Shown: positions 1 through 64,000 of the stretch, in pieces | How positions within the stretch are numbered: the first letter of the stretch is position 1 | How the letters are laid out: every line of letters starts with the position of its first letter | Origin: an uncultured Pseudomonadota bacterium | GTDB taxonomy: Bacteria; Oederibacteriota; Muellerivitia; Muellerivitales; Muellerivitaceae | Length of the DNA: 64,000 bases | Assembly (NCBI GenBank): GCA_963836235.1 | Contig: CAWIIP010000004.1 | Location: 608,001 to 672,000 of the forward strand | Reading direction: 5' to 3' | The notes under the pieces: generated by a model | The model's input: the letters and a program-made list of their open reading frames with translations, nothing else | The model's database searches: none | What the model was told of the DNA's origin: nothing | Made by a program: the position numbers and the translations under genes

Positions 1-2
1 CC

Positions 3-1103
3 GGGGGTTACCCCCTGCCAGAGTCCTGTGGTTTATGCCTGGGCGACCTGGCTAACGGCGGCCAGGGGGATCAAGACCTCATTGAACGGGCCGTAAAAGT
101 GGCCCTCGCCAGGCGGATGAAGCTGGAAAAAGTTCAAAAGCTGGTGGATTGGGTGAAGAAGGGGGGCCAGCCCGAAGATTTTGGGGCCAAAGAGCCCAAA
201 GACACCCCCGAGGATCCCATGGCGGCTCATTGGCCCCAGTTGGGACCGGGGTTCAAGGTCAAATATAAGAGAGGGGGAGGTTATGAGGTTCGCATGTCCA
301 TCCCGGACGGCCAACAGGCCTGGAACGCCGCCATGGCCGCCAAGCAATCTCTCCAAGGCCAGGCTCAGGGGATCGGTTCCTCAGTCATAGCCCCTTTACC
401 CCCCATAGCTTCAGCGAAGGGGGGTAACCCGGCTTCCGGTTGGTTTGGGGAATTGGTCGGCGGAATCCTTTGGAAGGAAGTCAAAAGTAACGCCAGCCAG
501 GCCTTTCACCGGGTGTTCCCCCGACCGCCCCGTTGGTACCACTTTCTCATGGCCAAATTCCAAAAGCTGGAGCCGAAAAACCAGGTTTGGGCCACCTTCA
601 TCACCCTGTTCCTCATCCTCATGGCGGGGAGCTTTCTGATAAGTATGGCCACCCGGCTTTTGACCCGCTTGGCCTATGAGATTGTCTACTCCCACCTGTC
701 CGCTGACCCTTACCTGTCCATTGGGCACAAGCCAATGGACGAGCCTGGGTTATCCCGGATCGAGGTGCCGTCCGAAGGAAAGGCGCCAAAAGGCGATCCG
801 GGGCAAGCCGGAGGACAAGCTGGGGTGTCTGGGGACAGGCACCTTGCGCCGAGCCAAGGTGCCGAAGGTAACGGAGGCACTCAAGTGGGCTCGGCACCCA
901 GCCCGCCGGTTACTCAGGCGGGGATAGTGCCAACCCCACCTTCCGCTTTGATTTCGAAACCAAAAGCCCAAGTTAGCGCTGCTAAGCCAGTGACTGTTTA
1001 TGTGCCAGCCCCAACCCAAAAGGTGGATGAAACGGGTAAGATTATTGGGCAAGCGGTCACGACAATGGCGGGCGACGCGGCCAAAAATTTTTTGGGTTTT
1101 TAG
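3..1103 (+). CDS. Hypothetical membrane protein, 5'-truncated by the window edge
   Basis: The frame is open from position 3, upstream of the GTG at 99. It has one hydrophobic segment (VWATFITLFLILMAGSFLISMA) and a P/G/A-rich C-terminal region. Confidence 0.6.
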   Translation, partial: GGYPLPESCGLCLGDLANGGQGDQDLIERAVKVALARRMKLEKVQKLVDWVKKGGQPEDFGAKEPKDTPEDPMAAHWPQLGPGFKVKYKRGGGYEVRMSIPDGQQAWNAAMAAKQSLQGQAQGIGSSVIAPLPPIASAKGGNPASGWFGELVGGILWKEVKSNASQAFHRVFPRPPRWYHFLMAKFQKLEPKNQVWATFITLFLILMAGSFLISMATRLLTRLAYEIVYSHLSADPYLSIGHKPMDEPGLSRIEVPSEGKAPKGDPGQAGGQAGVSGDRHLAPSQGAEGNGGTQVGSAPSPPVTQAGIVPTPPSALISKPKAQVSAAKPVTVYVPAPTQKVDETGKIIGQAVTTMAGDAAKNFLGF

Positions 1104-1410
1104 AGAGGCTTTGTTTGGCGCGTCTTAAGGACTTTATTTTGAGGGCGGGGGGAAGGATTAGAATCAGAACGCCTCAAGAGGGCTTGGCACGAAATGGAAA
1201 ATGGAGGCCAGGCGCCTTTTTTGGCAAATCATTCCATAAATATGGTGCTTTAAAATATGTTCAAACGTTCGTTTCTTAAAAGGCAGTTTAATAGAATTTT
1301 AACGTCGAAAAAATATTGAGTGGACGATGAGTTGGAAACGAGATTTCGGGTCTGGGGTTTGTAATTCTTAAACGATGTTGGGGCAATTGAAGAAAACTGG
1401 GCGATCGGCC

Positions 1411-1559
1411 ATGGAAAAATATACTAATGATGAAGTCAAAAATTTAGAACTCAAACTGGGTGATTGTCTTTACTCGTTGAACCGGCGAACATTTTTTTTG
1501 GTTGAAATGGAGTCCCGGTTAAAAACTGATGCCTCTGAAGCTTATAAGTTCTTATTTAG
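1411..1559 (+). pseudogene. Small ORF interrupted by IS1380; its 3' remnant lies at 3263-3297
   Basis: Removing the IS joins ...EAYKFLF to NNLVLTKALP-stop in frame. Confidence 0.4.
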
Positions 1560-1577
1560 CCCGGATTTCCCAGATGA
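1560..1577. repeat. IS1380 left inverted repeat
   Basis: cccggatttcccagatga; the reverse complement of 3245-3262 with one mismatch. Confidence 0.9.
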
Positions 1578-1665
1578 GATTTCTATTCGAGTATAATAAG
1601 ACATCGTTTGGCCATATAAACAAAGGTTTTTCTTCAAATCAGAGGCCTTGCGAGGGGGAAATGCA

Positions 1666-3015
1666 ATGGGTGAAAGCCGCAAAGACGCTCTTCGAGTGGT
1701 TTTTGATCCTGGTCTCAAACTGGAATTCCACGGCGCAAAAGTAACTTCCGACGGTGGATTGATCCCCTATCGCGAACTCGACGAATTATTAGGTTTGACT
1801 GACAGAACAGAAAATCTCCTGTGGGATCGACGGACCGGCAAGAATACGCAACATACGATGACGGCACTTCTTCGCCAATCCATCTACAGCCGCTTGGCCG
1901 GTTACGAGGATACCAACGACGCAGAGCGCTTGAGTGTTGATCCGGCGATGCGTCATGTGATTGGAGGGCGGGCCAGGGTAAAACAAGCGGCTTCCACCAG
2001 CCAGATGGGACGTTTCGAAACGGAAGTTCTCACCCAGCCGAAGAATTTGACCGGCCTGATTGACCTAGCGGGAAAATGGATCGATGGAGTCCATGAAAAA
2101 AAGCCCATCCAGCAGATCATTCTCGACATGGATAGCTCCGTGAGTGAGACCTACGGAGACCAGGAAGGTTCCTTGTACAACGGCTACTTCGGCTGTACCT
2201 GTTATCACCCACTGTTCTGCTTCAACCAGTTCGGCGATTTGGAACGGGCGATGTTGCGCAACGGCAACGTTGCCAGTGCCCATGAATGGCGTTCGGTTCT
2301 TGAACCGGTAGTTGCCCGCTACCGGGGTCTTTCCATCAGCCGGTTTTTCCGGGGTGACGCGGCCTTCGCCCGTCAGGAACTATACGAGTACCTGGAAGAC
2401 GAAGGATACCTTTACGCGATCCGCCAACCCGCTAATGACGTGCTGCAACGGGAAATTGAGCCATTTTTAACCCGTCCCGTGGGCCGACCTTCCTACAAGC
2501 CTGTCATCCGGTATCACAGCTTCCAATACCAAGCCGTCAGTTGGGATACACCCCGCCGCGTGGTGGCGAAAATAGAACACCACCATGGCGAGCTTTTCCC
2601 GAGGGTTGGTTTCATCGTGACGAACATGCGTCGACCGGCTCCTCAGGTGGTGAGGTTCTACAACGGGCGAGGCACGGCTGAGCAGTGGATCAAGGAGGGG
2701 AAGTACGCAATGAAGTGGACAAGACTAAGTTGCCACGACTTCGCGGACAATCAAGTAAGGTTGCAACTATTCGCCCTGGCCTACAATATGGGCAACTTCC
2801 TGCGCCGACTGGCCCTGCCAGAAATGGTGAAGCATTGGTCCCTGACGACCTTGCGGGAAAAACTCATCAAGATCGGGGCCAATGTTATCCGACATTCGCG
2901 GTACGTGGTTTTTCAGATGGCCGAGGTGATGGTTTCCCGACGCCTGCTTGCTGAAATCCTTAATCGGATACGGCTATTGGCGATGGTAAGGCCGCGAGCA
3001 CCAGTACTGCGATAA
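1666..3015 (+). CDS. IS1380-family DDE transposase
   Basis: Motifs VTSDGG, GYEDTND, LDMDSS, YNGYF..CYHPL, FRGDAAF and YNGRGTAEQWIKEGK. G-rich RBS precedes ATG 1666. Confidence 0.95.
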   Translation: MGESRKDALRVVFDPGLKLEFHGAKVTSDGGLIPYRELDELLGLTDRTENLLWDRRTGKNTQHTMTALLRQSIYSRLAGYEDTNDAERLSVDPAMRHVIGGRARVKQAASTSQMGRFETEVLTQPKNLTGLIDLAGKWIDGVHEKKPIQQIILDMDSSVSETYGDQEGSLYNGYFGCTCYHPLFCFNQFGDLERAMLRNGNVASAHEWRSVLEPVVARYRGLSISRFFRGDAAFARQELYEYLEDEGYLYAIRQPANDVLQREIEPFLTRPVGRPSYKPVIRYHSFQYQAVSWDTPRRVVAKIEHHHGELFPRVGFIVTNMRRPAPQVVRFYNGRGTAEQWIKEGKYAMKWTRLSCHDFADNQVRLQLFALAYNMGNFLRRLALPEMVKHWSLTTLREKLIKIGANVIRHSRYVVFQMAEVMVSRRLLAEILNRIRLLAMVRPRAPVLR

Positions 3016-3244
3016 CCGCAGGAACGCTTCATGGCTGCAACCCGATCAACTATCGTTGGATAAGTGTGCGCTCACAACGAGAATAGGTTTTCCGAAAGGT
3101 CATTTTCAGGTTTTTTGGGCACAGAAATCTTTTCCGGGGCTCATTCAACCGGTCCTGGGCCGATAAATTCTGAATTTTGATGGAAGAAGCGGGGGGGGGC
3201 AGTAAAATGAACAACAAATCACCCGGCGAAGTGGTCGGGGAAGG

Positions 3245-3262
3245 TCATCTGGGAAATCCCGG
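3245..3262. repeat. IS1380 right inverted repeat
   Basis: tcatctgggaaatcccgg. Confidence 0.9.
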
Positions 3263-3451
3263 TTAATAACCTTGTTTTAACGAAGGCTCTTCCGTAACAG
3301 GTGTTACGGGGACATTGTTTTTAAGAAGATTATTGAAATACCAACCCGGACCCAACTAGACTTTCGTCAAGTTGAACAGGGCTGCTGACACGGTCCAGTG
3401 CCGACATCCAGGTTTCTTGTTGGGCTTTTGGACTTAACCGGAGTGCTTGAT

Positions 3452-6400
3452 ATGCGCCGCAACCCGAAAACCGACCGTCTCTTTTTCGCCGTTCTTTTAT
3501 TTTCAGCTTTATTCACTCCTTACATTCTTTTCGCCCAGGCCGCTCCCATTACGGTCAACAGTACCGACGGTGGCATTGTGGCGACCTCCTTCGCGACCGC
3601 CTTTAACGATATCAACGCCCAAAACGGTGGCGGGACTATACAACTCGGTATTTCCAATGGCAGTTCCATCGTAGAAAGCCTTCAATGGGCCCCCGTTACG
3701 CAAAACCTCACTCTCTTGGGCCCCATCACCATCGAAACGGCGGGGAATAATTTAAATGGGGAAAGTTTCCTTAGCTTCACTAACCTGACCCTTGGGCCTG
3801 GCCTTAATTTCACCTTCTCCAACATTGATCCTTCCACCAATGGCAATCCCCAAAACGTCAACAGTGACGGCGCCTATCTCACTTTGAACAACTTGACCCT
3901 TCAGAATGGGTCGGCCTTCGGCGTAACCTTCGTTCAGGGCGCAACGGGCCAAACCCAAAACACGGGGGCCTATGGTGGTGACGCCTGGTTGACGGTGGGG
4001 GGGAACGTGATCATGGGGCAAAATACCGCCCTTTACGACATCGCCGGGCAAGGTGGAGCGGGCGGGTTGAACGGTGGGACCGGAGGCAATGGTGGTAACG
4101 CGGGCGTGAGTATCGGGATGATCGCAGAGGGCGCAGGCAGCTCGGTGAGCTTTTCCGCAGGGAGCGGCGGTGCTGGGGCTTCCGGAGCGGGAGCGGACAA
4201 CGGCGGCAATGCGGGCTCGGTGGCCGTCACCTTGGGTTCCTTGAACATGACCGGTTCCACTTTTCTAGCGGCGGGCGGCACCGGTGGAAGCGGCGGCACC
4301 GGACCGGACGGTAATTCGCCCTCCGGCACCAACGGCAATTCCGGAGGCTCCGCGAATCCAGGAGGGAACGGTGGAAACGGCGGGAACGCTTCCGTGACAT
4401 TGTCGGGTTCCGTTACGGGTGCGGGCGCGGGAGTGACTTTAGAAGTCATCAGCGGCGCGGGCGGCATCGGCGGCCAAGGCGGGGGCGGCGGAAACGGGGA
4501 TTCGGGCGACGGGCCGCTTAACGCCCATCCTGGTTCTCCCGGCGGCAACGGCGGTGGCGCGGGCGCGGGTGGGAACGGGGGCTCGGGCGGCAACGCCAGT
4601 TTGACCGCTTCTTTCATTAATGTTAATTCCAATAATTCCTATTTTCTCGTCCAAGGCGGCGATGGCGGAAACGGGGGCCAGGGTGGCAACGGTGGCTCGG
4701 GAGGGATCGGCGGCGGCGGCAGCGGCAACAGTGGAGGGTCCGGCGGTAGCGCCACCGGCGGCGCGTCGGGTGGAGAGGGCGGCGAGGGTGGTAACGCCAG
4801 TTTGACGGCTTCTTCCGTCACCGTGGATTCCAGCAATGTTACTTTCCTGGTCCAAGGCGGCAATGGCGGCGACGGCGGCGACGGTGGGGCTGGAGGCTCG
4901 GGTGGGCCGGGCGGCAACGGCAGTGACGGAAGCGGGGGAATTCATAACGGTACACCGGGCGGCTTGGGTGGCAATGGCGCCGACGGCGGGATGGGTGGAT
5001 ATGGAGCTCAGGCCGGAAACGCTTCGGTCAGTTTGGGATCTTTAACCCTGACGGGTTCAAACGACAGTTTCTCCGTGATCGGGGGCAATGGCGGCAATGC
5101 CGCACCAAGCGGCAACGGCGGAAACGCGGCCTCGGGCGGGTCGGGAGGCAACGCCGAAAATGAAACCACCGAAGACGGCGGTTATTCGGCGAATGCCGGT
5201 ACCGCGGGCAGCGGCGGCAACGGCCAGGCTGGCGGCAACGGCGGCAGCGCCTTAGTCACCATCGGGTCCATTACCCTGGGTTCGGCGGGGGTCACCACTG
5301 ATACCCTTTTCAGCGTTGCGGGGGGGGAACGGCGGATCCGATGGAAATGCCGGGCAGGGTGGGGAGGGTTTAGTCTCCGGGGGGAACGCGGGAGAGAACG
5401 GCAATACCGCAGACAATGGCTTTTTGGGCGGCAACGCCGGTAACGCAGGGGCCGGGGGAAACGTGCAGGGTGACGGCGCCTATGGCTTGGGGGGGAATGC
5501 CTCGGTGGTTTCCTCGGCGACGACCCTTTACGCGGGAGCCCAATTTGACGTCCAAGGCGGCAACGGAGGAGTGGCCAGCACCCTGGTCGGCGGCGCGACG
5601 GAAATGGTCAGCGGCGGCAACGGCGGCAGTTCCGGCACGGGTGGTACCGGTGGTTACGGGGGGGCGGTTGAGGGAGCCCAAACGGGCGGCAATGCCGGCA
5701 ATGGAGGATCGGTCCAAAACGGGGCAGCGGGTGGGCTGGGAAGCGCGGGTGGAAACGCTGGCGTTTCCATCGGAAACTTGTGGATGGATTCATCGGTTAC
5801 TTTCAGCGTCATCGGCGGCGATGGCGGTTGGGGCGGTACCGGTGGGTCGGGCGGTTATGGCGGCACCGGTGGGGGCGGGAGCCAGGGATATAACGCCGGG
5901 GGCGCGGCGGCCGGAGTCAACGGGGCTTCCGGGGGATTAGGCGGCAACGGCGGCAACGGCGGTTCGGCGGAAGCGACGATAGGCCAATTCATCCTGGGAG
6001 ATGCCTCCTCTTTCACTTTGCGGGGCGGCCTCGGGGGAAGCGGCGGCGGCGGCGGTAACGGCGGTAATGGCGGCGGCGGTGGTAACGGCGGTAATGCGTT
6101 TGGAACTTTTGGTCAGGCTACGGCGGGATCCTGGGGTGGCGATGGCGGCACCGGCGGGGGCGGGGGTGACGGGGGCAACGGCGGCGACGCGGCTTTAACC
6201 GTTTCGGGGCTTCTCTCCCTCTCTAAGGGGGATGGGCTGATGGTATTGGGTGGCGACGGCGGCGGAGGTGGTAACGGGAAAAACGGCGGTATTGGGGGCA
6301 ACGGCGGCAACGGGGGAAACACCCCAGGCGATTTCACCGGTGCCGCCGGCGGTAACGGTGGCAGCGGGGGTTACGCCGGAGCGGGTGGTTTTGGCGGCAA

Positions 6401-9400
6401 TGGCGGGAACGCCTCTGTTTCCGCGCTGTCCTTGATCATGGCCAATGGAGGAGCCACTTTTCTTATCCAAGGCGGTGACGGCGGCGGCGGTGGCGCGGGC
6501 GGATTGGGCGGCGATGGAGGCCAGGCGGGAGCAGGTGGTGGAAGCAATAGCGGCGTGGGAGGTTCGGGCGCGAACGGAGGATCGGGAACCGCTCCAGCGG
6601 CCGGCATAACGGCCGGTTTCGGAGGTTTCGGAGGTTTCGGAGGCGCGGCTGGAAGCGCAGACTTGGCCCTGGGTTCCGCTTCCGTTGGAGTCGGCGACCT
6701 TTTGGCCGTGGTCGGCGGCACTGGAGGCAGTGGCGGTGTTGGGGGGATCGGCGTGACCGCCGCCAATGGCGGCAATGGGCCCGGAGACAACAGCAATGGC
6801 GGCAACGGCGGTACGGGTGGTTCGGGAGGGATGGGCGGTTTTGGGGGAATACCCACCGTCCTTTCCAATGGACAAACCATCATCCTTTCCGGAGGGGATG
6901 CCGCCCTTTCCGTGGCGGGTGCGCTGGATTTAGCCTCCGGGGCAGCGGTGAGCGTTGCGGGCGGCACGGGGGGCAATGCCAGTACGGGAGGAAACGCTGG
7001 TCCCGGCGGCAATGGGGGCAATTCGGGGAATAACGACATTACGGGAATCCCTTACGGCTCCGGCGGCTCCGGCGGTGCGGGTGGTGCCGGTGGGGTTGGG
7101 GGAATAGGGGGCGCCGGTGGAAGCGCCGCAGTGACCGTGGGTTCGATCCAAATGGCCGCGGGTGCCACTTTCACCATTGCGGGCGGCGTGGGCGGTGGGG
7201 GCGGAAACAGCGGCATTGGCGGCGCAGGGGGGCTCGAGGGTGGAAGCAGCACTCCCCCAACCGACAGCGGATTGGGATCCCAATGGTATGGCCCTATGCT
7301 TTCTTTCCTTTTAAACGCCGCCTCCACGGGTTACGGCATCGGGGACGCAAGCGCTATCGAAGCGGGCCTCCAAGTGGCCGCGAATTTGGCCTTGAACAGT
7401 ACTAATAACAGTAACAACCCCAATATTCCCCCGGGACCCGGGGCCGCGGGTCAACTCCTAGGTGGAGGATTTGGGGGCGATGGCGGCTCGGCTTTTCTGG
7501 CGGTCACCACCCTTGATGCCTCCTCCAATGATCTCCTGTCGGTTCTGGGCGGGGCGGGCGCGATCGGCGGTTCGGGCGCGGACGGCGGCACGGTTACGAT
7601 CAGCGGCACCGTTTACACCGCCATGCAGGGGCCCGGGGGAGGCGGAGGAAACGGCGGCGCGGCTGGGGTGAGCATCGAAGGTCTTCAGCTCGGCGCAGGG
7701 TCGGTTCTTAGCGTGGCGGGCGGGGTCGGGGGCGACGGGGCAGCCGGTTTTAAGAATGTCAACGGAAGCAGCGGGCTGGGCGGGGGGGAGGCACCGGCGG
7801 CGACGTGGATGTAACCATTGGATCATCCCTCTTGACCAACGCCGGCTTATGGGTGACTTCGGGCCAGGGCGGCGATGGCGGTTCCGCCGGCAACGGCGGC
7901 ATGGGCGGGAACGCACAGGTCATATTGGGTTCCTTGGCTGCATCCTCAGGCTCAACCATCCAGGCCGCCGGGGGTCAGGGAGGCAACGGGTTCACCGTGG
8001 GCAGCGGGGCCGACGGAGGCGGAGCCCTTTTCCAATCCGGGGCCGTCACTCTTTCCTCATCGGCTTTGCAAATATTGGGTGGTAATGGCGGGGACGCCAC
8101 CCAGAACCTGGGCGGGATCAACGGCGGAAACGGGGGAGTCGCTTCGGCCACCCTGGAATCCCTCATGGCCGATTCCAATTCTTCCCTTTGGGTTGTGGGC
8201 GGGTCGGGTGGAACGGCCTACCAGGAAAGCACGGGTGGTACGGGCGGCATCGGCGCTGGGGCCACCCTGGTGGTGACGGGAAACCTTGACTCCAGTGGTT
8301 CGGTCAGCGTGGCGGGCGGGAATGGAAATATCAGCGGCGGCACCACTATCGGCAGCGCTGGCGGCACGGGCTTCTTGGATGTAGGGGGTGAGGAAAACGT
8401 CGGTGGCGCGGTAATCGTGGAAGGGGGCGCCGGTGGAGCGGGTGGCGGTGGAACACCTGTCAGCTTGCAAGGCGGTTCCGGTGGAAACGGTGGAAGGGCC
8501 CTAGTCAATGTGGGGTCCATGGTGATGCTCCAGCAGGGGAGCTTGAATGTCATTGGAAACGCCGGAGGCGCGGGAGTTTCCGGAAGCACCGGAGGCACCG
8601 GGGGTTCGGCGGACTTTCGGCCGGTTCGGTGAGCCTCACGGCTTCCGGCCTTGCCATTACCCTCCAGGGCGGCCAAGGCGGGATCGGTGGGGATGGAACC
8701 CATAACGGAAGCGTGACGATCGCCCCCGCGGCTGGGGGCCAGGGAGGTAACGCGCAGGCAACTTTGGGGTCCCTTTTTATGTCCGCCGGGGACAGACTCT
8801 TTGTAGAGGCCGGCTCGGGGAACATAGGAGGCTTGGGGAATAATACCGGTTATTTGGACGCCGTGCCGGGAGCTAACGGAAACGCGAGCGTCTCGATTGG
8901 TTCTTTGAACGGGTCGGGAACCGTGACGATGTGGGGAAACAACCTTTCGCTTCAGGTGCAGAGCGGCTATTTCAGCGGGGTGATCGCGGGCAATGAGGTT
9001 ATTGAAGTCGGCGGCGGGGCGCTGACTTTAGCCGGTGCCAATACTTATAGCGGCGGAACCACGCTGGAAAACGGGATACTGGGTCTGGGGAACAACAACG
9101 CCCTGGGCACGGGCAACGTGATGGTTTTAGGCGGAACCTTGGCGGTCGTTTCGCCGTTGGCGGTGACGGTTGGAGGGAATTATACGCAAGCGGCCGGGGC
9201 GACCCTTCAACTGAATTTGACCGGCGCGGTTCCGGGCGGCTGGGACGGCCTAAGAGTGGCCGGTACGGCGGATTTGGGCGGGAACTTGCAATTGGTTTCC
9301 GGCAACGGGGCAATCTTCCAGGCCCATGGCCTGGAGACCTTCTATATCTTGTCCGCGGGTACGACGGTCAGCGGGACTTTCGCCGGGCTGGTGGATGGGA

Positions 9401-10629
9401 TTTCGGCTAATTCTGTGTCGCTGGTTTACCAATCCAACAATGAAGTGCTGTTGGAGTTAACGGGCCCGAGCTTCCAATCTTTAGGTTCGACTTCCAACCA
9501 GCAGGCGCTGGGCGGGGCACTCGACGAGCTAAACAAGAAAGGGGGCAACCCGAACCTGTTAGGCGCGCTGGATACGGCGGTGAACGCGTCGCTTCCGGGA
9601 ATCTATAATCAAATCTCGCCCGCTAATTTGACCCCCCTGTACCAGATGGGCTTTGCCACCGCCCAAGCCGAGGCGGGAATGGTAAACCAAAGATTGTTCC
9701 AATTGTTCGGTAACCCCGGGTCCGAATCCAACGACCTTTCCTGGAACGGGGAGGGTCCCCGGTTCGCGGCCAACGTACCGGCTTCCCAAGAAGCGGGAAT
9801 GGCCCGGGACCTTCAGCCCCAGCATTGGAGCGCATTCGTCAACGGCATGGGGAATTTCGGCACCATCACTGGCGACTCAAACGCACCAGGCTACCAATAT
9901 TCCATCGGCGGCATGACTGCCGGCCTGGATTACCGCTTCTCTAAAAACTTGGCTGGCGGATTGCTGTTCGGATACAGCCAGTCGGGCACCAGCCAATCCA
10001 CCGGTACAGTGAACGCGACGGGAGGGCAAGTGGGACTTTACGGAGGATTAAAAGAAGGACAGCTACATCTGGAAGCCTTGGCCGAGGGCGGAGTCAACAA
10101 CTACACCACCCAACGCGACGCCCTGGGCGGCACGGCAACGGGAAGCACCCGGGGTCAGATGGTTTCGGTCCAGCTGGGCGCCGGTTACGATTGGAAAGTG
10201 GATCAATTGAAGGTGGGGCCCTTTGCCTCAGGCCAGTACACGAATGTGAATATCAACGCTTTCAACGAATCAGGTTCCATGGCGCCATTGAGTTTCGGAG
10301 CGCAGGGTGAAGGCTATTTGACCAGCGACCTGGGGGCGGCGGCCAGCCGCAACTGGGATTTGGGCGGCATCCGCTTATCACCCTCCCTCAGCGTGGCCTG
10401 GGAGCATGTGTACCAGGGCAACCTGGACAGCCTGGACGCCAGCCTGGGCGGCGGGGGCAACTTCACCGTAAGCGGCCCGCAAACGGGAACCAACGCGGCG
10501 GTAATCGGGGCCGGGCTAAACGCCGGGTTCGCGAAGGGCCTGAACGCCTTTGTCCAATACCAGGGCAAGGTGGGCCTAGCCGACTACGCGGAACAAAATC
10601 TCTCAGGCGGTATCAACGTCGGGTTTTAA
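3452..10629 (+). pseudogene. Giant glycine-rich autotransporter (~2,390 aa if repaired), split into 4 ORFs by three single-base frameshifts that may be sequencing errors
   Basis: Signal peptide, then GGxGGxGG repeats alternating with short beta strands, a passenger-associated repeat (LTLAGANTYSGGTTL) and a C-terminal autotransporter barrel ending GINVGF. Frameshifts fall at G8 5320-5327, G7 7782-7788 and T3 8615-8617. Confidence 0.85.
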
Positions 10630-10731
10630 CCTATCGCTTTTCTAATTCCGAGTTCAACCCCGCTTTTCCCGCTATTGTTTTCTCCGCCAACCTTTACCTA
10701 TATTGAACCCATCCTTCCAATGAGGTGAATT

Positions 10732-11162
10732 ATGAACGTCAATGAACAAGAAATGGTAGAGCTCTTCAAAAAGGCCAAAACGGTCGCGGTGGAGGGTATG
10801 CAGGACGAAAGTAAGATGGACCGAGCGGCCTACCAAATCCCCGCCCTGCTCCAGGAAAGGGGGATCAAACTTTACCCCGTGAATCCCAAAATCCAATCGT
10901 CGCTTGGTGAAAAAGCCTACGCGGCGATCGCGGATGTGCCGGTGAAGGTGGACATCCTGGATGTTTTCCGCAGGCCCGACGTGATACCCGCCTTGGCGGA
11001 GGAAATCCTCGCCCTGCCCGAGGAAAAGCGCCCCAAAGTGGTCTGGCTGCAGACCGGCATCACCATCCGGAAGCCGAAGCGAAACTGGAAAAAGCGGGGA
11101 TCAAGGTGGTCTCGGACGCCTGCTTGGGGGTTATTGCTTCCCGTGTAAGACCGAAACAATAA
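10732..11162 (+). pseudogene. CoA-binding protein (YccU-like) with one frameshift near 11063
   Basis: Motifs YPVNP, VDILDVFRR and VWLQTGI. Adding one C restores HPEAEAKLEKAGIKVVSDACLG, the canonical C-terminus of this family. Confidence 0.8.
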
Positions 11163-11272
11163 ACTTAACCACGAAGACACTAAGCCGCTAAGAAAATCTA
11201 AATTCAAAAAATTTTTTGCTTACCTTGGTGTCTAATCGTCTTTTTGGTTCAAGTTACTTTTATATATTTTGG

Positions 11273-11512
11273 ATGAATATGAATTTACGATTTGAAATCC
11301 TTTTGGGCGATATCACCCAACAAAAAGCCGATGCCATCGTGAACGCGGCCAATGAATCCTTGCTCGGCGGCGGGGGAGTGGACGGCGCCATTCACCGGGT
11401 CGCGGGGCCCGAACTGCTGGCCGAATGCCGAACACTCGGCGGTTGCCCGACCGGGCAGGCCAAGATCACGAAGGGCTACCGGCTTCCCGCCAAATGGGTG
11501 ATTCACATTTAA
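11273..11512 (+). pseudogene. Truncated macro-domain protein (YmdB-like O-acetyl-ADP-ribose deacetylase), N-terminal half only
   Basis: [27 protein letters not shown] is present. The ORF stops at VIH, just before the expected TVGP motif. Confidence 0.85.
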
Positions 11513-11958
11513 AAACATTTCTTGGGGCCGCTTATTCCAATAACATAGATTTAGGCAGCGGGATTATTAAGGAAGATTGGGTGAAAATATTATTTGGTAA
11601 ATCATCATTTCGATCTTTGTGCGGATTGAATATCCCAACCAATGGCGATCGGAAAAACTATGCTTTCCAAGGTTTTTCAATGAGATCTTCTTGTGGTCAA
11701 GATGGCCAAGTTGTTTGTGTCGATTTCGAAATAGGTGGAATCATATTTTATTTATTTTTGGATAAACCAGAAAATTTAGGGATTGGGTCATTGCATGGAA
11801 GCAAGTTGAAAGATTTTGTCTATCACCCACCTCTTTTAGTTTTGCGAAACATAAATAATATTCATAAAATTAGATTTTTTATAAATCCTTTCGGCCTTGG
11901 TAAAAAGATACAATATGATCGCATCGGTACTTATTCGGGTAATTCTCCTCTGCATTAA
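11508..11958 (+). pseudogene. AT-rich C-terminal fragment of an unrelated gene fused at the macro-domain breakpoint
   Basis: Abrupt drop in GC, with an open frame of ~150 codons and no clear own start or RBS. Confidence 0.4.
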
Positions 11959-12122
11959 TCATTAGAAAAAAGGCTTGCCCTCGAAAAAAGATGCCCGGCT
12001 GGACATTTTCCAATTTAGAAATTCAACCTTGGCCCTCCCTCCCGCGCCCGTTCCTATTTCCCCAATCCTATAATCCTTTCCATTCAAATAAAGCCTAATG
12101 GATTCCCAAGTCCAAGACGGAC

Positions 12123-13946
12123 TCAACCGAGTTTCGTCACCTCGTAAAGCTTCACGGGTTCCGAAAAACCTTTCAGGGGGACGGGTTCCAAGCTTCGCAC
12201 CTCCACAAGCCCCTTGAGTTTTCGGTACATGGAATCGGAGATTAAGACCTGGCCGGGGTTGGCTTTGGAGCAAAGCCGGGAAGCCAGGTTGACTTCCTCA
12301 CCGATGACCGTGTAATCGGTCCTTTTGTCGCTTCCCAGGTTCCCCGATACCACCACGCCGGTATTGATGCCGATGCCCATGGTGAGGGGTAGTTGGTTCT
12401 TAACCAGCCTTTTTAGGTTGAGCTGTTTCAAGGCTTCCTGCATTTCGAGGGCGCATTTGACCGCCCTTAATTCCTTATCTTCAAAGGGCACCGGCGCCCC
12501 CCAAACCGCCATGACGGCGTCCCCGATGAACTTGTCCAGGGTCCCTTCGTACTTGAAGACCACGTCCACCATTTGGGTGAAATACTCGTTGAGCTCGGCG
12601 ACCAATTTTTCCGGTGCCATGTTCTCACTGAAGGCGGTGAAACCCCGGATGTCGGTGAACATGATGGCGCAATCCCGTCTTTCGCCCGCAAGGGCTACTC
12701 CCCCTTCGGCGGAAAGGAGTTTTTTGGCCACTTGCGGCGCCATGTATTTGCCCAGGATATTCTTGACGTGTTCTTTCTCGGTCAAACCTAAGATCATTTC
12801 ATTGAAGGCGTTTCCCAATAACCCCAATTCGTCCCGGCTTTTGAGGTTCACCCTTACGTTCAAGTTGCCTTTTCCGACTTCCTGCACCCCTTTCAAAAGG
12901 GTGTTGACCGGGGCCGTAATACGTTGGGCGATGAAGAGGGCTATGCCAAAAGCGAATACCGTTCCCAACAAGCCCAGGAAGAGGATGGTTTGCTGGATGG
13001 TTTCCTGCACGGCCAGGGCCTTGTCTTGGGACCGCAATAAAACGTAATAGCCCGGCTGGGGGTTATTGACGACTCCAAAAGGAGAGAAAAGACAAAGGTA
13101 ATTTTCGTTGTTCAGCTTCAGGGCCGCGTTGATGGCGGCGTCGCCGGGGCTGGCGGGGGAGGAGGTGGAAACCAGGGGGGCCAAAGTCTGGGCCAGGGCG
13201 GGCATTTGCTGGAGGTTTTTAGTCGCGCCGAAAATCTTGCCCGCCACGTCAAAGGTGATTTCGCTGTCGGTCATGCGGTTCATCCCCGAGGCCAGGTCGT
13301 CGTCCAGGGCGAAACCCAAAAGAAGCGTCCCCAGGATACGGCCGCGGCTGGCGATGGGAAAGGCCACGGTCTGGAAGGCCATATCGGTTTCGGCCTTCTG
13401 CGGGTCATCGGGCTTGAGGGTGTAAAGGAATCCACCCCGGCTGGCGTCCCCCGCCAGGGCTTTTTTGATGTTGGGCCAGTCCCCGGCGAATTCCTCGAGG
13501 GGCTTTTCCTTGGCAGGGTCCGGCTCCCGGCCCTGCAAAAGCGCCAGGTTGACTTCGGGAATGTGAAAGGCGTCAAAAAGCACACGGCCTGTCCGGTCCG
13601 TGACGATAAAAAGCGGCACCCGCACGGTATGGTTCAAGTCCAAACAAAGTTCGGTGACCGTGGCGGCGATGGCATCGAATCTCGGTTCTTTCACGTCCAA
13701 GGCGGCGGTCAAGCGGGGCAGTCCGGCGATGAGGACGGCCTTATCGGCCAGGTTCTCCGACCTTTCATGGACGAAACTGTTGAAAACCACGTTGGTCCGG
13801 TTTAGGTCCGACTTCAGGGCGTCGATTCCGATCGGACGGAGACGGGCGTTGAGGGCCACCAGCACGCTGCCCATGAGGGCCGCCACTAAAAGGACGACGG
13901 CTAAAAGCAACTTGTCCCGGAGGCGGAAGAAAAAGGGGGGTTTCAC
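12123..13946 (-). CDS. Membrane-bound class III adenylate/guanylate cyclase (periplasmic sensor, HAMP, cyclase)
   Basis: Two TM helices, a HAMP motif (PVNTL..GV..VGKGNL..DELG.LG.AFNEM), and FTDIRGFT, DKFIGDAVM, GIGINTG, VNLASRL. Confidence 0.92.
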   Translation of the reverse strand: MKPPFFFRLRDKLLLAVVLLVAALMGSVLVALNARLRPIGIDALKSDLNRTNVVFNSFVHERSENLADKAVLIAGLPRLTAALDVKEPRFDAIAATVTELCLDLNHTVRVPLFIVTDRTGRVLFDAFHIPEVNLALLQGREPDPAKEKPLEEFAGDWPNIKKALAGDASRGGFLYTLKPDDPQKAETDMAFQTVAFPIASRGRILGTLLLGFALDDDLASGMNRMTDSEITFDVAGKIFGATKNLQQMPALAQTLAPLVSTSSPASPGDAAINAALKLNNENYLCLFSPFGVVNNPQPGYYVLLRSQDKALAVQETIQQTILFLGLLGTVFAFGIALFIAQRITAPVNTLLKGVQEVGKGNLNVRVNLKSRDELGLLGNAFNEMILGLTEKEHVKNILGKYMAPQVAKKLLSAEGGVALAGERRDCAIMFTDIRGFTAFSENMAPEKLVAELNEYFTQMVDVVFKYEGTLDKFIGDAVMAVWGAPVPFEDKELRAVKCALEMQEALKQLNLKRLVKNQLPLTMGIGINTGVVVSGNLGSDKRTDYTVIGEEVNLASRLCSKANPGQVLISDSMYRKLKGLVEVRSLEPVPLKGFSEPVKLYEVTKLG

Positions 13947-14686
13947 TTCCTCACCTGGTTTAAGGTGAGATTGACCTTTTTGGTTTTCCCCGCCTTTACC
14001 TTGACCTTAAAGTCTACCGGTTGCCAGTAATCGTGCCAGGCTTCCAGGGTATAGGTTCCTGGGGGGACGCCTTTTATCCGGAAGGTTCCACCTGGTTGCA
14101 CCACCGTGAAAAAGGGATTCTGAAGCACCAGGATATTGCTGGCCATCTTGGCGTGGATCTCGCAATAAAGCTTCACGGGAATTTCCACTTGGTTGAAGGT
14201 GACTGACTTGGTTTCTCCGTTTTTGCGCCGGCCCAGGTCGAACTTGGGATTTTCATGGGAGTTGGAGAAGACGTTGTGGTAAATGGGATCGTGATTAGTG
14301 AAATCCACCGTGGTGCCCACCAGGACGGGAAGGGCGTGGTGGGTGAATTGGGTGAATTTTTGGTCCAATTTGGCGTGGGCGAGGGGAGCATCCCAATGGC
14401 CGGGCACTTTCTTCAGGTACACCACGATTTCCTCGGGCAGGGGCGGGGCTTTGGGCATCGCCTGGCGATATTTATTGGAACCGCCGTAATCGTCATAGCC
14501 GTTGGAAGAAGAATTGTCCTCATCCATGGCATCGTGCGTTTCGATCTCCTTGCGGGCGGGAGCAGTCACACTGACAGTGCCTTCGATGATTCCCGTGGAA
14601 TGGGCCCAAATCGGGGAATAGGCAAGGTTTCCCAGGGCCAAGATACCCCAAAAGCCGACAAGATGTTTTTGGATGGAACCTCTCAT
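13943..14686 (-). CDS. Secreted cupredoxin-like / carboxypeptidase-regulatory-like domain protein
   Basis: Signal peptide; HNVFS...FDLG...YCEIHAKM provides His/Cys/His/Met ligands; C-terminal VPPGTYTLEAWH. Its stop overlaps the cyclase start (GTGA). Confidence 0.8.
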   Translation of the reverse strand: MRGSIQKHLVGFWGILALGNLAYSPIWAHSTGIIEGTVSVTAPARKEIETHDAMDEDNSSSNGYDDYGGSNKYRQAMPKAPPLPEEIVVYLKKVPGHWDAPLAHAKLDQKFTQFTHHALPVLVGTTVDFTNHDPIYHNVFSNSHENPKFDLGRRKNGETKSVTFNQVEIPVKLYCEIHAKMASNILVLQNPFFTVVQPGGTFRIKGVPPGTYTLEAWHDYWQPVDFKVKVKAGKTKKVNLTLNQVRK

Positions 14687-14973
14687 AACTCTCCTTGAAG
14701 GATGGACTAATCGACACTTGATTATAGTAGAAAGGCGAGGTTGAAAGTTACCGTGGTGTATAGAGAAGGGTGATTTAAGAAATGACGGACGGCGATGGAG
14801 TGGAAAAGACGGGGGAGGCCCCTATAATGTGCAAAATTCCCTGGTGGTGTTTTCAAGAAAAGCCATCCAAGCAATGTTGGTGATCAGGAATGGTTCGAGT
14901 TATCCCGAAAATTGTAACTATTCACCAGTTTCTCCGATATATGGCAAATGTTAAATCGTGGAGGCTTAAAACT

Positions 14974-16245
14974 ATGGAAAAGCGCACCGGTTTCCGTCTT
15001 TTCCCTTTTGGTTGCTGCCTATGGCTTCTTTCGGTAAGTGCCCCCCTTTGGGGCCAAACCCCTAGCGGTGACTCCGCGGATAATACCCCCAAAAGATCGG
15101 TGAATTTGAGCGACCAGCAATTCTCCAGCATTGACCAGGCTTTGCCTGTCACCGCGATGGCCGATAACTTGGGCCCCTTGGCCAACAGCCTGAAGCTCAG
15201 CGGTTTCACCAACGCCGGGTATGTGATAACGGGCCGGGATGGCGCCGAACCCAACGGGCATTTTTACGCCGGGGAGAGGCTCTTCGGGGCCGGCATTTTC
15301 CTGAACGCCCAGGTGGACAAAACCGTCTCGGTTTACAACGAGTTGTTCTTATACAACCAGGCGGTCACGATGAAAGAGCTTTATGTTCAATTCAAAGACC
15401 CCTTCCAGACCGGGAACCTCTTGAGTTTCCGGGTGGGCCGGATCGACCTTCCTTATGGTGACGAATACTTGTGGCAGTACCCCATGGATAACCCGATGAT
15501 TCTGCGGACCGCTGAATGGGTTTGGGGGTTCAGCCAAGGTGTTCTAGTGTTTGGCCATTCGGGTGCTTTAGGCTGGCAGGCTTCCATCACCGATGGCTTG
15601 TCTACCCCGAACCTCGACCATGACGACAGCACCGACAAGTCTCTCAATGCCAAGCTGACTTTCAATCCCGATAGCGGGCTTCATTTCGCTTTAAGCGGTA
15701 TGGATGGAGGAAACCACGCCGCATCCAACCTGAATTTTGACGGTGTGGATATCACGCCTGTTGGTTCATTACCGGTTTCTTCCGTAATGGGCGTCGGTCC
15801 CAGCGCCATGGTGGATTTCAAGGCTTGGCAGGGGGACGCGCGCCTCAAATTTGGACCTCTACGATTGATGGGCGACTATGGAATGGTTTATATCGAGGAC
15901 GTTTCTCCTTTCTCCCGAACCCTGTCCTATTACTTTGGGGAGGCCAAGCTGGACCTCACAAGGGAGCTCTACCTTTGCGGCCGCTACAGTGCCATCGGTA
16001 CTTTTAACAGCAATGAAGGATATACGTTCGGCGGGGATTACGACAACGGGACCGATTACGGCTATGACGTGGAGTCCTTTTCGAGGGTCGGGGGAGCCAT
16101 CGGCTACAAGCTCGGCAAAAATACCATTTGGAAAGCGGAAGTGGACAACGATAGGGTCACTTTGATCAATCCCGCCATCGGTAAGGATCCGAATCCGGGC
16201 ACCAGCCGCTACACCCTGGCCACCGAAGTGGACGTGAAATTTTGA
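14974..16245 (+). CDS. Outer-membrane beta-barrel / porin-like protein
   Basis: RBS ggagg, signal peptide, amphipathic strands, RVGRIDLPYG motif and a terminal Phe (EVDVKF). Confidence 0.75.
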   Translation: MEKRTGFRLFPFGCCLWLLSVSAPLWGQTPSGDSADNTPKRSVNLSDQQFSSIDQALPVTAMADNLGPLANSLKLSGFTNAGYVITGRDGAEPNGHFYAGERLFGAGIFLNAQVDKTVSVYNELFLYNQAVTMKELYVQFKDPFQTGNLLSFRVGRIDLPYGDEYLWQYPMDNPMILRTAEWVWGFSQGVLVFGHSGALGWQASITDGLSTPNLDHDDSTDKSLNAKLTFNPDSGLHFALSGMDGGNHAASNLNFDGVDITPVGSLPVSSVMGVGPSAMVDFKAWQGDARLKFGPLRLMGDYGMVYIEDVSPFSRTLSYYFGEAKLDLTRELYLCGRYSAIGTFNSNEGYTFGGDYDNGTDYGYDVESFSRVGGAIGYKLGKNTIWKAEVDNDRVTLINPAIGKDPNPGTSRYTLATEVDVKF

Positions 16246-16270
16246 TATTTAATTTTTCGGAGGATATGAA

Positions 16271-17008
16271 GTGCGGAATATGAACTGGATCGGGCGGGTA
16301 TTAAATTTCTTTCGAGGGCCAAAAACCCTAGCCTTTCTTATCCTGGTCCTTTTCGCGGAGTCCTGCCCCTCCCTTCTCTTGGCCGAGGAGGCCATGCTTT
16401 CGGGGGAAGTGACGATTCTAGATAGAAATCATCGGCCCCTTTCGGATGCCTCGAATGTGGTGGTGTTTCTTGACACCGTAAAGGGGAACCAAGGCTTCAA
16501 GCCGCCCCTTCAAAACCCCGTCCTGGCTTCACAGGATATGAGTTTTGTCCCCCCGGTCCTTTGCGTCCTGGCGGGATCCACGGTGGGTTTTCCCAATAAG
16601 GACGACATGTTTCATAACGTCTTTTCACTGTCAAAAACCAAGGCTTTCGACCTGGGGCTTTATGGCCCGGGGCAGGAAAAAACGGTGACGTTCGAAAAAA
16701 CCGGCCTAGTCAAGATTTATTGCAATATTCATGAAAACATGAAGGCTTATATCCTGGTTTTGGGGAACCCTTATTTCACCCTTACCGGCAAGGATGGCCG
16801 CTACCGTTTAAAGGATGTTCCTCCGGGAACCTATGCGCTGGTTTGCTGGTACCACGGTCCCGAAGGGAAAGAACAAATCGTTACCCAGGACAAGTGGGTC
16901 ACCGTGGGACCCAAAGCCGCGTCCCCGGTTGATTTCGAGTTTTCCATAGGCGGGGCTGGTTCCCAACACAAGAACAAATGGGGAATGTATTACGACGATA
17001 CTTATTGA
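16271..17008 (+). CDS. Second secreted cupredoxin-like / carboxypeptidase-regulatory-like protein
   Basis: HNVFS..FDLGLY..YCNIHENM; paralog of 13943-14686. Confidence 0.8.
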   Translation: MRNMNWIGRVLNFFRGPKTLAFLILVLFAESCPSLLLAEEAMLSGEVTILDRNHRPLSDASNVVVFLDTVKGNQGFKPPLQNPVLASQDMSFVPPVLCVLAGSTVGFPNKDDMFHNVFSLSKTKAFDLGLYGPGQEKTVTFEKTGLVKIYCNIHENMKAYILVLGNPYFTLTGKDGRYRLKDVPPGTYALVCWYHGPEGKEQIVTQDKWVTVGPKAASPVDFEFSIGGAGSQHKNKWGMYYDDTY

Positions 17009-17194
17009 TTAGGACTCTTCCGATTTTGGGGTAAAGACCTCATTTAAGTAGGCACCAACCCCTTTACCTATCTCTTTTAACTGTCGATAGGGCGCAAAAA
17101 TACTTTTTCAGCACCCATAAATGCGATGGTTCATATGGCTTTTTATTTCAGCTACTATATAATTTCATTTCCTTAATCTTTTTCCGGAGAAATT

Positions 17195-18718
17195 ATGTTC
17201 TCGTTGATTCAATTCCGTAAGAAGGGTTGCTTCTGGATCCTTCCTTTTTTACTTGGAACTTCCCATGTTTTGCCGCAAACAACCGGGAGTGCTTCCAACT
17301 TCAACCTTCCAGTCGTGGAAAAAGTCCTCAAGAACGGTCTGCGGGTATTGATCGTCGAACGACCGGGCGTCCCGGTAGTTTCTTTCTCCTTTATGATGCC
17401 GGTGGGGGCCCAGGACGCTCCCAAAGGCAAGACAGGGCTTCCCCATATGCTGGAACATATGATGTTCAAGGGGACGGAAACGATCGGCACTAAGGACTAT
17501 CAAAAGGAAAAACCGATACTCGAACAAATGGACCGGGTCGCCGTTGAGATGAACGAGGAAAAGGCTAAGCTGGAGCCTTCCCCTGACCGTTTGAAGGAAT
17601 TGACGGAGGAAATGAAAAAGCTCGAGGAGAAACATCATATGGTGGTGGTGAAAGACGAGCTTTCTTCCATTTATACGCTCAATGGCGGGCAGAGCTTGAA
17701 TGCCTGGACCAGCCAAGACGTTACCAACTATCACATTACCCTTCCAGTAAATAAGGTTTTGCTTTACGCCACCGTTGAAAAAGACCGCTTGAGTCATCCC
17801 GTATTCCGCGAGTTTTATTCTGAAAGAAACGTGGTGGCCCAGGAGCGCCGCTGGCGAACCGAATCCAGCCCTGAGGGGAAGCTGGACGAAGCCTTGGAAT
17901 CCACCGCCTTTGTGGCCAGCCCTTATCGTGATCCCGCTATTGGTTGGATGTCCGATATTTTCAAGCTGACTCGGCCTGATGCGGTGGCTTTTTACAGGCA
18001 ATCCTACCGCCCCGATCGGGGCGTTTTGGCCATCGTGGGGGGGATTAAGGCAAAAGAAATCATTCCCATTTTGGAAAAGACCTTGGGTACGGTGCCTAAT
18101 CCAAAAATAGCGCCCCTGAAGCAGGATTGGACCCAGGAGCCTCCTCAGGAAGGCCAAAAGACCGTCCATGTTCAATTTGATTCGGACCCCATCGTCATGA
18201 TGGGGTGGCATATGCCCAACTTCCCCCACAAAGATTCGGTCGCGCTGGACGTTCTCTCGACCATCCTGACCACGGGCAATACCTCCCGGCTGACAAAAGA
18301 CCTGATTTTTGGAAAAAAGATGGTGACCTCCATTTCCGCTTCCACGGGTTATCCCGGTGACAGGAGTCCGAACCTTTTTACAATGGAATTCACCCCTGCA
18401 CCCAAGCAAGATTCGGACGCTGTGATTGCGGCCATTGACGGTGAAATAGCCGACATCCAAGCGAAAGGGATCATGCCGGAGGAATTGGAAAGGGCCCGCC
18501 GGAACGCGGAGTCCTCATTCCTTTGGGGAAAAACTTCCACATCAGGTTTGGCCCAAGACCTGGCTTATAACCAGGCGGTTCACGGGGACTGGCGGTACCT
18601 AGTGAAATACCTGGAGATGGTCCGGGCGCTGACCTCCAAAGACATCCAAAAAGTCGCCACTCAATACCTGGTTTCCAGCAACCGGACGATCGCTTATTTG
18701 GATAGGCCCGCCAAATGA
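17195..18718 (+). CDS. M16 family zinc peptidase, catalytic subunit
   Basis: HXXEH (HMLEHMMFKG), NAWTSQD, ERNVVAQERR; signal peptide. Confidence 0.93.
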   Translation: MFSLIQFRKKGCFWILPFLLGTSHVLPQTTGSASNFNLPVVEKVLKNGLRVLIVERPGVPVVSFSFMMPVGAQDAPKGKTGLPHMLEHMMFKGTETIGTKDYQKEKPILEQMDRVAVEMNEEKAKLEPSPDRLKELTEEMKKLEEKHHMVVVKDELSSIYTLNGGQSLNAWTSQDVTNYHITLPVNKVLLYATVEKDRLSHPVFREFYSERNVVAQERRWRTESSPEGKLDEALESTAFVASPYRDPAIGWMSDIFKLTRPDAVAFYRQSYRPDRGVLAIVGGIKAKEIIPILEKTLGTVPNPKIAPLKQDWTQEPPQEGQKTVHVQFDSDPIVMMGWHMPNFPHKDSVALDVLSTILTTGNTSRLTKDLIFGKKMVTSISASTGYPGDRSPNLFTMEFTPAPKQDSDAVIAAIDGEIADIQAKGIMPEELERARRNAESSFLWGKTSTSGLAQDLAYNQAVHGDWRYLVKYLEMVRALTSKDIQKVATQYLVSSNRTIAYLDRPAK

Positions 18719-20136
18719 AAAATCTATCCCTCAAGTTTCTTCTGTTCTTTACGGCACTTTTCCTTTGGGGTGCAAATTCCGAGCTTTTCGCGATACCCCC
18801 TGTCGTGCCGGAAACGGCTCCTTTGGAGATTCAAATTCCACAGTTTGACGTCAAGATGCTTTCTTGCGGTTTAAAAGTGATATTCCTGAAAAATGATGAG
18901 ATGCCGCTGGTTTCAGCCAATCTTTCGGTTCCAGGTGGGGATTCCGTGGATCCGGAAGGGAAGGAGGGTTTGTCGGCCCTGATGAATGCGACGCTGCGCG
19001 ACGGGGGAGCTGGAAAACTTTCTCCCGAAGAATTTGACGAGGCATTGGAAAATCGCGCGGCTTCCATGACGGCCTCGGCCGATCACGAATCCTTCACCGC
19101 CGGGTTTAACTGCCTGGCGGGCGACTTTTCGGAAATCCTCAAGCTTTTCGCCGATATGGTGCTTTATCCCCAATTTGATTTAAAACGCCTGGAAACCGCC
19201 AAATTAGACGCCATCGACGGACTTCAGCGCCTGGAAGGGACCCCGGATGAATTAACCCGGGTCACTTTCGTGAAAGCCTTGTTCGGCGGAAGTCCCTATG
19301 GCCGATGGGCCAGCCCCACCAGCGTGCAAAAGATCACCCGGGATGACGTGGTGAATTATTTCCAAAGCCATTACGGACCCCAGGGTTCAGTTTTGTCCGT
19401 CGCCGGAAATTTCGACGAGGACGCGGTTTTGAACCAGTTGGAATCCCTCTTCTCTGGTTGGAAAAAACAAGAAACGATGGCTCCAGTGGGCGATTCGAAG
19501 CCGTTGGGGCCCGCCATCTATTTTTTTCCGAAGGACGTGAGCCAGGTGTTCGTCCGCTATGGGGTTTTGGGATTGAAACGACATGATCCCCGGGACATTC
19601 CGCTCCAGGTGGCCAATTACATTCTGGGCGGGTCGGGTTTCACCTCTCGCCTGATGCACCAGATCCGTTCGGACCGGGGCCTTGCTTATTTCGTGGACAG
19701 CGTGGCGATGCCCTATAACATCAAGGGGCTATTCGAGGTCATCGGAGGCACCCGGCCCGATTCCGTAAAGGAATTCCTTACCGTCATGTTCCAAGTGCTG
19801 GGGGATTTCGCCAAGGACGGCCCGACCCTGGAGGAATTAAGCCAGGCCCAGCGGTCCATGGTGGAGGAATTCGCCTATAACTTTGAATCGCCCTATACTC
19901 TGGTGTCCTATAAAGTCTCCCTGGATTTTCACGGCTATCCCGACGATTACCTTTCCACCTACAGGGATAAGGTCAAGGCCGTCACCCGCGATGAGGCCGC
20001 CCAGGCTGCGGGAGATATGCTTTCTCAAAAGGATTGGGTCATGGTGGTTTGCGGTCCGGCCGCTTTGGAACAGGAATTATCATCCTTCGGAAGGGTCGTT
20101 AAGGTCACCAACATCTTTGAACCCCTTAGAAAATAA
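18715..20136 (+). CDS. M16 family peptidase, non-catalytic partner subunit
   Basis: Lacks HXXEH; has LGGSGFTSRL..IRSDRGLAY (R/Y pair); ATGA overlap with the upstream gene. Confidence 0.9.
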   Translation: MKNLSLKFLLFFTALFLWGANSELFAIPPVVPETAPLEIQIPQFDVKMLSCGLKVIFLKNDEMPLVSANLSVPGGDSVDPEGKEGLSALMNATLRDGGAGKLSPEEFDEALENRAASMTASADHESFTAGFNCLAGDFSEILKLFADMVLYPQFDLKRLETAKLDAIDGLQRLEGTPDELTRVTFVKALFGGSPYGRWASPTSVQKITRDDVVNYFQSHYGPQGSVLSVAGNFDEDAVLNQLESLFSGWKKQETMAPVGDSKPLGPAIYFFPKDVSQVFVRYGVLGLKRHDPRDIPLQVANYILGGSGFTSRLMHQIRSDRGLAYFVDSVAMPYNIKGLFEVIGGTRPDSVKEFLTVMFQVLGDFAKDGPTLEELSQAQRSMVEEFAYNFESPYTLVSYKVSLDFHGYPDDYLSTYRDKVKAVTRDEAAQAAGDMLSQKDWVMVVCGPAALEQELSSFGRVVKVTNIFEPLRK

Positions 20137-20188
20137 ACCCTTTTAAATTTAAAACTTATTCATTAAAATTAGCGTCCTTCAAAGGTAA

Positions 20189-20263
20189 GGCCCCATCGTC
20201 TAACGGTTAGGACGGATGGTTCTCAGCCATTAAATCGGGGTTCGATTCCCCGTGGGGCTACCA
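20189..20263 (+). tRNA. tRNA-Glu (anticodon CTC)
   Basis: Acceptor stem GGCCCCA/TGGGGCT, anticodon stem GATGG/CCATT with loop TTCTCAG, T-arm CGGGG-TTCGATT-CCCCG, encoded CCA. Confidence 0.96.
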
Positions 20264-20352
20264 TTATTTTGAAGCGGGACAAGCGTTTCGGAAATTGCTA
20301 ACCCCAATTTCGCCCTGATCTATTTTTATTTTTTTGATTTCAGGTACACGGA

Positions 20353-20841
20353 TTATTTCTTAATCGACTCTAGAAAACCTTCAATTCCGACAGAATCCAG
20401 GAATTCCAACCCGCTTATCTTGCCCTTGGACCAAACCACCTTGGCTGGGACATGAACCTCTTTTTTCCCTGGAAATTTAAATTCAAGGAGAAACACATTA
20501 GCGGTGGAAAGAGAATCGGGAGTTTCAACGCAAACGCCTTTTTTGCTAAGATTCTTGACGCCTCCTAAAATGGGCTGGCGAGAGAATGTCGGTCTCAAGA
20601 GGTAGGCCAACACTTTTGGATGTATGCTTAAGCGAGGGGTAGACCTTGGGTCATTGGTTTCAGGGGTCTGTTTTTTCCCTAAGATGTGTTGGATCCAATG
20701 GTTTACAAAGAGCTTTTGGAGGTTGGCTTTAATTTGGAACTTTTCGCTTAATTTTGGGAGCCAAAGGAAAGCCGGGTAGAAGAATTTATCGTTCTTGCGC
20801 TTAGGCAGAGATTGGGAGGACTGGATAAGGTCAGAATGCAT
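20353..20841 (-). CDS. PilZ-domain protein
   Basis: RSTPR (RxxxR), NLSKKG (D/NxSxxG), KVVW and GLEF. Confidence 0.8.
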   Translation of the reverse strand: MHSDLIQSSQSLPKRKNDKFFYPAFLWLPKLSEKFQIKANLQKLFVNHWIQHILGKKQTPETNDPRSTPRLSIHPKVLAYLLRPTFSRQPILGGVKNLSKKGVCVETPDSLSTANVFLLEFKFPGKKEVHVPAKVVWSKGKISGLEFLDSVGIEGFLESIKK

Positions 20842-21180
20842 AGAATCGCTCCGAAAAATGGAGATAAAATGGGAACACGAATCATAGATTCGAGAATTTC
20901 TTAAACATTTTTATGTTTTTTTAGTGAACATTCAATAGGATTGAATTACCAAAACCAGAGACCCTTTGAATAGAAAATGTGGTAAGTTCTTTGTGAGTAA
21001 GATTGATACTTGTTTGAACGTTGTAACCTAAAATGTTACTAGGATTCTCCAAATTCGTAATATCGTCGAAATTGCCGACAATTTTTTACAAACTATCGTA
21101 TGGGAAACTACAATGGAAGGAGTTCTTGGATTGAATGTGTTTTCCCGATAAACCGGGAAAGGCCGGAAAGGAGAAAAGGA

Positions 21181-21552
21181 ATGGCTGAAGGAAACATGTT
21201 CCTGGATAAGAGAGAGCACTCCAGAGTTTTGGTAAAACTTCCCGTTACTTTTAAAGTGGTTGATGAAAAGCTAAAGGACAAGGCTCTTCATAACATGGGG
21301 GAGCATCAGAGAGACGCCGAAAGCTGGGACACGAGCTTGGGTGGTATGTATATTATTTCAAAAGAAACTTTGAAGCCGCAGGATCGTTTAAATCTTAAAA
21401 TCTCCCTTCCGAAAAATGAAACCCCATTAATGGTTTTAGCTGATGTGGTTTGGGCAGATCGATCGGGGGCTGGTCTTCGTTTTGTTGCAATGAAGGAAGA
21501 GGATATTCAAGTGTTGGAAGCTTATTTAAAAGACCTTTCGCCAGAAGACTAA
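21181..21552 (+). CDS. PilZ-domain protein
   Basis: REHSR, DTSLGG, DVVW and GLRF; RBS aagga precedes ATG 21181. Confidence 0.88.
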   Translation: MAEGNMFLDKREHSRVLVKLPVTFKVVDEKLKDKALHNMGEHQRDAESWDTSLGGMYIISKETLKPQDRLNLKISLPKNETPLMVLADVVWADRSGAGLRFVAMKEEDIQVLEAYLKDLSPED

Positions 21553-22385
21553 TTCCATCAGAAATAAATCATCTCGCGTAATTTTCAACCGCCTATTATT
21601 CAAAAAACTATTTTCATCGCTACTATTGTTTGTTCAAACGGAAAGAATGTAATTCTTCTCAATTGCGCTTAGTTTCGCTCCAGCGCGCTTTATGGTTGAA
21701 CATTCATGTTTTTTTGAATGGTATTTTCTGGAAATTTTCGGAAATCCTCATAACCACCTATTTTGGCTTATGACGCGGTAACTATTCACGAATCACAAAA
21801 TTACTGGCCATTAAAGTTTGTTGCCTTCCTAAAAGCATTTAGCGAATATCCTACCTTTCGAAAATTAGAAACAATGAAGGATTTAAATTATTAAAGAAAC
21901 TTAATTTAAATAACTTTAGGTAAACGCTTTCAAAAAATGACTTATAAAAAAACTGGTTGTTCCCTTTAACCTGGCTTCTAATCATAGTAAAAATGAAAAA
22001 TAAAAGCGTTGTTCATCTTGCGCGTAACATTAGCTGGAAATTTCAAGCTATTATTTGTGTGTCGATAAAAGATTCCAGTTAGCTGGTTTTAAGTTGTTCC
22101 GTGGCTGTTCCGCATGAAAGTTAGTTCTGAAGTCATAGCCGTTCATTGCCTTGGACGGCTCCTAAATCCAAAAATAAATTCGCCAGACATTGTTGGGTTA
22201 CTCGAAAACTGAATCAAGCTTTCCACTTATTTTAGCTAAGGGGATTGCTTGAAAGTTAAGCGAGTTGAATAAATTGTCGATTCCCGCTTGGATTCGCGAA
22301 AAGTTAAACCTCTCAGCCGTATCTTTTTGCGAAAGATTAAAAACGATTTTAGGAAATTGCAAACAAACTTTGGAGGCATAAAACC

Positions 22386-25300
22386 ATGAAAGTGTTGAAA
22401 AGTACTATTTTTTCAACGATGTCCAAATTTCCTTTTTTCCCTTCCGGTTTAAAACACATTTGCGCCCTTTTTCTTTTCATCACAGTGTTTTTTGGATTTA
22501 GTGCATATTCGCTCGCCGCCGTATCTTTATGGCAGTCTCTGCCGTTGATCACGCAGTCGAGCCTGAGCGCGGGGAATAGTGGTGGGGAAGGCTGCCAGGT
22601 GATCCAAAATTTCGCGATCGACACCACGGGCCAATTCCTCATGATGGGAACCGATGTGGGTGGGATATTTCGAAGTATTGATGGGGGGGTCAGCTGGCAG
22701 CCCGCCGATACGGGATTTACCCCCCGGGGAGCCTGCGCTTTTGCCATTGATCCCAACAATTCCAACCGGGTGCTGGCGGTGGGGGACAACTCCGCCGCCC
22801 AGCCCTGGAACGGCCTCTGGCTCTCTACCGACCAGGCTTCTTCCTGGACACCGGTTCAGGAAGAAAACTTCCAGGGTTCGGGAACCTATCATGATTCAGC
22901 CGCTTTTGACGCCTCCAGCGTGACGGTGTCGGGTGGAGTGACCTTCAGCGCCGTGGCCTATTGGGTGAATTACTCGGACGGGGGTGGTGGACTGTGGAAA
23001 TCCACTAACGGCGGCAATAGCTGGAGCAAGATCCAAACCGCCTATTCGGATGGTATCGTCAAAGTCAACCCTTCCAGCGGGGCAGTGTACGTGGCCACGG
23101 CCAACGGCTTCTATGTCGGCACCCCCGGGGGATCGAGCTTTACTCAAGTCGTTACCGGTCCGGTGCTGGGATTGGATGTCATCGCCACCCAGCCGAATAA
23201 CGTCTACATCAACGAAGCTAACGGTGTCTATGTTTCCACGAATTCAGGGCAAAGCTTCACCGAAATGGGCAACACCGGACTGCCTACCAGCGCTTCTCCG
23301 GGATTACGTAACCTCAAGGTTAGCCCGGTAAATCCGAACAATATGCTCATCGACGAGGATATGGGGACCTATACCTCCCAAAATTATTACTATTCCTCCA
23401 ATGGTGGTAACAACTGGTCGGCTTGCGCGCTTAACTCTGCCCAAAGCTTTGTCCCACTCAATACCCGGGAATGGCTCTTTGTTTGGAGCCCTACCAACGC
23501 CAACCAGGCCTGGACTTGTGGAGGGGATTTCATCAGCCAAACAACCAATGGAGGAGCTAATTTCGCCTGGTCCAGCAATGGGTACAACGACTTTACCTGC
23601 ACGGGTATTTTTAACTTCAATACCCAAAATCCCAACCTGCTTTTGGTCACCAGCCAGGACTACAACTCGGCCTTTACCGGGGCGGTTACCAACAGCGCAG
23701 TCACATGGGAATATTTGAATGTTTCCGGGCTAGGATGGGGAGGATTCAATTACGGGGGTTACGCATTGAGTTCCACGGTGATGGTGGCCGGTAACTCGGT
23801 GGCTTGGGGGGCGCCCGCTACCCTGATGGTTTCCACCAATGGGGGGAGTAGCTTCACCAGCACAGGATTGGTGGGCAACAATACCCAGACGGCTTGTGGG
23901 GACCCGGTTAGTGCCACGGTGGCTTTTTGGGACAATTACCGCACTATCGATGGAGGAAGCACCTGGCAGGCGATGACCAATTGCGGGGGTGTTTTTACCT
24001 ATGATTCGAACCCCGCAGGGGCTCATGAGCTATATGGGGCTAATGGTTCCATGGTGGTGAAATCCATAGATCATGGGGCTACCTGGACCAACGTGGTGAC
24101 GGTATCGGGAACGGTAGCGGACTTGGCCTATGATTGGAGCGACAACCGGCTCTATATCGTTTCAGGAAGCTCGTTGTTGGAATACAACGGGACATCTACG
24201 ACGAACCTCTCGGGAGTGCTGGCGGCTGACAACGAGGGGAACCAGAGTGTAGTCTCGGTGGCGGTGGACCCGGTAAATCCCACCATTGTTTATGCGGCCT
24301 GGAACGGTGGAAGTTATATGTCAAACCAGGCTATTCGCTATTCGGTGAACGCGGGAGCGACCTGGAGCACGCTGACCAAACAGCCGGGCGACACGGGGAT
24401 GGATGGAGGCAGAGAGTCGGCCTGTGTGAGGGTCAACCCGTTGACCCGCTACCTTTATTCCACCGGGAGCTGTTTTGGGGTCTGGAAATACCCGCCCCCG
24501 GTTTCCGGGTCGCCGACTCCCAGCGCTACACCAACACCCACCAACTTAGGTGGTTTTACCTCTACACTCACACCGACGCATACACCGACTTCTACTGCAA
24601 CGATCACCGGGACAGGTACTCCAACGAAGACACCGGTTGCCACGGCTACTTCGACGCCAAGCCGGACTCCAACTCCCACGATGTCCTGGACTGGAACTAT
24701 GACAGTAATGGGCACTCCGACGGTCACTTTTACGGCGACCAAAAGTTTTACATCTACTTCCACAATTTCTTCCAAGGTTACTTCTATACCACCGACATCT
24801 TCCTTTACTTTTACCAGGACTTTTACTCCTACTGTGACGGTTACGGCAACCAAAACATTGACCTACACGGCTACCTCGACGAACAGTTCAACCCCAACAT
24901 CTACTGCGCCTGGGTTGGCGGCCACATTAACGCCCACCCGAACCTTTACTCCAACTTCAACGTTTACAACGATTCGGACCTCAACACCATCCTTTACAAA
25001 CACTCCGACGGCAACCCAAACCGGTATATTTACTCAAACTCCTTTATTAGCGACCTCTACCTTTTCTCCGACTCAGATCGCAACAACTGTTTTGAGCCCA
25101 AGTTCAACGGCCACTCCAGGAGAAACCTCTGAGGGTTCGGGTGTAATTGGGATTCCCATACCTTATCCAAATCCGGTTACAACCGAAAACGAAATTCGTG
25201 TAAAGCTGAATTTTGGACAACAGGAAGGAACCAGCCGATTAATCCTTATGACAAGCGCTTTCCGAAAAATAAGTGAAGTTTCATTAGGAAATGTAATGCC

Positions 25301-25427
25301 GGGAGAGATGACGGTTGTTATTCCGTTGATTGACAAATCTGGGGAACAGTTGGCCAATGGGGTTTATTACGTGGCGGTAATAACTCTAAAAGGAACGACG
25401 GTTGGAAAATTACTGATTTTGCGGTGA
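22386..25427 (+). CDS. Secreted GH74-like (BNR/Asp-box) beta-propeller with a Thr/Pro-rich linker and a T9SS-like C-terminal domain
   Basis: Signal peptide; TDVGG; repeated SxDGGxxW/STNGG boxes; long TPT linker; C-terminus YPNP...LANGVYYV...KLLILR. Confidence 0.8.
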   Translation: MKVLKSTIFSTMSKFPFFPSGLKHICALFLFITVFFGFSAYSLAAVSLWQSLPLITQSSLSAGNSGGEGCQVIQNFAIDTTGQFLMMGTDVGGIFRSIDGGVSWQPADTGFTPRGACAFAIDPNNSNRVLAVGDNSAAQPWNGLWLSTDQASSWTPVQEENFQGSGTYHDSAAFDASSVTVSGGVTFSAVAYWVNYSDGGGGLWKSTNGGNSWSKIQTAYSDGIVKVNPSSGAVYVATANGFYVGTPGGSSFTQVVTGPVLGLDVIATQPNNVYINEANGVYVSTNSGQSFTEMGNTGLPTSASPGLRNLKVSPVNPNNMLIDEDMGTYTSQNYYYSSNGGNNWSACALNSAQSFVPLNTREWLFVWSPTNANQAWTCGGDFISQTTNGGANFAWSSNGYNDFTCTGIFNFNTQNPNLLLVTSQDYNSAFTGAVTNSAVTWEYLNVSGLGWGGFNYGGYALSSTVMVAGNSVAWGAPATLMVSTNGGSSFTSTGLVGNNTQTACGDPVSATVAFWDNYRTIDGGSTWQAMTNCGGVFTYDSNPAGAHELYGANGSMVVKSIDHGATWTNVVTVSGTVADLAYDWSDNRLYIVSGSSLLEYNGTSTTNLSGVLAADNEGNQSVVSVAVDPVNPTIVYAAWNGGSYMSNQAIRYSVNAGATWSTLTKQPGDTGMDGGRESACVRVNPLTRYLYSTGSCFGVWKYPPPVSGSPTPSATPTPTNLGGFTSTLTPTHTPTSTATITGTGTPTKTPVATATSTPSRTPTPTMSWTGTMTVMGTPTVTFTATKSFTSTSTISSKVTSIPPTSSFTFTRTFTPTVTVTATKTLTYTATSTNSSTPTSTAPGLAATLTPTRTFTPTSTFTTIRTSTPSFTNTPTATQTGIFTQTPLLATSTFSPTQIATTVLSPSSTATPGETSEGSGVIGIPIPYPNPVTTENEIRVKLNFGQQEGTSRLILMTSAFRKISEVSLGNVMPGEMTVVIPLIDKSGEQLANGVYYVAVITLKGTTVGKLLILR
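22518..24578 (+). repeat. 2,061-bp direct repeat, copy 1
   Basis: Matches 52675-54735 at offset 30,157. The translations, including spurious ORFs in other frames, are identical at that offset. Confidence 0.93.
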
Positions 25428-25562
25428 TTTTTGGAAGTCGAAAATAACTGTTTTATCTTCCGCTAATATTGGAAAAAAACGCTGTCTCTAACTAATGTGG
25501 ACTTCCTTGAGGCGCTTGTCAAAAGGGGCCACAAAGCGGGAGTGGTTTCTCTTAACTCGGAT

Positions 25563-27575
25563 TTAGGGATAAGTTACCGTAAGTTTGGGATAAGGCGTTT
25601 TAAGTGACGTAACCTGCGAGGTGGGTACTTGGTTGTTTGATATGTTCAAAACGGATCCAGTGGCTTTAAGCCCTGGGACGGGTGTACTAATAAGATTGCT
25701 AATGGAAGTGATGGCATTGTTGGACAAATCGAGAGTGAGGGCAGTTGCAAGGGTCCCAAGCCCCGGTAAAGCGGGAACAGCTCCGCTGAGGCTGTCGTAT
25801 TCAAAAATGACATCTTGCGCGCTGGTCCAGCCCGATATCGGAGAGATGTTCGAAATAGGGTTGCTGCTCAAGTCGGCCGTTTGAAGCTGAGTGAGGGCGG
25901 TTGTGCTAGAAATATCCGTAATCCCCCTGTTGCCGGCATCAAGCAACTGTAAATTGGTCAATTTGTTCAAAACCGTTACACCGCCTACGAATCCGCCATT
26001 TTCAAGCGTTCCACCATCACCGTACATATAAAGGCTCTGGAGATTGCTTAAGGGTGCCAAGGGCGCAAGGCTGGTAACGGGTTGGGCTGAAAATTCAAGT
26101 TCGGTAAGATTGGTCAAGGTCGACACTGGTCCAAGATTAGTGAGTGCCCCAGGAAAAAAGACATCGCCTTCCGCCGTGCCTGACCTTATCTCAAGTCCTT
26201 GAAGACTTTTGATTCCCGACAGGGGTGAAAGATCACTCAAGGTATTGTTGTAATCCACATCCAGGAAGATTAGGTTGCCTGTAACCGATAAAGGTTCAAG
26301 GGGTGTCAAGTCGGTGATGTTGTTGCTTTCCAAATAGAGATTAACGAGGTTTGTGCAATTTTGCAGGCCTTGCAAGCTAGTAATGGGACCCAAAATAGTC
26401 ACGTAATGCCCATCCCCACGTGCGATTAAAGAGTTGTTATTGGCCACTAATTCTGTAAGTCCGGTTAGAGAAACCTTGTTGATAGTAATTGTGGCGTTGG
26501 GAGTGGCCGTTTCCAGAGTCTCGAGGACTGCTTGATAGAGATTGGGGTCGGGAATGATGCTGGTTTGTGTCGGAGTTCCCGTGACCGTGGGTGTTGCGGA
26601 AGAGGTGCCGACCGTTGCGGTAGCCGTATTTGTGGAAGTATTGGTCGGGGTCGAACTGACAGTAGTTGTAGGGGAGGCGGTAGAAGTATTAGTTGAGGTC
26701 AAGCTGGAAGTGATACTTGGAGAAGGTGTTGAAGTTGCACTGGGGAGCGGGCTCTTTGTATTAGTAGGAGTAAAGGTTGGGGTTGAACTCGGAGTGAATG
26801 TAGGAGAATCAGTAAAGGTGGTTGTGAAAGAGTAGGTTGGAGTGCCTGTAGGCGTTGAACTGAAAGTGCTGGTGGGAGAGGGGGTTAGAGTCGAGCTGGG
26901 CAAAGGGCTATTAGTGTTTGATGGGGTAAAAGTGGATGTTGAAGTTGGGGTGTTTGTTTGCGAGAGGGTTGGCGTGTCTGTGGGGGTTGAACTAAAAGTG
27001 GTGGTGAGGGAAGGGGTTGGAGTCGAGGTGGGCAAAGGACTATTTGTGTCTGAAGGGGTAAAAGTGGGTGTTGGACTTGGTGTGTCAGTGGGAGAGTAGG
27101 TTCGGGTGCTTGTGGATGTCGAAGTGAAAGTGGCGGTGAGGGAAGGGGTTGGAGTCAAACTCGGAAAGGGACTATCCGTGTCCGTAGGGGTGAAAGTTGG
27201 CGTCTGACTTGAGGTGGGTGTGAGGGATTCGGTTGGTGTATCGGTAGTCGTTGAACTGGAAGTGCTGCTTGGAGAAGACGTTAGTGTTGCACTGGGAAAA
27301 GGGGTATTTGTGCCAGTAAACATAAAAGTAGGTGTTGAACTTGTGGTAAATACCGGAGTTTCGGTTTGGGTGCCAGAAGGAGTTGATGTTGTGGTGAAAG
27401 TAGTCGTTTGTGATGTGGATTGAGTCGGGCTGGGTGTGTCAGGTGAAGAAGTTGAAGTTGGTTCGCCACTGTTACTGTCTGGGGATGTGGGGTTTTTCTT
27501 TGAGCCGCAACCAGAGTAAAAAACCGAGGTGAATAGCAATAAAATAATAATCCAAGTTTTGTCGAGGTTAGCCAT
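25563..27575 (-). CDS. Lipoprotein with a Thr/Ser/Pro stalk and internalin-like leucine-rich repeats
   Basis: Lipobox YSGC; stalk with ~42-aa repeats; IPDPNL cap; LxLxxNxIxDLxPL repeats. Confidence 0.85.
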   Translation of the reverse strand: MANLDKTWIIILLLFTSVFYSGCGSKKNPTSPDSNSGEPTSTSSPDTPSPTQSTSQTTTFTTTSTPSGTQTETPVFTTSSTPTFMFTGTNTPFPSATLTSSPSSTSSSTTTDTPTESLTPTSSQTPTFTPTDTDSPFPSLTPTPSLTATFTSTSTSTRTYSPTDTPSPTPTFTPSDTNSPLPTSTPTPSLTTTFSSTPTDTPTLSQTNTPTSTSTFTPSNTNSPLPSSTLTPSPTSTFSSTPTGTPTYSFTTTFTDSPTFTPSSTPTFTPTNTKSPLPSATSTPSPSITSSLTSTNTSTASPTTTVSSTPTNTSTNTATATVGTSSATPTVTGTPTQTSIIPDPNLYQAVLETLETATPNATITINKVSLTGLTELVANNNSLIARGDGHYVTILGPITSLQGLQNCTNLVNLYLESNNITDLTPLEPLSVTGNLIFLDVDYNNTLSDLSPLSGIKSLQGLEIRSGTAEGDVFFPGALTNLGPVSTLTNLTELEFSAQPVTSLAPLAPLSNLQSLYMYGDGGTLENGGFVGGVTVLNKLTNLQLLDAGNRGITDISSTTALTQLQTADLSSNPISNISPISGWTSAQDVIFEYDSLSGAVPALPGLGTLATALTLDLSNNAITSISNLISTPVPGLKATGSVLNISNNQVPTSQVTSLKTPYPKLTVTYP

Positions 27576-27651
27576 GAGCCCCTAAAATAAGATTCAAAAA
27601 ACGAAAAAAATATCCCGAAAAAGTGGGTCGTTTTTTTTCCTTATCTTTTAA

Positions 27652-29175
27652 TCAGGGATAAGTTACTGAAAGATTTGGATAAGTTGTCTGAATAGCCGTA
27701 GCTTGTGCGGTAGGCACGTGGTTGCCTGATATGTTCAATACAGATCCAGCAGTATTGAACCCTGGCACGGGAGTGCTAATCAGATTTGAAATGTCGGCTA
27801 TGACATTGTGTGACACATCCAGATTTGCGGGTGCGGTTGAGGTTCCAAATCCCGGGAGGGCCGGAACCGGGTTTACATTATTGTTATATTCCAAAGTTAC
27901 GCCTTGGGCACTGGGCCAAGTCCCCACAACCGTAAAATCAGAAATGGAATTATGCGATAAATTGACTGTTTGCAGAGAGGCGAGGGACGCGGCGCTGGAG
28001 ATGTCCGTGATCCCCCTTGCGCTGGCATCAAGTAATAGCAAGTATTTGAAATTGCTCAAAACAGTAACACCTCCAGTGAAAGGGGGATCTCCGGTTACAC
28101 CGTACATATAGAGGTATTGGAGGTTAAACATATTTGCCAAGGGCGCAAGACTAGTGACGGGCTGACCTGAAATTTCGACCTCGGTTATGGAGGTGAGCGG
28201 CGCTAACGGTAACAAGCTGGTTATCGACCCAAGGGAGTCACCCCCAATGTATGAACCTGACCTGGCCTCAAAGTTTTGAAGATTGTATAAGCCGGACAGG
28301 GGTGTGAGATCGCTAAGATTGTTGTTGTAATCCAAATGAAGACCTATGAGGCCAACGAGTTGTGAGACTGGACTCAAGTCGGTGATATCGTTGGCTTCCA
28401 AATAAAGGGCAAAAAGACTGCCGGAGCAATTTTGCAGGCCTTGCAAGCTCGTGATGGGGCCCGAAATAGATACATAGCCGGAATATCCCCGGGTATTACC
28501 TGGGTCGTTATCCGCTACCAATTTTGTCAGTCCAGCCATAGAAGCCTGGGTGACTGTAACGGGGCCTGGTGTGAGTGTTTCCAGAGTCTCAAAGACGGCT
28601 TGGTAGAGATTGGGATCGGGAATGATAGGGGTTTGAGTAGGGGTTGAAGTGACCGTTGATGAGGCAGTGGTGGTTGCCGTGGAAGAGGGGGTCGAGGTGA
28701 TAGTATTTGTTGCTGTATCAGTAGGCGTGGAGGATACAGTGTTTGTTCCTGTTGTCGTTGGAGTGTCAGTAATGGTTGGAGAGGGTGTGGACGTTGCGGT
28801 AAAAATAAACGTGGTCGTAGAAGTTGAAGTTGGGGTGGAAGTAGGGGTATCGGTTGGATCGTTTGTGGGGGTTGGAGACGAAGTGAATGTTGCGGTGGAA
28901 GTGGGAGAAGAGGTAGGGCTGGCTATTGAAGTGTTGGTGCTGGTGGAAGAAGGTGTGGAAGTTGCCGTGGAAGTGGTGGTAGAGGTAGGGCTGAAAACCG
29001 AAGTTTTAGTGCTGGTTGTGGAAGGAGTGGAGGTTACCGTGGAAGTCGGGGCACTTCCACCACTGTTATTATTTGAGGGAGAAGATGGATTGTTTTTCCC
29101 CGGACAACCTAATGTTAAAAAGGTAAACCCGGTCAAAAGTGAAAAAACCCATACAACGCGATAAGAAATCATCAT
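27652..29175 (-). CDS. Lipoprotein with a Thr-rich stalk and LRR domain (paralog 2)
   Basis: Lipobox TLGC-PGKNNP, IPDPNL cap, LRRs, and a C-terminus similar to paralog 1. Confidence 0.85.
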   Translation of the reverse strand: MMISYRVVWVFSLLTGFTFLTLGCPGKNNPSSPSNNNSGGSAPTSTVTSTPSTTSTKTSVFSPTSTTTSTATSTPSSTSTNTSIASPTSSPTSTATFTSSPTPTNDPTDTPTSTPTSTSTTTFIFTATSTPSPTITDTPTTTGTNTVSSTPTDTATNTITSTPSSTATTTASSTVTSTPTQTPIIPDPNLYQAVFETLETLTPGPVTVTQASMAGLTKLVADNDPGNTRGYSGYVSISGPITSLQGLQNCSGSLFALYLEANDITDLSPVSQLVGLIGLHLDYNNNLSDLTPLSGLYNLQNFEARSGSYIGGDSLGSITSLLPLAPLTSITEVEISGQPVTSLAPLANMFNLQYLYMYGVTGDPPFTGGVTVLSNFKYLLLLDASARGITDISSAASLASLQTVNLSHNSISDFTVVGTWPSAQGVTLEYNNNVNPVPALPGFGTSTAPANLDVSHNVIADISNLISTPVPGFNTAGSVLNISGNHVPTAQATAIQTTYPNLSVTYP

Positions 29176-29210
29176 CTCCCCCTCAAAAAATAAATAATAA
29201 AACCTTTAAA

Positions 29211-30986
29211 TCAAGGCCCGGTTATTACAAGGTGTGAATAAGTTGACTGTAGGGTTGGTTTCTGTGCTGTTAGTCCCGTGTCATTTGTAATGATAAAGCT
29301 TGAGCCCCCGGTATAGGTAAAGCCGGGAACACTATTGGGGAGGGTGTAAAGATTGACCATGCTGTTGATAGTGTTGTTTGACAAGTCGAGATAAAGCTTA
29401 GCGGACGAAATGCCTAGACTATTCAAGGCTGGAATCGAAGGAATTGTGACGCTGTTGAATTCTATGATCACGCTTACGGCACTGCTCCAAGACCCTATCG
29501 GTGAAATGTCAACAATGCTGTTGTTGCTCAAATCTGTAACCTGCATTCCAGTGATGGAAGACAGGCTTGAAATAGAAGTGATCGCGTTAGAATCGGCATA
29601 TAGAGTATTCAGCGAGGGGAAATTAGTGCCAGTTAATACAGTGACTCCCTGAATGCTATTGCCCTGAATATTTAGGAAATTGAGACTAATGAGGCCTGTT
29701 AAGGCTGAGATGTCGGTTAATTTAGGGCTGATGTTTCCAAGACCAAGGTGTTGAAGGCCGTTCAACCCAGTTAACGCTGACACCGAAGTAATACCGGTAT
29801 TATTAAGTAAAAGAACCTGAAGTTTAGTTAGGTTGGACAAAGGGGCAATGTTTGTTACGCCAGCATTTCCGCCCAGGTCAACAGTCGTAAGATTGGTAAG
29901 ACCGGCGATCGGGGTCAAGTCGGTAATGGAATTGCTTTCCATAATGAGGTTGGTAAGGCTTGTGCAATATTGTAATCCTTGCAAGCTTGTTACCCCGGCG
30001 CTATTCACGGTGAGTCCAAAGGGGGAGTCGAGAGCGTTTAAATCAGCAACTGTAATAGTTGTGGGGACGCTGATTCCCTGGGCAATCAACTCAGCTTTAA
30101 CCGATGAGTAGAGGTTTGGATCTGGGATTAGTAATGTGGGAGTGGATGTGACTGTAGGAGAAGCAGTTGATGTTGGCGTTGAAGTGATAGTGTTTGTGGC
30201 AGTTTTGGTGGCAGTTGAAGTAACAGTTGAGGATGCTGTGTTTGTTCCAGTAGCAGTTGGGCTGGAAGTCGGAGTGGAGGTTGCAGTTTTCGTTGAAGTA
30301 CCCGTCACGGTTGAGGAAGGTGTTAATGTTGCGGTATTGGCGAAAGTATTTGTGGGTGTCTGAGTTGGAGTTGAAGAAGGTGTGTTAGTAGTGGTTGAAG
30401 TAGTAGTAAAAGTTGGGCTGTTAGTTGGCGTGTCGGTGAAGATGGGTGTGTTAGTAGTGGTTGAAGTAGTAGTAAAGGTTGGACTATCAGTTGGCGTGTC
30501 GGTGAAGATAGGAGTGTTGGTAATAGTAGAAGTAGTGGTAGAGGTTGGGCTGTTAGTTGGAGTGTCGGTGGAGATAGGGGTGTTGGTAGTAGTAGAAGTA
30601 GTAGTGGAGGTTGGACTGTCAGTTGGAGTGTCGGTGGCGATAGGGGTGTTGGTGGTGGTAGAAGTGGTAGTGAAGGTTGGACTATCAGTTGGAGTATTGC
30701 TGAAAAGAGGCGTGTTGGTGATGGTTTGAGAAGGAGTGGATGTTACAGATAAAGTGGATGTGGTGGAACTGGTAGAAGTAGGCGTGGATGTTAGAGTGAA
30801 AACGGGGGTTTTGGTTACAGTTGAAGTAGGGGTAGAAGTTGAAGTGGAGGAACTAGTGGGGTTTTGCCCACCACCGTTAGTATTGGATGAGGGCGAAGTT
30901 GGATTGTTTTTCCCAGGACAACCGATCATTAAAAATGTAATTCCCATCAAGAGTGTAAAAATCCAAATGTTGCGATTCGAAATCAT
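29211..30986 (-). CDS. Lipoprotein with a Thr-rich stalk and LRR domain (paralog 3)
   Basis: Start ATG 30986 follows a G-rich RBS; lipobox MIGC-PGKNNP; 22-aa Thr repeats; LRRs. Confidence 0.85.
   Translation of the reverse strand: MISNRNIWIFTLLMGITFLMIGCPGKNNPTSPSSNTNGGGQNPTSSSTSTSTPTSTVTKTPVFTLTSTPTSTSSTTSTLSVTSTPSQTITNTPLFSNTPTDSPTFTTTSTTTNTPIATDTPTDSPTSTTTSTTTNTPISTDTPTNSPTSTTTSTITNTPIFTDTPTDSPTFTTTSTTTNTPIFTDTPTNSPTFTTTSTTTNTPSSTPTQTPTNTFANTATLTPSSTVTGTSTKTATSTPTSSPTATGTNTASSTVTSTATKTATNTITSTPTSTASPTVTSTPTLLIPDPNLYSSVKAELIAQGISVPTTITVADLNALDSPFGLTVNSAGVTSLQGLQYCTSLTNLIMESNSITDLTPIAGLTNLTTVDLGGNAGVTNIAPLSNLTKLQVLLLNNTGITSVSALTGLNGLQHLGLGNISPKLTDISALTGLISLNFLNIQGNSIQGVTVLTGTNFPSLNTLYADSNAITSISSLSSITGMQVTDLSNNSIVDISPIGSWSSAVSVIIEFNSVTIPSIPALNSLGISSAKLYLDLSNNTINSMVNLYTLPNSVPGFTYTGGSSFIITNDTGLTAQKPTLQSTYSHLVITGP
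30381..30720 (-). repeat. ~5 tandem 66-bp coding repeats ([22 protein letters not shown])
   Basis: The unit is visible in both DNA and translation. Confidence 0.85.
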
Positions 30987-31727
30987 ACTGCCCCCCGGAA
31001 GTGTTTTTGAATATTGGGTATGGAAAACGAGTTGAGTGTGCACATAGTATTTTGGCAGGCTCTAAAAAACAACACTTAAGTTAAAGAATTAACCATTCGA
31101 AAAAGTATCGAACCGAGCGAGCGTACATGAAGAATAACAAGACATTTTATGATTAATTGTGCACCCATGAAATCGTTTTAAGGATAAGGCGAAATAAAAA
31201 TACTTTAACTTGTCCAGAAAGCTTGAACCTAAGGTGAGTTTTCGCAATTAAGTTTGAGCCCAGCAAATTTTAAGGGTTCCAAAGATTAGTTGCCGAGATG
31301 AAGACATAAAAATGCCTAACGATTTTTAAAATTTAAAAAATTATTGGTAATCCACTTTTTTGAGTTCTGTTGGCCGCCAACTTTTGCGTTTGGTTAGAAT
31401 GACTTTTCGCCTTAACGTTTTTTTCAAATCTCACATTTGTTCAAGGTGTGAGAAGGAATCTATTCGATGGGTGGATTGAAAATTGTGTAGAATTGTGGCT
31501 AAGTGGATGATGTCAAAAACTTAAACGAGTTTTTTGTGAATCTTGAATATTAAAATGTTGCCGAGGATAGATATCCGGAAAGATAGTTGAGAGACTTGAT
31601 CCGGAATGAGACGATCTATTAAAAACGATTGAATTTAGTAATTGAAATTCTTTGAAATTATTAAAACGAGAAGGATTATTTGGAATTGATGTGGTGAAAT
31701 ATTTATAAAGACTGAAGGTTCAATAGT

Positions 31728-33386
31728 ATGGGTTTTCAAAATAGTTTTTTTCTTTTTTTTCTTCTTTCCCTTGGAATAAGCATGATTCTTACCCCTGTCT
31801 TTATCGGGCTTGCGCCCCGGTTACGCCTTCTTGATCGTCCTGGCGGCAGAAAAATTCATCAAACACTTATTCCGCGGATAGGTGGACTCGTCATAGCTAT
31901 TTCAATTCTTTTTGTTGTTGTTATTGGTTTTGCCTTTTTGTCCTTGGCGCATTTTCCATCGGACCAAGTGGTGAAGTTGGGGATCATACTTTCGGGGACT
32001 TTGTTGGCGGCTTTGCTTGGCCTAGTTGATGATTTGATGGATTTAAGGCCGCTGGCAAAATTCGGCTGCCAATCCCTTCTTTCTGGTTTTTTCGCTTTTT
32101 GGGGTTATCATTTTAATTTTATTCACATTCCAGGTTTTTCAATTGTTTCGCTTTCGTTTTTTAGCATTCCTTTTACAGCTTTTTGGATTATGGCCGTGAT
32201 GAATGGATTCAATTTTATGGATGGAGTAGATGGTTTAGCTGGAAGCGTTTCGGTTATAACCTTGTTGGGAATAGGGATAGCAGGTTTTCTTCAGCAGGAC
32301 CCCAGTCTTTGGGTTTTATCATCCGCGGCTTTAGGCAGTTTGGCGGTGTTTCTTGCCTATAATTTCCCGCCGGCTAAAATTTATTTGGGCGATGCTGGAG
32401 CGAGCGTTTTAAGTTTCCTCTCGGCGGCAAGCATAATTTCTTTGGGCCAGCCAAGGGCCGCTTTTTTTCATCCAGTGGAATTAATTGATTCATCTGATCC
32501 TTTTCGATTCCGGATAATCTTCGCCACCCTCATGGTTGGTTACCCTTTTCTTGAAGTTGTTCTTTCAACTATTCGCCGGGGCATCAAGAAATTCTATTAT
32601 GGGCGTTCAATGGAATGGTCCGAAAAAGAACACATTCACCATCGTCTACTGAACTTAGGATTGGTTCCGATTCAGATATCCATTCTGGGTGCCGGGTTTA
32701 ATTTTTTGATGGTCGCCGCGGCACTTTGGGCCATGTCCCATGATTACGCATTAGCGGTTTTTTTTCTTCTCCCGTTTGTTGTTATTCTTACCATTCTTAT
32801 GCCTCGGATGGGTTTTTTTGATTTCTTGGATGCAACGGCGCTTATGGGTAAAAGATCCTACTATCTTATGGCCCACCATTTTATGAAAATGCAACAGGTA
32901 AAGCTAAAGCTGGTATCGGATAGAGAAGAAATCCTAGCCCTTGTATGTCAAACCTGCGCGGAGTTCGGCGTTCAGGGATTTTGGATCAAATCGGAAGCCG
33001 ATTCTTTGGGGAAAGGAGGATTGGTTTACTATTGGGAAAGGGCACATGATATTCAACGGGAATACCTTCAATTTCTGAAAATCGAAATCATTAGTGGCGA
33101 TTTTGAGGTCTTCCGGGAAAGGGCGGCACTGGAAGAAGAAAAAATAGAAGCATATTGGATTTTTGAGCCGCATTCGGAAGAAAATGAACTGGATGTGGAA
33201 TACCGTGTATTGGTAAGCAATTTCATGTATGCCGTGCTTCGAAGAATCAGCGACTTGAGCCGTTTGGCTACCGATTCCTCAATGGTTGAAATTGGTAATT
33301 TGGCTCACGCCAAAGTGCGATCTAGTCTCTTGCGGCGACGGTATGGGGATAATAAAGACAAGATGGGCACAAAACCATTGAAATAG
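31728..33386 (+). CDS. WecA/TagO/MraY-family polyprenyl-phosphate HexNAc-1-P transferase with a C-terminal soluble extension
   Basis: DRPGGRKIH, PRIGG, GLVDD, NFMDGVDG, YLGDAG and HIHHRL; multiple TM helices. Confidence 0.9.
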   Translation: MGFQNSFFLFFLLSLGISMILTPVFIGLAPRLRLLDRPGGRKIHQTLIPRIGGLVIAISILFVVVIGFAFLSLAHFPSDQVVKLGIILSGTLLAALLGLVDDLMDLRPLAKFGCQSLLSGFFAFWGYHFNFIHIPGFSIVSLSFFSIPFTAFWIMAVMNGFNFMDGVDGLAGSVSVITLLGIGIAGFLQQDPSLWVLSSAALGSLAVFLAYNFPPAKIYLGDAGASVLSFLSAASIISLGQPRAAFFHPVELIDSSDPFRFRIIFATLMVGYPFLEVVLSTIRRGIKKFYYGRSMEWSEKEHIHHRLLNLGLVPIQISILGAGFNFLMVAAALWAMSHDYALAVFFLLPFVVILTILMPRMGFFDFLDATALMGKRSYYLMAHHFMKMQQVKLKLVSDREEILALVCQTCAEFGVQGFWIKSEADSLGKGGLVYYWERAHDIQREYLQFLKIEIISGDFEVFRERAALEEEKIEAYWIFEPHSEENELDVEYRVLVSNFMYAVLRRISDLSRLATDSSMVEIGNLAHAKVRSSLLRRRYGDNKDKMGTKPLK

Positions 33387-33423
33387 GAACTTCATCCCGA
33401 TTTTGGTTTAGGCGTTCCGAGGC

Positions 33424-33452
33424 TAGACCCTACCCAGCTTGGTTGTTATAAT
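33424..33452 (+). promoter_or_regulatory. Putative sigma70 promoter upstream of the wza-like gene
   Basis: tagacc, 17-bp spacer, then tataat with an extended -10 TG. Confidence 0.45.
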
Positions 33453-33596
33453 TTCACACCTTTCAAGAGACTCGCAATTTTCGGATTTCGGAAAATTGCT
33501 TTCTGAACGGTGGCTTAAAAATCGATGAAACTAAAATTCACCTTTTAAGTGAATCGTGACTTTGATGGGATTAATCCTTCGAAAAGCGTAGGTAAA

Positions 33597-34427
33597 ATGA
33601 AAAGAAAGTCCTTGATGCCCCAACGGCTAAGATTTTTTTTAGTAACTTATTTAACTTTTTTTTTGGCCTTGCCCCCCATTGGTTTCACGGCTTTTGCGTC
33701 CACTTCAAAGGGTAAGAAGAAAAAAATATCGGTTGTGGCAACCCCAACACCGGAGCCTTCGGAGAGCACTCAGCCATCCATGATCGACAAAACAACAAAT
33801 TCTTATCCGGCTCTTCTTATTGGACCGGGTGATGAACTTGAAATCTATGTTGTCAATTTTTCCTCTGGAAATGGTTACACCACGACCGCTTCCGGCGAGG
33901 GGAGTACGAAAAGTCAATTACCAACAAATTACCTTGTTGACTCCGATGGAATGATTCTTTTTCCCTTTTTGGGAGACATTCAACTCAAGGATTTAACTCA
34001 GATTCAGGCGGCAAAGCTCATGAAAAAAGAATTGAGCCAATTTATTTCCAATCCACAGGTAACCGTCCTTGTGCGAAATTCTAATTACTATAATGTTTTA
34101 GTTTTAGGGGATGTGGCTAGACCGGGAAAATTTCTAATCCGAGGGGAGCCCACGATTTTTTCCGCCCTTGCCGATGCGGGAGGGCCAAATCAGGACGCGG
34201 ATTTAGGTGGGGCAGTTATCATTCGGGGCGATACGAACAAAAAGGAGAAAATCCATTTGGACCGTTATTTAAAGGACAATGGGTTTCATTCTCCCCCGTC
34301 TATAGTTTATCCGGGGGATGTTCTCATGATTCCCAAAACCGGTGGAATTTCAGGAGAGGATTTAGCCATATTGGCCAGTATCGTAGCCAGCGTAGCGCTT
34401 ATTACTACCCAAGTTAAATTTAACTGA
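33597..34427 (+). CDS. wza: Polysaccharide export protein (Wza/OPX; Poly_export + SLBB)
   Basis: IGPGDELEI, VDSDGMI.FPFLG, NPQVTV, VLGDV.RPG, ALADAGG and a C-terminal hydrophobic helix. Confidence 0.88.
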   Translation: MKRKSLMPQRLRFFLVTYLTFFLALPPIGFTAFASTSKGKKKKISVVATPTPEPSESTQPSMIDKTTNSYPALLIGPGDELEIYVVNFSSGNGYTTTASGEGSTKSQLPTNYLVDSDGMILFPFLGDIQLKDLTQIQAAKLMKKELSQFISNPQVTVLVRNSNYYNVLVLGDVARPGKFLIRGEPTIFSALADAGGPNQDADLGGAVIIRGDTNKKEKIHLDRYLKDNGFHSPPSIVYPGDVLMIPKTGGISGEDLAILASIVASVALITTQVKFN

Positions 34428-34512
34428 GACGTCCAGTTTAAAAAGTTTTAGCGTTCAGCTCTTTTTTATCCCAGTTTTGTAATTTTTATTTCAAATTTCG
34501 TCGAGGAATGAA

Positions 34513-36087
34513 ATGGCCAATTTGCTTTTCCAAGTTGAAGATCCCGAACTGAATTTTATTAAATTATTTCAAGTTTTGCGCCGCCGACGAAAAACCATTT
34601 TAAGTACCGTATCTGGTTTCCTACTCATTTCATTGCTTTATGGTTTCCTTTGGCCCAAAACATATCAATCTGTCACGACGGTCAAAGTTCCAGACTCCTC
34701 CCAATCGTCCGCCAATGCATTACGGGAAATGTCTTTTGCCTCTACCTCGGGGGACCCTATTGAAACCTATATGCAGGTGGCCGCTGCGGATAAAGTGGCA
34801 TTGGGAGTAATAGATGAGCTCAAGTTGAGGTCTAATCCAAAATTCAAGGATCTTACAGATGCCAAAATACTTTGGTACCTCCACCAACAGGTCATTATCG
34901 ACAACGTCAAACATTCCAACCTCATTTCCATTGCGGGCCGGGCCAAAACTCCCCAGGTGGCGGCCGATCTGGCCAATGCCTGGGCAGAAAGTTTTATTCA
35001 GGTCAGTCAAGATTTGATTCAGGAGGCCGCCCAAGCTCGTTATCAATTCATTCACAAGCAGCTACAAGCTATTCGGGATAAAATTGAGGAAAACAAAGAA
35101 AATAAACGAAATTTTTTGAACCAGTCCAACGAGTTGGAAGCCGACGAATTGGTTTATAAATCCCTCTTGGAGCAGGATCAGGAAAGCAGGATCCAGGCCA
35201 ACGACCAGAATACGGGTATTGTGGTGGTAGATGCCGCTGCACCCCCAGATAAGGCGAGTTCACCCAAAAAGACATTGGCGCTCGTTTTGGGCCTGTTTGC
35301 TGGCGTTTTTGTAGGGGTACTGGCTGCTTTTGGCAAAGAGAGAATGGAAGATAGCATATTTGAAGAAGTAGATTTGACCCAACTTACCCAATCAGTCCTT
35401 TGGGCCGAAATCCCTTGGTCTCCAGCAAAAGATCAAAGGACGACTTCTTCTGCCAATTCTTTGATTTCCCAAGCTCGTTTTCAAAATTCTCCTTATCTTC
35501 AGAGTTTCAAGGTGCTTCGGAGTCATCTTCTTTTGGTTCGGCCGGAAGGGGGCTGCCTTGCCGTTGGAATCCTTTCTCCAAGTCGTGGAGAGGGAAGAAC
35601 AATGGCCAATGCGAATTTATCTTTGGCTCTTGCGCAGGCCGGGAAAAAAGTCCTTTTGGTTGATGCCGACTTGGAGAACCCTAAAGTGGGATCTCTTTTC
35701 GGGGTGGAAGCCTCGGTTACCTCGGGCCTTTCAAGTCTTTTGTCCGGCCAAGCCAGTTTAAAAGAAGTGGTCAAATCCTCTGGTGTTCCGGGTTTTTCTC
35801 TTCTGCCGGCCTCTTCCGATTCAACAGACATTTCTGGTTTGCTAAGCCCCAGTGCCCTCAAAAAATGGTTGGATGAAGTGAAATCGAAATTCGATTTTAT
35901 CCTTTTTGATGGACCCCCGCTTCTTGTCTCCCCTGATTCGGCGGTTTTGGCTGCAGCCTTGGATGGGATCGTCCTTTTGGCTCGTTTCGGTAAAACTCGC
36001 CGTCCGGATATATTGAAGTCTATCAAACAGCTACAATCCGCCCATGTTCCGCTTTGGGGAACAATAATAAACGGGGTCATCAAGTAA
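34513..36087 (+). CDS. Wzc-like polysaccharide co-polymerase / BY-kinase-like protein with degenerate motifs
   Basis: Two TM helices with a P/G-rich motif, P-loop GEGRT, LLVDAD and FDGPP; no C-terminal Tyr cluster. Confidence 0.85.
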   Translation: MANLLFQVEDPELNFIKLFQVLRRRRKTILSTVSGFLLISLLYGFLWPKTYQSVTTVKVPDSSQSSANALREMSFASTSGDPIETYMQVAAADKVALGVIDELKLRSNPKFKDLTDAKILWYLHQQVIIDNVKHSNLISIAGRAKTPQVAADLANAWAESFIQVSQDLIQEAAQARYQFIHKQLQAIRDKIEENKENKRNFLNQSNELEADELVYKSLLEQDQESRIQANDQNTGIVVVDAAAPPDKASSPKKTLALVLGLFAGVFVGVLAAFGKERMEDSIFEEVDLTQLTQSVLWAEIPWSPAKDQRTTSSANSLISQARFQNSPYLQSFKVLRSHLLLVRPEGGCLAVGILSPSRGEGRTMANANLSLALAQAGKKVLLVDADLENPKVGSLFGVEASVTSGLSSLLSGQASLKEVVKSSGVPGFSLLPASSDSTDISGLLSPSALKKWLDEVKSKFDFILFDGPPLLVSPDSAVLAAALDGIVLLARFGKTRRPDILKSIKQLQSAHVPLWGTIINGVIK

Positions 36088-36221
36088 GTAATTCCTGGTC
36101 GGTTGTCAGGAATCCTTTAGTGACAAGGTAGATGAAACGGACAATCTTCTACCTCAAAAACAAACCGGCGAGTTTTCGAACTTAGCGGATTTCTTAAGTT
36201 AAGGACGGATTCATTCCAATC

Positions 36222-37550
36222 ATGCCGGCCCCATCCTCTTTTTCCATTAAAGACCGTTTTTTAGAATTGTTCCGGAAACGTACCCATCTTTTCAATAAGG
36301 CTGCCATTATGGTCGGAGCCCGGGGATTGGGGATGATCTTCGGCGCTTTGGGCTCGGTTTGGGCCGCCAGGTGTTTGGGTCCCCGTAATTTTGGCATTTC
36401 CGGCATGGTTCAAAGCCTCGTCCTTTTAACGGGTGTGCTCGTCACGGTTATCTATCCCCTGGTTCTAATACGGGACTATAAAAACGCCCCGGACGATGAA
36501 GCTAGGAACCACCTAGTCCAGATTACCAACGGTTTTCGGTTGGCGGTTTCCCTGGCCTTTTGCGGCCTGGCCGCTTTGTTTCTAGGGCTGCATTTAGAAC
36601 CATTGGATTTTCATTTCGCCGGATGGTTTTTTCTCCCCATTCTTTTTTTAAACTCGATTCAGCCTACCTGGATTTTCCAGGCCGCTGAGAAACAGCATTT
36701 CCAATCTCTTTTAGCGGTCCTCCAGCCGGCCTTAACGGCGGCCTATTATGTTGCTTTTATCAGGCCCGGTATGTCGGCAGGATCGGATCTTTTGGGCATC
36801 ACGGTGGTTTCCGCACTGTTGACTTTTATTTATTGGAAGGCAGTTTTGAAATTAACGGGCTTCCACGGGCGATTTTTAATTCTCGACGCGTGGAAGGAAG
36901 TCTGGACACTCGTTTTAAAATCCCGCTGGTTATTTCTTTCCGCTCTGGCCATCTATGTTTATAACAGCCTGGATCAACCTCTTTTGGGGTGGCTACATTC
37001 CCTGGAAGAACAAGGAAGATATCGCACTGCCGTGAGAGTAACGGATGCTGCGCAAAGTTTCCTCGCGATTCTTCCAAGTGTTTTTTTTCCCCGTTTCCTC
37101 GAGTGGCGAAAAAAAGGTGAGGAGTTTTTTTGGTCGCGCCAAAAGAAGATGGTTCTTTGGGGGGCCTTATCCGGCGGTGTAGCCGCGCTCACGGCGTTCC
37201 TCCTAATCCCACTCTTGTATCCTTTTGTTTTTGGAGCCGCCTATGCGCAGGCAGCCTGGCCCTGCGCCATTTTAATATCGGCAAGAATTATGGACGCCCT
37301 AGGCCAAATTTTTTCTCTTGGATTGATGACGGACCACGATTTCGACAAAGTCATCCTGATTTCCACTCTTGGGATTGCTGTATTTTCGATTGGTTCTAAC
37401 CTCCTTTTCATTCCGCGATTTGGTATGTACTCCGCCGCTACGGTCAACCTGTTAAGTGAGGCCATTATGCTGGCGACCTGCTTCTGGGTCTCCCAACGGC
37501 GCATCGATAGAATTAGGGAAAATAAAAATTCTGAGGTTTCTGGACAATGA
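36222..37550 (+). CDS. Wzx-family oligosaccharide flippase (copy 1)
   Basis: ~12 TM helices; ARCLGP..FG and LFIPRFGMYSAA. Confidence 0.85.
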   Translation: MPAPSSFSIKDRFLELFRKRTHLFNKAAIMVGARGLGMIFGALGSVWAARCLGPRNFGISGMVQSLVLLTGVLVTVIYPLVLIRDYKNAPDDEARNHLVQITNGFRLAVSLAFCGLAALFLGLHLEPLDFHFAGWFFLPILFLNSIQPTWIFQAAEKQHFQSLLAVLQPALTAAYYVAFIRPGMSAGSDLLGITVVSALLTFIYWKAVLKLTGFHGRFLILDAWKEVWTLVLKSRWLFLSALAIYVYNSLDQPLLGWLHSLEEQGRYRTAVRVTDAAQSFLAILPSVFFPRFLEWRKKGEEFFWSRQKKMVLWGALSGGVAALTAFLLIPLLYPFVFGAAYAQAAWPCAILISARIMDALGQIFSLGLMTDHDFDKVILISTLGIAVFSIGSNLLFIPRFGMYSAATVNLLSEAIMLATCFWVSQRRIDRIRENKNSEVSGQ

Positions 37551-37610
37551 TGCTTCTTTTACCTTGCGTAAATCGGGATTCCTTCCGTCGATCGGCATTC
37601 GAAGTCAAAA

Positions 37611-39728
37611 ATGGGAGGCTGTTGGGTGAACTTTGTCCACAAAAATAACGGGAAGATACTTTACCGGTTGATCGAGACTTGCGACTTGATTTCCTTCGAT
37701 GTGTTTGACACGGCAATATTAAGGAACGTTCTAGTCCCAGGGGATGTTTTCGAACTTGTTGGGAAGAAAATGGGGTTTGATTTCGATTTCAGGGAAATAC
37801 GTGAAAAAATGGAAAAAGAGGCTTGGAAAAGCCAAAAGAGTTTTGAAAAAACTCCCGAACTGACCCTTCGGGATATTTACGAGAAAATGTCACAATATTC
37901 ACTTCCCAACATGCCGAAAGATAAAGCTGAAAAAATCGAAGCCGCAGAAATTGAGATGGAAAGGCATGTGTGTCAAAAAAATCCATTTATCCATTCAATT
38001 TATGAAAATTGCTTGCGAAAGGGAAAACAGATCGTCTTTACCAGCGATATGTATCTTCCCCGATCGGTTGTTCGGGAGATACTGATTCAAAACGGTTACC
38101 GGAAGTTTGACAAACTTTATGTTTCATCCGATGTTCAGATGACTAAACGAACGGGTAGTTTGTATCGTATGATTTGTTCCGATTTTAAAATTCCGCCCGG
38201 AAGAGTCCTTCATATAGGTGATAATTACCATTCAGACGTCAAACGGGCTAGAAAAGCCGGGCTGAAAATCTACCACTATCCCAAATGTCTTGATGTTGCC
38301 TCAGCGGATCCTGATTTCAAGAGGTTTCTCAGTCACTTTGATCAGTATGACTTGAGGGAACCAATGATTTCGGTTTGGCTGGCGATTATCGTAAACCGAT
38401 TTTTTGCGGTTCGGCCTGTTGAAAAAAAAGACTTTTTCTATCGGGTTGGTTTTTGTTACTGGGGGCTATTTAATATTGGTTTTGCCCACTGGCTTTACGA
38501 GCAAGCGTCCCGCCAAAAAGTGGAAAAGCTTTTTTTCCTTTCGCGGGATGGATTCGTACCCTGGAAAGTTTATGAAATAATTCGCAAAGAAATGGAACTT
38601 AAGATTCCCTCTGATTATTTGTTCGCTTCTCGGAAAGCTTTTAATTTCCCAGGGGTCCTCAAAATGGATTCCGTGGCTTTGGACTTTTTTTGTGAGGCAG
38701 TTCCCAAACGAAGAGTTGGTTTTTATCTGGAAAGGATTGGTTTGGAACCACGGAAATACGAGAGGGCAATAAGGGACTGTGGTTTCGAGGGACATGGCCA
38801 AATTGTCCGAACTTCGGATTTTCCGACACTAGAAAAACTATTTTTAGAAATAAAAGCGGATATCCTTAAAAGCGTTCAGCAAGAAAGAAAAAAGCTTTAT
38901 CGGTATTTTAAAGCCATGGGGTTGTTCAAGCATAAGTCCATTGCCTTCGTCGATTTTGGTTGGAAGGGTTCCTTGCAGAAATCATATGAGAATTTGGTCG
39001 GCCGGGTTTGGAAGCTCCACCAAAAAGTCAACGGTTTTTACATCTGCGTTTGGAGCAAGCTTTTTCCTGGTAAACGGATCAAGGACATGGACGGAATGAA
39101 AGGTTACCTCTTACATTTTGGGATTCCACGAAAAGATAAGGACTTTATCCTCAGCCACACGACTCTTTTTGAGGATATGTTTCCAGCTCCTCATGGGTCG
39201 GTGGTGGGCTACGAGAAAATCGAAGGAACTGTAAAACCATTGCTTGCGGATTACGAGCCTCGGTCCGGAAAAGAGAAAGAAAGTCTAATTGCGGGGGTTA
39301 CCGATTTCGCCCTTGCCTATCGTTCGTTTCTTACTTTGTTACCTGTCCAAAAAGACTTAGCGCTAAAACCGTTTTATAAGATCGTTCGGAAACCCACGCT
39401 GGAAGAGGCGAGGAAAATTGGGAAACATGAATATGGGACATCCTTTGGCGCTTATCAAAACAGCAAAACGGTTTCCAACTTTCCTTCTGTTTACGAGGCC
39501 CTCATCCGGCCCCATATTTTGTTAAAGAATTTCATGAATTCTTATTGGAAAGAGGGTTATTTGACCCAATTTCGCCTATCATTTTTCCTCGTTTTTTTTG
39601 AGAAAATGAACGGTGGACAGATCCATTCTTTTTTTCGAAAAATTAAGATCGTCATGAACGAAGGCTTGCGGGGGCGTATCAACCTTCGAGAGATTAAGAA
39701 GCGCATGAATTGGATGGGAAAATCCTAA
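37611..39728 (+). CDS. HAD phosphatase + phosphoribosyltransferase-like bifunctional protein (putative glycan ribofuranosyltransferase)
   Basis: N-terminal HAD motifs SFDVFDT, TSDMY and HIGDN..SD; C-terminal FLSRDG and VDFGWKGSLQ (PRPP-loop-like). Confidence 0.75.
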   Translation: MGGCWVNFVHKNNGKILYRLIETCDLISFDVFDTAILRNVLVPGDVFELVGKKMGFDFDFREIREKMEKEAWKSQKSFEKTPELTLRDIYEKMSQYSLPNMPKDKAEKIEAAEIEMERHVCQKNPFIHSIYENCLRKGKQIVFTSDMYLPRSVVREILIQNGYRKFDKLYVSSDVQMTKRTGSLYRMICSDFKIPPGRVLHIGDNYHSDVKRARKAGLKIYHYPKCLDVASADPDFKRFLSHFDQYDLREPMISVWLAIIVNRFFAVRPVEKKDFFYRVGFCYWGLFNIGFAHWLYEQASRQKVEKLFFLSRDGFVPWKVYEIIRKEMELKIPSDYLFASRKAFNFPGVLKMDSVALDFFCEAVPKRRVGFYLERIGLEPRKYERAIRDCGFEGHGQIVRTSDFPTLEKLFLEIKADILKSVQQERKKLYRYFKAMGLFKHKSIAFVDFGWKGSLQKSYENLVGRVWKLHQKVNGFYICVWSKLFPGKRIKDMDGMKGYLLHFGIPRKDKDFILSHTTLFEDMFPAPHGSVVGYEKIEGTVKPLLADYEPRSGKEKESLIAGVTDFALAYRSFLTLLPVQKDLALKPFYKIVRKPTLEEARKIGKHEYGTSFGAYQNSKTVSNFPSVYEALIRPHILLKNFMNSYWKEGYLTQFRLSFFLVFFEKMNGGQIHSFFRKIKIVMNEGLRGRINLREIKKRMNWMGKS

Positions 39729-39880
39729 ATCGTTTTGGCGGTTTCCAAAATTACACCTGCCGATTTTGGCTGACACGGATAGGGTTATTGGCCAGTTTCC
39801 ATAGATGCACTACCTATCGGGGTAAGTCAAAGTGGGTTATGTGTATTTTGTTTTTTATATTAGACTTTTAAGGAGCTTCG

Positions 39881-41194
39881 ATGTCCGTCATGTTCAAATG
39901 GGCCGGACATTTTTTTTCGAAAAAAAATGTGAAAATATTTCCCGGTCGGCCGAAACTCCTCAAAAAAGCTGCGGTTATGGTAGGCGCTAGAATAGTGGGG
40001 TTGGGCTTCGGTGCGATAGGCGCAGTATGGGCCGCTCGTTGTTTAGGACCGAAAAATCTAGGCATCTCAGGAATGGTTCAGAATGTTGTTCAACAGGCGG
40101 TTCTCATGATTGGAGTCCTTTCCCCCACGGTTCTGATTAGGGAATATAAAAGCCTTGAAAATGATGAGGAAAGGAGCGACCTTTTGAAGTTGACCAATGG
40201 GTTCCGTCTTCTTTTGGCATTGGGCTTCTGCATACTGGCCGTTCCTTTCTTGACTTTCCGTTGGTTGCCAGACCTTTATTTGCGTGTTGGATGGATGTTC
40301 ATACCTATCCTTTTGGTTATTTCCATTCAACCGATTTGGATTTTTCAAGCCGCTGAGAAACAGCAGTTCCAATCGATGATCGCCGTATTTCAACCAGCCT
40401 TGACTGCTTTGATATATCTGTTTTTTTTTAGACCCGGGATGTCGGCAGGCGCGGATTTAATCGCCATTACAACGGTCGCCACGGTTCTTCTGGTTGTTTA
40501 TTGGACCACCATATATAAGCTGACACCTTTAAATGGAAATTTTTTTTCTTTCCAGGGATTGGAAAAGATATGGAGCTTGACGCGGAAATCTAGGTGGTTG
40601 TACGTGATGGCCCTAGCCATGTATATCTATACCCTTTTGGAGCAGCCCTTGTTGGGGTGGCTTTACTCCGTGGAGGAATTGGGAAAGTATAGAACCGCTG
40701 TTAAGGTCACCGACGCGTTGAACGGAACATTTGCCATCATTCCGATGATTCTTTTTCCACGGTTCATCGAATGGCGTAAACGGGGAGAAGCGGTACTTTG
40801 GAACAGGCAAATGAAGCTCACGGTCCTATTTGCGGCTGGCGGGGCCGCGGCGGCGACCGCAGGGTTTATCCTTATTCCGCGGTTTTATCCATTGGTCTTC
40901 GGAGTTCCTTTTGCCCAAGCCGGAATACCTTGCGCGATCCTAGTCCTTTCCAAAATCGTGACTATTGTCAGCGGCATTTATGGGTGGGGCCTGCTAACTG
41001 ACCATCGTTACGACAAGAAAGTTTCAATTGCCATGATTCTTACCGCGGTTTTTTCTTTGGGTGCGAACTTTTTCTTTATTCCTCGTTTCGGCATGTATGG
41101 GGCTTCTTTAATCAATTTAGCTAGTGAAGTGATTATTTTGATGGCGATGGTTAGGTTGACGGTTCGGCGTCATCGAGCGCTTCTGATTTCTTAG
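39881..41194 (+). CDS. Wzx-family oligosaccharide flippase (copy 2)
   Basis: Close paralog of 36222-37550, sharing KAA.MVGAR, WIFQAAEKQ.FQS, QPLLGWL and FPRF.EWRK. Confidence 0.85.
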   Translation: MSVMFKWAGHFFSKKNVKIFPGRPKLLKKAAVMVGARIVGLGFGAIGAVWAARCLGPKNLGISGMVQNVVQQAVLMIGVLSPTVLIREYKSLENDEERSDLLKLTNGFRLLLALGFCILAVPFLTFRWLPDLYLRVGWMFIPILLVISIQPIWIFQAAEKQQFQSMIAVFQPALTALIYLFFFRPGMSAGADLIAITTVATVLLVVYWTTIYKLTPLNGNFFSFQGLEKIWSLTRKSRWLYVMALAMYIYTLLEQPLLGWLYSVEELGKYRTAVKVTDALNGTFAIIPMILFPRFIEWRKRGEAVLWNRQMKLTVLFAAGGAAAATAGFILIPRFYPLVFGVPFAQAGIPCAILVLSKIVTIVSGIYGWGLLTDHRYDKKVSIAMILTAVFSLGANFFFIPRFGMYGASLINLASEVIILMAMVRLTVRRHRALLIS

Positions 41195-41288
41195 CGGGCA
41201 TTATGGTTGGGTTAGATCGGATCGACGATTCTTTAAAGCATGGGATAGAATGGCCAAGCCGCATTTGCGCCTTAAGGATTATCGATAA

Positions 41289-42266
41289 ATGAAAAAGAAA
41301 ATATTCCCCTCGAAAAAGACGCCTTTCTTTTCAATCGTTGTTCCTCTCTTCAATAAAAAAAAATACATCCGAAGATCCGTGAAATCTGTGTTGAAACAAA
41401 TTTTTCGAGATTTCGAGCTGATTGTCGTCGACGACGGTTCCAAAGATGGAAGCCCGGGTATTGTCCGATCCTTTAAGGATAAAAGGATTCGCTTGATTGT
41501 CCAAAAAAACAATGGAGTGTCGGCTGCCCGCAATAGGGGAGTGGCGACCGCAAGGGGACGGTATATCACTTTCCTGGATGCCGACGACGATTTGGATTCG
41601 AGTTACCTGGAAACGCTTCGAAAATTGATCGATGATTTTCCAGGAGCCGGGATTTATGGTACCAATTATTGGATCGATAATGGAAAGGAAAAACTGGAAA
41701 ACCCAGTGCGGCTTCCTGCCGGATGGCGTGGAAGAATGAGGGATTATTATGACTTGGCGTATTACAGCCGTCCGCCATTCTCGACCAACACTGTCTGCCT
41801 ACCGGCTTCTCTAGCAAAAGTAGTACCGTTCCCCTTGGCTATCAAGGCGGGCGAGGATCTTTTAGTCTGGTTCAAAATTTCCCTAAGGCACGATACGGTC
41901 TATCAAAATAAACCACTTGCCACCTATTACTTGGAAGCCGACGAAAACACCCATAAGACTTATTTTGGACCCCAATATCACCTTGATTGGCTTGAATTGG
42001 GCGCACAGTTGAAGAAGGGAAAAGTCCTCTCAAAGAACGGTGAAAAATACTTGGTCTGGGCCACCCTTATCCAAGTGAGAAAAATGATCGCCAATGGTTA
42101 TCGTCGGGAAGCTTGGTCCAAATGGTGGTGTTGTCCAAAAATTTATTTTCCCCTTTATCAGATGGCCCTCTTTTTGATGTTTTTCTTACCTTCAAAACAC
42201 TGGAAAAATTTTCATCCCGCCAAACCGGTTTCCGCGATACTGAAAAACCGGAAAATGAACTTATGA
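41289..42266 (+). CDS. Glycosyltransferase family 2
   Basis: SIVVPLFN, VVDDGSKD, GVSAARN, FLDADD and GED. Confidence 0.92.
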   Translation: MKKKIFPSKKTPFFSIVVPLFNKKKYIRRSVKSVLKQIFRDFELIVVDDGSKDGSPGIVRSFKDKRIRLIVQKNNGVSAARNRGVATARGRYITFLDADDDLDSSYLETLRKLIDDFPGAGIYGTNYWIDNGKEKLENPVRLPAGWRGRMRDYYDLAYYSRPPFSTNTVCLPASLAKVVPFPLAIKAGEDLLVWFKISLRHDTVYQNKPLATYYLEADENTHKTYFGPQYHLDWLELGAQLKKGKVLSKNGEKYLVWATLIQVRKMIANGYRREAWSKWWCCPKIYFPLYQMALFLMFFLPSKHWKNFHPAKPVSAILKNRKMNL

Positions 42267-43273
42267 CTTCAATTGAATCTCGAAAAGCAAAAAAACTTCT
42301 GAAGATTGAAAAAACTCCATTTTTTTCCGTAATCCTTCCTCTGGGGAGGCGAAAAGCTTTTGTGCAAAAATCCTTGGACTCAATACTGGCCCAAGATTTT
42401 GAAGATTTTGAGGTCTCTTCCGTCAGCGATAATTCCCACCTGCATGGACTCCGCCAAACTCGCTTCATGAGAGATAAACGCGTTCACCTTGTTCAGGCCA
42501 AAGAAACCGGTCTTTCGGCTGCCCGAAATATGGGTGTGAAGGCGTCAAGGGGCCGTTACGTCGTTTTTCTGGACCTCGGAGACACGTGGGAGCCCAAATA
42601 TCTTTCAACTTTAAAAAAATTAATCGAAGATTTTCCAGGCGCCGGCCTTTATGGAACCAATTATTGGATTGAAGATGGAAAAGAAAAAAGAGAAAACCCT
42701 CTCCGAATGCCTTCGGGATGGCGGGGACGCCGGAAGGATTTTTACAGCTTGATGTATTATGGGCATCCGCCTTTTTGTGTCAGTTCTGTGGCTCTACCAG
42801 CGGATTTGGCCCGGCAGAATCCTTTTCCCGAGGGCATCCTTGCGGGGGAGGATCTCCTTGTCTGGTTCAAAATTTCCTTGAAACACGAGATGGTTTATTT
42901 CAAAAAACCACTTTCAACCTATGGTAAGTCAGCGGATATAAACCATCAGGGAGTTTATTTCGGACCGCTAAAACACATGGATTGGTTGGCTTTGGGCAGG
43001 CGGTTGAAACGGGAAGGACTACTTTCGAAGGAGGCGGAAAAATTCACACTCTGGGTCACCTTGATTCAAGTAAGGAAAATGATCGCCAATGGAAGGGGAG
43101 AACAGGCCTTGGAGATTTGGGCTCGTTGCCCTAAAACCCCCTTTTTGCCCTATCAGGCCTATTTATGGTGTCTCGTTTTTCTTTCTCCGAAGATTTGGAA
43201 ATTGTTTCAACCAGGTGTTAAAATCGCGCGCTGGATATTGACCGGGAGATTTTATTCTCGGCGGATCCATTAA
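42263..43273 (+). CDS. GT2 paralog with degenerate motifs
   Basis: Start ATG 42263 overlaps the upstream stop. GLSAARN and GED are kept, but DDGS becomes SDNS and DADD becomes DLGD. Confidence 0.8.
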   Translation: MTSIESRKAKKLLKIEKTPFFSVILPLGRRKAFVQKSLDSILAQDFEDFEVSSVSDNSHLHGLRQTRFMRDKRVHLVQAKETGLSAARNMGVKASRGRYVVFLDLGDTWEPKYLSTLKKLIEDFPGAGLYGTNYWIEDGKEKRENPLRMPSGWRGRRKDFYSLMYYGHPPFCVSSVALPADLARQNPFPEGILAGEDLLVWFKISLKHEMVYFKKPLSTYGKSADINHQGVYFGPLKHMDWLALGRRLKREGLLSKEAEKFTLWVTLIQVRKMIANGRGEQALEIWARCPKTPFLPYQAYLWCLVFLSPKIWKLFQPGVKIARWILTGRFYSRRIH

Positions 43274-43293
43274 ACCCCTTTCAGGAAAAACCC

Positions 43294-44571
43294 ATGTCCT
43301 TGCGACGAATCGGATCAATCCTCATCGTTCTGATAGGTTTTAATGTGTTTCTGGACACTTTTTTTTCTTTTGAGAGAGGAAACTTTACCATACGTCTTGT
43401 TCCCTATGCTTTTAAGAGCCTACAGTTGTTTCTCATGCTGGTTATTATATTTTATTTCCTGAGCCAGAGGATCATCCCGATAAAAATCCCGCCTGTTTTT
43501 TGGCTTTTTTTCTTTTTTGTCGGCGACATGGTGGCTTCAGTTTTTTACGCCCAGGACCAGGTCAATCCTACGGATCTTGCCCGGATGATTTTTTGGGTTC
43601 TGGCCGCTTTCGCGATTTGTCTTTTGCGGCAGGCCGATTGCTTGGAGGAAAAAGTTATGTTTGGGATGGTGGTCTTCAACTTGGGCTGGGTTTGTTTCAG
43701 GATTTTGGCCTTTAAAGTCCTCAATATTTGGATCGGAGCGCAGGTCAGTTACGATGAAACCGTTGGATTTGACAATGATGGGGTGGTCAATAACTTGGGC
43801 TATAGTCTTGTTTGGCTGGTTCCTCTGTTCTTGCTTTTTAAGTCGAAAATTCGTTTTCCCCTGCTATTCATCGTCCTTTTTTCCATGGTCGCCTCTTTCA
43901 AGCGCGGGGCTCTGTTGGGATTAATTCTGGGTTCCGTGGTTTATTATTTCCTCGACAGGAGGGTACGAGGCCGCCAAAACAGAAGCTTGGTAAAAGACAT
44001 GGCCATGGTTCTGGCTGTTCTTGCCCTGGCGGGGGTCGGCTTCCTTCTTTTCAAGGACCACATTCTCGCCCGGATGGAGGATATTAGCGGGGATAAATCC
44101 TTTGGCTCTGGCCGGGAGATCTTCTATCAAATTGTCCTCAACCATTGGGAGAGATTTGTCGGAATGAAAAAAGTAATCGGGGCCGGCTTTTTCCAAGTCA
44201 TGCCCATGTTGGGGCTTTATTACGAAAACGCCATTCCAGCGCATAGCGATTGGCTTGAAACACTTTACGATCAAGGATTTATTGGAGTGGCCATGCTGGC
44301 CGCCATTCACAGCGCCATAGTTATCCGGATTCTGGAAACAATAAAAAAAGGACGTGAGTGGGGTCCTCACCTTGCTTATTCCTACGTCATTTTTTTTCTT
44401 TCGAGCGTCTATTCGATAACGCTTTATTCCTTTGACACAACTTGGTTCGGAGTTTCCTTGGGCTACTACCTGGGAACGGATATCTTATTTAAAAGAAGGG
44501 CTGGGGAGGAACCTGTTCCAGCAAAGGCGGCGGAAAAGCCGGGTTTTTCAGCGGCGGTGGCATACCATTGA
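43294..44571 (+). CDS. O-antigen ligase/Wzy polymerase-family (Wzy_C) membrane protein
   Basis: ~11-12 TM helices; SFKRG, GSGR, IGAGF and AHSDWLE.LYDQG.IG. Confidence 0.85.
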   Translation: MSLRRIGSILIVLIGFNVFLDTFFSFERGNFTIRLVPYAFKSLQLFLMLVIIFYFLSQRIIPIKIPPVFWLFFFFVGDMVASVFYAQDQVNPTDLARMIFWVLAAFAICLLRQADCLEEKVMFGMVVFNLGWVCFRILAFKVLNIWIGAQVSYDETVGFDNDGVVNNLGYSLVWLVPLFLLFKSKIRFPLLFIVLFSMVASFKRGALLGLILGSVVYYFLDRRVRGRQNRSLVKDMAMVLAVLALAGVGFLLFKDHILARMEDISGDKSFGSGREIFYQIVLNHWERFVGMKKVIGAGFFQVMPMLGLYYENAIPAHSDWLETLYDQGFIGVAMLAAIHSAIVIRILETIKKGREWGPHLAYSYVIFFLSSVYSITLYSFDTTWFGVSLGYYLGTDILFKRRAGEEPVPAKAAEKPGFSAAVAYH

Positions 44572-45869
44572 CAAGCCTCCCGATCCGGCAGACGATTCCC
44601 CGGCATATTCTTGTTTTCGAGGCTTACACCGACGCCAATATCGGCTCCGGGGCCTTAGTGGAGAATACGGTCAACATCTTAAAAGGGAAGTACCCGAATT
44701 CCGAAATCAAAATCATGGCCCATTATCCGGCGGCGTTTAATTATGAAAACATTGAATCCATTCCGGATGTATTTGAATACCCCTTCTTAAAACCCCGTTG
44801 GATACAGGTCATTTGGCTTTTTAAAACCATGCTTTGGTTGCTTCTGGCTTATCTTCAAGCCTTGATTTTTAAATCTAAATCCTTTCTCTTGTTCAGAGAA
44901 AAGGCCCGGCCATTCCAATGGGCGGATCTGGCGGTGAGCGTTGGGGCGGAGAGACTTAACGACAAATTCGTCAAAGGACTTTTTTTTTCCGCCTTAAGCC
45001 TCGGGCTCCTGAAAGTCTTGGGAAAGAAGGTCGTTTTTTTTCCGTCCACTATCGGCCCATTCCTCTACAAGCCGACGCGCTGGCTTTCCGGGGCCGTGCT
45101 GAAACGGTTGGACCTGGTCTATACTCGGGACCGTCAGTCCACCCAAACCTGCCTGGACAAGCTTAAACTGGACCCTTCCCGGGTCGTAGAAACGGCTGAC
45201 GTGGCCGTTCTTCAATCGCAGGTTGACGCGGATATATCATGGGAACTTTTGCAGTCTTTTCAGGAAAAACAATTGTCGTCAGGAACCCCGTTGGTTGGAA
45301 TCAGCGCCATGGAATGGACTTACCGTTCCAACAAAGTGGAAACTCAATACAGTAATTATGAATCCTATATTCGGGAAATGGCACAATTGGCCGACACCCT
45401 GGTGGAGAAATACGGCGTCAAAATTGTATTGTTTTCCACTAATTACCCCATCCATGGCTGTCGGGAGGATGATGTCGCCGTCTCCCGCAAGATCCGTGAC
45501 AAAATGGCCCGCCCGGATTCGGCCATCGTGATCGACCGTTTGACCACCCCGTCCCAATTCAAAGGCATGTTGGCCTGCTCCCAGGTGAATATTGTCACTC
45601 GGATGCACGCTTGTATTCTTTCCACTGGGGCTGGAATTCCGACTCTTTCCGTCAACTATCTTTTCAAGTTGAAAGAATATATGGAGTCCCTTGGTCTTGG
45701 TGAATTTTCCATCGACATCGAAGAATTTAATGCAGAGGATATGTTGGTGGCTTTCGACAAGATGTGGAAATCCAGAGAGGATTGGAGCCGGAAAATCCGT
45801 GCTGTCATTGAAAATAAAAAAAAATCCCTGACAAAAGACATGGAACGGATGGACGATTTCATCCGATAA
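44568..45869 (+). CDS. Polysaccharide pyruvyltransferase (WcaK/AmsJ-like)
   Basis: NIGSGAL, STIGPF, YTRD, ADVA, TRMHACI and YLFK. Confidence 0.88.
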   Translation: MTSLPIRQTIPRHILVFEAYTDANIGSGALVENTVNILKGKYPNSEIKIMAHYPAAFNYENIESIPDVFEYPFLKPRWIQVIWLFKTMLWLLLAYLQALIFKSKSFLLFREKARPFQWADLAVSVGAERLNDKFVKGLFFSALSLGLLKVLGKKVVFFPSTIGPFLYKPTRWLSGAVLKRLDLVYTRDRQSTQTCLDKLKLDPSRVVETADVAVLQSQVDADISWELLQSFQEKQLSSGTPLVGISAMEWTYRSNKVETQYSNYESYIREMAQLADTLVEKYGVKIVLFSTNYPIHGCREDDVAVSRKIRDKMARPDSAIVIDRLTTPSQFKGMLACSQVNIVTRMHACILSTGAGIPTLSVNYLFKLKEYMESLGLGEFSIDIEEFNAEDMLVAFDKMWKSREDWSRKIRAVIENKKKSLTKDMERMDDFIR

Positions 45870-46021
45870 AGGCTTAGAACTCATTTCTGGTGTTGCTGAT
45901 CTGTAACTTTTGATAATTAAAATTTCTCTTGAATCAATTTGATTACCCCTTTCTTTCCGGTTAAAACATAACGGATTTGCTTTAACACTGAAAAACGACG
46001 AATCTTTGAAAAGACGGAAAA

Positions 46022-47131
46022 ATGAAAATCGCGCATATTGTTTTAAAAACCATTCCGTTTGGCGGGGGTATCGAAAAATATATTGATGAAATAGGGCCTC
46101 GCCTGGTGGCGAAGGGCCACGAGATAGTTGTTTACACGATGCGACATTATGGGAATCCTCCCGTTTCTTATAAAGGGATGAAAATAAAAACCGTTCGTGC
46201 TTTGGCTTCTAAAACAGCCGAGAAAGTGACTTCTTCTTTTTTGGCCACACTTGATGTCTGCCTCAATGAAAAGCCCGATTTGGTTCATTTTCATTCCTTC
46301 ACCCAGCAAACGACATTCCTGCCAAGGTGGGTTGGTATTCCGGTATTGGTTCAGGGGCATGGGTTGGAATGGAAAAGGTCACGTTGGAACTTGGCAGGAA
46401 AATGGTTTTTAAAATTTAGTGAATGGAGCATGGTCCATTCGGCGGACCGCTTGACCGTTGTTTCGAAGGTGCAACAAAAATACCTAAAGGAAAGATACGG
46501 GCGTGAGAGCGTGTATATCCCCACGGGGATTAATCCACCAAATCGTTTGGAACCCAAAGAAATAACCTCTCTGTGGGGGCTTAAAGGCAGGGATTATTTC
46601 CTAACGGCGGCAAGACTGGTGCCGGAGAAGGGCATTCATACCTTGATAGAAGCCTTTAATGGACTCGAAACAAGTTTTAAGTTAGTCATCGCGGGAGACG
46701 CCGGTCATGAAAAGGAATATCTCGAAAAGCTGAAGACCTTGGCCCACTGTAACCCCAGTATTATTTTTACCGGATACGTAACCGGCAAACCTTACGTCGA
46801 ATTGATGTCCAACGCCTACGCCTTTGTCCTGGCTTCCGACCTAGAGGGACTTCCTACCGTCCTGTTGGAGGCCCTGAGTTACGGGAATTGTTGCCTGGCC
46901 AGTGATATTCCGGAAAATCGGGAAGCACTAGGAGCAAAGGGAATAACTTTCCAAAGTGGTTCAGTTGAGGATTTGCGTAATACCTTGAATGATTTGGCTA
47001 AGGATACGCAAAAAGCTCAGAGCTTGCGTTCAACCGCTGCCGATGGATTGTTAGAAGGGTTTCATTGGGACAAAATCGCAGATCAATTCAACGATCTTTA
47101 CGCCCAAATGGCCAAAGATTCAGGACGTTAG
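46022..47131 (+). CDS. Glycosyltransferase family 4
   Basis: GGIE, HGLEWKR..W, ARLVPEKG and EGLP.VLLEA.SYG. Confidence 0.92.
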   Translation: MKIAHIVLKTIPFGGGIEKYIDEIGPRLVAKGHEIVVYTMRHYGNPPVSYKGMKIKTVRALASKTAEKVTSSFLATLDVCLNEKPDLVHFHSFTQQTTFLPRWVGIPVLVQGHGLEWKRSRWNLAGKWFLKFSEWSMVHSADRLTVVSKVQQKYLKERYGRESVYIPTGINPPNRLEPKEITSLWGLKGRDYFLTAARLVPEKGIHTLIEAFNGLETSFKLVIAGDAGHEKEYLEKLKTLAHCNPSIIFTGYVTGKPYVELMSNAYAFVLASDLEGLPTVLLEALSYGNCCLASDIPENREALGAKGITFQSGSVEDLRNTLNDLAKDTQKAQSLRSTAADGLLEGFHWDKIADQFNDLYAQMAKDSGR

Positions 47132-47134
47132 GCT

Positions 47135-48346
47135 ATGCGAATCCTCTATGTGAATAAATACAATTACTTGAAGGGAGGGGCCGAGCGCGTTCTTATTACC
47201 GAAATGGATATGATGAAATCCCACGGTCATGATATTGCGGTTTTCGCTTCCCGTCATCCAAACAACATGCCGAGTGAATTCTCCGGTGAGTTCGTGGAAG
47301 AGGAAAATTACTTCAACGCGGGCCTTGTCCATAAGATCAAGGCTGCTTTTAAAATTGTTTATTCTTTCGAAGCACTTGAGAAATTTGGGCGTGTAATCGA
47401 CGTATTTAAGCCCGACATCATTCACGCCCACAACATCTACGCGCAGTTAAGCACGGGGATTTTAGACGCGGCTAAAAAGAGGGATGTGCCGACGGTACTA
47501 ACCGCTCATGATTATAAGCTGGTTTGTCCCTCCTATATGATGCTGGACCATGGAAAGATATGCGAGAAATGCATGGGTGGCAATTACTATCACTGCTTTA
47601 CCACTGGATGCCACAAGGAAGACCGCGCGGCTTCTGCGGTTTATATGGCGGAAACTTATTTTAACGCCTGGTTCAAGAAATATGACTCGGTGAGGAAATT
47701 TATCTGTCCTAGCCACTTCATGATGTCCAAGATTGCCAATCGGTTCCCTGAAAAACGAATAGTTGTACTTAACAATCCGGTCGATGTTTCCGCCTACATC
47801 CCTTCTTCTAGTGATGAAGGCTACTATCTTTATACCGGGCGTCTGTCGAAGGAAAAAGGAGTCTTTACACTAATTAGGGCTTTTAAGGAAATGGGCCTGC
47901 CTTTGAAAATAGCCGGGACTGGCCCATTGGAAGGGGAATGCCATAAGCTGTCGGAGGGCGTCTCCGGTATCCAAATGATGGGCTATAAGACTGGAAAGGA
48001 ATTGGAAGAACTCTATCGAAGTGCTCATGCCTGTGTGGTGCCCTCCGAATGGTATGAAAACGCCCCAATGTCGGTTATCGAGCCTTTGGCTTATGGAAAA
48101 CCGGTGATCGGCGCACGCATTGGAGGAATTCCTGAACTGATCCAGGAAGAGAAAAGCGGCCTGCTTTTTAAGCCTTTTGAGCCGGAGGATTTGAAAGAAA
48201 AAGTTTTGAAATTGGAACGGTTATCTCGTGAAGACTATGGTGATATGTGCGGGCAGGCGCGAGAATCGGCCAAAACTCAGTTTTCTTTAGAACGACACTA
48301 CGATGATTTGTTAAAGATTTACAGGCAAGTTCTCCAAACTGATTAA
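47135..48346 (+). CDS. Glycosyltransferase family 4
   Basis: GGAE, HDYKLVCP, GRLSKEKG and WYENAPMSVIE. Confidence 0.92.
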   Translation: MRILYVNKYNYLKGGAERVLITEMDMMKSHGHDIAVFASRHPNNMPSEFSGEFVEEENYFNAGLVHKIKAAFKIVYSFEALEKFGRVIDVFKPDIIHAHNIYAQLSTGILDAAKKRDVPTVLTAHDYKLVCPSYMMLDHGKICEKCMGGNYYHCFTTGCHKEDRAASAVYMAETYFNAWFKKYDSVRKFICPSHFMMSKIANRFPEKRIVVLNNPVDVSAYIPSSSDEGYYLYTGRLSKEKGVFTLIRAFKEMGLPLKIAGTGPLEGECHKLSEGVSGIQMMGYKTGKELEELYRSAHACVVPSEWYENAPMSVIEPLAYGKPVIGARIGGIPELIQEEKSGLLFKPFEPEDLKEKVLKLERLSREDYGDMCGQARESAKTQFSLERHYDDLLKIYRQVLQTD

Positions 48347-48455
48347 AAGTACAAAACTCTATTTCAACGTCAAAATTTCTTCTGGCAAACTTGAGTAAGT
48401 GATTCACTCGTTTTTGGAGATGATTTTTTCAGAGAAGTCTAGATAGAAGAAGTGG

Positions 48456-49202
48456 CTAACTTCGTTGTTTTAATTCCAATTCTTCATGATCATCGCTTGC
48501 TGGTTTCTTTATTGAAAAAAGAAACCAGCAAGCGATGATCATGACAAAGAAAATGATATCCGATTGTTTAAGCTGCATGTAAGACTGTCGCAAGATTGAT
48601 GATTGATCCCAATTGACCAGCCTGAATTTTAAGGTAACGGCGACAAACGTCCAGCCAAAGGAGGATGGCACTACTGGCAGGTGTATCTTGGTGAAGAATC
48701 GCGAAAAGATTTTGCTGAACCGGTTGAGGAGGGGTATGATCAAAAAGTAAACCAGAAGGACCTTCGGGAACAAAAATTCCGTGTTTAAAAAATGATGTTT
48801 CTTGAATATTCCCAGATTGTGGATATTAGTCTCGGCTTGTAGATTAACATTGACCATTTTGGCCGAAGATGAAAAGTAAAAAAGCCTCTGTCCCCAGCTG
48901 ATTGTTTCTCCGCAAACAAAGAAAGTGCCCATTGCCATGAGGAGGAAAAAAATATTCCTTTTCATCCCTAATAAACTGGGGCCATTTTCGCTTTTTTCCT
49001 GGACATATTTGGCGAAAAATAAAATCGAGGCTACAAAACTGCAGAGAGTTTGCTGGGACTCGAACAAATTACCTCTGCCGGCATAATAAACAATCACGTG
49101 ATAGGGTAAAAATAAAACAATAGATGTAACACCACAAAAGACAACAATGATCAATAAAAACAGCAGCGAATTAGATGTTTTCTGCTTGTTCATTTCAACC
49201 AT
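48456..49202 (-). CDS. Uncharacterised multi-TM membrane protein
   Basis: ~6 hydrophobic segments; conserved-looking ISWGQR...NLQAETNIHN. Confidence 0.7.
   Translation of the reverse strand: MVEMNKQKTSNSLLFLLIIVVFCGVTSIVLFLPYHVIVYYAGRGNLFESQQTLCSFVASILFFAKYVQEKSENGPSLLGMKRNIFFLLMAMGTFFVCGETISWGQRLFYFSSSAKMVNVNLQAETNIHNLGIFKKHHFLNTEFLFPKVLLVYFLIIPLLNRFSKIFSRFFTKIHLPVVPSSFGWTFVAVTLKFRLVNWDQSSILRQSYMQLKQSDIIFFVMIIACWFLFSIKKPASDDHEELELKQRS
48484..48544. repeat. Perfect 27-bp inverted repeat with a 7-nt loop
   Basis: tcatgatcatcgcttgctggtttcttt-attgaaa-aaagaaaccagcaagcgatgatcatga. Confidence 0.95.
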
Positions 49203-49261
49203 TTATCCAGGCCTTAAATTTTTTATTTTAAAAAACGGCAAAATAAGCATGAGCGAAAGAA

Positions 49262-49717
49262 TTATTGTGCGCCCGCAGTTTGAAGCAATTTGACGATTTC
49301 ACTCCTTTGGCCTGATATGGCATAGGATAATGCCGAGTTTCCTGCTTTTTGCCGGGCGTTGACGTTCACACCCTTTTTGATCAAATAGTTTATAAAATTA
49401 ATATCTCCGGAATCCACGGCGCGCATCAGGACTGAAATACCCGCGTGGTAATCTTGAGCATTTACATCCGCACCTTTTTCAATCAAGAGCTTTGCTAGTT
49501 CAAAATTTTTGTTGAATACCGCGAATAGAAGGGGTGTCCATCCATCTGGTTGCCTTGTATTGATGTTCGCTCCTTTAAGGATAAGATCGCTGACCTTGCC
49601 GTTGTCGTTGCCAATAACTGCGTCAAGAAGGTCTTCGTTGTAATTGGCAAAACAAATAGACGAACTTGAAATTAGGCATAAAATTATGGGAATACTTATC
49701 CATGTGATTTTTTTCAT
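49262..49717 (-). CDS. Secreted ankyrin-repeat protein
   Basis: Signal peptide; GWTPLLFA, KGADVNA and GNSALSYA repeats. Confidence 0.9.
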   Translation of the reverse strand: MKKITWISIPIILCLISSSSICFANYNEDLLDAVIGNDNGKVSDLILKGANINTRQPDGWTPLLFAVFNKNFELAKLLIEKGADVNAQDYHAGISVLMRAVDSGDINFINYLIKKGVNVNARQKAGNSALSYAISGQRSEIVKLLQTAGAQ

Positions 49718-50114
49718 TGCTGCCTCTTGGTTAGTTTTTCTTAACTGTTTTGTAATATTAATGTAATTTGAAATTTACAATAAAATCGGTTAGGAAGTCC
49801 AATTAAAATAAGCTTATTTTGATGATTCGAGGAGGTCCAACTGCAGGACAGCCAAGTTGTCCTAATCTTTCGAACTTAGCCTCTTCTATGTTATAGATAC
49901 TCAAATATTAGGCCTTGTCGATTTTTGCTTACCAATCCGGGGTTTTTCCTTTTTCGTTTGATTCTTGTGTATCCGTTTTTGATTAATGGATAAGCACTTC
50001 AATAAATTATGATTTTGGCAATAAAATTTATAATTAAGACATTCTGGTCTCTGGAATTTAGAAATAAAACTTCGAAATTAAAAAATCATTCATATTATAT
50101 TAGGGAAACAAACC

Positions 50115-52214
50115 ATGACTTTTCGTGACTACCAAAAACCATTGTTGTTTAAAAAAACTCTATCTAGTTTCCTTGTTTTTGCCTTGGCTTTCCTCGTTCC
50201 TTTTCAAGCGCTGCGGGCTGGAACTTCCTTTTGGCAAGCCCTTCCCCTCGTCACTGAATCGAGCCTAAAGGCTGGAAACGGTGGTGGGGAAGGCTGCCAG
50301 GTAATTCAGAATTTCGCCATTGACGCTACCGGGGACTTTCTCATGATGGCCACGAACGTAGGGGGGCTTTATCGCAGTTTGGATGGTGGGGCTCGTTGGG
50401 AGCCCGCAAACGTCGGTTATGGTCCCCGGGGTGCCGCGGCATTGGCAATCGATCCAAACAATTCGCGGCGAGTGATTGCGGTTGGAGGAAATTCGGGTCG
50501 GTCTTCTGTTAATGGGCTCTGGCTTTCGACCAATCAGTCTTCCTCCTGGCACCCAGTCCTGCGGCAAAACACCAGAGCGGTTGAAACCTACCATGATTCG
50601 GTGGCCTTCGACGCCTCCAGTAAAAAAGGATCAGGAAAGGCCGCCTTTAGCACCCGGGCCTATTGGGTTGCCTATTCGGACGCCGGAGGTGGATTGTGGA
50701 AATCCATCGATGGCGGCAACAACTGGTTCGAGATCCAGGATTCCTTTGCGGATGGCATTGTCAAGGTCAACCCGGTGAGCGGCACGGTTTACTTTGCCGG
50801 CGCCAAGGGGTTCTACCGCAGCACCACGGGGGGGACCCGCTTCACCCAAATCGTCGAGGGGCCGGTTTCGGGTCTTGATGTGATCGCCACCCGGCCGAAC
50901 AACGTCTATATCCTGAAAAATGACGGGGTATATGTCTCTTCCGATTCCGGAAAAACATTTGTTCCCGTGGGAAGCGAAGGCTTGCCCACCACCGACTCGC
51001 CCGGCTTGAAGAACCTGAAGGTGAGCTCGGTGGATCCAAGCCAGATGCTCCTCAATGATGACCAAGGTTCTTACTACCAACAGGGCCATTTCTATTCAAC
51101 CGACGGGGGAAAAAGCTGGGATTCCTGTAAGCTTGATGCTTCCCTCAGTTTTATTCCCGCCAACGACCGTCCCTGGCTTTTCGTCTGGAGCCCGGTAAAG
51201 GCCAGATGCGCATGGGCCTGCGGAGGAGGGTTCGTCAGCCAAAGTTCGGATGGCGGGAAACATTTTGCCTGGTCCAACAACGGTTTCAACGGATTTACCT
51301 GCGCAGGGCTCTTCAATTTCAACCCACAGCACCCCGATTTACTCCTGGTGACCAGCCAAGACACCAACTCGGCTTTTACGCTGGATATCACCGGAATGCG
51401 GGTCCCTTGGCAATACCTGGAAGTCTCCAGGAAAGGTTGGGGCGGATTCAACTATGGAGGCTATGCCCTGAGCCCGGAGGTGATGTTCGCCGGTAACGCC
51501 GGCGATTGGGGGGGGGCGGCTACTCTCATGGTTTCCACCAATGGCGGCGATCGATGGAAAAGCACGGGGTACATTGGGAACAACACCCAAACGGCTTGTG
51601 GAGATCCTGGGAATTCTACAGTGGCTTTTTGGGACAACTATCGAACGGACGACGGAGGCGACAGTTGGCAGGTCTTGTCTGGTTGTGACGGGATTTTTAC
51701 CTATAACCCCTCCGGCGGCCAGGAGCTTTATGGGGCGAAGGGACAATCGGTGGTGGTCTCTACTGATCACGGAGTTTCCTGGAATTTTTTAATCCAGGTC
51801 CCTGGAGTGGTATTGGATTTGGCTTTCGACGGAAAACGCCGCAGACTCTATATCGCCACGGGGTCGATGTACCGATACGATATTCCAACCCGGGTTCTTA
51901 CCAACATCTCCGGCCATTTAGGACTGGATAACGGTGGAAACCAGAAGGTTGTCTCGGTGGCCGTGGACCCCCAAGTGACCGACGTCGTTTACGCGGCCTG
52001 GCATGGGGATAGTTATATCAGCAACCAAAGCGTGCGCAGGTCCCTCGATGGGGGGAAGACTTGGCGATCCTTGACGCTTCAACCGGGGGATTCGGGGCCG
52101 GATGGGGGACTGGAATCCCAATGCGTAAGGGTCCATCCGGTCACCCGATATCTTTATTCGGCGGGGAGTTGTTTCGGGATATGGAGATATCCGCCGCCGT
52201 TAAGACGTCCGTAA
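50115..52214 (+). CDS. Secreted GH74-like beta-propeller paralog lacking the linker and CTD
   Basis: Colinear with the repeated domain (GGEGCQVIQNFAID...GSCFG.W.YPPP); TDVGG is replaced by TNVGG. Confidence 0.8.
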   Translation: MTFRDYQKPLLFKKTLSSFLVFALAFLVPFQALRAGTSFWQALPLVTESSLKAGNGGGEGCQVIQNFAIDATGDFLMMATNVGGLYRSLDGGARWEPANVGYGPRGAAALAIDPNNSRRVIAVGGNSGRSSVNGLWLSTNQSSSWHPVLRQNTRAVETYHDSVAFDASSKKGSGKAAFSTRAYWVAYSDAGGGLWKSIDGGNNWFEIQDSFADGIVKVNPVSGTVYFAGAKGFYRSTTGGTRFTQIVEGPVSGLDVIATRPNNVYILKNDGVYVSSDSGKTFVPVGSEGLPTTDSPGLKNLKVSSVDPSQMLLNDDQGSYYQQGHFYSTDGGKSWDSCKLDASLSFIPANDRPWLFVWSPVKARCAWACGGGFVSQSSDGGKHFAWSNNGFNGFTCAGLFNFNPQHPDLLLVTSQDTNSAFTLDITGMRVPWQYLEVSRKGWGGFNYGGYALSPEVMFAGNAGDWGGAATLMVSTNGGDRWKSTGYIGNNTQTACGDPGNSTVAFWDNYRTDDGGDSWQVLSGCDGIFTYNPSGGQELYGAKGQSVVVSTDHGVSWNFLIQVPGVVLDLAFDGKRRRLYIATGSMYRYDIPTRVLTNISGHLGLDNGGNQKVVSVAVDPQVTDVVYAAWHGDSYISNQSVRRSLDGGKTWRSLTLQPGDSGPDGGLESQCVRVHPVTRYLYSAGSCFGIWRYPPPLRRP

Positions 52215-52542
52215 AGGGCCAATGATTTTGAAATGTTCAAAGCAAGTAAACAGTTTCCTAAAGGCAATTCGCCTATTCTTCGAATTAAATAGGAATATTT
52301 TGGAAAGGTTCCGGCTTTTTTCCGGCAGCAATTTTGACGATGCTTTTCTTTTGCCGTTTTTTCGGGTAACTTTATGTCACGTTACTTTCTATTTAAAACT
52401 TATTCATGGCTTAAGTCGGAAATTGGATTGTGACGCTTTCTCCTTCGTGCTTTTCCAGGGGGATTTAACTTTGTTTGCTTCGAAGTCGGGAATGAAATTC
52501 CTTGATAGAGTCCCTTTTAAATAAATTGCCTGAAAGGCATTA

Positions 52543-55152
52543 ATGCCACGCATTCGAATCCATCAAGGGACTTTTTTATCCGCACTTTTCTCCCGAAAAC
52601 GATTCCGTTTGGATTGGGTGGCCTGGCCGCTTTTGGCCTGCGGCGTTCTTCTTTTCACTGAACCCGTCCAATCAGCCGTATCTTTATGGCAGTCTCTGCC
52701 GTTGATCACGCAGTCGAGCCTGAGCGCGGGGAATAGTGGTGGGGAAGGCTGCCAGGTGATCCAAAATTTCGCGATCGACACCACGGGCCAATTCCTCATG
52801 ATGGGAACCGATGTGGGTGGGATATTTCGAAGTATTGATGGGGGGGTCAGCTGGCAGCCCGCCGATACGGGATTTACCCCCCGGGGAGCCTGCGCTTTTG
52901 CCATTGATCCCAACAATTCCAACCGGGTGCTGGCGGTGGGGGACAACTCCGCCGCCCAGCCCTGGAACGGCCTCTGGCTCTCTACCGACCAGGCTTCTTC
53001 CTGGACACCGGTTCAGGAAGAAAACTTCCAGGGTTCGGGAACCTATCATGATTCAGCCGCTTTTGACGCCTCCAGCGTGACGGTGTCGGGTGGAGTGACC
53101 TTCAGCGCCGTGGCCTATTGGGTGAATTACTCGGACGGGGGTGGTGGACTGTGGAAATCCACTAACGGCGGCAATAGCTGGAGCAAGATCCAAACCGCCT
53201 ATTCGGATGGTATCGTCAAAGTCAACCCTTCCAGCGGGGCAGTGTACGTGGCCACGGCCAACGGCTTCTATGTCGGCACCCCCGGGGGATCGAGCTTTAC
53301 TCAAGTCGTTACCGGTCCGGTGCTGGGATTGGATGTCATCGCCACCCAGCCGAATAACGTCTACATCAACGAAGCTAACGGTGTCTATGTTTCCACGAAT
53401 TCAGGGCAAAGCTTCACCGAAATGGGCAACACCGGACTGCCTACCAGCGCTTCTCCGGGATTACGTAACCTCAAGGTTAGCCCGGTAAATCCGAACAATA
53501 TGCTCATCGACGAGGATATGGGGACCTATACCTCCCAAAATTATTACTATTCCTCCAATGGTGGTAACAACTGGTCGGCTTGCGCGCTTAACTCTGCCCA
53601 AAGCTTTGTCCCACTCAATACCCGGGAATGGCTCTTTGTTTGGAGCCCTACCAACGCCAACCAGGCCTGGACTTGTGGAGGGGATTTCATCAGCCAAACA
53701 ACCAATGGAGGAGCTAATTTCGCCTGGTCCAGCAATGGGTACAACGACTTTACCTGCACGGGTATTTTTAACTTCAATACCCAAAATCCCAACCTGCTTT
53801 TGGTCACCAGCCAGGACTACAACTCGGCCTTTACCGGGGCGGTTACCAACAGCGCAGTCACATGGGAATATTTGAATGTTTCCGGGCTAGGATGGGGAGG
53901 ATTCAATTACGGGGGTTACGCATTGAGTTCCACGGTGATGGTGGCCGGTAACTCGGTGGCTTGGGGGGCGCCCGCTACCCTGATGGTTTCCACCAATGGG
54001 GGGAGTAGCTTCACCAGCACAGGATTGGTGGGCAACAATACCCAGACGGCTTGTGGGGACCCGGTTAGTGCCACGGTGGCTTTTTGGGACAATTACCGCA
54101 CTATCGATGGAGGAAGCACCTGGCAGGCGATGACCAATTGCGGGGGTGTTTTTACCTATGATTCGAACCCCGCAGGGGCTCATGAGCTATATGGGGCTAA
54201 TGGTTCCATGGTGGTGAAATCCATAGATCATGGGGCTACCTGGACCAACGTGGTGACGGTATCGGGAACGGTAGCGGACTTGGCCTATGATTGGAGCGAC
54301 AACCGGCTCTATATCGTTTCAGGAAGCTCGTTGTTGGAATACAACGGGACATCTACGACGAACCTCTCGGGAGTGCTGGCGGCTGACAACGAGGGGAACC
54401 AGAGTGTAGTCTCGGTGGCGGTGGACCCGGTAAATCCCACCATTGTTTATGCGGCCTGGAACGGTGGAAGTTATATGTCAAACCAGGCTATTCGCTATTC
54501 GGTGAACGCGGGAGCGACCTGGAGCACGCTGACCAAACAGCCGGGCGACACGGGGATGGATGGAGGCAGAGAGTCGGCCTGTGTGAGGGTCAACCCGTTG
54601 ACCCGCTACCTTTATTCCACCGGGAGCTGTTTTGGGGTCTGGAAATACCCGCCCCCGGTTTCCGGGTCGCCGACTCCCAGCGCTACACCAACACCCACCA
54701 ACTTAGGTGGTTTTACCTCTACACTCACACCGACGAAAACATCAACCATTACCTCTACTCCGACCCAAACCTTTACAGCTACTTCAACCATTACACCAAC
54801 GCCTACCAATTTATACGGTTATACTTCCACGCCGACACCCAATCCGGTGCTTGTTTCCGTGGGCCCCGTGGGTGTCCCCATCGTTTTTCCCAACCCGATA
54901 ACGAGTTCGGGCCAACCGACCCAAGCTCAAATTTATTTTAAAAACAGCGCTCATTACGGCCGCCTAGAAATATTTACCGTAAACTTTCGAAAGGTGGAAG
55001 AAGTTTATATTGGGGATGTCAACCCGGGAACCATAACAGTGTCTTTATCCCTGGCCGATAGCGGAGGGATATCTTTAGGGAATGGCCTGTATTATCTTGT
55101 CGCCAGGGATTCCGCGGGGCAGGCGATAGGGAAGATGTTGATTCTGCGCTGA
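52543..55152 (+). CDS. Secreted GH74-like beta-propeller with a short Thr/Pro linker and a T9SS-like CTD
   Basis: The propeller domain is identical to that of 22386-25427; the signal peptide and CTD differ (FPNP...LGNGLYYL...KMLILR). Confidence 0.8.
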   Translation: MPRIRIHQGTFLSALFSRKRFRLDWVAWPLLACGVLLFTEPVQSAVSLWQSLPLITQSSLSAGNSGGEGCQVIQNFAIDTTGQFLMMGTDVGGIFRSIDGGVSWQPADTGFTPRGACAFAIDPNNSNRVLAVGDNSAAQPWNGLWLSTDQASSWTPVQEENFQGSGTYHDSAAFDASSVTVSGGVTFSAVAYWVNYSDGGGGLWKSTNGGNSWSKIQTAYSDGIVKVNPSSGAVYVATANGFYVGTPGGSSFTQVVTGPVLGLDVIATQPNNVYINEANGVYVSTNSGQSFTEMGNTGLPTSASPGLRNLKVSPVNPNNMLIDEDMGTYTSQNYYYSSNGGNNWSACALNSAQSFVPLNTREWLFVWSPTNANQAWTCGGDFISQTTNGGANFAWSSNGYNDFTCTGIFNFNTQNPNLLLVTSQDYNSAFTGAVTNSAVTWEYLNVSGLGWGGFNYGGYALSSTVMVAGNSVAWGAPATLMVSTNGGSSFTSTGLVGNNTQTACGDPVSATVAFWDNYRTIDGGSTWQAMTNCGGVFTYDSNPAGAHELYGANGSMVVKSIDHGATWTNVVTVSGTVADLAYDWSDNRLYIVSGSSLLEYNGTSTTNLSGVLAADNEGNQSVVSVAVDPVNPTIVYAAWNGGSYMSNQAIRYSVNAGATWSTLTKQPGDTGMDGGRESACVRVNPLTRYLYSTGSCFGVWKYPPPVSGSPTPSATPTPTNLGGFTSTLTPTKTSTITSTPTQTFTATSTITPTPTNLYGYTSTPTPNPVLVSVGPVGVPIVFPNPITSSGQPTQAQIYFKNSAHYGRLEIFTVNFRKVEEVYIGDVNPGTITVSLSLADSGGISLGNGLYYLVARDSAGQAIGKMLILR
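52675..54735 (+). repeat. 2,061-bp direct repeat, copy 2
   Basis: Matches 22518-24578. Confidence 0.93.
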
Positions 55153-55204
55153 TAGCCTAGTTCGGACAATAGTTTTTGAAATAAATTGAAGGGACCCCTT
55201 CAAT

Positions 55205-55450
55205 TTAAGGAAGAACACGAAAGAAGCGAGAATTGACGACGTTGTATAAATCCCCAATGGTAGGACTTTTCAAGATGTCTTCGCCTTCAATGGAGACGCC
55301 ATACTCCTGATCGACCATGGTGATGATGGATAAAGCCGTCAGCGAATCCCAACCACCGATTTCATCAAGACTGGTTTGCAAGGTCGCGTTTTTAACGTTG
55401 GTTCCGTCGAATTGAGCCAGGATGTTTTTAATGAAAAGTTCGGTATCCAC
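55205..55450 (-). CDS. Acyl carrier protein
   Basis: 81 aa, acidic, with a GWDSL phosphopantetheine site and a TIGDL C-terminal helix. Confidence 0.9.
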   Translation of the reverse strand: MDTELFIKNILAQFDGTNVKNATLQTSLDEIGGWDSLTALSIITMVDQEYGVSIEGEDILKSPTIGDLYNVVNSRFFRVLP

Positions 55451-55845
55451 TTTCTCACCTCAAAAAGAGCCGGTTAATTTGGAATCTTTGCCAAAATTCT
55501 AAAGATGGACTCCACGCCTGCGGTTTTCCCCGGCGGGTAAAAATTAATATAACCTAATAAACACCAAAGATCGCCATGTATGGGAAAAACCCTATCAAGA
55601 ATTAGCAAGACTTGATCTTTATAATGACTTTGGTAAAAAATGTAAACCAAAGAGTTATCCGCTTGTCCAAAAGGTCATTGGCAATAATGGGCTTGATCAA
55701 AGCCCCCTGTGTGGAATGGTTGACCTGGAAATATTTCAGCCGCCACCGAACGCTTTTATTTTGGAAAATAAGTTCACAGTGGGCGGGGGTTAAAAAATCT
55801 TGTGTCATATGACTTTTAAAGGACCAAAAAAAACGGGGGCAGGCC

Positions 55846-57444
55846 ATGCGCGATGACAGAGAAAATCACGGGGAAATAAGTGAAAAAAATAAAGAACTTT
55901 GGGAAAACTACAATAAGACGGATGAGGATATCCCGCACGAAACATTACATGGGATGTTTTCCAGGCAGGCAAAAAGGACTCCCGATAAAGTTGCCGTGAT
56001 AAATGAAGGAGAAACTATAACCTTCATCGAATTAGACAAAAGATCCAACCAGGTTGCGAGGTATTTGAAGAATCGTGGAATTGGCAGGCATGGTTATGTG
56101 GGAATTCTGGTTGGGAGGCGCATCGGGACCATTGTAAACATTATGGGCGCTTTGAAAGCGGGATCGGCCTATGTGCCGATCGAGCCCGATTATCCAATCG
56201 ACCGGAGAGATTTCATATTGAGCGATAGTGGATGCCATTGTTTGCTAGAACCTGAGTTTTACGAAGCGAACCATTTGAAAGAATATGAATATTCGGAGAT
56301 TACCCAAAACGAATATCCTGAGGATGTGGCCTACGTCATTTATACATCCGGAAGCACCGGTAGGCCTAAAGGGGTCGTAATTAAACACGACGCGGTGTGC
56401 AATACGATCATCGATCTCAATCAAAAATACAAAGTGGGCGAAAAAGACCGGATGATTGGGCTGTCTTCCATGTGTTTCGATTTATCGGTTTACGATATAT
56501 TCGGGTCATTGGCGAGCGGAGCCACCTTGGTTCAAATCCCCAATCTCCTGGATATCACTCGCGTTCAAAAAGTTGTCGAAAATGGGGAAATAACGGTATG
56601 GAACTCGGTCCCGGCCATCATGGAGCTGTTGATTGAGACCAATGGGAAAAAGACGAGAGACATCAATTATTGGGAAGCGCCTCCTGATAGCGGTAGGGTG
56701 ATTAAATATAAAATGAACGAAAATATGAGACTGGTTATGATGAGCGGCGACTGGATTCCATTGAGCCTGCCAGACAAAGTCAAAGCTGAGTTTCCAATCG
56801 CGGAAGTCATCAGTTTAGGTGGGGCGACCGAAGCATCCATCTGGTCCATCTATTTTCCGATTGCGGAAGTTCGGAAAGAATGGAAAAGCATCCCTTATGG
56901 AATTCCTTTGGCGAACCAAAAATTTTATGTTCTGAACGAAGCGATGGAGTTGAGCCCTTCAGGCGAGATGGGAGAATTGTATATCGGGGGAGTTGGAGTA
57001 GCGGAAGGCTATCTTAATTCCGAAGAAAAGACCAGGAACGCTTTTATGGTTCATAAGGAATATGGTAAGTTATATCGGACGGGAGATTACGGAGTTTTGC
57101 GCTCTGAAGGATATATTGAGTTTCTAGGACGAAAAGACAGCCAAGTCAAAATCAGGGGCCACCGGATAGAGCTTGGGGAAATCGAGAACGTTCTTAATCA
57201 GAAAGAGGGCGTCAAAAACTCAATTGTTGCTGACCGGGTGGACCCCACGGGCCGTAAATACCTGGTAGCTTATGTTGTGCAAGAGGGGAAATTAGACAAG
57301 GAAGAATTCAGCGGCTATCTGAGCAAATCATTACCCGAATATATGGTTCCGACATTTTATGTGAAAGTGGATCAAATTCCGCTTTCGTCGAATGGAAAAG
57401 TGGACAGAAAAGCTTTGCCGGATATAGAGGTTTCGCCGGAGTAA
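55846..57444 (+). CDS. Stand-alone NRPS adenylation domain, predicted to activate cysteine
   Basis: Core motifs YTSGSTGRPKG, FDLSVYD, SLGGATEASIWS, YRTGD, GRKD.QVKIRG.RIE and NGKVDR. Specificity residues read manually as DLYNMSLIWK. There are no C, Cy or T domains. Confidence 0.88.
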   Translation: MRDDRENHGEISEKNKELWENYNKTDEDIPHETLHGMFSRQAKRTPDKVAVINEGETITFIELDKRSNQVARYLKNRGIGRHGYVGILVGRRIGTIVNIMGALKAGSAYVPIEPDYPIDRRDFILSDSGCHCLLEPEFYEANHLKEYEYSEITQNEYPEDVAYVIYTSGSTGRPKGVVIKHDAVCNTIIDLNQKYKVGEKDRMIGLSSMCFDLSVYDIFGSLASGATLVQIPNLLDITRVQKVVENGEITVWNSVPAIMELLIETNGKKTRDINYWEAPPDSGRVIKYKMNENMRLVMMSGDWIPLSLPDKVKAEFPIAEVISLGGATEASIWSIYFPIAEVRKEWKSIPYGIPLANQKFYVLNEAMELSPSGEMGELYIGGVGVAEGYLNSEEKTRNAFMVHKEYGKLYRTGDYGVLRSEGYIEFLGRKDSQVKIRGHRIELGEIENVLNQKEGVKNSIVADRVDPTGRKYLVAYVVQEGKLDKEEFSGYLSKSLPEYMVPTFYVKVDQIPLSSNGKVDRKALPDIEVSPE

Positions 57445-57615
57445 GCCGAAGGAACGGCTTTGCTTTTCGCGTTCCCGAAATTCAGGCATTGAATATAAAA
57501 TGATCATCGAGTCTGACGCCTGTCAAAGCGGTGCTGGGTTGGGCGAAGAGGGTCATTGGGAATAGGTTTAATAAAGGAATGGTCTTAGTAAGTGCCTCAT
57601 CGTCAAGGGAATGAA

Positions 57616-58596
57616 ATGGAAAAAAACGGAAAATATTTCTGGTCGCCCTCGGTTCGATGGAAAAAAACCGATAACGAAATTCGAATAGAGATCTTTTCTT
57701 ATTCGGGATTTGTGAGTGATTTATTCCCCGACTTTTATTTTTTAACCCAAAACGGAATAATGATTGAGGAATTAATCAGCAAGTATTCTTACGTCGGTAA
57801 AAATAAATTTACCCTTTTTTTAAAGGATTTGATAAAGAAGAAAATCCTCGTAAAAGGTGTTTTGACACCCCAAGAAATATTTTATCCTCAAAGTTACCTT
57901 TTTAATAAAGATGGCGCGAAAAAGGGTCGTCCCGAGCCGTATAATTCGGTTGAAAAACAGCCCGGCGGGGAACGCGGTTTTGAAAACGAAAAAAAAATTA
58001 TTCTGAAACACAATCATGAATTCCCGGACATTATCAGCCAACGCAGAACTTGTAGAACTTTTGATCAAAATCGTGTTGTGGACGAAAATGCTTTTTCGAA
58101 TCTTCTAGCCGTTTTTAGCCAAGTCAAAAATGGCGAAAATATCCGGTATTATTACGCGAGTTCCGGTAGTTCTTATCCTATTGATGTGTATGTTTACGTC
58201 AAAAAGGACCGGGTCGAGAATGTTGCCGGAGGTTTGTATGATTATAAACCTGCCGATAACAGCCTGAATTTAGTGAATGACACGTTTGAGATTCCCAAAA
58301 ACGCGCATTATTTCACCAATCAAAATATTTATCTTGGATCAGCCTTCTCGATTTTCTTTATTTTCAACGCCGAAGCGACCATGCCGAAATATGGCGGAAT
58401 CGGATATTTTTACGGATTGATAGAAACCGGAATCATGGTGAGCACGATGACATGTATTGCCGAAGCGAACGGGATTGGAATATGTTCTATTGGCGACATG
58501 AATTTCAAAAAGATAGAAAAATATTTCAATTTGAATGAAAAGCAGGTTCATATCCATACGGTTGAAGCGGGTTTGAAGGAAAAAGAGAATAAATAA
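57616..58596 (+). CDS. SagB/ThcOx-type FMN-dependent dehydrogenase (nitroreductase fold, azoline oxidase-like)
   Basis: RRTCRTF, YASSGSSYPIDVY, GLYDY.P, KYG and ETG...GIGICSIG. Confidence 0.85.
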   Translation: MEKNGKYFWSPSVRWKKTDNEIRIEIFSYSGFVSDLFPDFYFLTQNGIMIEELISKYSYVGKNKFTLFLKDLIKKKILVKGVLTPQEIFYPQSYLFNKDGAKKGRPEPYNSVEKQPGGERGFENEKKIILKHNHEFPDIISQRRTCRTFDQNRVVDENAFSNLLAVFSQVKNGENIRYYYASSGSSYPIDVYVYVKKDRVENVAGGLYDYKPADNSLNLVNDTFEIPKNAHYFTNQNIYLGSAFSIFFIFNAEATMPKYGGIGYFYGLIETGIMVSTMTCIAEANGIGICSIGDMNFKKIEKYFNLNEKQVHIHTVEAGLKEKENK

Positions 58597-58825
58597 GACG
58601 GTTGGAGGCGCCTTCCCGCTATAGGGAATTTCACGCTGCAATGAATGGACATCCAACTGGTTCAAAAGCCAAACGCTTATTTGCCGCGAGGTTAATCGAA
58701 CTGGTTTAGTTTTTTCATCTTAAAGGAGTTCGTGCCAACGCGGGTTTCGCCAATTTTGCGCCAACCTAAATGAGGGTTCTTGTCTTCTGCGCGAAGCGGT
58801 TTTTCTCGTGCACAGAAAGGGTAAA

Positions 58826-59590
58826 ATGTTCCAAAGGTTTGTTCTTTTTTTAAAGTATGTTTTAAATATTCCCCTGCGCCCCCAATCCCGCGCGAGGAAG
58901 ATATGTCTTCTTCTGCGCGCGATACCGAAGACCCTTTACTTTAATTTCAAATATTTCGATTTCAAGAACGCCATCCGGTTTCCGGTTTGGATTTCCCACC
59001 GGGTCCACCTAATGCACATGGGAGGAACCGTGGTCATTGATGCGCCGGTCCAATTCGGAATGGTCCGGATCGGGTTCGCCGAGAACAATTTGTCCAATGT
59101 CGAATTTGACAGGAATGTCTGGGATGTTTGGGGAAAGGTCGTTTTCAAGGGCCGGCTGGTCATGGGCCTTGGCAACAAGATAACGGTCCCGCTCCAGGAA
59201 GCCATCCTTACTTTCGGTTCAAATAATCTGATCAACGTTAACAACCAGTTTTGTTGTGCCAAATCCATCACTTTCGGCGACTATTTGCGCGTAGGATGGG
59301 AAAATATATTTATGGACACGGCTTACCACAACATCAAATCCAAAGGAAAAATATTGAATCCCCCCCGGCCCATCCTCGTTGGAAATCATGTTTGGATCAC
59401 GACCCGTTGCGGAATTTTCCAGGGAACCGAATTAGCGGATGAGTCTATCGTCGCCTATGGCAGCCTCTTATCCTGGAAATATACTAAACCCAAATCCATA
59501 ATTTCTGGCTATCCCGGCCGGGTTGTTCTCGAAGGGGTAGAACATGATGAGCTTCCGATGGAGTATTTCCAAACCCATCTTGTTGAATGA
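58826..59590 (+). CDS. Left-handed beta-helix (hexapeptide) acyltransferase
   Basis: ITFGD, MDTAYH, PILVGNHVWI, SIVAYGS and GYPGRV. Confidence 0.8.
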   Translation: MFQRFVLFLKYVLNIPLRPQSRARKICLLLRAIPKTLYFNFKYFDFKNAIRFPVWISHRVHLMHMGGTVVIDAPVQFGMVRIGFAENNLSNVEFDRNVWDVWGKVVFKGRLVMGLGNKITVPLQEAILTFGSNNLINVNNQFCCAKSITFGDYLRVGWENIFMDTAYHNIKSKGKILNPPRPILVGNHVWITTRCGIFQGTELADESIVAYGSLLSWKYTKPKSIISGYPGRVVLEGVEHDELPMEYFQTHLVE

Positions 59591-59939
59591 CCCGATCATT
59601 TGTCGCGGTGGAGATGAGTGGCGATTGAAAAGAGGGCTAAGCCACGAACCATATTTGAGTATAAAAAATGAAAATGGCTATTTCATAAATAAATTATGAT
59701 TCAATTTGGGAAAGCTGAAACAAGTATAACAAAAGAGTTAGAAACCAGAATAACAACGATGAATTTGCCCCTCCTAAGCGAAAATTAAACTATTGAGCTG
59801 AAACGACAGAAACAAAAATCATTTTTAGTTTTTCGGTTTCCTTGTCCTAATTTTATTACTGTGATAACCTATCGGTTCTCGATTAACCTAAAAGTAACTA
59901 TGGTTAAACAGTAAAGGAACCCTGACTTTTAAGTCGTTT

Positions 59940-62060
59940 ATGAAACAAAATCAGATTTTTTTTAGGACTTTTTGCACCAAAGACATTCGCTCCTTTTCAG
60001 TGGCAGTTGCCCTGTTGTGCTTGTTTTTTTTTAGCCCCTATAAATCCTTAGCTCAAGATTCACCAACTGATACTCCAACGGATACGGCTACCGACACAGC
60101 GACACCTACTCCCATCTTCACTGACACTCCAACTGACAGCCCAACTTTCACTACCACGCTCACTACTACAAACACTCCCATCTTCACCGACACTCCAACC
60201 GACAGCCCAACTTTTACTACTACGTTCACTACTACAAACACTCCCATTTTCACCGACACGCCAACCGAGAGCCCAACTTTCACTACCACGTCTACTGCTA
60301 CTAACACTCCAATCTTCACCGATACTGCTTCTTCTACCCCGAGCCAGACATCGACTAATACCTTTGTCAACACAGCGACCTTAACACCCAGCTCAACCGC
60401 TATCAATACTCCGACTAATACTCCGGTTAATACCGGTACTCCGACGCAAACACCTACGAGGACCAGAACGTCGACCCCTTCCGCTACCTCGACGAAATCA
60501 CCAACTAGTACTCGCACCGGCACTCCGACCCACACCGGTACCCCGACTCAAACGGGGACACCCACGGGAACCTTCACCAAAACGCCCACGAGTACTATTA
60601 CCCTTACAGAAACTCAGACCCCAACATCCACAGTTACTAATTCACCGTCGAATACCCCGGCAAATACGGCTACTACGACAGCCACACCCACGAATAGCGG
60701 AACTCCTACTCCAAGTTCCACCCCCACGAATAGCGCGACCGCTTCCGATACTTCCACTACGACGGATACACCGACTGATAGCGGAACGCCAACCCCGAGT
60801 GGAACTCCTACTAATAGCGCGACAGCTTCCCCTACGTTTACGCCGACTTTTTCGGCTACAACGACACCAACCTCAACGGTCAGCGATACTCCGACCAATA
60901 CGACAACAAACACAACTACTAACACACCTACGGCTACTCAGACACCCATTTCGGGCGGGAATCTTTCTATTATTAATAACCTGACACAACCGGTTACCTT
61001 GACGAACTTTGGTATAAACAATTTAACTGTTATTTTCCCAACTTGCGCGTTCACTGCTGGACAATTGCCAGTGACGATCACGGTTAGTCAATTTAACGTT
61101 AGCGCGGCACCGGCAACTCAAAACGTGAATCTTGCTCAATTTCTTCCGTCGTCGGTTTTTCTCATAAACACGGGCGGTGCTGAACCAAGTTGTTACGTCT
61201 CCCTTACTTTTCCTTATAACCCTTCTGAATTAGGGAGTTCACCTACTTCAAATTTGGAGGTCGTTTATTTTAATGGATCGGCATGGATTAGTGTTCCCGG
61301 CCCTGTTATAAATACCGTTAACGATACGGCGATGGTAAGCGTTAATGCTTCTCTTTCCACTTGGTGGGCAGTGGCCGTATCTGTTGTGGCTACCAATACG
61401 CCTACGGCTACAGCTACAAGCACCATTACGGACACATTTACACCAACCAGTTCTCCAACAAATACAACTACTTTCACGCCCACAAGTACTTTCTCGAATA
61501 CACCTACGGCTACAGTTACCAGCACGGTTACCGATACTCCGACAGCTAGCGATTCACCAACCCCAACAGACACTTTCATGTATTCTCCTACTAATACTGC
61601 CACAAGCACTGTTACCGATACTCCGACTTCTACCAATACATCTACTAGTTCTGCGACACTCACCAGTACTCCCACTAGTACCGTAACGCTTTCAGCGACA
61701 CCGACTATATCCTCTACCAGCACGGCCACTTTAACTCGTACAACCACTGAAACGGTTACGCCGACTCCCATCCTTACGCCCAATATCGTTTATCTTAGTT
61801 CCAACACAGTTAATTCTATTAGCGGTCCTCCTCTCAACATCCAATTTAGTACAACTAACGGCGTCCCAACCGGGATCACCATCCACGGTTCTTCCGGTCG
61901 CATTATTCGTCACTTGCCCATTCTCACAGGTACCTCCAACGTTAATTGGGATGGCAAGGATGATAGTGGCTCGCCTGTGTCTACCGGTATTTACCTAATT
62001 GCAGTTCATGAAGCGAACGGTAAGCCTGTCTTCCGGAAAGTGGCGGCATTGAAAGAATGA
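59940..62060 (+). CDS. Secreted mucin-like Thr/Pro-rich protein with a central globular domain and a C-terminal FlgD-Ig/T9SS-like CTD
   Basis: Signal peptide (SLA-QD); two long TPT tracts; C-terminal GRIIRHL...[14 protein letters not shown]. Confidence 0.8.
60105..60325 (+). repeat. ~3.5 tandem 66-bp coding repeats with the same unit as 30381-30720, in opposite orientation
   Basis: [17 protein letters not shown] units. Confidence 0.8.
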
Positions 62061-63880
62061 AGATTCGTTTTTGTTTTTTCCTTTCCTTTTTTGGCTTCCT
62101 GGCCCCCATTTGGGGTCAATCGTCTTTGACCTCGGGAGCGGATTTCCTGCTCATGACTACCGGCGCAAGGCCGGATGCCATGGGACAGGCTTTTAGCGCC
62201 GTTGCGGATGACATCAACACGCTCTCATTCAATCCGGCGGGGTTGGCCAACATCCGTTTGCCGGAAATCGGCTATGGACATGAGTCGTTTTTAGCCGATA
62301 TTGGCTACGATTTTCTGGGGGCCGCTATTCCGACCGGAAATTTGGGTGTTTTAGGACTAGGATATTTGGCGATGGGGACGGCACCGTTCAACAGCACCAG
62401 CAATCCCGAGGCTCCATCGGTTTCGGTGCAGGATACGGCCTTGATTGGGGCATGGGGAAAATCTTTTTCAGACCTCCATTTGGGCGCGGCGGTTAAATAT
62501 ATCAATGAGAAGGTAGCCACCCTTCAAGGAACTGGTTTTGCTTTTGACTTCGGCGCCCGTTACCGACTCCTTCCTCAGTTTACCCTGGCGGGAAGTGTCT
62601 TAAACATCGGTCCTGGGATTAAGTTTGCCAGTGTTGAACCACTGCCCTTAGTAGTGAACGGCGGCCTGGCTTGGACCGCCCTGCAAAATTCCACCCACAG
62701 CCTTACCCTGGCAACGGACACTTCCCACGTAGCCACGGAAGGTATCCAACGGTATAGTTTTGGAGCCGAGTATTGGTACAAAAATATGTTTGCCATTCGG
62801 GCCGGTTACCTGACTAATTCCCAGGTTGAAGGCTTTTCCGCGGGAGCTGGCGTAAGGTTCTCATTCTTCCAGCTTGATTACGCTTTTGAACCCTACAACA
62901 ATCTTGGGTCGGTTCAACGCCTCTCTGGCCTCTTCCAATGGGATGGGCCCTGGGTTTCAGGAGGGGAGCCGAACGCCCCCAAATATGTGACCGTCCACCA
63001 AACTTACGAGGCATTGGAAATCCGTTGGGATAAGGCCCAGGGGCCGGTCCAATCTTATGAGGTTCTGATCCAGCCGCTGGATGGAGGGGATTTGATTGTT
63101 TCGCCCTCAGTCTCAAATCCCGCTTTTGATTTCAAGGACTACTCCCCGAATATTCTTTACCGTATCTCCGTGCGGTCCATAGGAATTGGAGGTGGCCGCA
63201 GCTTTCCTTCCCGAGAAGTATTGATTCGGACTGGAAGTAAAGAGGCCGTCCTTAAGACCCAGTATCAGGCTGAAGTTGGAAACAAGGTTAAGGAATCAGC
63301 GGCCAAAGGGCTTTATGGAAATGTCGATTCAATCGGGTTAAGGCTTACTTGGGATTCCTCGAAAGAGGGAGGGGTCATCGGCTATAACATTTATCGTCAG
63401 TCGCCCTCGGGCCAAGTGGAAAAGGTGAGTTTGGCCCCAAAACAAGGAAATAAAGTTTGGCTAACGGGAACCGCTGAATTCGCGGGTTGGGAATGGATCG
63501 TTACCGCCGTTCACAAGAGTGGAAACGAGAAAACGCTTGGAACTTTTCTTTGGTACCCCACTCCGGATGAAATCGAAAAACTTTCGGTAACTTCTTCTCG
63601 TCATTTGAGGGCTAGCCCCCAACCCGATCGGCAGGTTTTCCTGGTTTGGGACGGTGATCCGGATGCCGCCCAATATACCCTTCTTTACAGTTTGGCGGCG
63701 GATGGGGTTTATGAAGTTTATAAGGAAATGGAAAAAACAGAAACGAATGCCCTCTTAGATATACCGGGCAATAAAGACGTCTATTACTTTATTGTGGTTC
63801 CGAAGAAGTCCAATGGTGATTGGTCTGGTTCAACTCAGGAAGCCAAAGTGACATTATACAAGGACGCCCCTGCGGAATAA
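62057..63880 (+). CDS. PorV/PorQ-family outer-membrane barrel fused to fibronectin type III-like domains
   Basis: GADFL...GAR..AMG.AF.AVADD...FNPAGL, AIRAGY and LDYAF. FN3-like motifs follow (LTWD....GYNIYR). ATGA overlap with the upstream gene. Confidence 0.85.
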
Positions 63881-64000
63881 TTTTGACAGGGGAGAAGCGT
63901 AAGTCCCCCAAAGTATGTTTTTATTTTCGACTCTCTCTAAGCACTGCATGGTACCTAAAGGCTAAAAGGCCATTCTCTTTCTAATGATTATGAGGATATG

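What the first reader, a model, noticed from the sequence alone, without database searches (positions are those of the whole stretch)
55205..59590. Dissociated ACP + Cys-adenylation domain + azoline oxidase + acyltransferase beside a glycan locus: candidate cysteinyl/thiazole tailoring of a surface polymer
The A domain has a Cys-type code (DLYNMSLIWK) like thiazole-forming NRPS modules but stands alone with no Cy or T domain. A free WDSL-type ACP is divergently encoded, and a SagB-type oxidase and an LbH acyltransferase follow. There is no YcaO, precursor peptide, condensation domain or thioesterase. The logic resembles DltA/DltC (adenylate, load carrier, transfer to polymer) but with cysteine and an oxidase, which would be an undescribed sulfur-containing glycan or protein decoration.
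Basis: partly seen in the sequence, partly recalled or inferred. Interest (0 to 1): 0.8.

Follow-up and report, generated by a model that had tools for sequence, protein, structure and literature searches.

The report
Minimal cysteine-loading cassette from NRPS parts
A bacterium keeps a compact four-gene set (a free carrier protein, a cysteine-activating enzyme, its partner oxidase taken from a peptide assembly line, and a sugar-type acyltransferase) that probably attaches an oxidised cysteine-derived group to some acceptor by chemistry not yet described.

Summary
The four ORFs are real and intact: an 81-aa carrier protein, a 532-aa stand-alone adenylation (A) protein with code DLYNMSLIWK, a full-length BmdC-type FMN oxidase, and a left-handed beta-helix (LbH) acyltransferase.

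A and oxidase are close homologues of bacillamide BmdB module 2 and BmdC (PDB E 2e-179 and 1.5e-77). In both trees their nearest relatives are the same two Bacillota NRPS clusters. The carrier and the LbH enzyme come from other families, so the cassette is a mosaic.

The 99.4%-complete genome has no condensation/Cy domain, no YcaO, no thioesterase over cut-off, no second NRPS-type A domain, and only an AcpS-size PPTase.

The cassette is not debris:
- All four genes are syntenic and intact in the sister species, with dN/dS of 0.08-0.26.
- No strong match to oxidase, LbH or carrier in the other relatives searched (39 for the oxidase, 59 for the other two).
- No Cy or PCP remnants flank A.

Among 79 loci with a BmdC-like oxidase, only one (probably that sister species) shares the architecture.

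The link to the glycan locus is weak. The locus sits in a ~28-kb block bracketed by a perfect 2,061-bp repeat and is not beside the cassette in the sister species.

Function is inferred, not shown. I rate it a new variant of carrier-protein tailoring, of moderate to high interest.

The parts
55205..55450 (-). Free 81-aa acyl carrier protein with phosphopantetheine serine in GGWDSL, divergent from the A gene
   Evidence: Pfam PP-binding E 1.9e-10. Only 4 proteins were found by word search in 5.8 billion, at 74-99% identity, with the WDSLTALS block invariant. The nearest ESM-Atlas clusters are free ACPs, commonest in Bacteroidota. There is no significant similarity to the PCPs of the nearest NRPS relatives. 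Identity to G001 is 79%, dN/dS 0.26.
55594..55670 (.). Conserved non-coding block in the ACP-A divergent spacer; a candidate shared promoter or operator
   Evidence: Identity between G000 and G001 is 80-97% in 30-nt windows here, against 43-67% in the adjacent windows 55496-55598. No Rfam match. No ORF with a start codon is shared by both species.
55846..57444 (+). Stand-alone NRPS-type adenylation protein (532 aa), Cys-type pocket, no Cy, C or PCP attached
   Evidence: TIGR01733 372.5 bits against 317.4. BmdB module-2 A domain E 2.2e-179, query residues 10-525. Code DLYNMSLIWK is identical to that of its nearest Cy-A-PCP relatives L010 and L011. Only the A region of those NRPSs aligns to window 54901-60100. 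Identity to G001 is 82%, dN/dS 0.085.
57592..58596 (+). BmdC-type FMN-dependent oxidase with RRE-like N-terminal domain. The likely start is the Met at 57616, as in database protein P0005 (326 aa).
   Evidence: BmdC (7ly7_B) E 1.5e-77, query 15-329 against chain 8-324. TIGR03605 96.3 bits against 78.4. The counterparts of BmdC Arg149, Asn236 and Gly294 are invariant in 25 of 25 family members, and Tyr260 in 24 of 25; all are present here as R155, N243, G301 and Y267 (residues from PMC8795117). Identity to G001 is 78%, dN/dS 0.13.
58808..59590 (+). Left-handed beta-helix acyltransferase of the polysaccharide O-acetyltransferase kind, with clade-specific N- and C-terminal extensions. The likely start is the Met at 58826.
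   Evidence: Weak NCBIfam hits to LacA, WbbJ and WcaF. 22 of 32 homologues carry PF00132 or PF14602. His174 and Trp196 are invariant in a 25-row alignment. AF2 model pLDDT 89.7. The Foldseek top hits are NeuO 3jqy and OatWY 2wlc, probability 1.0. Identity to G001 is 83%, dN/dS 0.078.

Best explanation
This is a working, horizontally assembled four-gene cassette that runs a minimal carrier-protein pathway on cysteine.

1. Inferred: the genome's only PPTase, of AcpS size, primes the free ACP.
2. Inferred from an intact A domain whose pocket is identical to that of its thiazole-module relatives: the A protein makes Cys-AMP and thioesterifies the ACP.
3. Inferred, and the weakest step: the BmdC-type FMN oxidase, which in its home system acts only on carrier-tethered substrate, dehydrogenates the tethered cysteine-derived unit. 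With no Cy or YcaO in the genome there are two options. Either an azoline or thiazolidine forms by another route (for example after acylation of the tethered Cys by the LbH enzyme, or by condensation of its aminothiol with a carbonyl compound). Or the enzyme desaturates the C-alpha/C-beta bond of an (N-acyl)cysteinyl thioester directly.
4. Inferred from fold kinship with NeuO and OatWY and from the lack of any TE or C domain: the LbH acyltransferase takes the acyl group off the phosphopantetheine arm, which acyl-CoA and acyl-ACP share. It transfers the group to a hydroxyl or amine of an acceptor, most plausibly a cell-surface glycan or glycoconjugate, and regenerates holo-ACP.

What is shown: the gene content, its origin, its integrity and its co-inheritance. 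What is not shown: substrate, product and acceptor.
For: Integrity and constraint:
- All four genes are intact in G000 and in same-genus G001, in the order BNR-ACP-A-Ox-LbH-FlgD_ig-PorV/Q.
- Amino-acid identity is 78-83% and dS is 0.45-1.1.
- dN/dS is 0.085 (A), 0.13 (Ox), 0.078 (LbH) and 0.26 (ACP). The flanking genes give 0.12 and 0.076.

Co-inheritance:
- Oxidase found in 2 of 41 relatives. The LbH has a strong match in 2 of 61, plus 3 weak hits at 26-30% identity. The ACP has a strong match in 2 of 61, plus 17 weak hits at 24-28% identity.
- A further 5,129-bp contig length is listed both for an LbH at 93% identity and for an ACP at 85% identity.
- Family relatives keep the FlgD_ig-CTD protein plus PorV/Q pair without the cassette (6 of 6 regions fetched; G041 also has the BNR genes).

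Origin:
- A and Ox match BmdB and BmdC.
- Both trees place them next to the same two Bacillota NRPS loci, L010 and L011. There the A domain sits as A-PCP-C-A-PCP, or between Condensation and PP-binding hits in an NRPS that ends in a reductase domain.

Clean excision:
- No Cy or PCP remnants flank the A gene.

Catalytic residues kept:
- Code DLYNMSLIWK.
- FMN-binding and Tyr residues of the oxidase.
- The family-invariant His174 of the LbH enzyme.

No alternative partners in the genome:
- 0 Condensation, 0 YcaO, no TE over cut-off, one NRPS-type A domain, one 137-aa-frame PPTase.

BmdC needs PCP delivery of its substrate (PMC8795117, passages read).
Against: - No experiment and no expression data exist.
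- The gaps A-Ox (about 170 bp) and Ox-LbH (about 230 bp) are long for an operon, and the ACP gene is on the other strand. Promoter and terminator scans are not above chance.
- The LbH enzyme's nearest solved relatives all use acetyl-CoA, not acyl-ACP.
- None of the 4 metagenome loci with LbH relatives holds an ACP or an AMP-ligase.
- The ACP is unrelated to the PCP that this A domain evolved with, so loading is not guaranteed.
- The known substrate of the oxidase family (an azoline) has no evident source.
- The distribution is very narrow: one genus plus a few short metagenome contigs. Conservation therefore spans limited evolutionary time.
Confidence: 0.5

Rival explanations
1. The cassette makes a small diffusible molecule rather than a polymer decoration. 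Possible products are an N-acyl-cysteine-derived thiol or a 2-substituted thiazole-4-carboxylate. Here the LbH enzyme acylates the tethered cysteine with an acyl-CoA, and release is by hydrolysis or by an unlinked enzyme.
For: - A and Ox descend from small-molecule NRPS clusters.
- The cassette is not linked to a glycan locus in the sister species.
- 2 of 79 oxidase loci (L081, L082) end an NRPS cluster with an LbH-like gene.
Against: - There is no TE over cut-off, no C domain and no transporter in the cassette.
- The LbH clade is nearest to polymer O-acetyltransferases. Its relatives sit in glycan loci in 3 of 4 cases.
- The L081 similarity is generic: 29% identity over 106 residues.
Confidence: 0.2
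2. The four genes do not form one pathway. The LbH gene is an ordinary acetyl-CoA-dependent glycan O-acetyltransferase. ACP, A and Ox form a separate orphan trio, or just A plus ACP form a cysteinyl-carrier donor for an enzyme encoded elsewhere.
For: - The nearest LbH structures are acetyl-CoA enzymes.
- LbH relatives occur without an ACP or a ligase.
- The intergenic gap before the LbH gene is long.
- The LbH enzyme and the A/Ox pair have different evolutionary sources.
Against: - The LbH gene is as genus-restricted as the other three: a strong match in 2 of 61 relatives.
- It keeps its position in both species.
- Its clade (four homologues at 58-93% identity) carries N- and C-terminal extensions that the ~220-aa glycan-locus relatives lack.
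- The same 5,129-bp contig length is listed for a close LbH and a close ACP.
Confidence: 0.15
3. The genes are decaying leftovers of a once larger NRPS cluster and have no present function.
For: The A protein is exactly the middle of a Cy-A-PCP module. The genome has no partner domains.
Against: - dN/dS is 0.08-0.26 at dS of about 0.45-1.1.
- There are no frameshifts or stops in either species.
- No pseudogene remnants flank the A gene.
- All checked catalytic residues are retained.
Confidence: 0.05

Closest known systems
Bacillamide synthetase BmdB module 2 (Cy-A-PCP) with trans-acting oxidase BmdC (PDB 7LY4-7LY7; PMC8795117, passages read)
   Same: The A protein aligns over 516 residues with the A2 domain of BmdB (E 2.2e-179). 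The oxidase aligns over the whole of BmdC, including the RRE-like N-domain (E 1.5e-77). The Cys-type code is kept, as are the FMN-binding residues and Tyr260.
   Different: There is no Cy domain, no fused PCP, no C-terminal C domain and no module 1. The carrier is an unrelated free ACP, and an LbH acyltransferase has been added. The BmdB:BmdC salt-bridge residues (R1512, R1513 / D225, D231) are N, G / F, A here. However, the two oxidase positions are mostly Cys and Ala across the family (17 of 25 each), so this says little about docking.
DltA/DltC D-alanylation of teichoic acids
   Same: The logic is the same: a stand-alone adenylating enzyme loads an amino acid on a small free carrier protein, and the amino acid is then transferred to a cell-envelope polymer.
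   Different: This is not a member. The DltA models score 256-273 bits against cut-offs of 476-560, and there is no DltC model hit. The transfer enzyme is an LbH, not the MBOAT DltB with DltD (these roles are recalled). The amino acid is Cys, not D-Ala, and an oxidase is present.
Polysialic-acid O-acetyltransferases NeuO (3jqy) and OatWY (2wlc); WbbJ, WcaF and LacA-type LbH O-acetyltransferases
   Same: These are the best structural matches of the LbH model (Foldseek E 1.5e-07 to 4.6e-07, probability 1.0), with weak NCBIfam matches as well. The family-invariant His is present. Relatives lie in glycan loci.
   Different: Identity is only 14-17%. The cassette clade has roughly 20-residue N- and C-terminal extensions. 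The known enzymes use acetyl-CoA, whereas the donor proposed here is an acyl-ACP.
SagBCD / McbBCD-type azole RiPP (TOMM) systems
   Same: The oxidase falls in the SagB/ThcOx family and carries an RRE-like domain (PMC8795117).
   Different: There is no YcaO cyclodehydratase in the genome and no conserved precursor ORF. McbC and ThcOx are only distant matches (E 4e-05 and 3e-03).
AMP-ligase plus ACP cassettes in polysaccharide loci: the exosortase-A-associated ligase TIGR03098 with its neighbouring ACP, and the Vibrio cholerae O1 tetronate genes (both gene contexts are recalled, not checked here)
   Same: An adenylating enzyme and a free ACP supply an unusual acyl substituent for a surface polysaccharide.
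   Different: The A protein scores 218 bits against a cut-off of 592 for TIGR03098, so it is not a member. It is an NRPS amino-acid A domain. Those systems have no FMN oxidase. One literature search for the tetronate genes found nothing.
Aminoacylated 'linking sugars' of type IX secretion cargo (Wbp/Vim pathway; PMC7468200, abstract and passages read)
   Same: An amino acid (Ser or Gly) is amide-linked to a sugar that anchors secreted proteins. The cassette here lies between BNR-type secreted proteins and a FlgD_ig-CTD protein plus PorV/PorQ-family pair.
   Different: The enzymes are entirely different (VimA and VimE). Nothing beyond neighbourhood connects the cassette to secretion.

Membership tests
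NRPS amino-acid adenylation domain (TIGR01733) | Score over the curated cut-off, with AMP-binding plus AMP-binding_C domains | tested here: met
   372.5 bits against 317.4. PF00501 E 2.4e-78 and PF13193 E 4e-09.
NRPS amino-acid adenylation domain (TIGR01733) | Cys-type 10-residue specificity code | tested here: met
   DLYNMSLIWK is identical in 10 of 64 aligned A domains, including L010 and L011. DLYNLSLIWK occurs in 29 of 64. The positions are taken from recalled Stachelhaus numbering. Substrate was not assayed.
Thiazole-forming NRPS module (Cy-A-PCP) | Cy/condensation domain upstream and PCP fused downstream of the A domain | tested here: not met
   The ORF holds the A domain only. No remnants flank it. 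There are 0 PF00668 matches in G000 (99.4% complete) and in G001 (80% complete). tblastn with two Cy domains gave a best E of 0.34.
BmdC / SagB-ThcOx FMN-dependent azoline oxidase | Family model over cut-off and full-length match to a solved member | tested here: met
   TIGR03605 96.3 bits against 78.4. BmdC E 1.5e-77 over residues 15-329.
BmdC / SagB-ThcOx FMN-dependent azoline oxidase | FMN-contacting Arg, Asn and Gly, and the active-site Tyr | tested here: met
   R155, N243, G301 and Y267 align with BmdC Arg149, Asn236, Gly294 and Tyr260 (PMC8795117). They are conserved in 25, 25, 25 and 24 of 25 family members.
BmdC / SagB-ThcOx FMN-dependent azoline oxidase | A cyclodehydratase (Cy domain or YcaO) that supplies the azoline substrate | tested here: not met
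   0 Condensation and 0 YcaO matches in the genome.
Left-handed beta-helix (hexapeptide) acyltransferase | Hexapeptide-repeat sequence signature | tested here: inconclusive
   No Pfam hit on the protein itself at E <= 0.01. 22 of 32 homologues carry PF00132 or PF14602. NCBIfam hits are weak, at 16-33 bits.
Left-handed beta-helix (hexapeptide) acyltransferase | LbH fold | tested here: met
   AF2 model with mean pLDDT 89.7 and pTM 0.87, with short beta-strands repeating through most of the chain. 35 PDB matches at E <= 0.001; among those listed most are LbH acyltransferases, with some gamma-carbonic anhydrases, and NeuO and OatWY rank highest.
Left-handed beta-helix (hexapeptide) acyltransferase | Acyl donor (CoA against ACP) and trimeric active site | not testable with these tools
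   This needs enzyme assays.
Dlt D-alanylation system | DltA and DltC equivalog models | tested here: not met
   TIGR01734 256.2 bits against 559.85. No DltC model is among the ACP's hits.
Acyl carrier protein (PP-binding) | PF00550 over cut-off with the conserved Ser | tested here: met
   41.3 bits against 20.8. Ser36 in WDSL is invariant in 4 of 4 homologues. Phosphopantetheinylation was not tested.

The most novel reading that the evidence does not exclude
A BmdC-type azoline oxidase, cut loose from any Cy or YcaO cyclodehydratase, works with a lone Cys-adenylating enzyme, a free ACP and a glycan-type LbH acyltransferase. Together they build a sulfur heterocycle or an oxidised cysteine unit by a cyclodehydratase-independent route, and they install it on a cell-surface glycan or protein anchor. 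This would be both a new substrate or route for this oxidase family and a previously unseen sulfur-containing envelope decoration.
Probability: 0.15. Interest if true: 0.85.

Novelty: new variant of a known kind. Interest (0 to 1): 0.6.

Why it matters
Azoline oxidases of the BmdC/SagB kind are known only downstream of a cyclodehydratase. Here one is conserved under selection in genomes that have none, beside the A domain it co-evolved with. That points either to an unrecognised way of making the heterocycle or to a new reaction for the enzyme family.

The cassette also shows how assembly-line parts can be excised cleanly and re-wired with a housekeeping-style carrier and a glycan-type transferase into a four-gene tailoring pathway. 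That is useful both for annotation (genome miners would call it a broken NRPS) and for engineering.

If the acceptor is a surface glycan, this would be the first cysteine-derived decoration of that kind. All four proteins are small, so the question can be tested directly in vitro.

Tried and rejected
- Exhaustive HMMER search with the A protein. The best 150 hits were all 3,200-7,900-aa multi-module NRPSs, ranked by summed score. This said nothing about stand-alone forms.
- Complex prediction with the LbH trimer plus the ACP: no answer, score 0.00. It is not evidence either way.
- Expression: no RNA holder is listed. Five DNA runs hold part of the stretch (best share 0.33).
- Promoter and terminator scan: 9 and 4 sites, no more than in shuffles.
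- Rfam on 55100-60000: no match.
- PADLOC on the four proteins: no match, so a defence-system reading was dropped.
- Small precursor-like ORF in the ACP-A spacer. One frame is open across the conserved block in both species but has no start codon in G000, and the ORF ends differ. It is treated as non-coding.
- The 19-residue loop in the A domain, at the site where embedded Ox domains are inserted in other NRPSs, looked like a scar of an excised Ox. It is shared with L010, L011 and L020, which have separate oxidases, so the idea was rejected.
- Loss of the BmdB:BmdC salt-bridge residues as a sign of lost docking. Rejected, because the two oxidase positions are Cys and Ala in most of the family.
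- Earlier findings of this scan: nothing to show.
- Literature searches. Searches on SagB + adenylation + carrier protein + acyltransferase + polysaccharide, on cysteinyl + exopolysaccharide + adenylation domain + thiazole, and on stand-alone adenylation + ACP + polysaccharide + aminoacyl listed no paper on such a cassette. I saw search listings only. The tetronate/perosamine/ACP search found 0 papers.
- GC3 of the cassette genes is 0.41-0.57, against a genome mean of 0.60 (sd 0.11). Only the oxidase is near the 5th percentile, so composition alone does not prove transfer.

Full report
**What is there**

The window is G000:C4:608001-672000, from a 3.97-Mb genome in five contigs that is 99.38% complete. 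The finding's coordinates hold four ORFs.

- **Carrier protein.** On the minus strand at 55205-55450 lies an 81-aa carrier protein. It has Pfam PP-binding at E 1.9e-10 and the serine motif GGWDSL.
- **Adenylation protein.** Divergent from it, after a 395-bp spacer, lies a 532-aa adenylation protein at 55846-57444. It scores 372.5 bits on TIGR01733 (cut-off 317.4), with AMP-binding and AMP-binding_C domains.
- **Oxidase.** Next is a 334-aa nitroreductase-fold protein at 57592-58596. It scores 96.3 bits on the SagB-family model TIGR03605 (cut-off 78.4). The likely start is the Met at 57616.
- **Acyltransferase.** Last is a 260-aa protein at 58808-59590. It has no Pfam hit at E <= 0.01, and only weak NCBIfam matches to LacA, WbbJ, WcaF and Vat acetyltransferases.

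**The A protein and the oxidase are a transplanted pair**

Against solved structures, the A protein's best match is the A domain of bacillamide synthetase BmdB module 2. The match is E 2.2e-179, query 10-525 against chain 437-933 of the Cy-A-PCP construct. The oxidase's best match is the trans-acting oxidase BmdC, over its whole length including the RRE-like N-terminal domain (E 1.5e-77, query 15-329 against chain 8-324).

The A ORF begins in what is the Cy-A linker of BmdB. It stops seven residues after the A10 lysine motif.

I used the residues named in the BmdC paper (PMC8795117; passages read) and the alignment. The counterparts of the FMN-contacting Arg149, Asn236 and Gly294 and of the active-site Tyr260 are R155, N243, G301 and Y267. 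In a 25-member family alignment they are kept in 25, 25, 25 and 24 members.

The two salt-bridge pairs of the BmdB:BmdC interface are not kept: the residues are N, G in the A protein and F, A in the oxidase. However, the two oxidase positions are Cys and Ala in 17 of 25 family members each. The salt bridges are therefore a peculiarity of BmdC and say nothing about docking here.

**Specificity**

On a 64-row alignment of A domains from oxidase-bearing loci, the ten pocket positions read DLYNMSLIWK. The positions follow recalled Stachelhaus numbering.

The same string occurs in 10 of 64 rows, including the sister species and the two nearest NRPS relatives. DLYNLSLIWK occurs in 29 of 64. BmdB A2, which activates Cys in the paper, reads DLYNLSLIWK in the alignment. 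The pocket is thus unchanged from thiazole-forming modules. Cys activation is the natural prediction but was not assayed.

**Where the pair came from**

A scan of 185,579 species genomes with the oxidase alignment gave 112 relatives. The best 80 were kept as 79 loci, mostly Bacillota.

tblastn of the window's proteins on these loci found an A homologue in 77 of 79. Apart from L009, in 75 of the other 76 the open frame around the hit is 654-3,983 aa. In the remaining one (L028) a 538-aa frame lies beside a 3,835-aa NRPS frame.

Where I checked with Pfam:
- L010 has hits in the order A, PP-binding, Condensation, A, PP-binding (1,758 aa).
- In L011 (2,806 aa) the best-matching A domain lies between Condensation and PP-binding hits, with a reductase-type domain at the C-terminus.
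- L073 and L075 are A-PCP fusions, with TE genes in both loci and a Condensation gene in L073.
- L081 is C-A-PCP.

Only L009 has a lone A frame (559 aa) together with the ACP and the LbH gene. L009 is 77-83% identical and is probably the same organism as the same-genus genome G001.

Maximum-likelihood trees of the A domains (64 rows) and of the oxidases (74 rows) both place query + L009 as a 100%-supported pair. In both trees the nearest rows are L010 (a Clostridia isolate) and L011 (a Bacillota MAG). Deeper branches are weakly supported (80% SH-aLRT).

I infer that A and Ox were acquired together from a Bacillota-type Cy-A-PCP plus trans-oxidase cluster.

**The other two genes come from elsewhere**

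*Carrier protein*
- The ACP has no significant similarity to the PCPs of L010 and L011.
- A word-based search of 5.8 billion proteins found only four sequences: itself and relatives at 85, 78 and 74% identity.
- Its nearest ESM-Atlas clusters are free ACPs, commonest in Bacteroidota (score 0.95, a lead only).

*LbH protein*
- It has 32 homologues. Four are close (93, 83, 66 and 58% identity) and share its N- and C-terminal extensions.
- The other 28 are proteins of about 172-285 aa (mostly ~220) at 29-44% identity.
- 22 of the 32 carry hexapeptide Pfam domains.
- His174 and Trp196 are invariant across 25 aligned members.
- An AlphaFold2 model (mean pLDDT 89.7) has the repeated short strands of a beta-helix.
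- Its best PDB matches are the polysialic-acid O-acetyltransferases NeuO and OatWY, followed by other acetyl-CoA-dependent LbH enzymes.
- Four metagenome loci hold relatives at 31-39% identity. Three are glycan loci (GT2/Wzy/acyltransferase-3; further hexapeptide transferases; GT4/EpsG) and one is not. None has an ACP or an AMP-ligase nearby.

The cassette is therefore a mosaic.

**No missing partners**

The genome has:
- 0 Condensation-domain matches, confirmed by tblastn with the Cy domains of L010 and L011 (best E 0.34).
- 0 YcaO.
- No thioesterase over cut-off.
- Only one A domain over the NRPS cut-off.
- One PPTase match, in a 137-aa frame of AcpS size.

G001 (80% complete) also has 0 Condensation matches. 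The NRPSs of L010 and L011 align to window 54901-60100 only over the A gene, so no pseudogenised Cy or PCP flanks it.

**It is maintained, and as a unit**

In G001 the order BNR-ACP-A-Ox-LbH-FlgD_ig protein-PorV/Q is the same, and all four genes are intact.

| Gene | Role | dN/dS (Nei-Gojobori) |
|---|---|---|
| A | cassette | 0.085 |
| Ox | cassette | 0.13 |
| LbH | cassette | 0.078 |
| ACP | cassette | 0.26 |
| BNR | flanking | 0.12 |
| PorV/Q | flanking | 0.076 |

dS across these genes is 0.45-1.4.

Distribution among relatives:
- The oxidase was found in 2 of 41.
- The LbH has a strong match in 2 of 61, plus three hits at 26-30% identity.
- The ACP has a strong match in 2 of 61, plus 17 weak hits at 24-28% identity, which I take to be other ACPs.

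Six family relatives keep the FlgD_ig-CTD protein plus PorV/Q pair (6 of 6 regions fetched). One of them, G041, also has two BNR genes, a GT4 gene and an LRR gene upstream. None has the cassette.

The four genes thus behave as one insertion in this genus. A contig length of 5,129 bp is listed both for an LbH at 93% identity and for an ACP at 85% identity, which suggests a third carrier.

The ACP-A spacer contains a block (about 55594-55670) that is 80-97% identical between the species, while the adjacent part of the spacer on the ACP side is 43-67% identical. It has no Rfam match and no ORF startable in both species. It is probably a shared regulatory region.

**The glycan locus**

A Wzx/Wzy-type locus with GTs, a pyruvyl transferase, Wza and Wzc lies at 31728-48346. 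It is 6.9 kb from the ACP gene. In between lie a 248-aa gene, an ankyrin gene, two BNR/sortilin genes and a 100-aa ORF.

The BNR gene next to the cassette (52543-55152) and a paralogue at 22386-25427 share a perfect 2,061-bp repeat: 22518-24578 equals 52675-54735. This repeat brackets the ~28-kb block that contains three LRR genes, the glycan locus and a third BNR gene.

In G001 a single BNR gene joins the cassette to PilZ, DUF11, a CLC channel and other non-glycan genes. The Wzy homologue (67% identity) is on another contig there. The adjacency is therefore not conserved. In G000 it may reflect insertion, recombination or even an assembly join.

**Mechanism**

I think the four proteins most likely form a minimal carrier-protein pathway. 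All steps are inferred.

1. AcpS primes the ACP. A type-II-like carrier fits a genome that has only an AcpS-size PPTase.
2. The A protein loads Cys.
3. The oxidase dehydrogenates the tethered unit. The BmdC paper concludes that it needs PCP delivery of its substrate.
4. The LbH enzyme removes the acyl group from the phosphopantetheine arm and transfers it to an acceptor. The LbH family suggests a glycan.

The weak point is step 3, because no cyclodehydratase exists to make an azoline. Three options remain open:
- acylation of the tethered Cys by the LbH enzyme, followed by ring closure that oxidation then pulls forward;
- thiazolidine formation with a carbonyl compound;
- direct C-alpha/C-beta desaturation.

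The rivals are a small-molecule product, an unrelated LbH gene, and decay. They are weighed in their own sections.

**Comparison and novelty**

The cassette works like Dlt (adenylate, load a carrier, transfer) but fails the Dlt models. It contains members of the NRPS A-domain and BmdC/SagB oxidase families but fails the defining context of both, having no Cy or PCP and no cyclodehydratase. It is not a TOMM system.

Adenylating enzyme plus ACP cassettes in polysaccharide loci are a recalled precedent for the logic. The aminoacylated linking sugars of type IX secretion cargo (PMC7468200; abstract and passages read) are a precedent for amino-acid-bearing anchor sugars. The cassette's conserved neighbours (BNR proteins, a FlgD_ig-CTD protein and a PorV/PorQ-family protein) make that a lead, no more.

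Three literature searches listed no description of such a cassette (listings only).

I class it as a new variant of a known kind. Its limits are the very narrow distribution and the complete lack of functional or expression data (one search lists no RNA run).

Noticed in passing
window 22518-24578 and 52675-54735: A perfect 2,061-bp direct repeat lies inside two BNR/sortilin paralogues. It brackets a ~28-kb block holding three LRR genes, the glycan locus, a 248-aa gene, an ankyrin gene and a third BNR gene. The sister species has a single BNR gene at this place. The cause could be insertion, recombination between paralogues or an assembly join.
   Followed up: partly
window 55594-55670: A non-coding block between the ACP and A genes is 80-97% identical between two species whose coding dS is about 1. 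One reading frame is open in both but lacks a start codon in G000. There is no Rfam match.
   Followed up: partly
window 59940-63880 and loci L125-L130: A protein ending in a FlgD_ig-like C-terminal domain, followed by a 607-aa PorV/PorQ-family protein, is a conserved gene pair across the family (6 of 6 regions fetched). The upstream protein's body is highly variable, and 60-62 kb shows strong negative GC skew.
   Followed up: partly
window 3398-10629: Three ORFs in 61-67% GC sequence (genome average 50.6%) have no Pfam match. They are followed by a 666-aa protein with an autotransporter beta-domain. A DDE transposase lies just upstream at 1648-3015.
   Followed up: no
window 37611-39728: A 705-aa protein inside the glycan locus has only an N-terminal HAD-hydrolase match (residues ~26-223). 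About 480 C-terminal residues are unassigned.
   Followed up: no
window 25563-31043: Three tandem minus-strand genes encode leucine-rich-repeat proteins in a region of unusually strong GC skew (0.27-0.40).
   Followed up: no
L075:49-10984 (and L077): A Pseudoramibacter cluster has a Cys-type A-PCP (638 aa), a PPTase, a PCP-X protein, two thioesterases and a BmdC-like oxidase. There is no Pfam Condensation hit in the 10 kb examined. A 430-aa ORF without any Pfam match sits right after the A-PCP gene. This may be another thiazole system with a non-canonical cyclisation partner.
   Followed up: no
L081:15651-16400 (and L082): Ruminococcus NRPS clusters with C-A-PCP, a short oxidase (242 aa) and a TE end with an LbH-like 249-aa gene. 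It shares 29% identity with the cassette's LbH over 106 residues, which is generic similarity only.
   Followed up: partly
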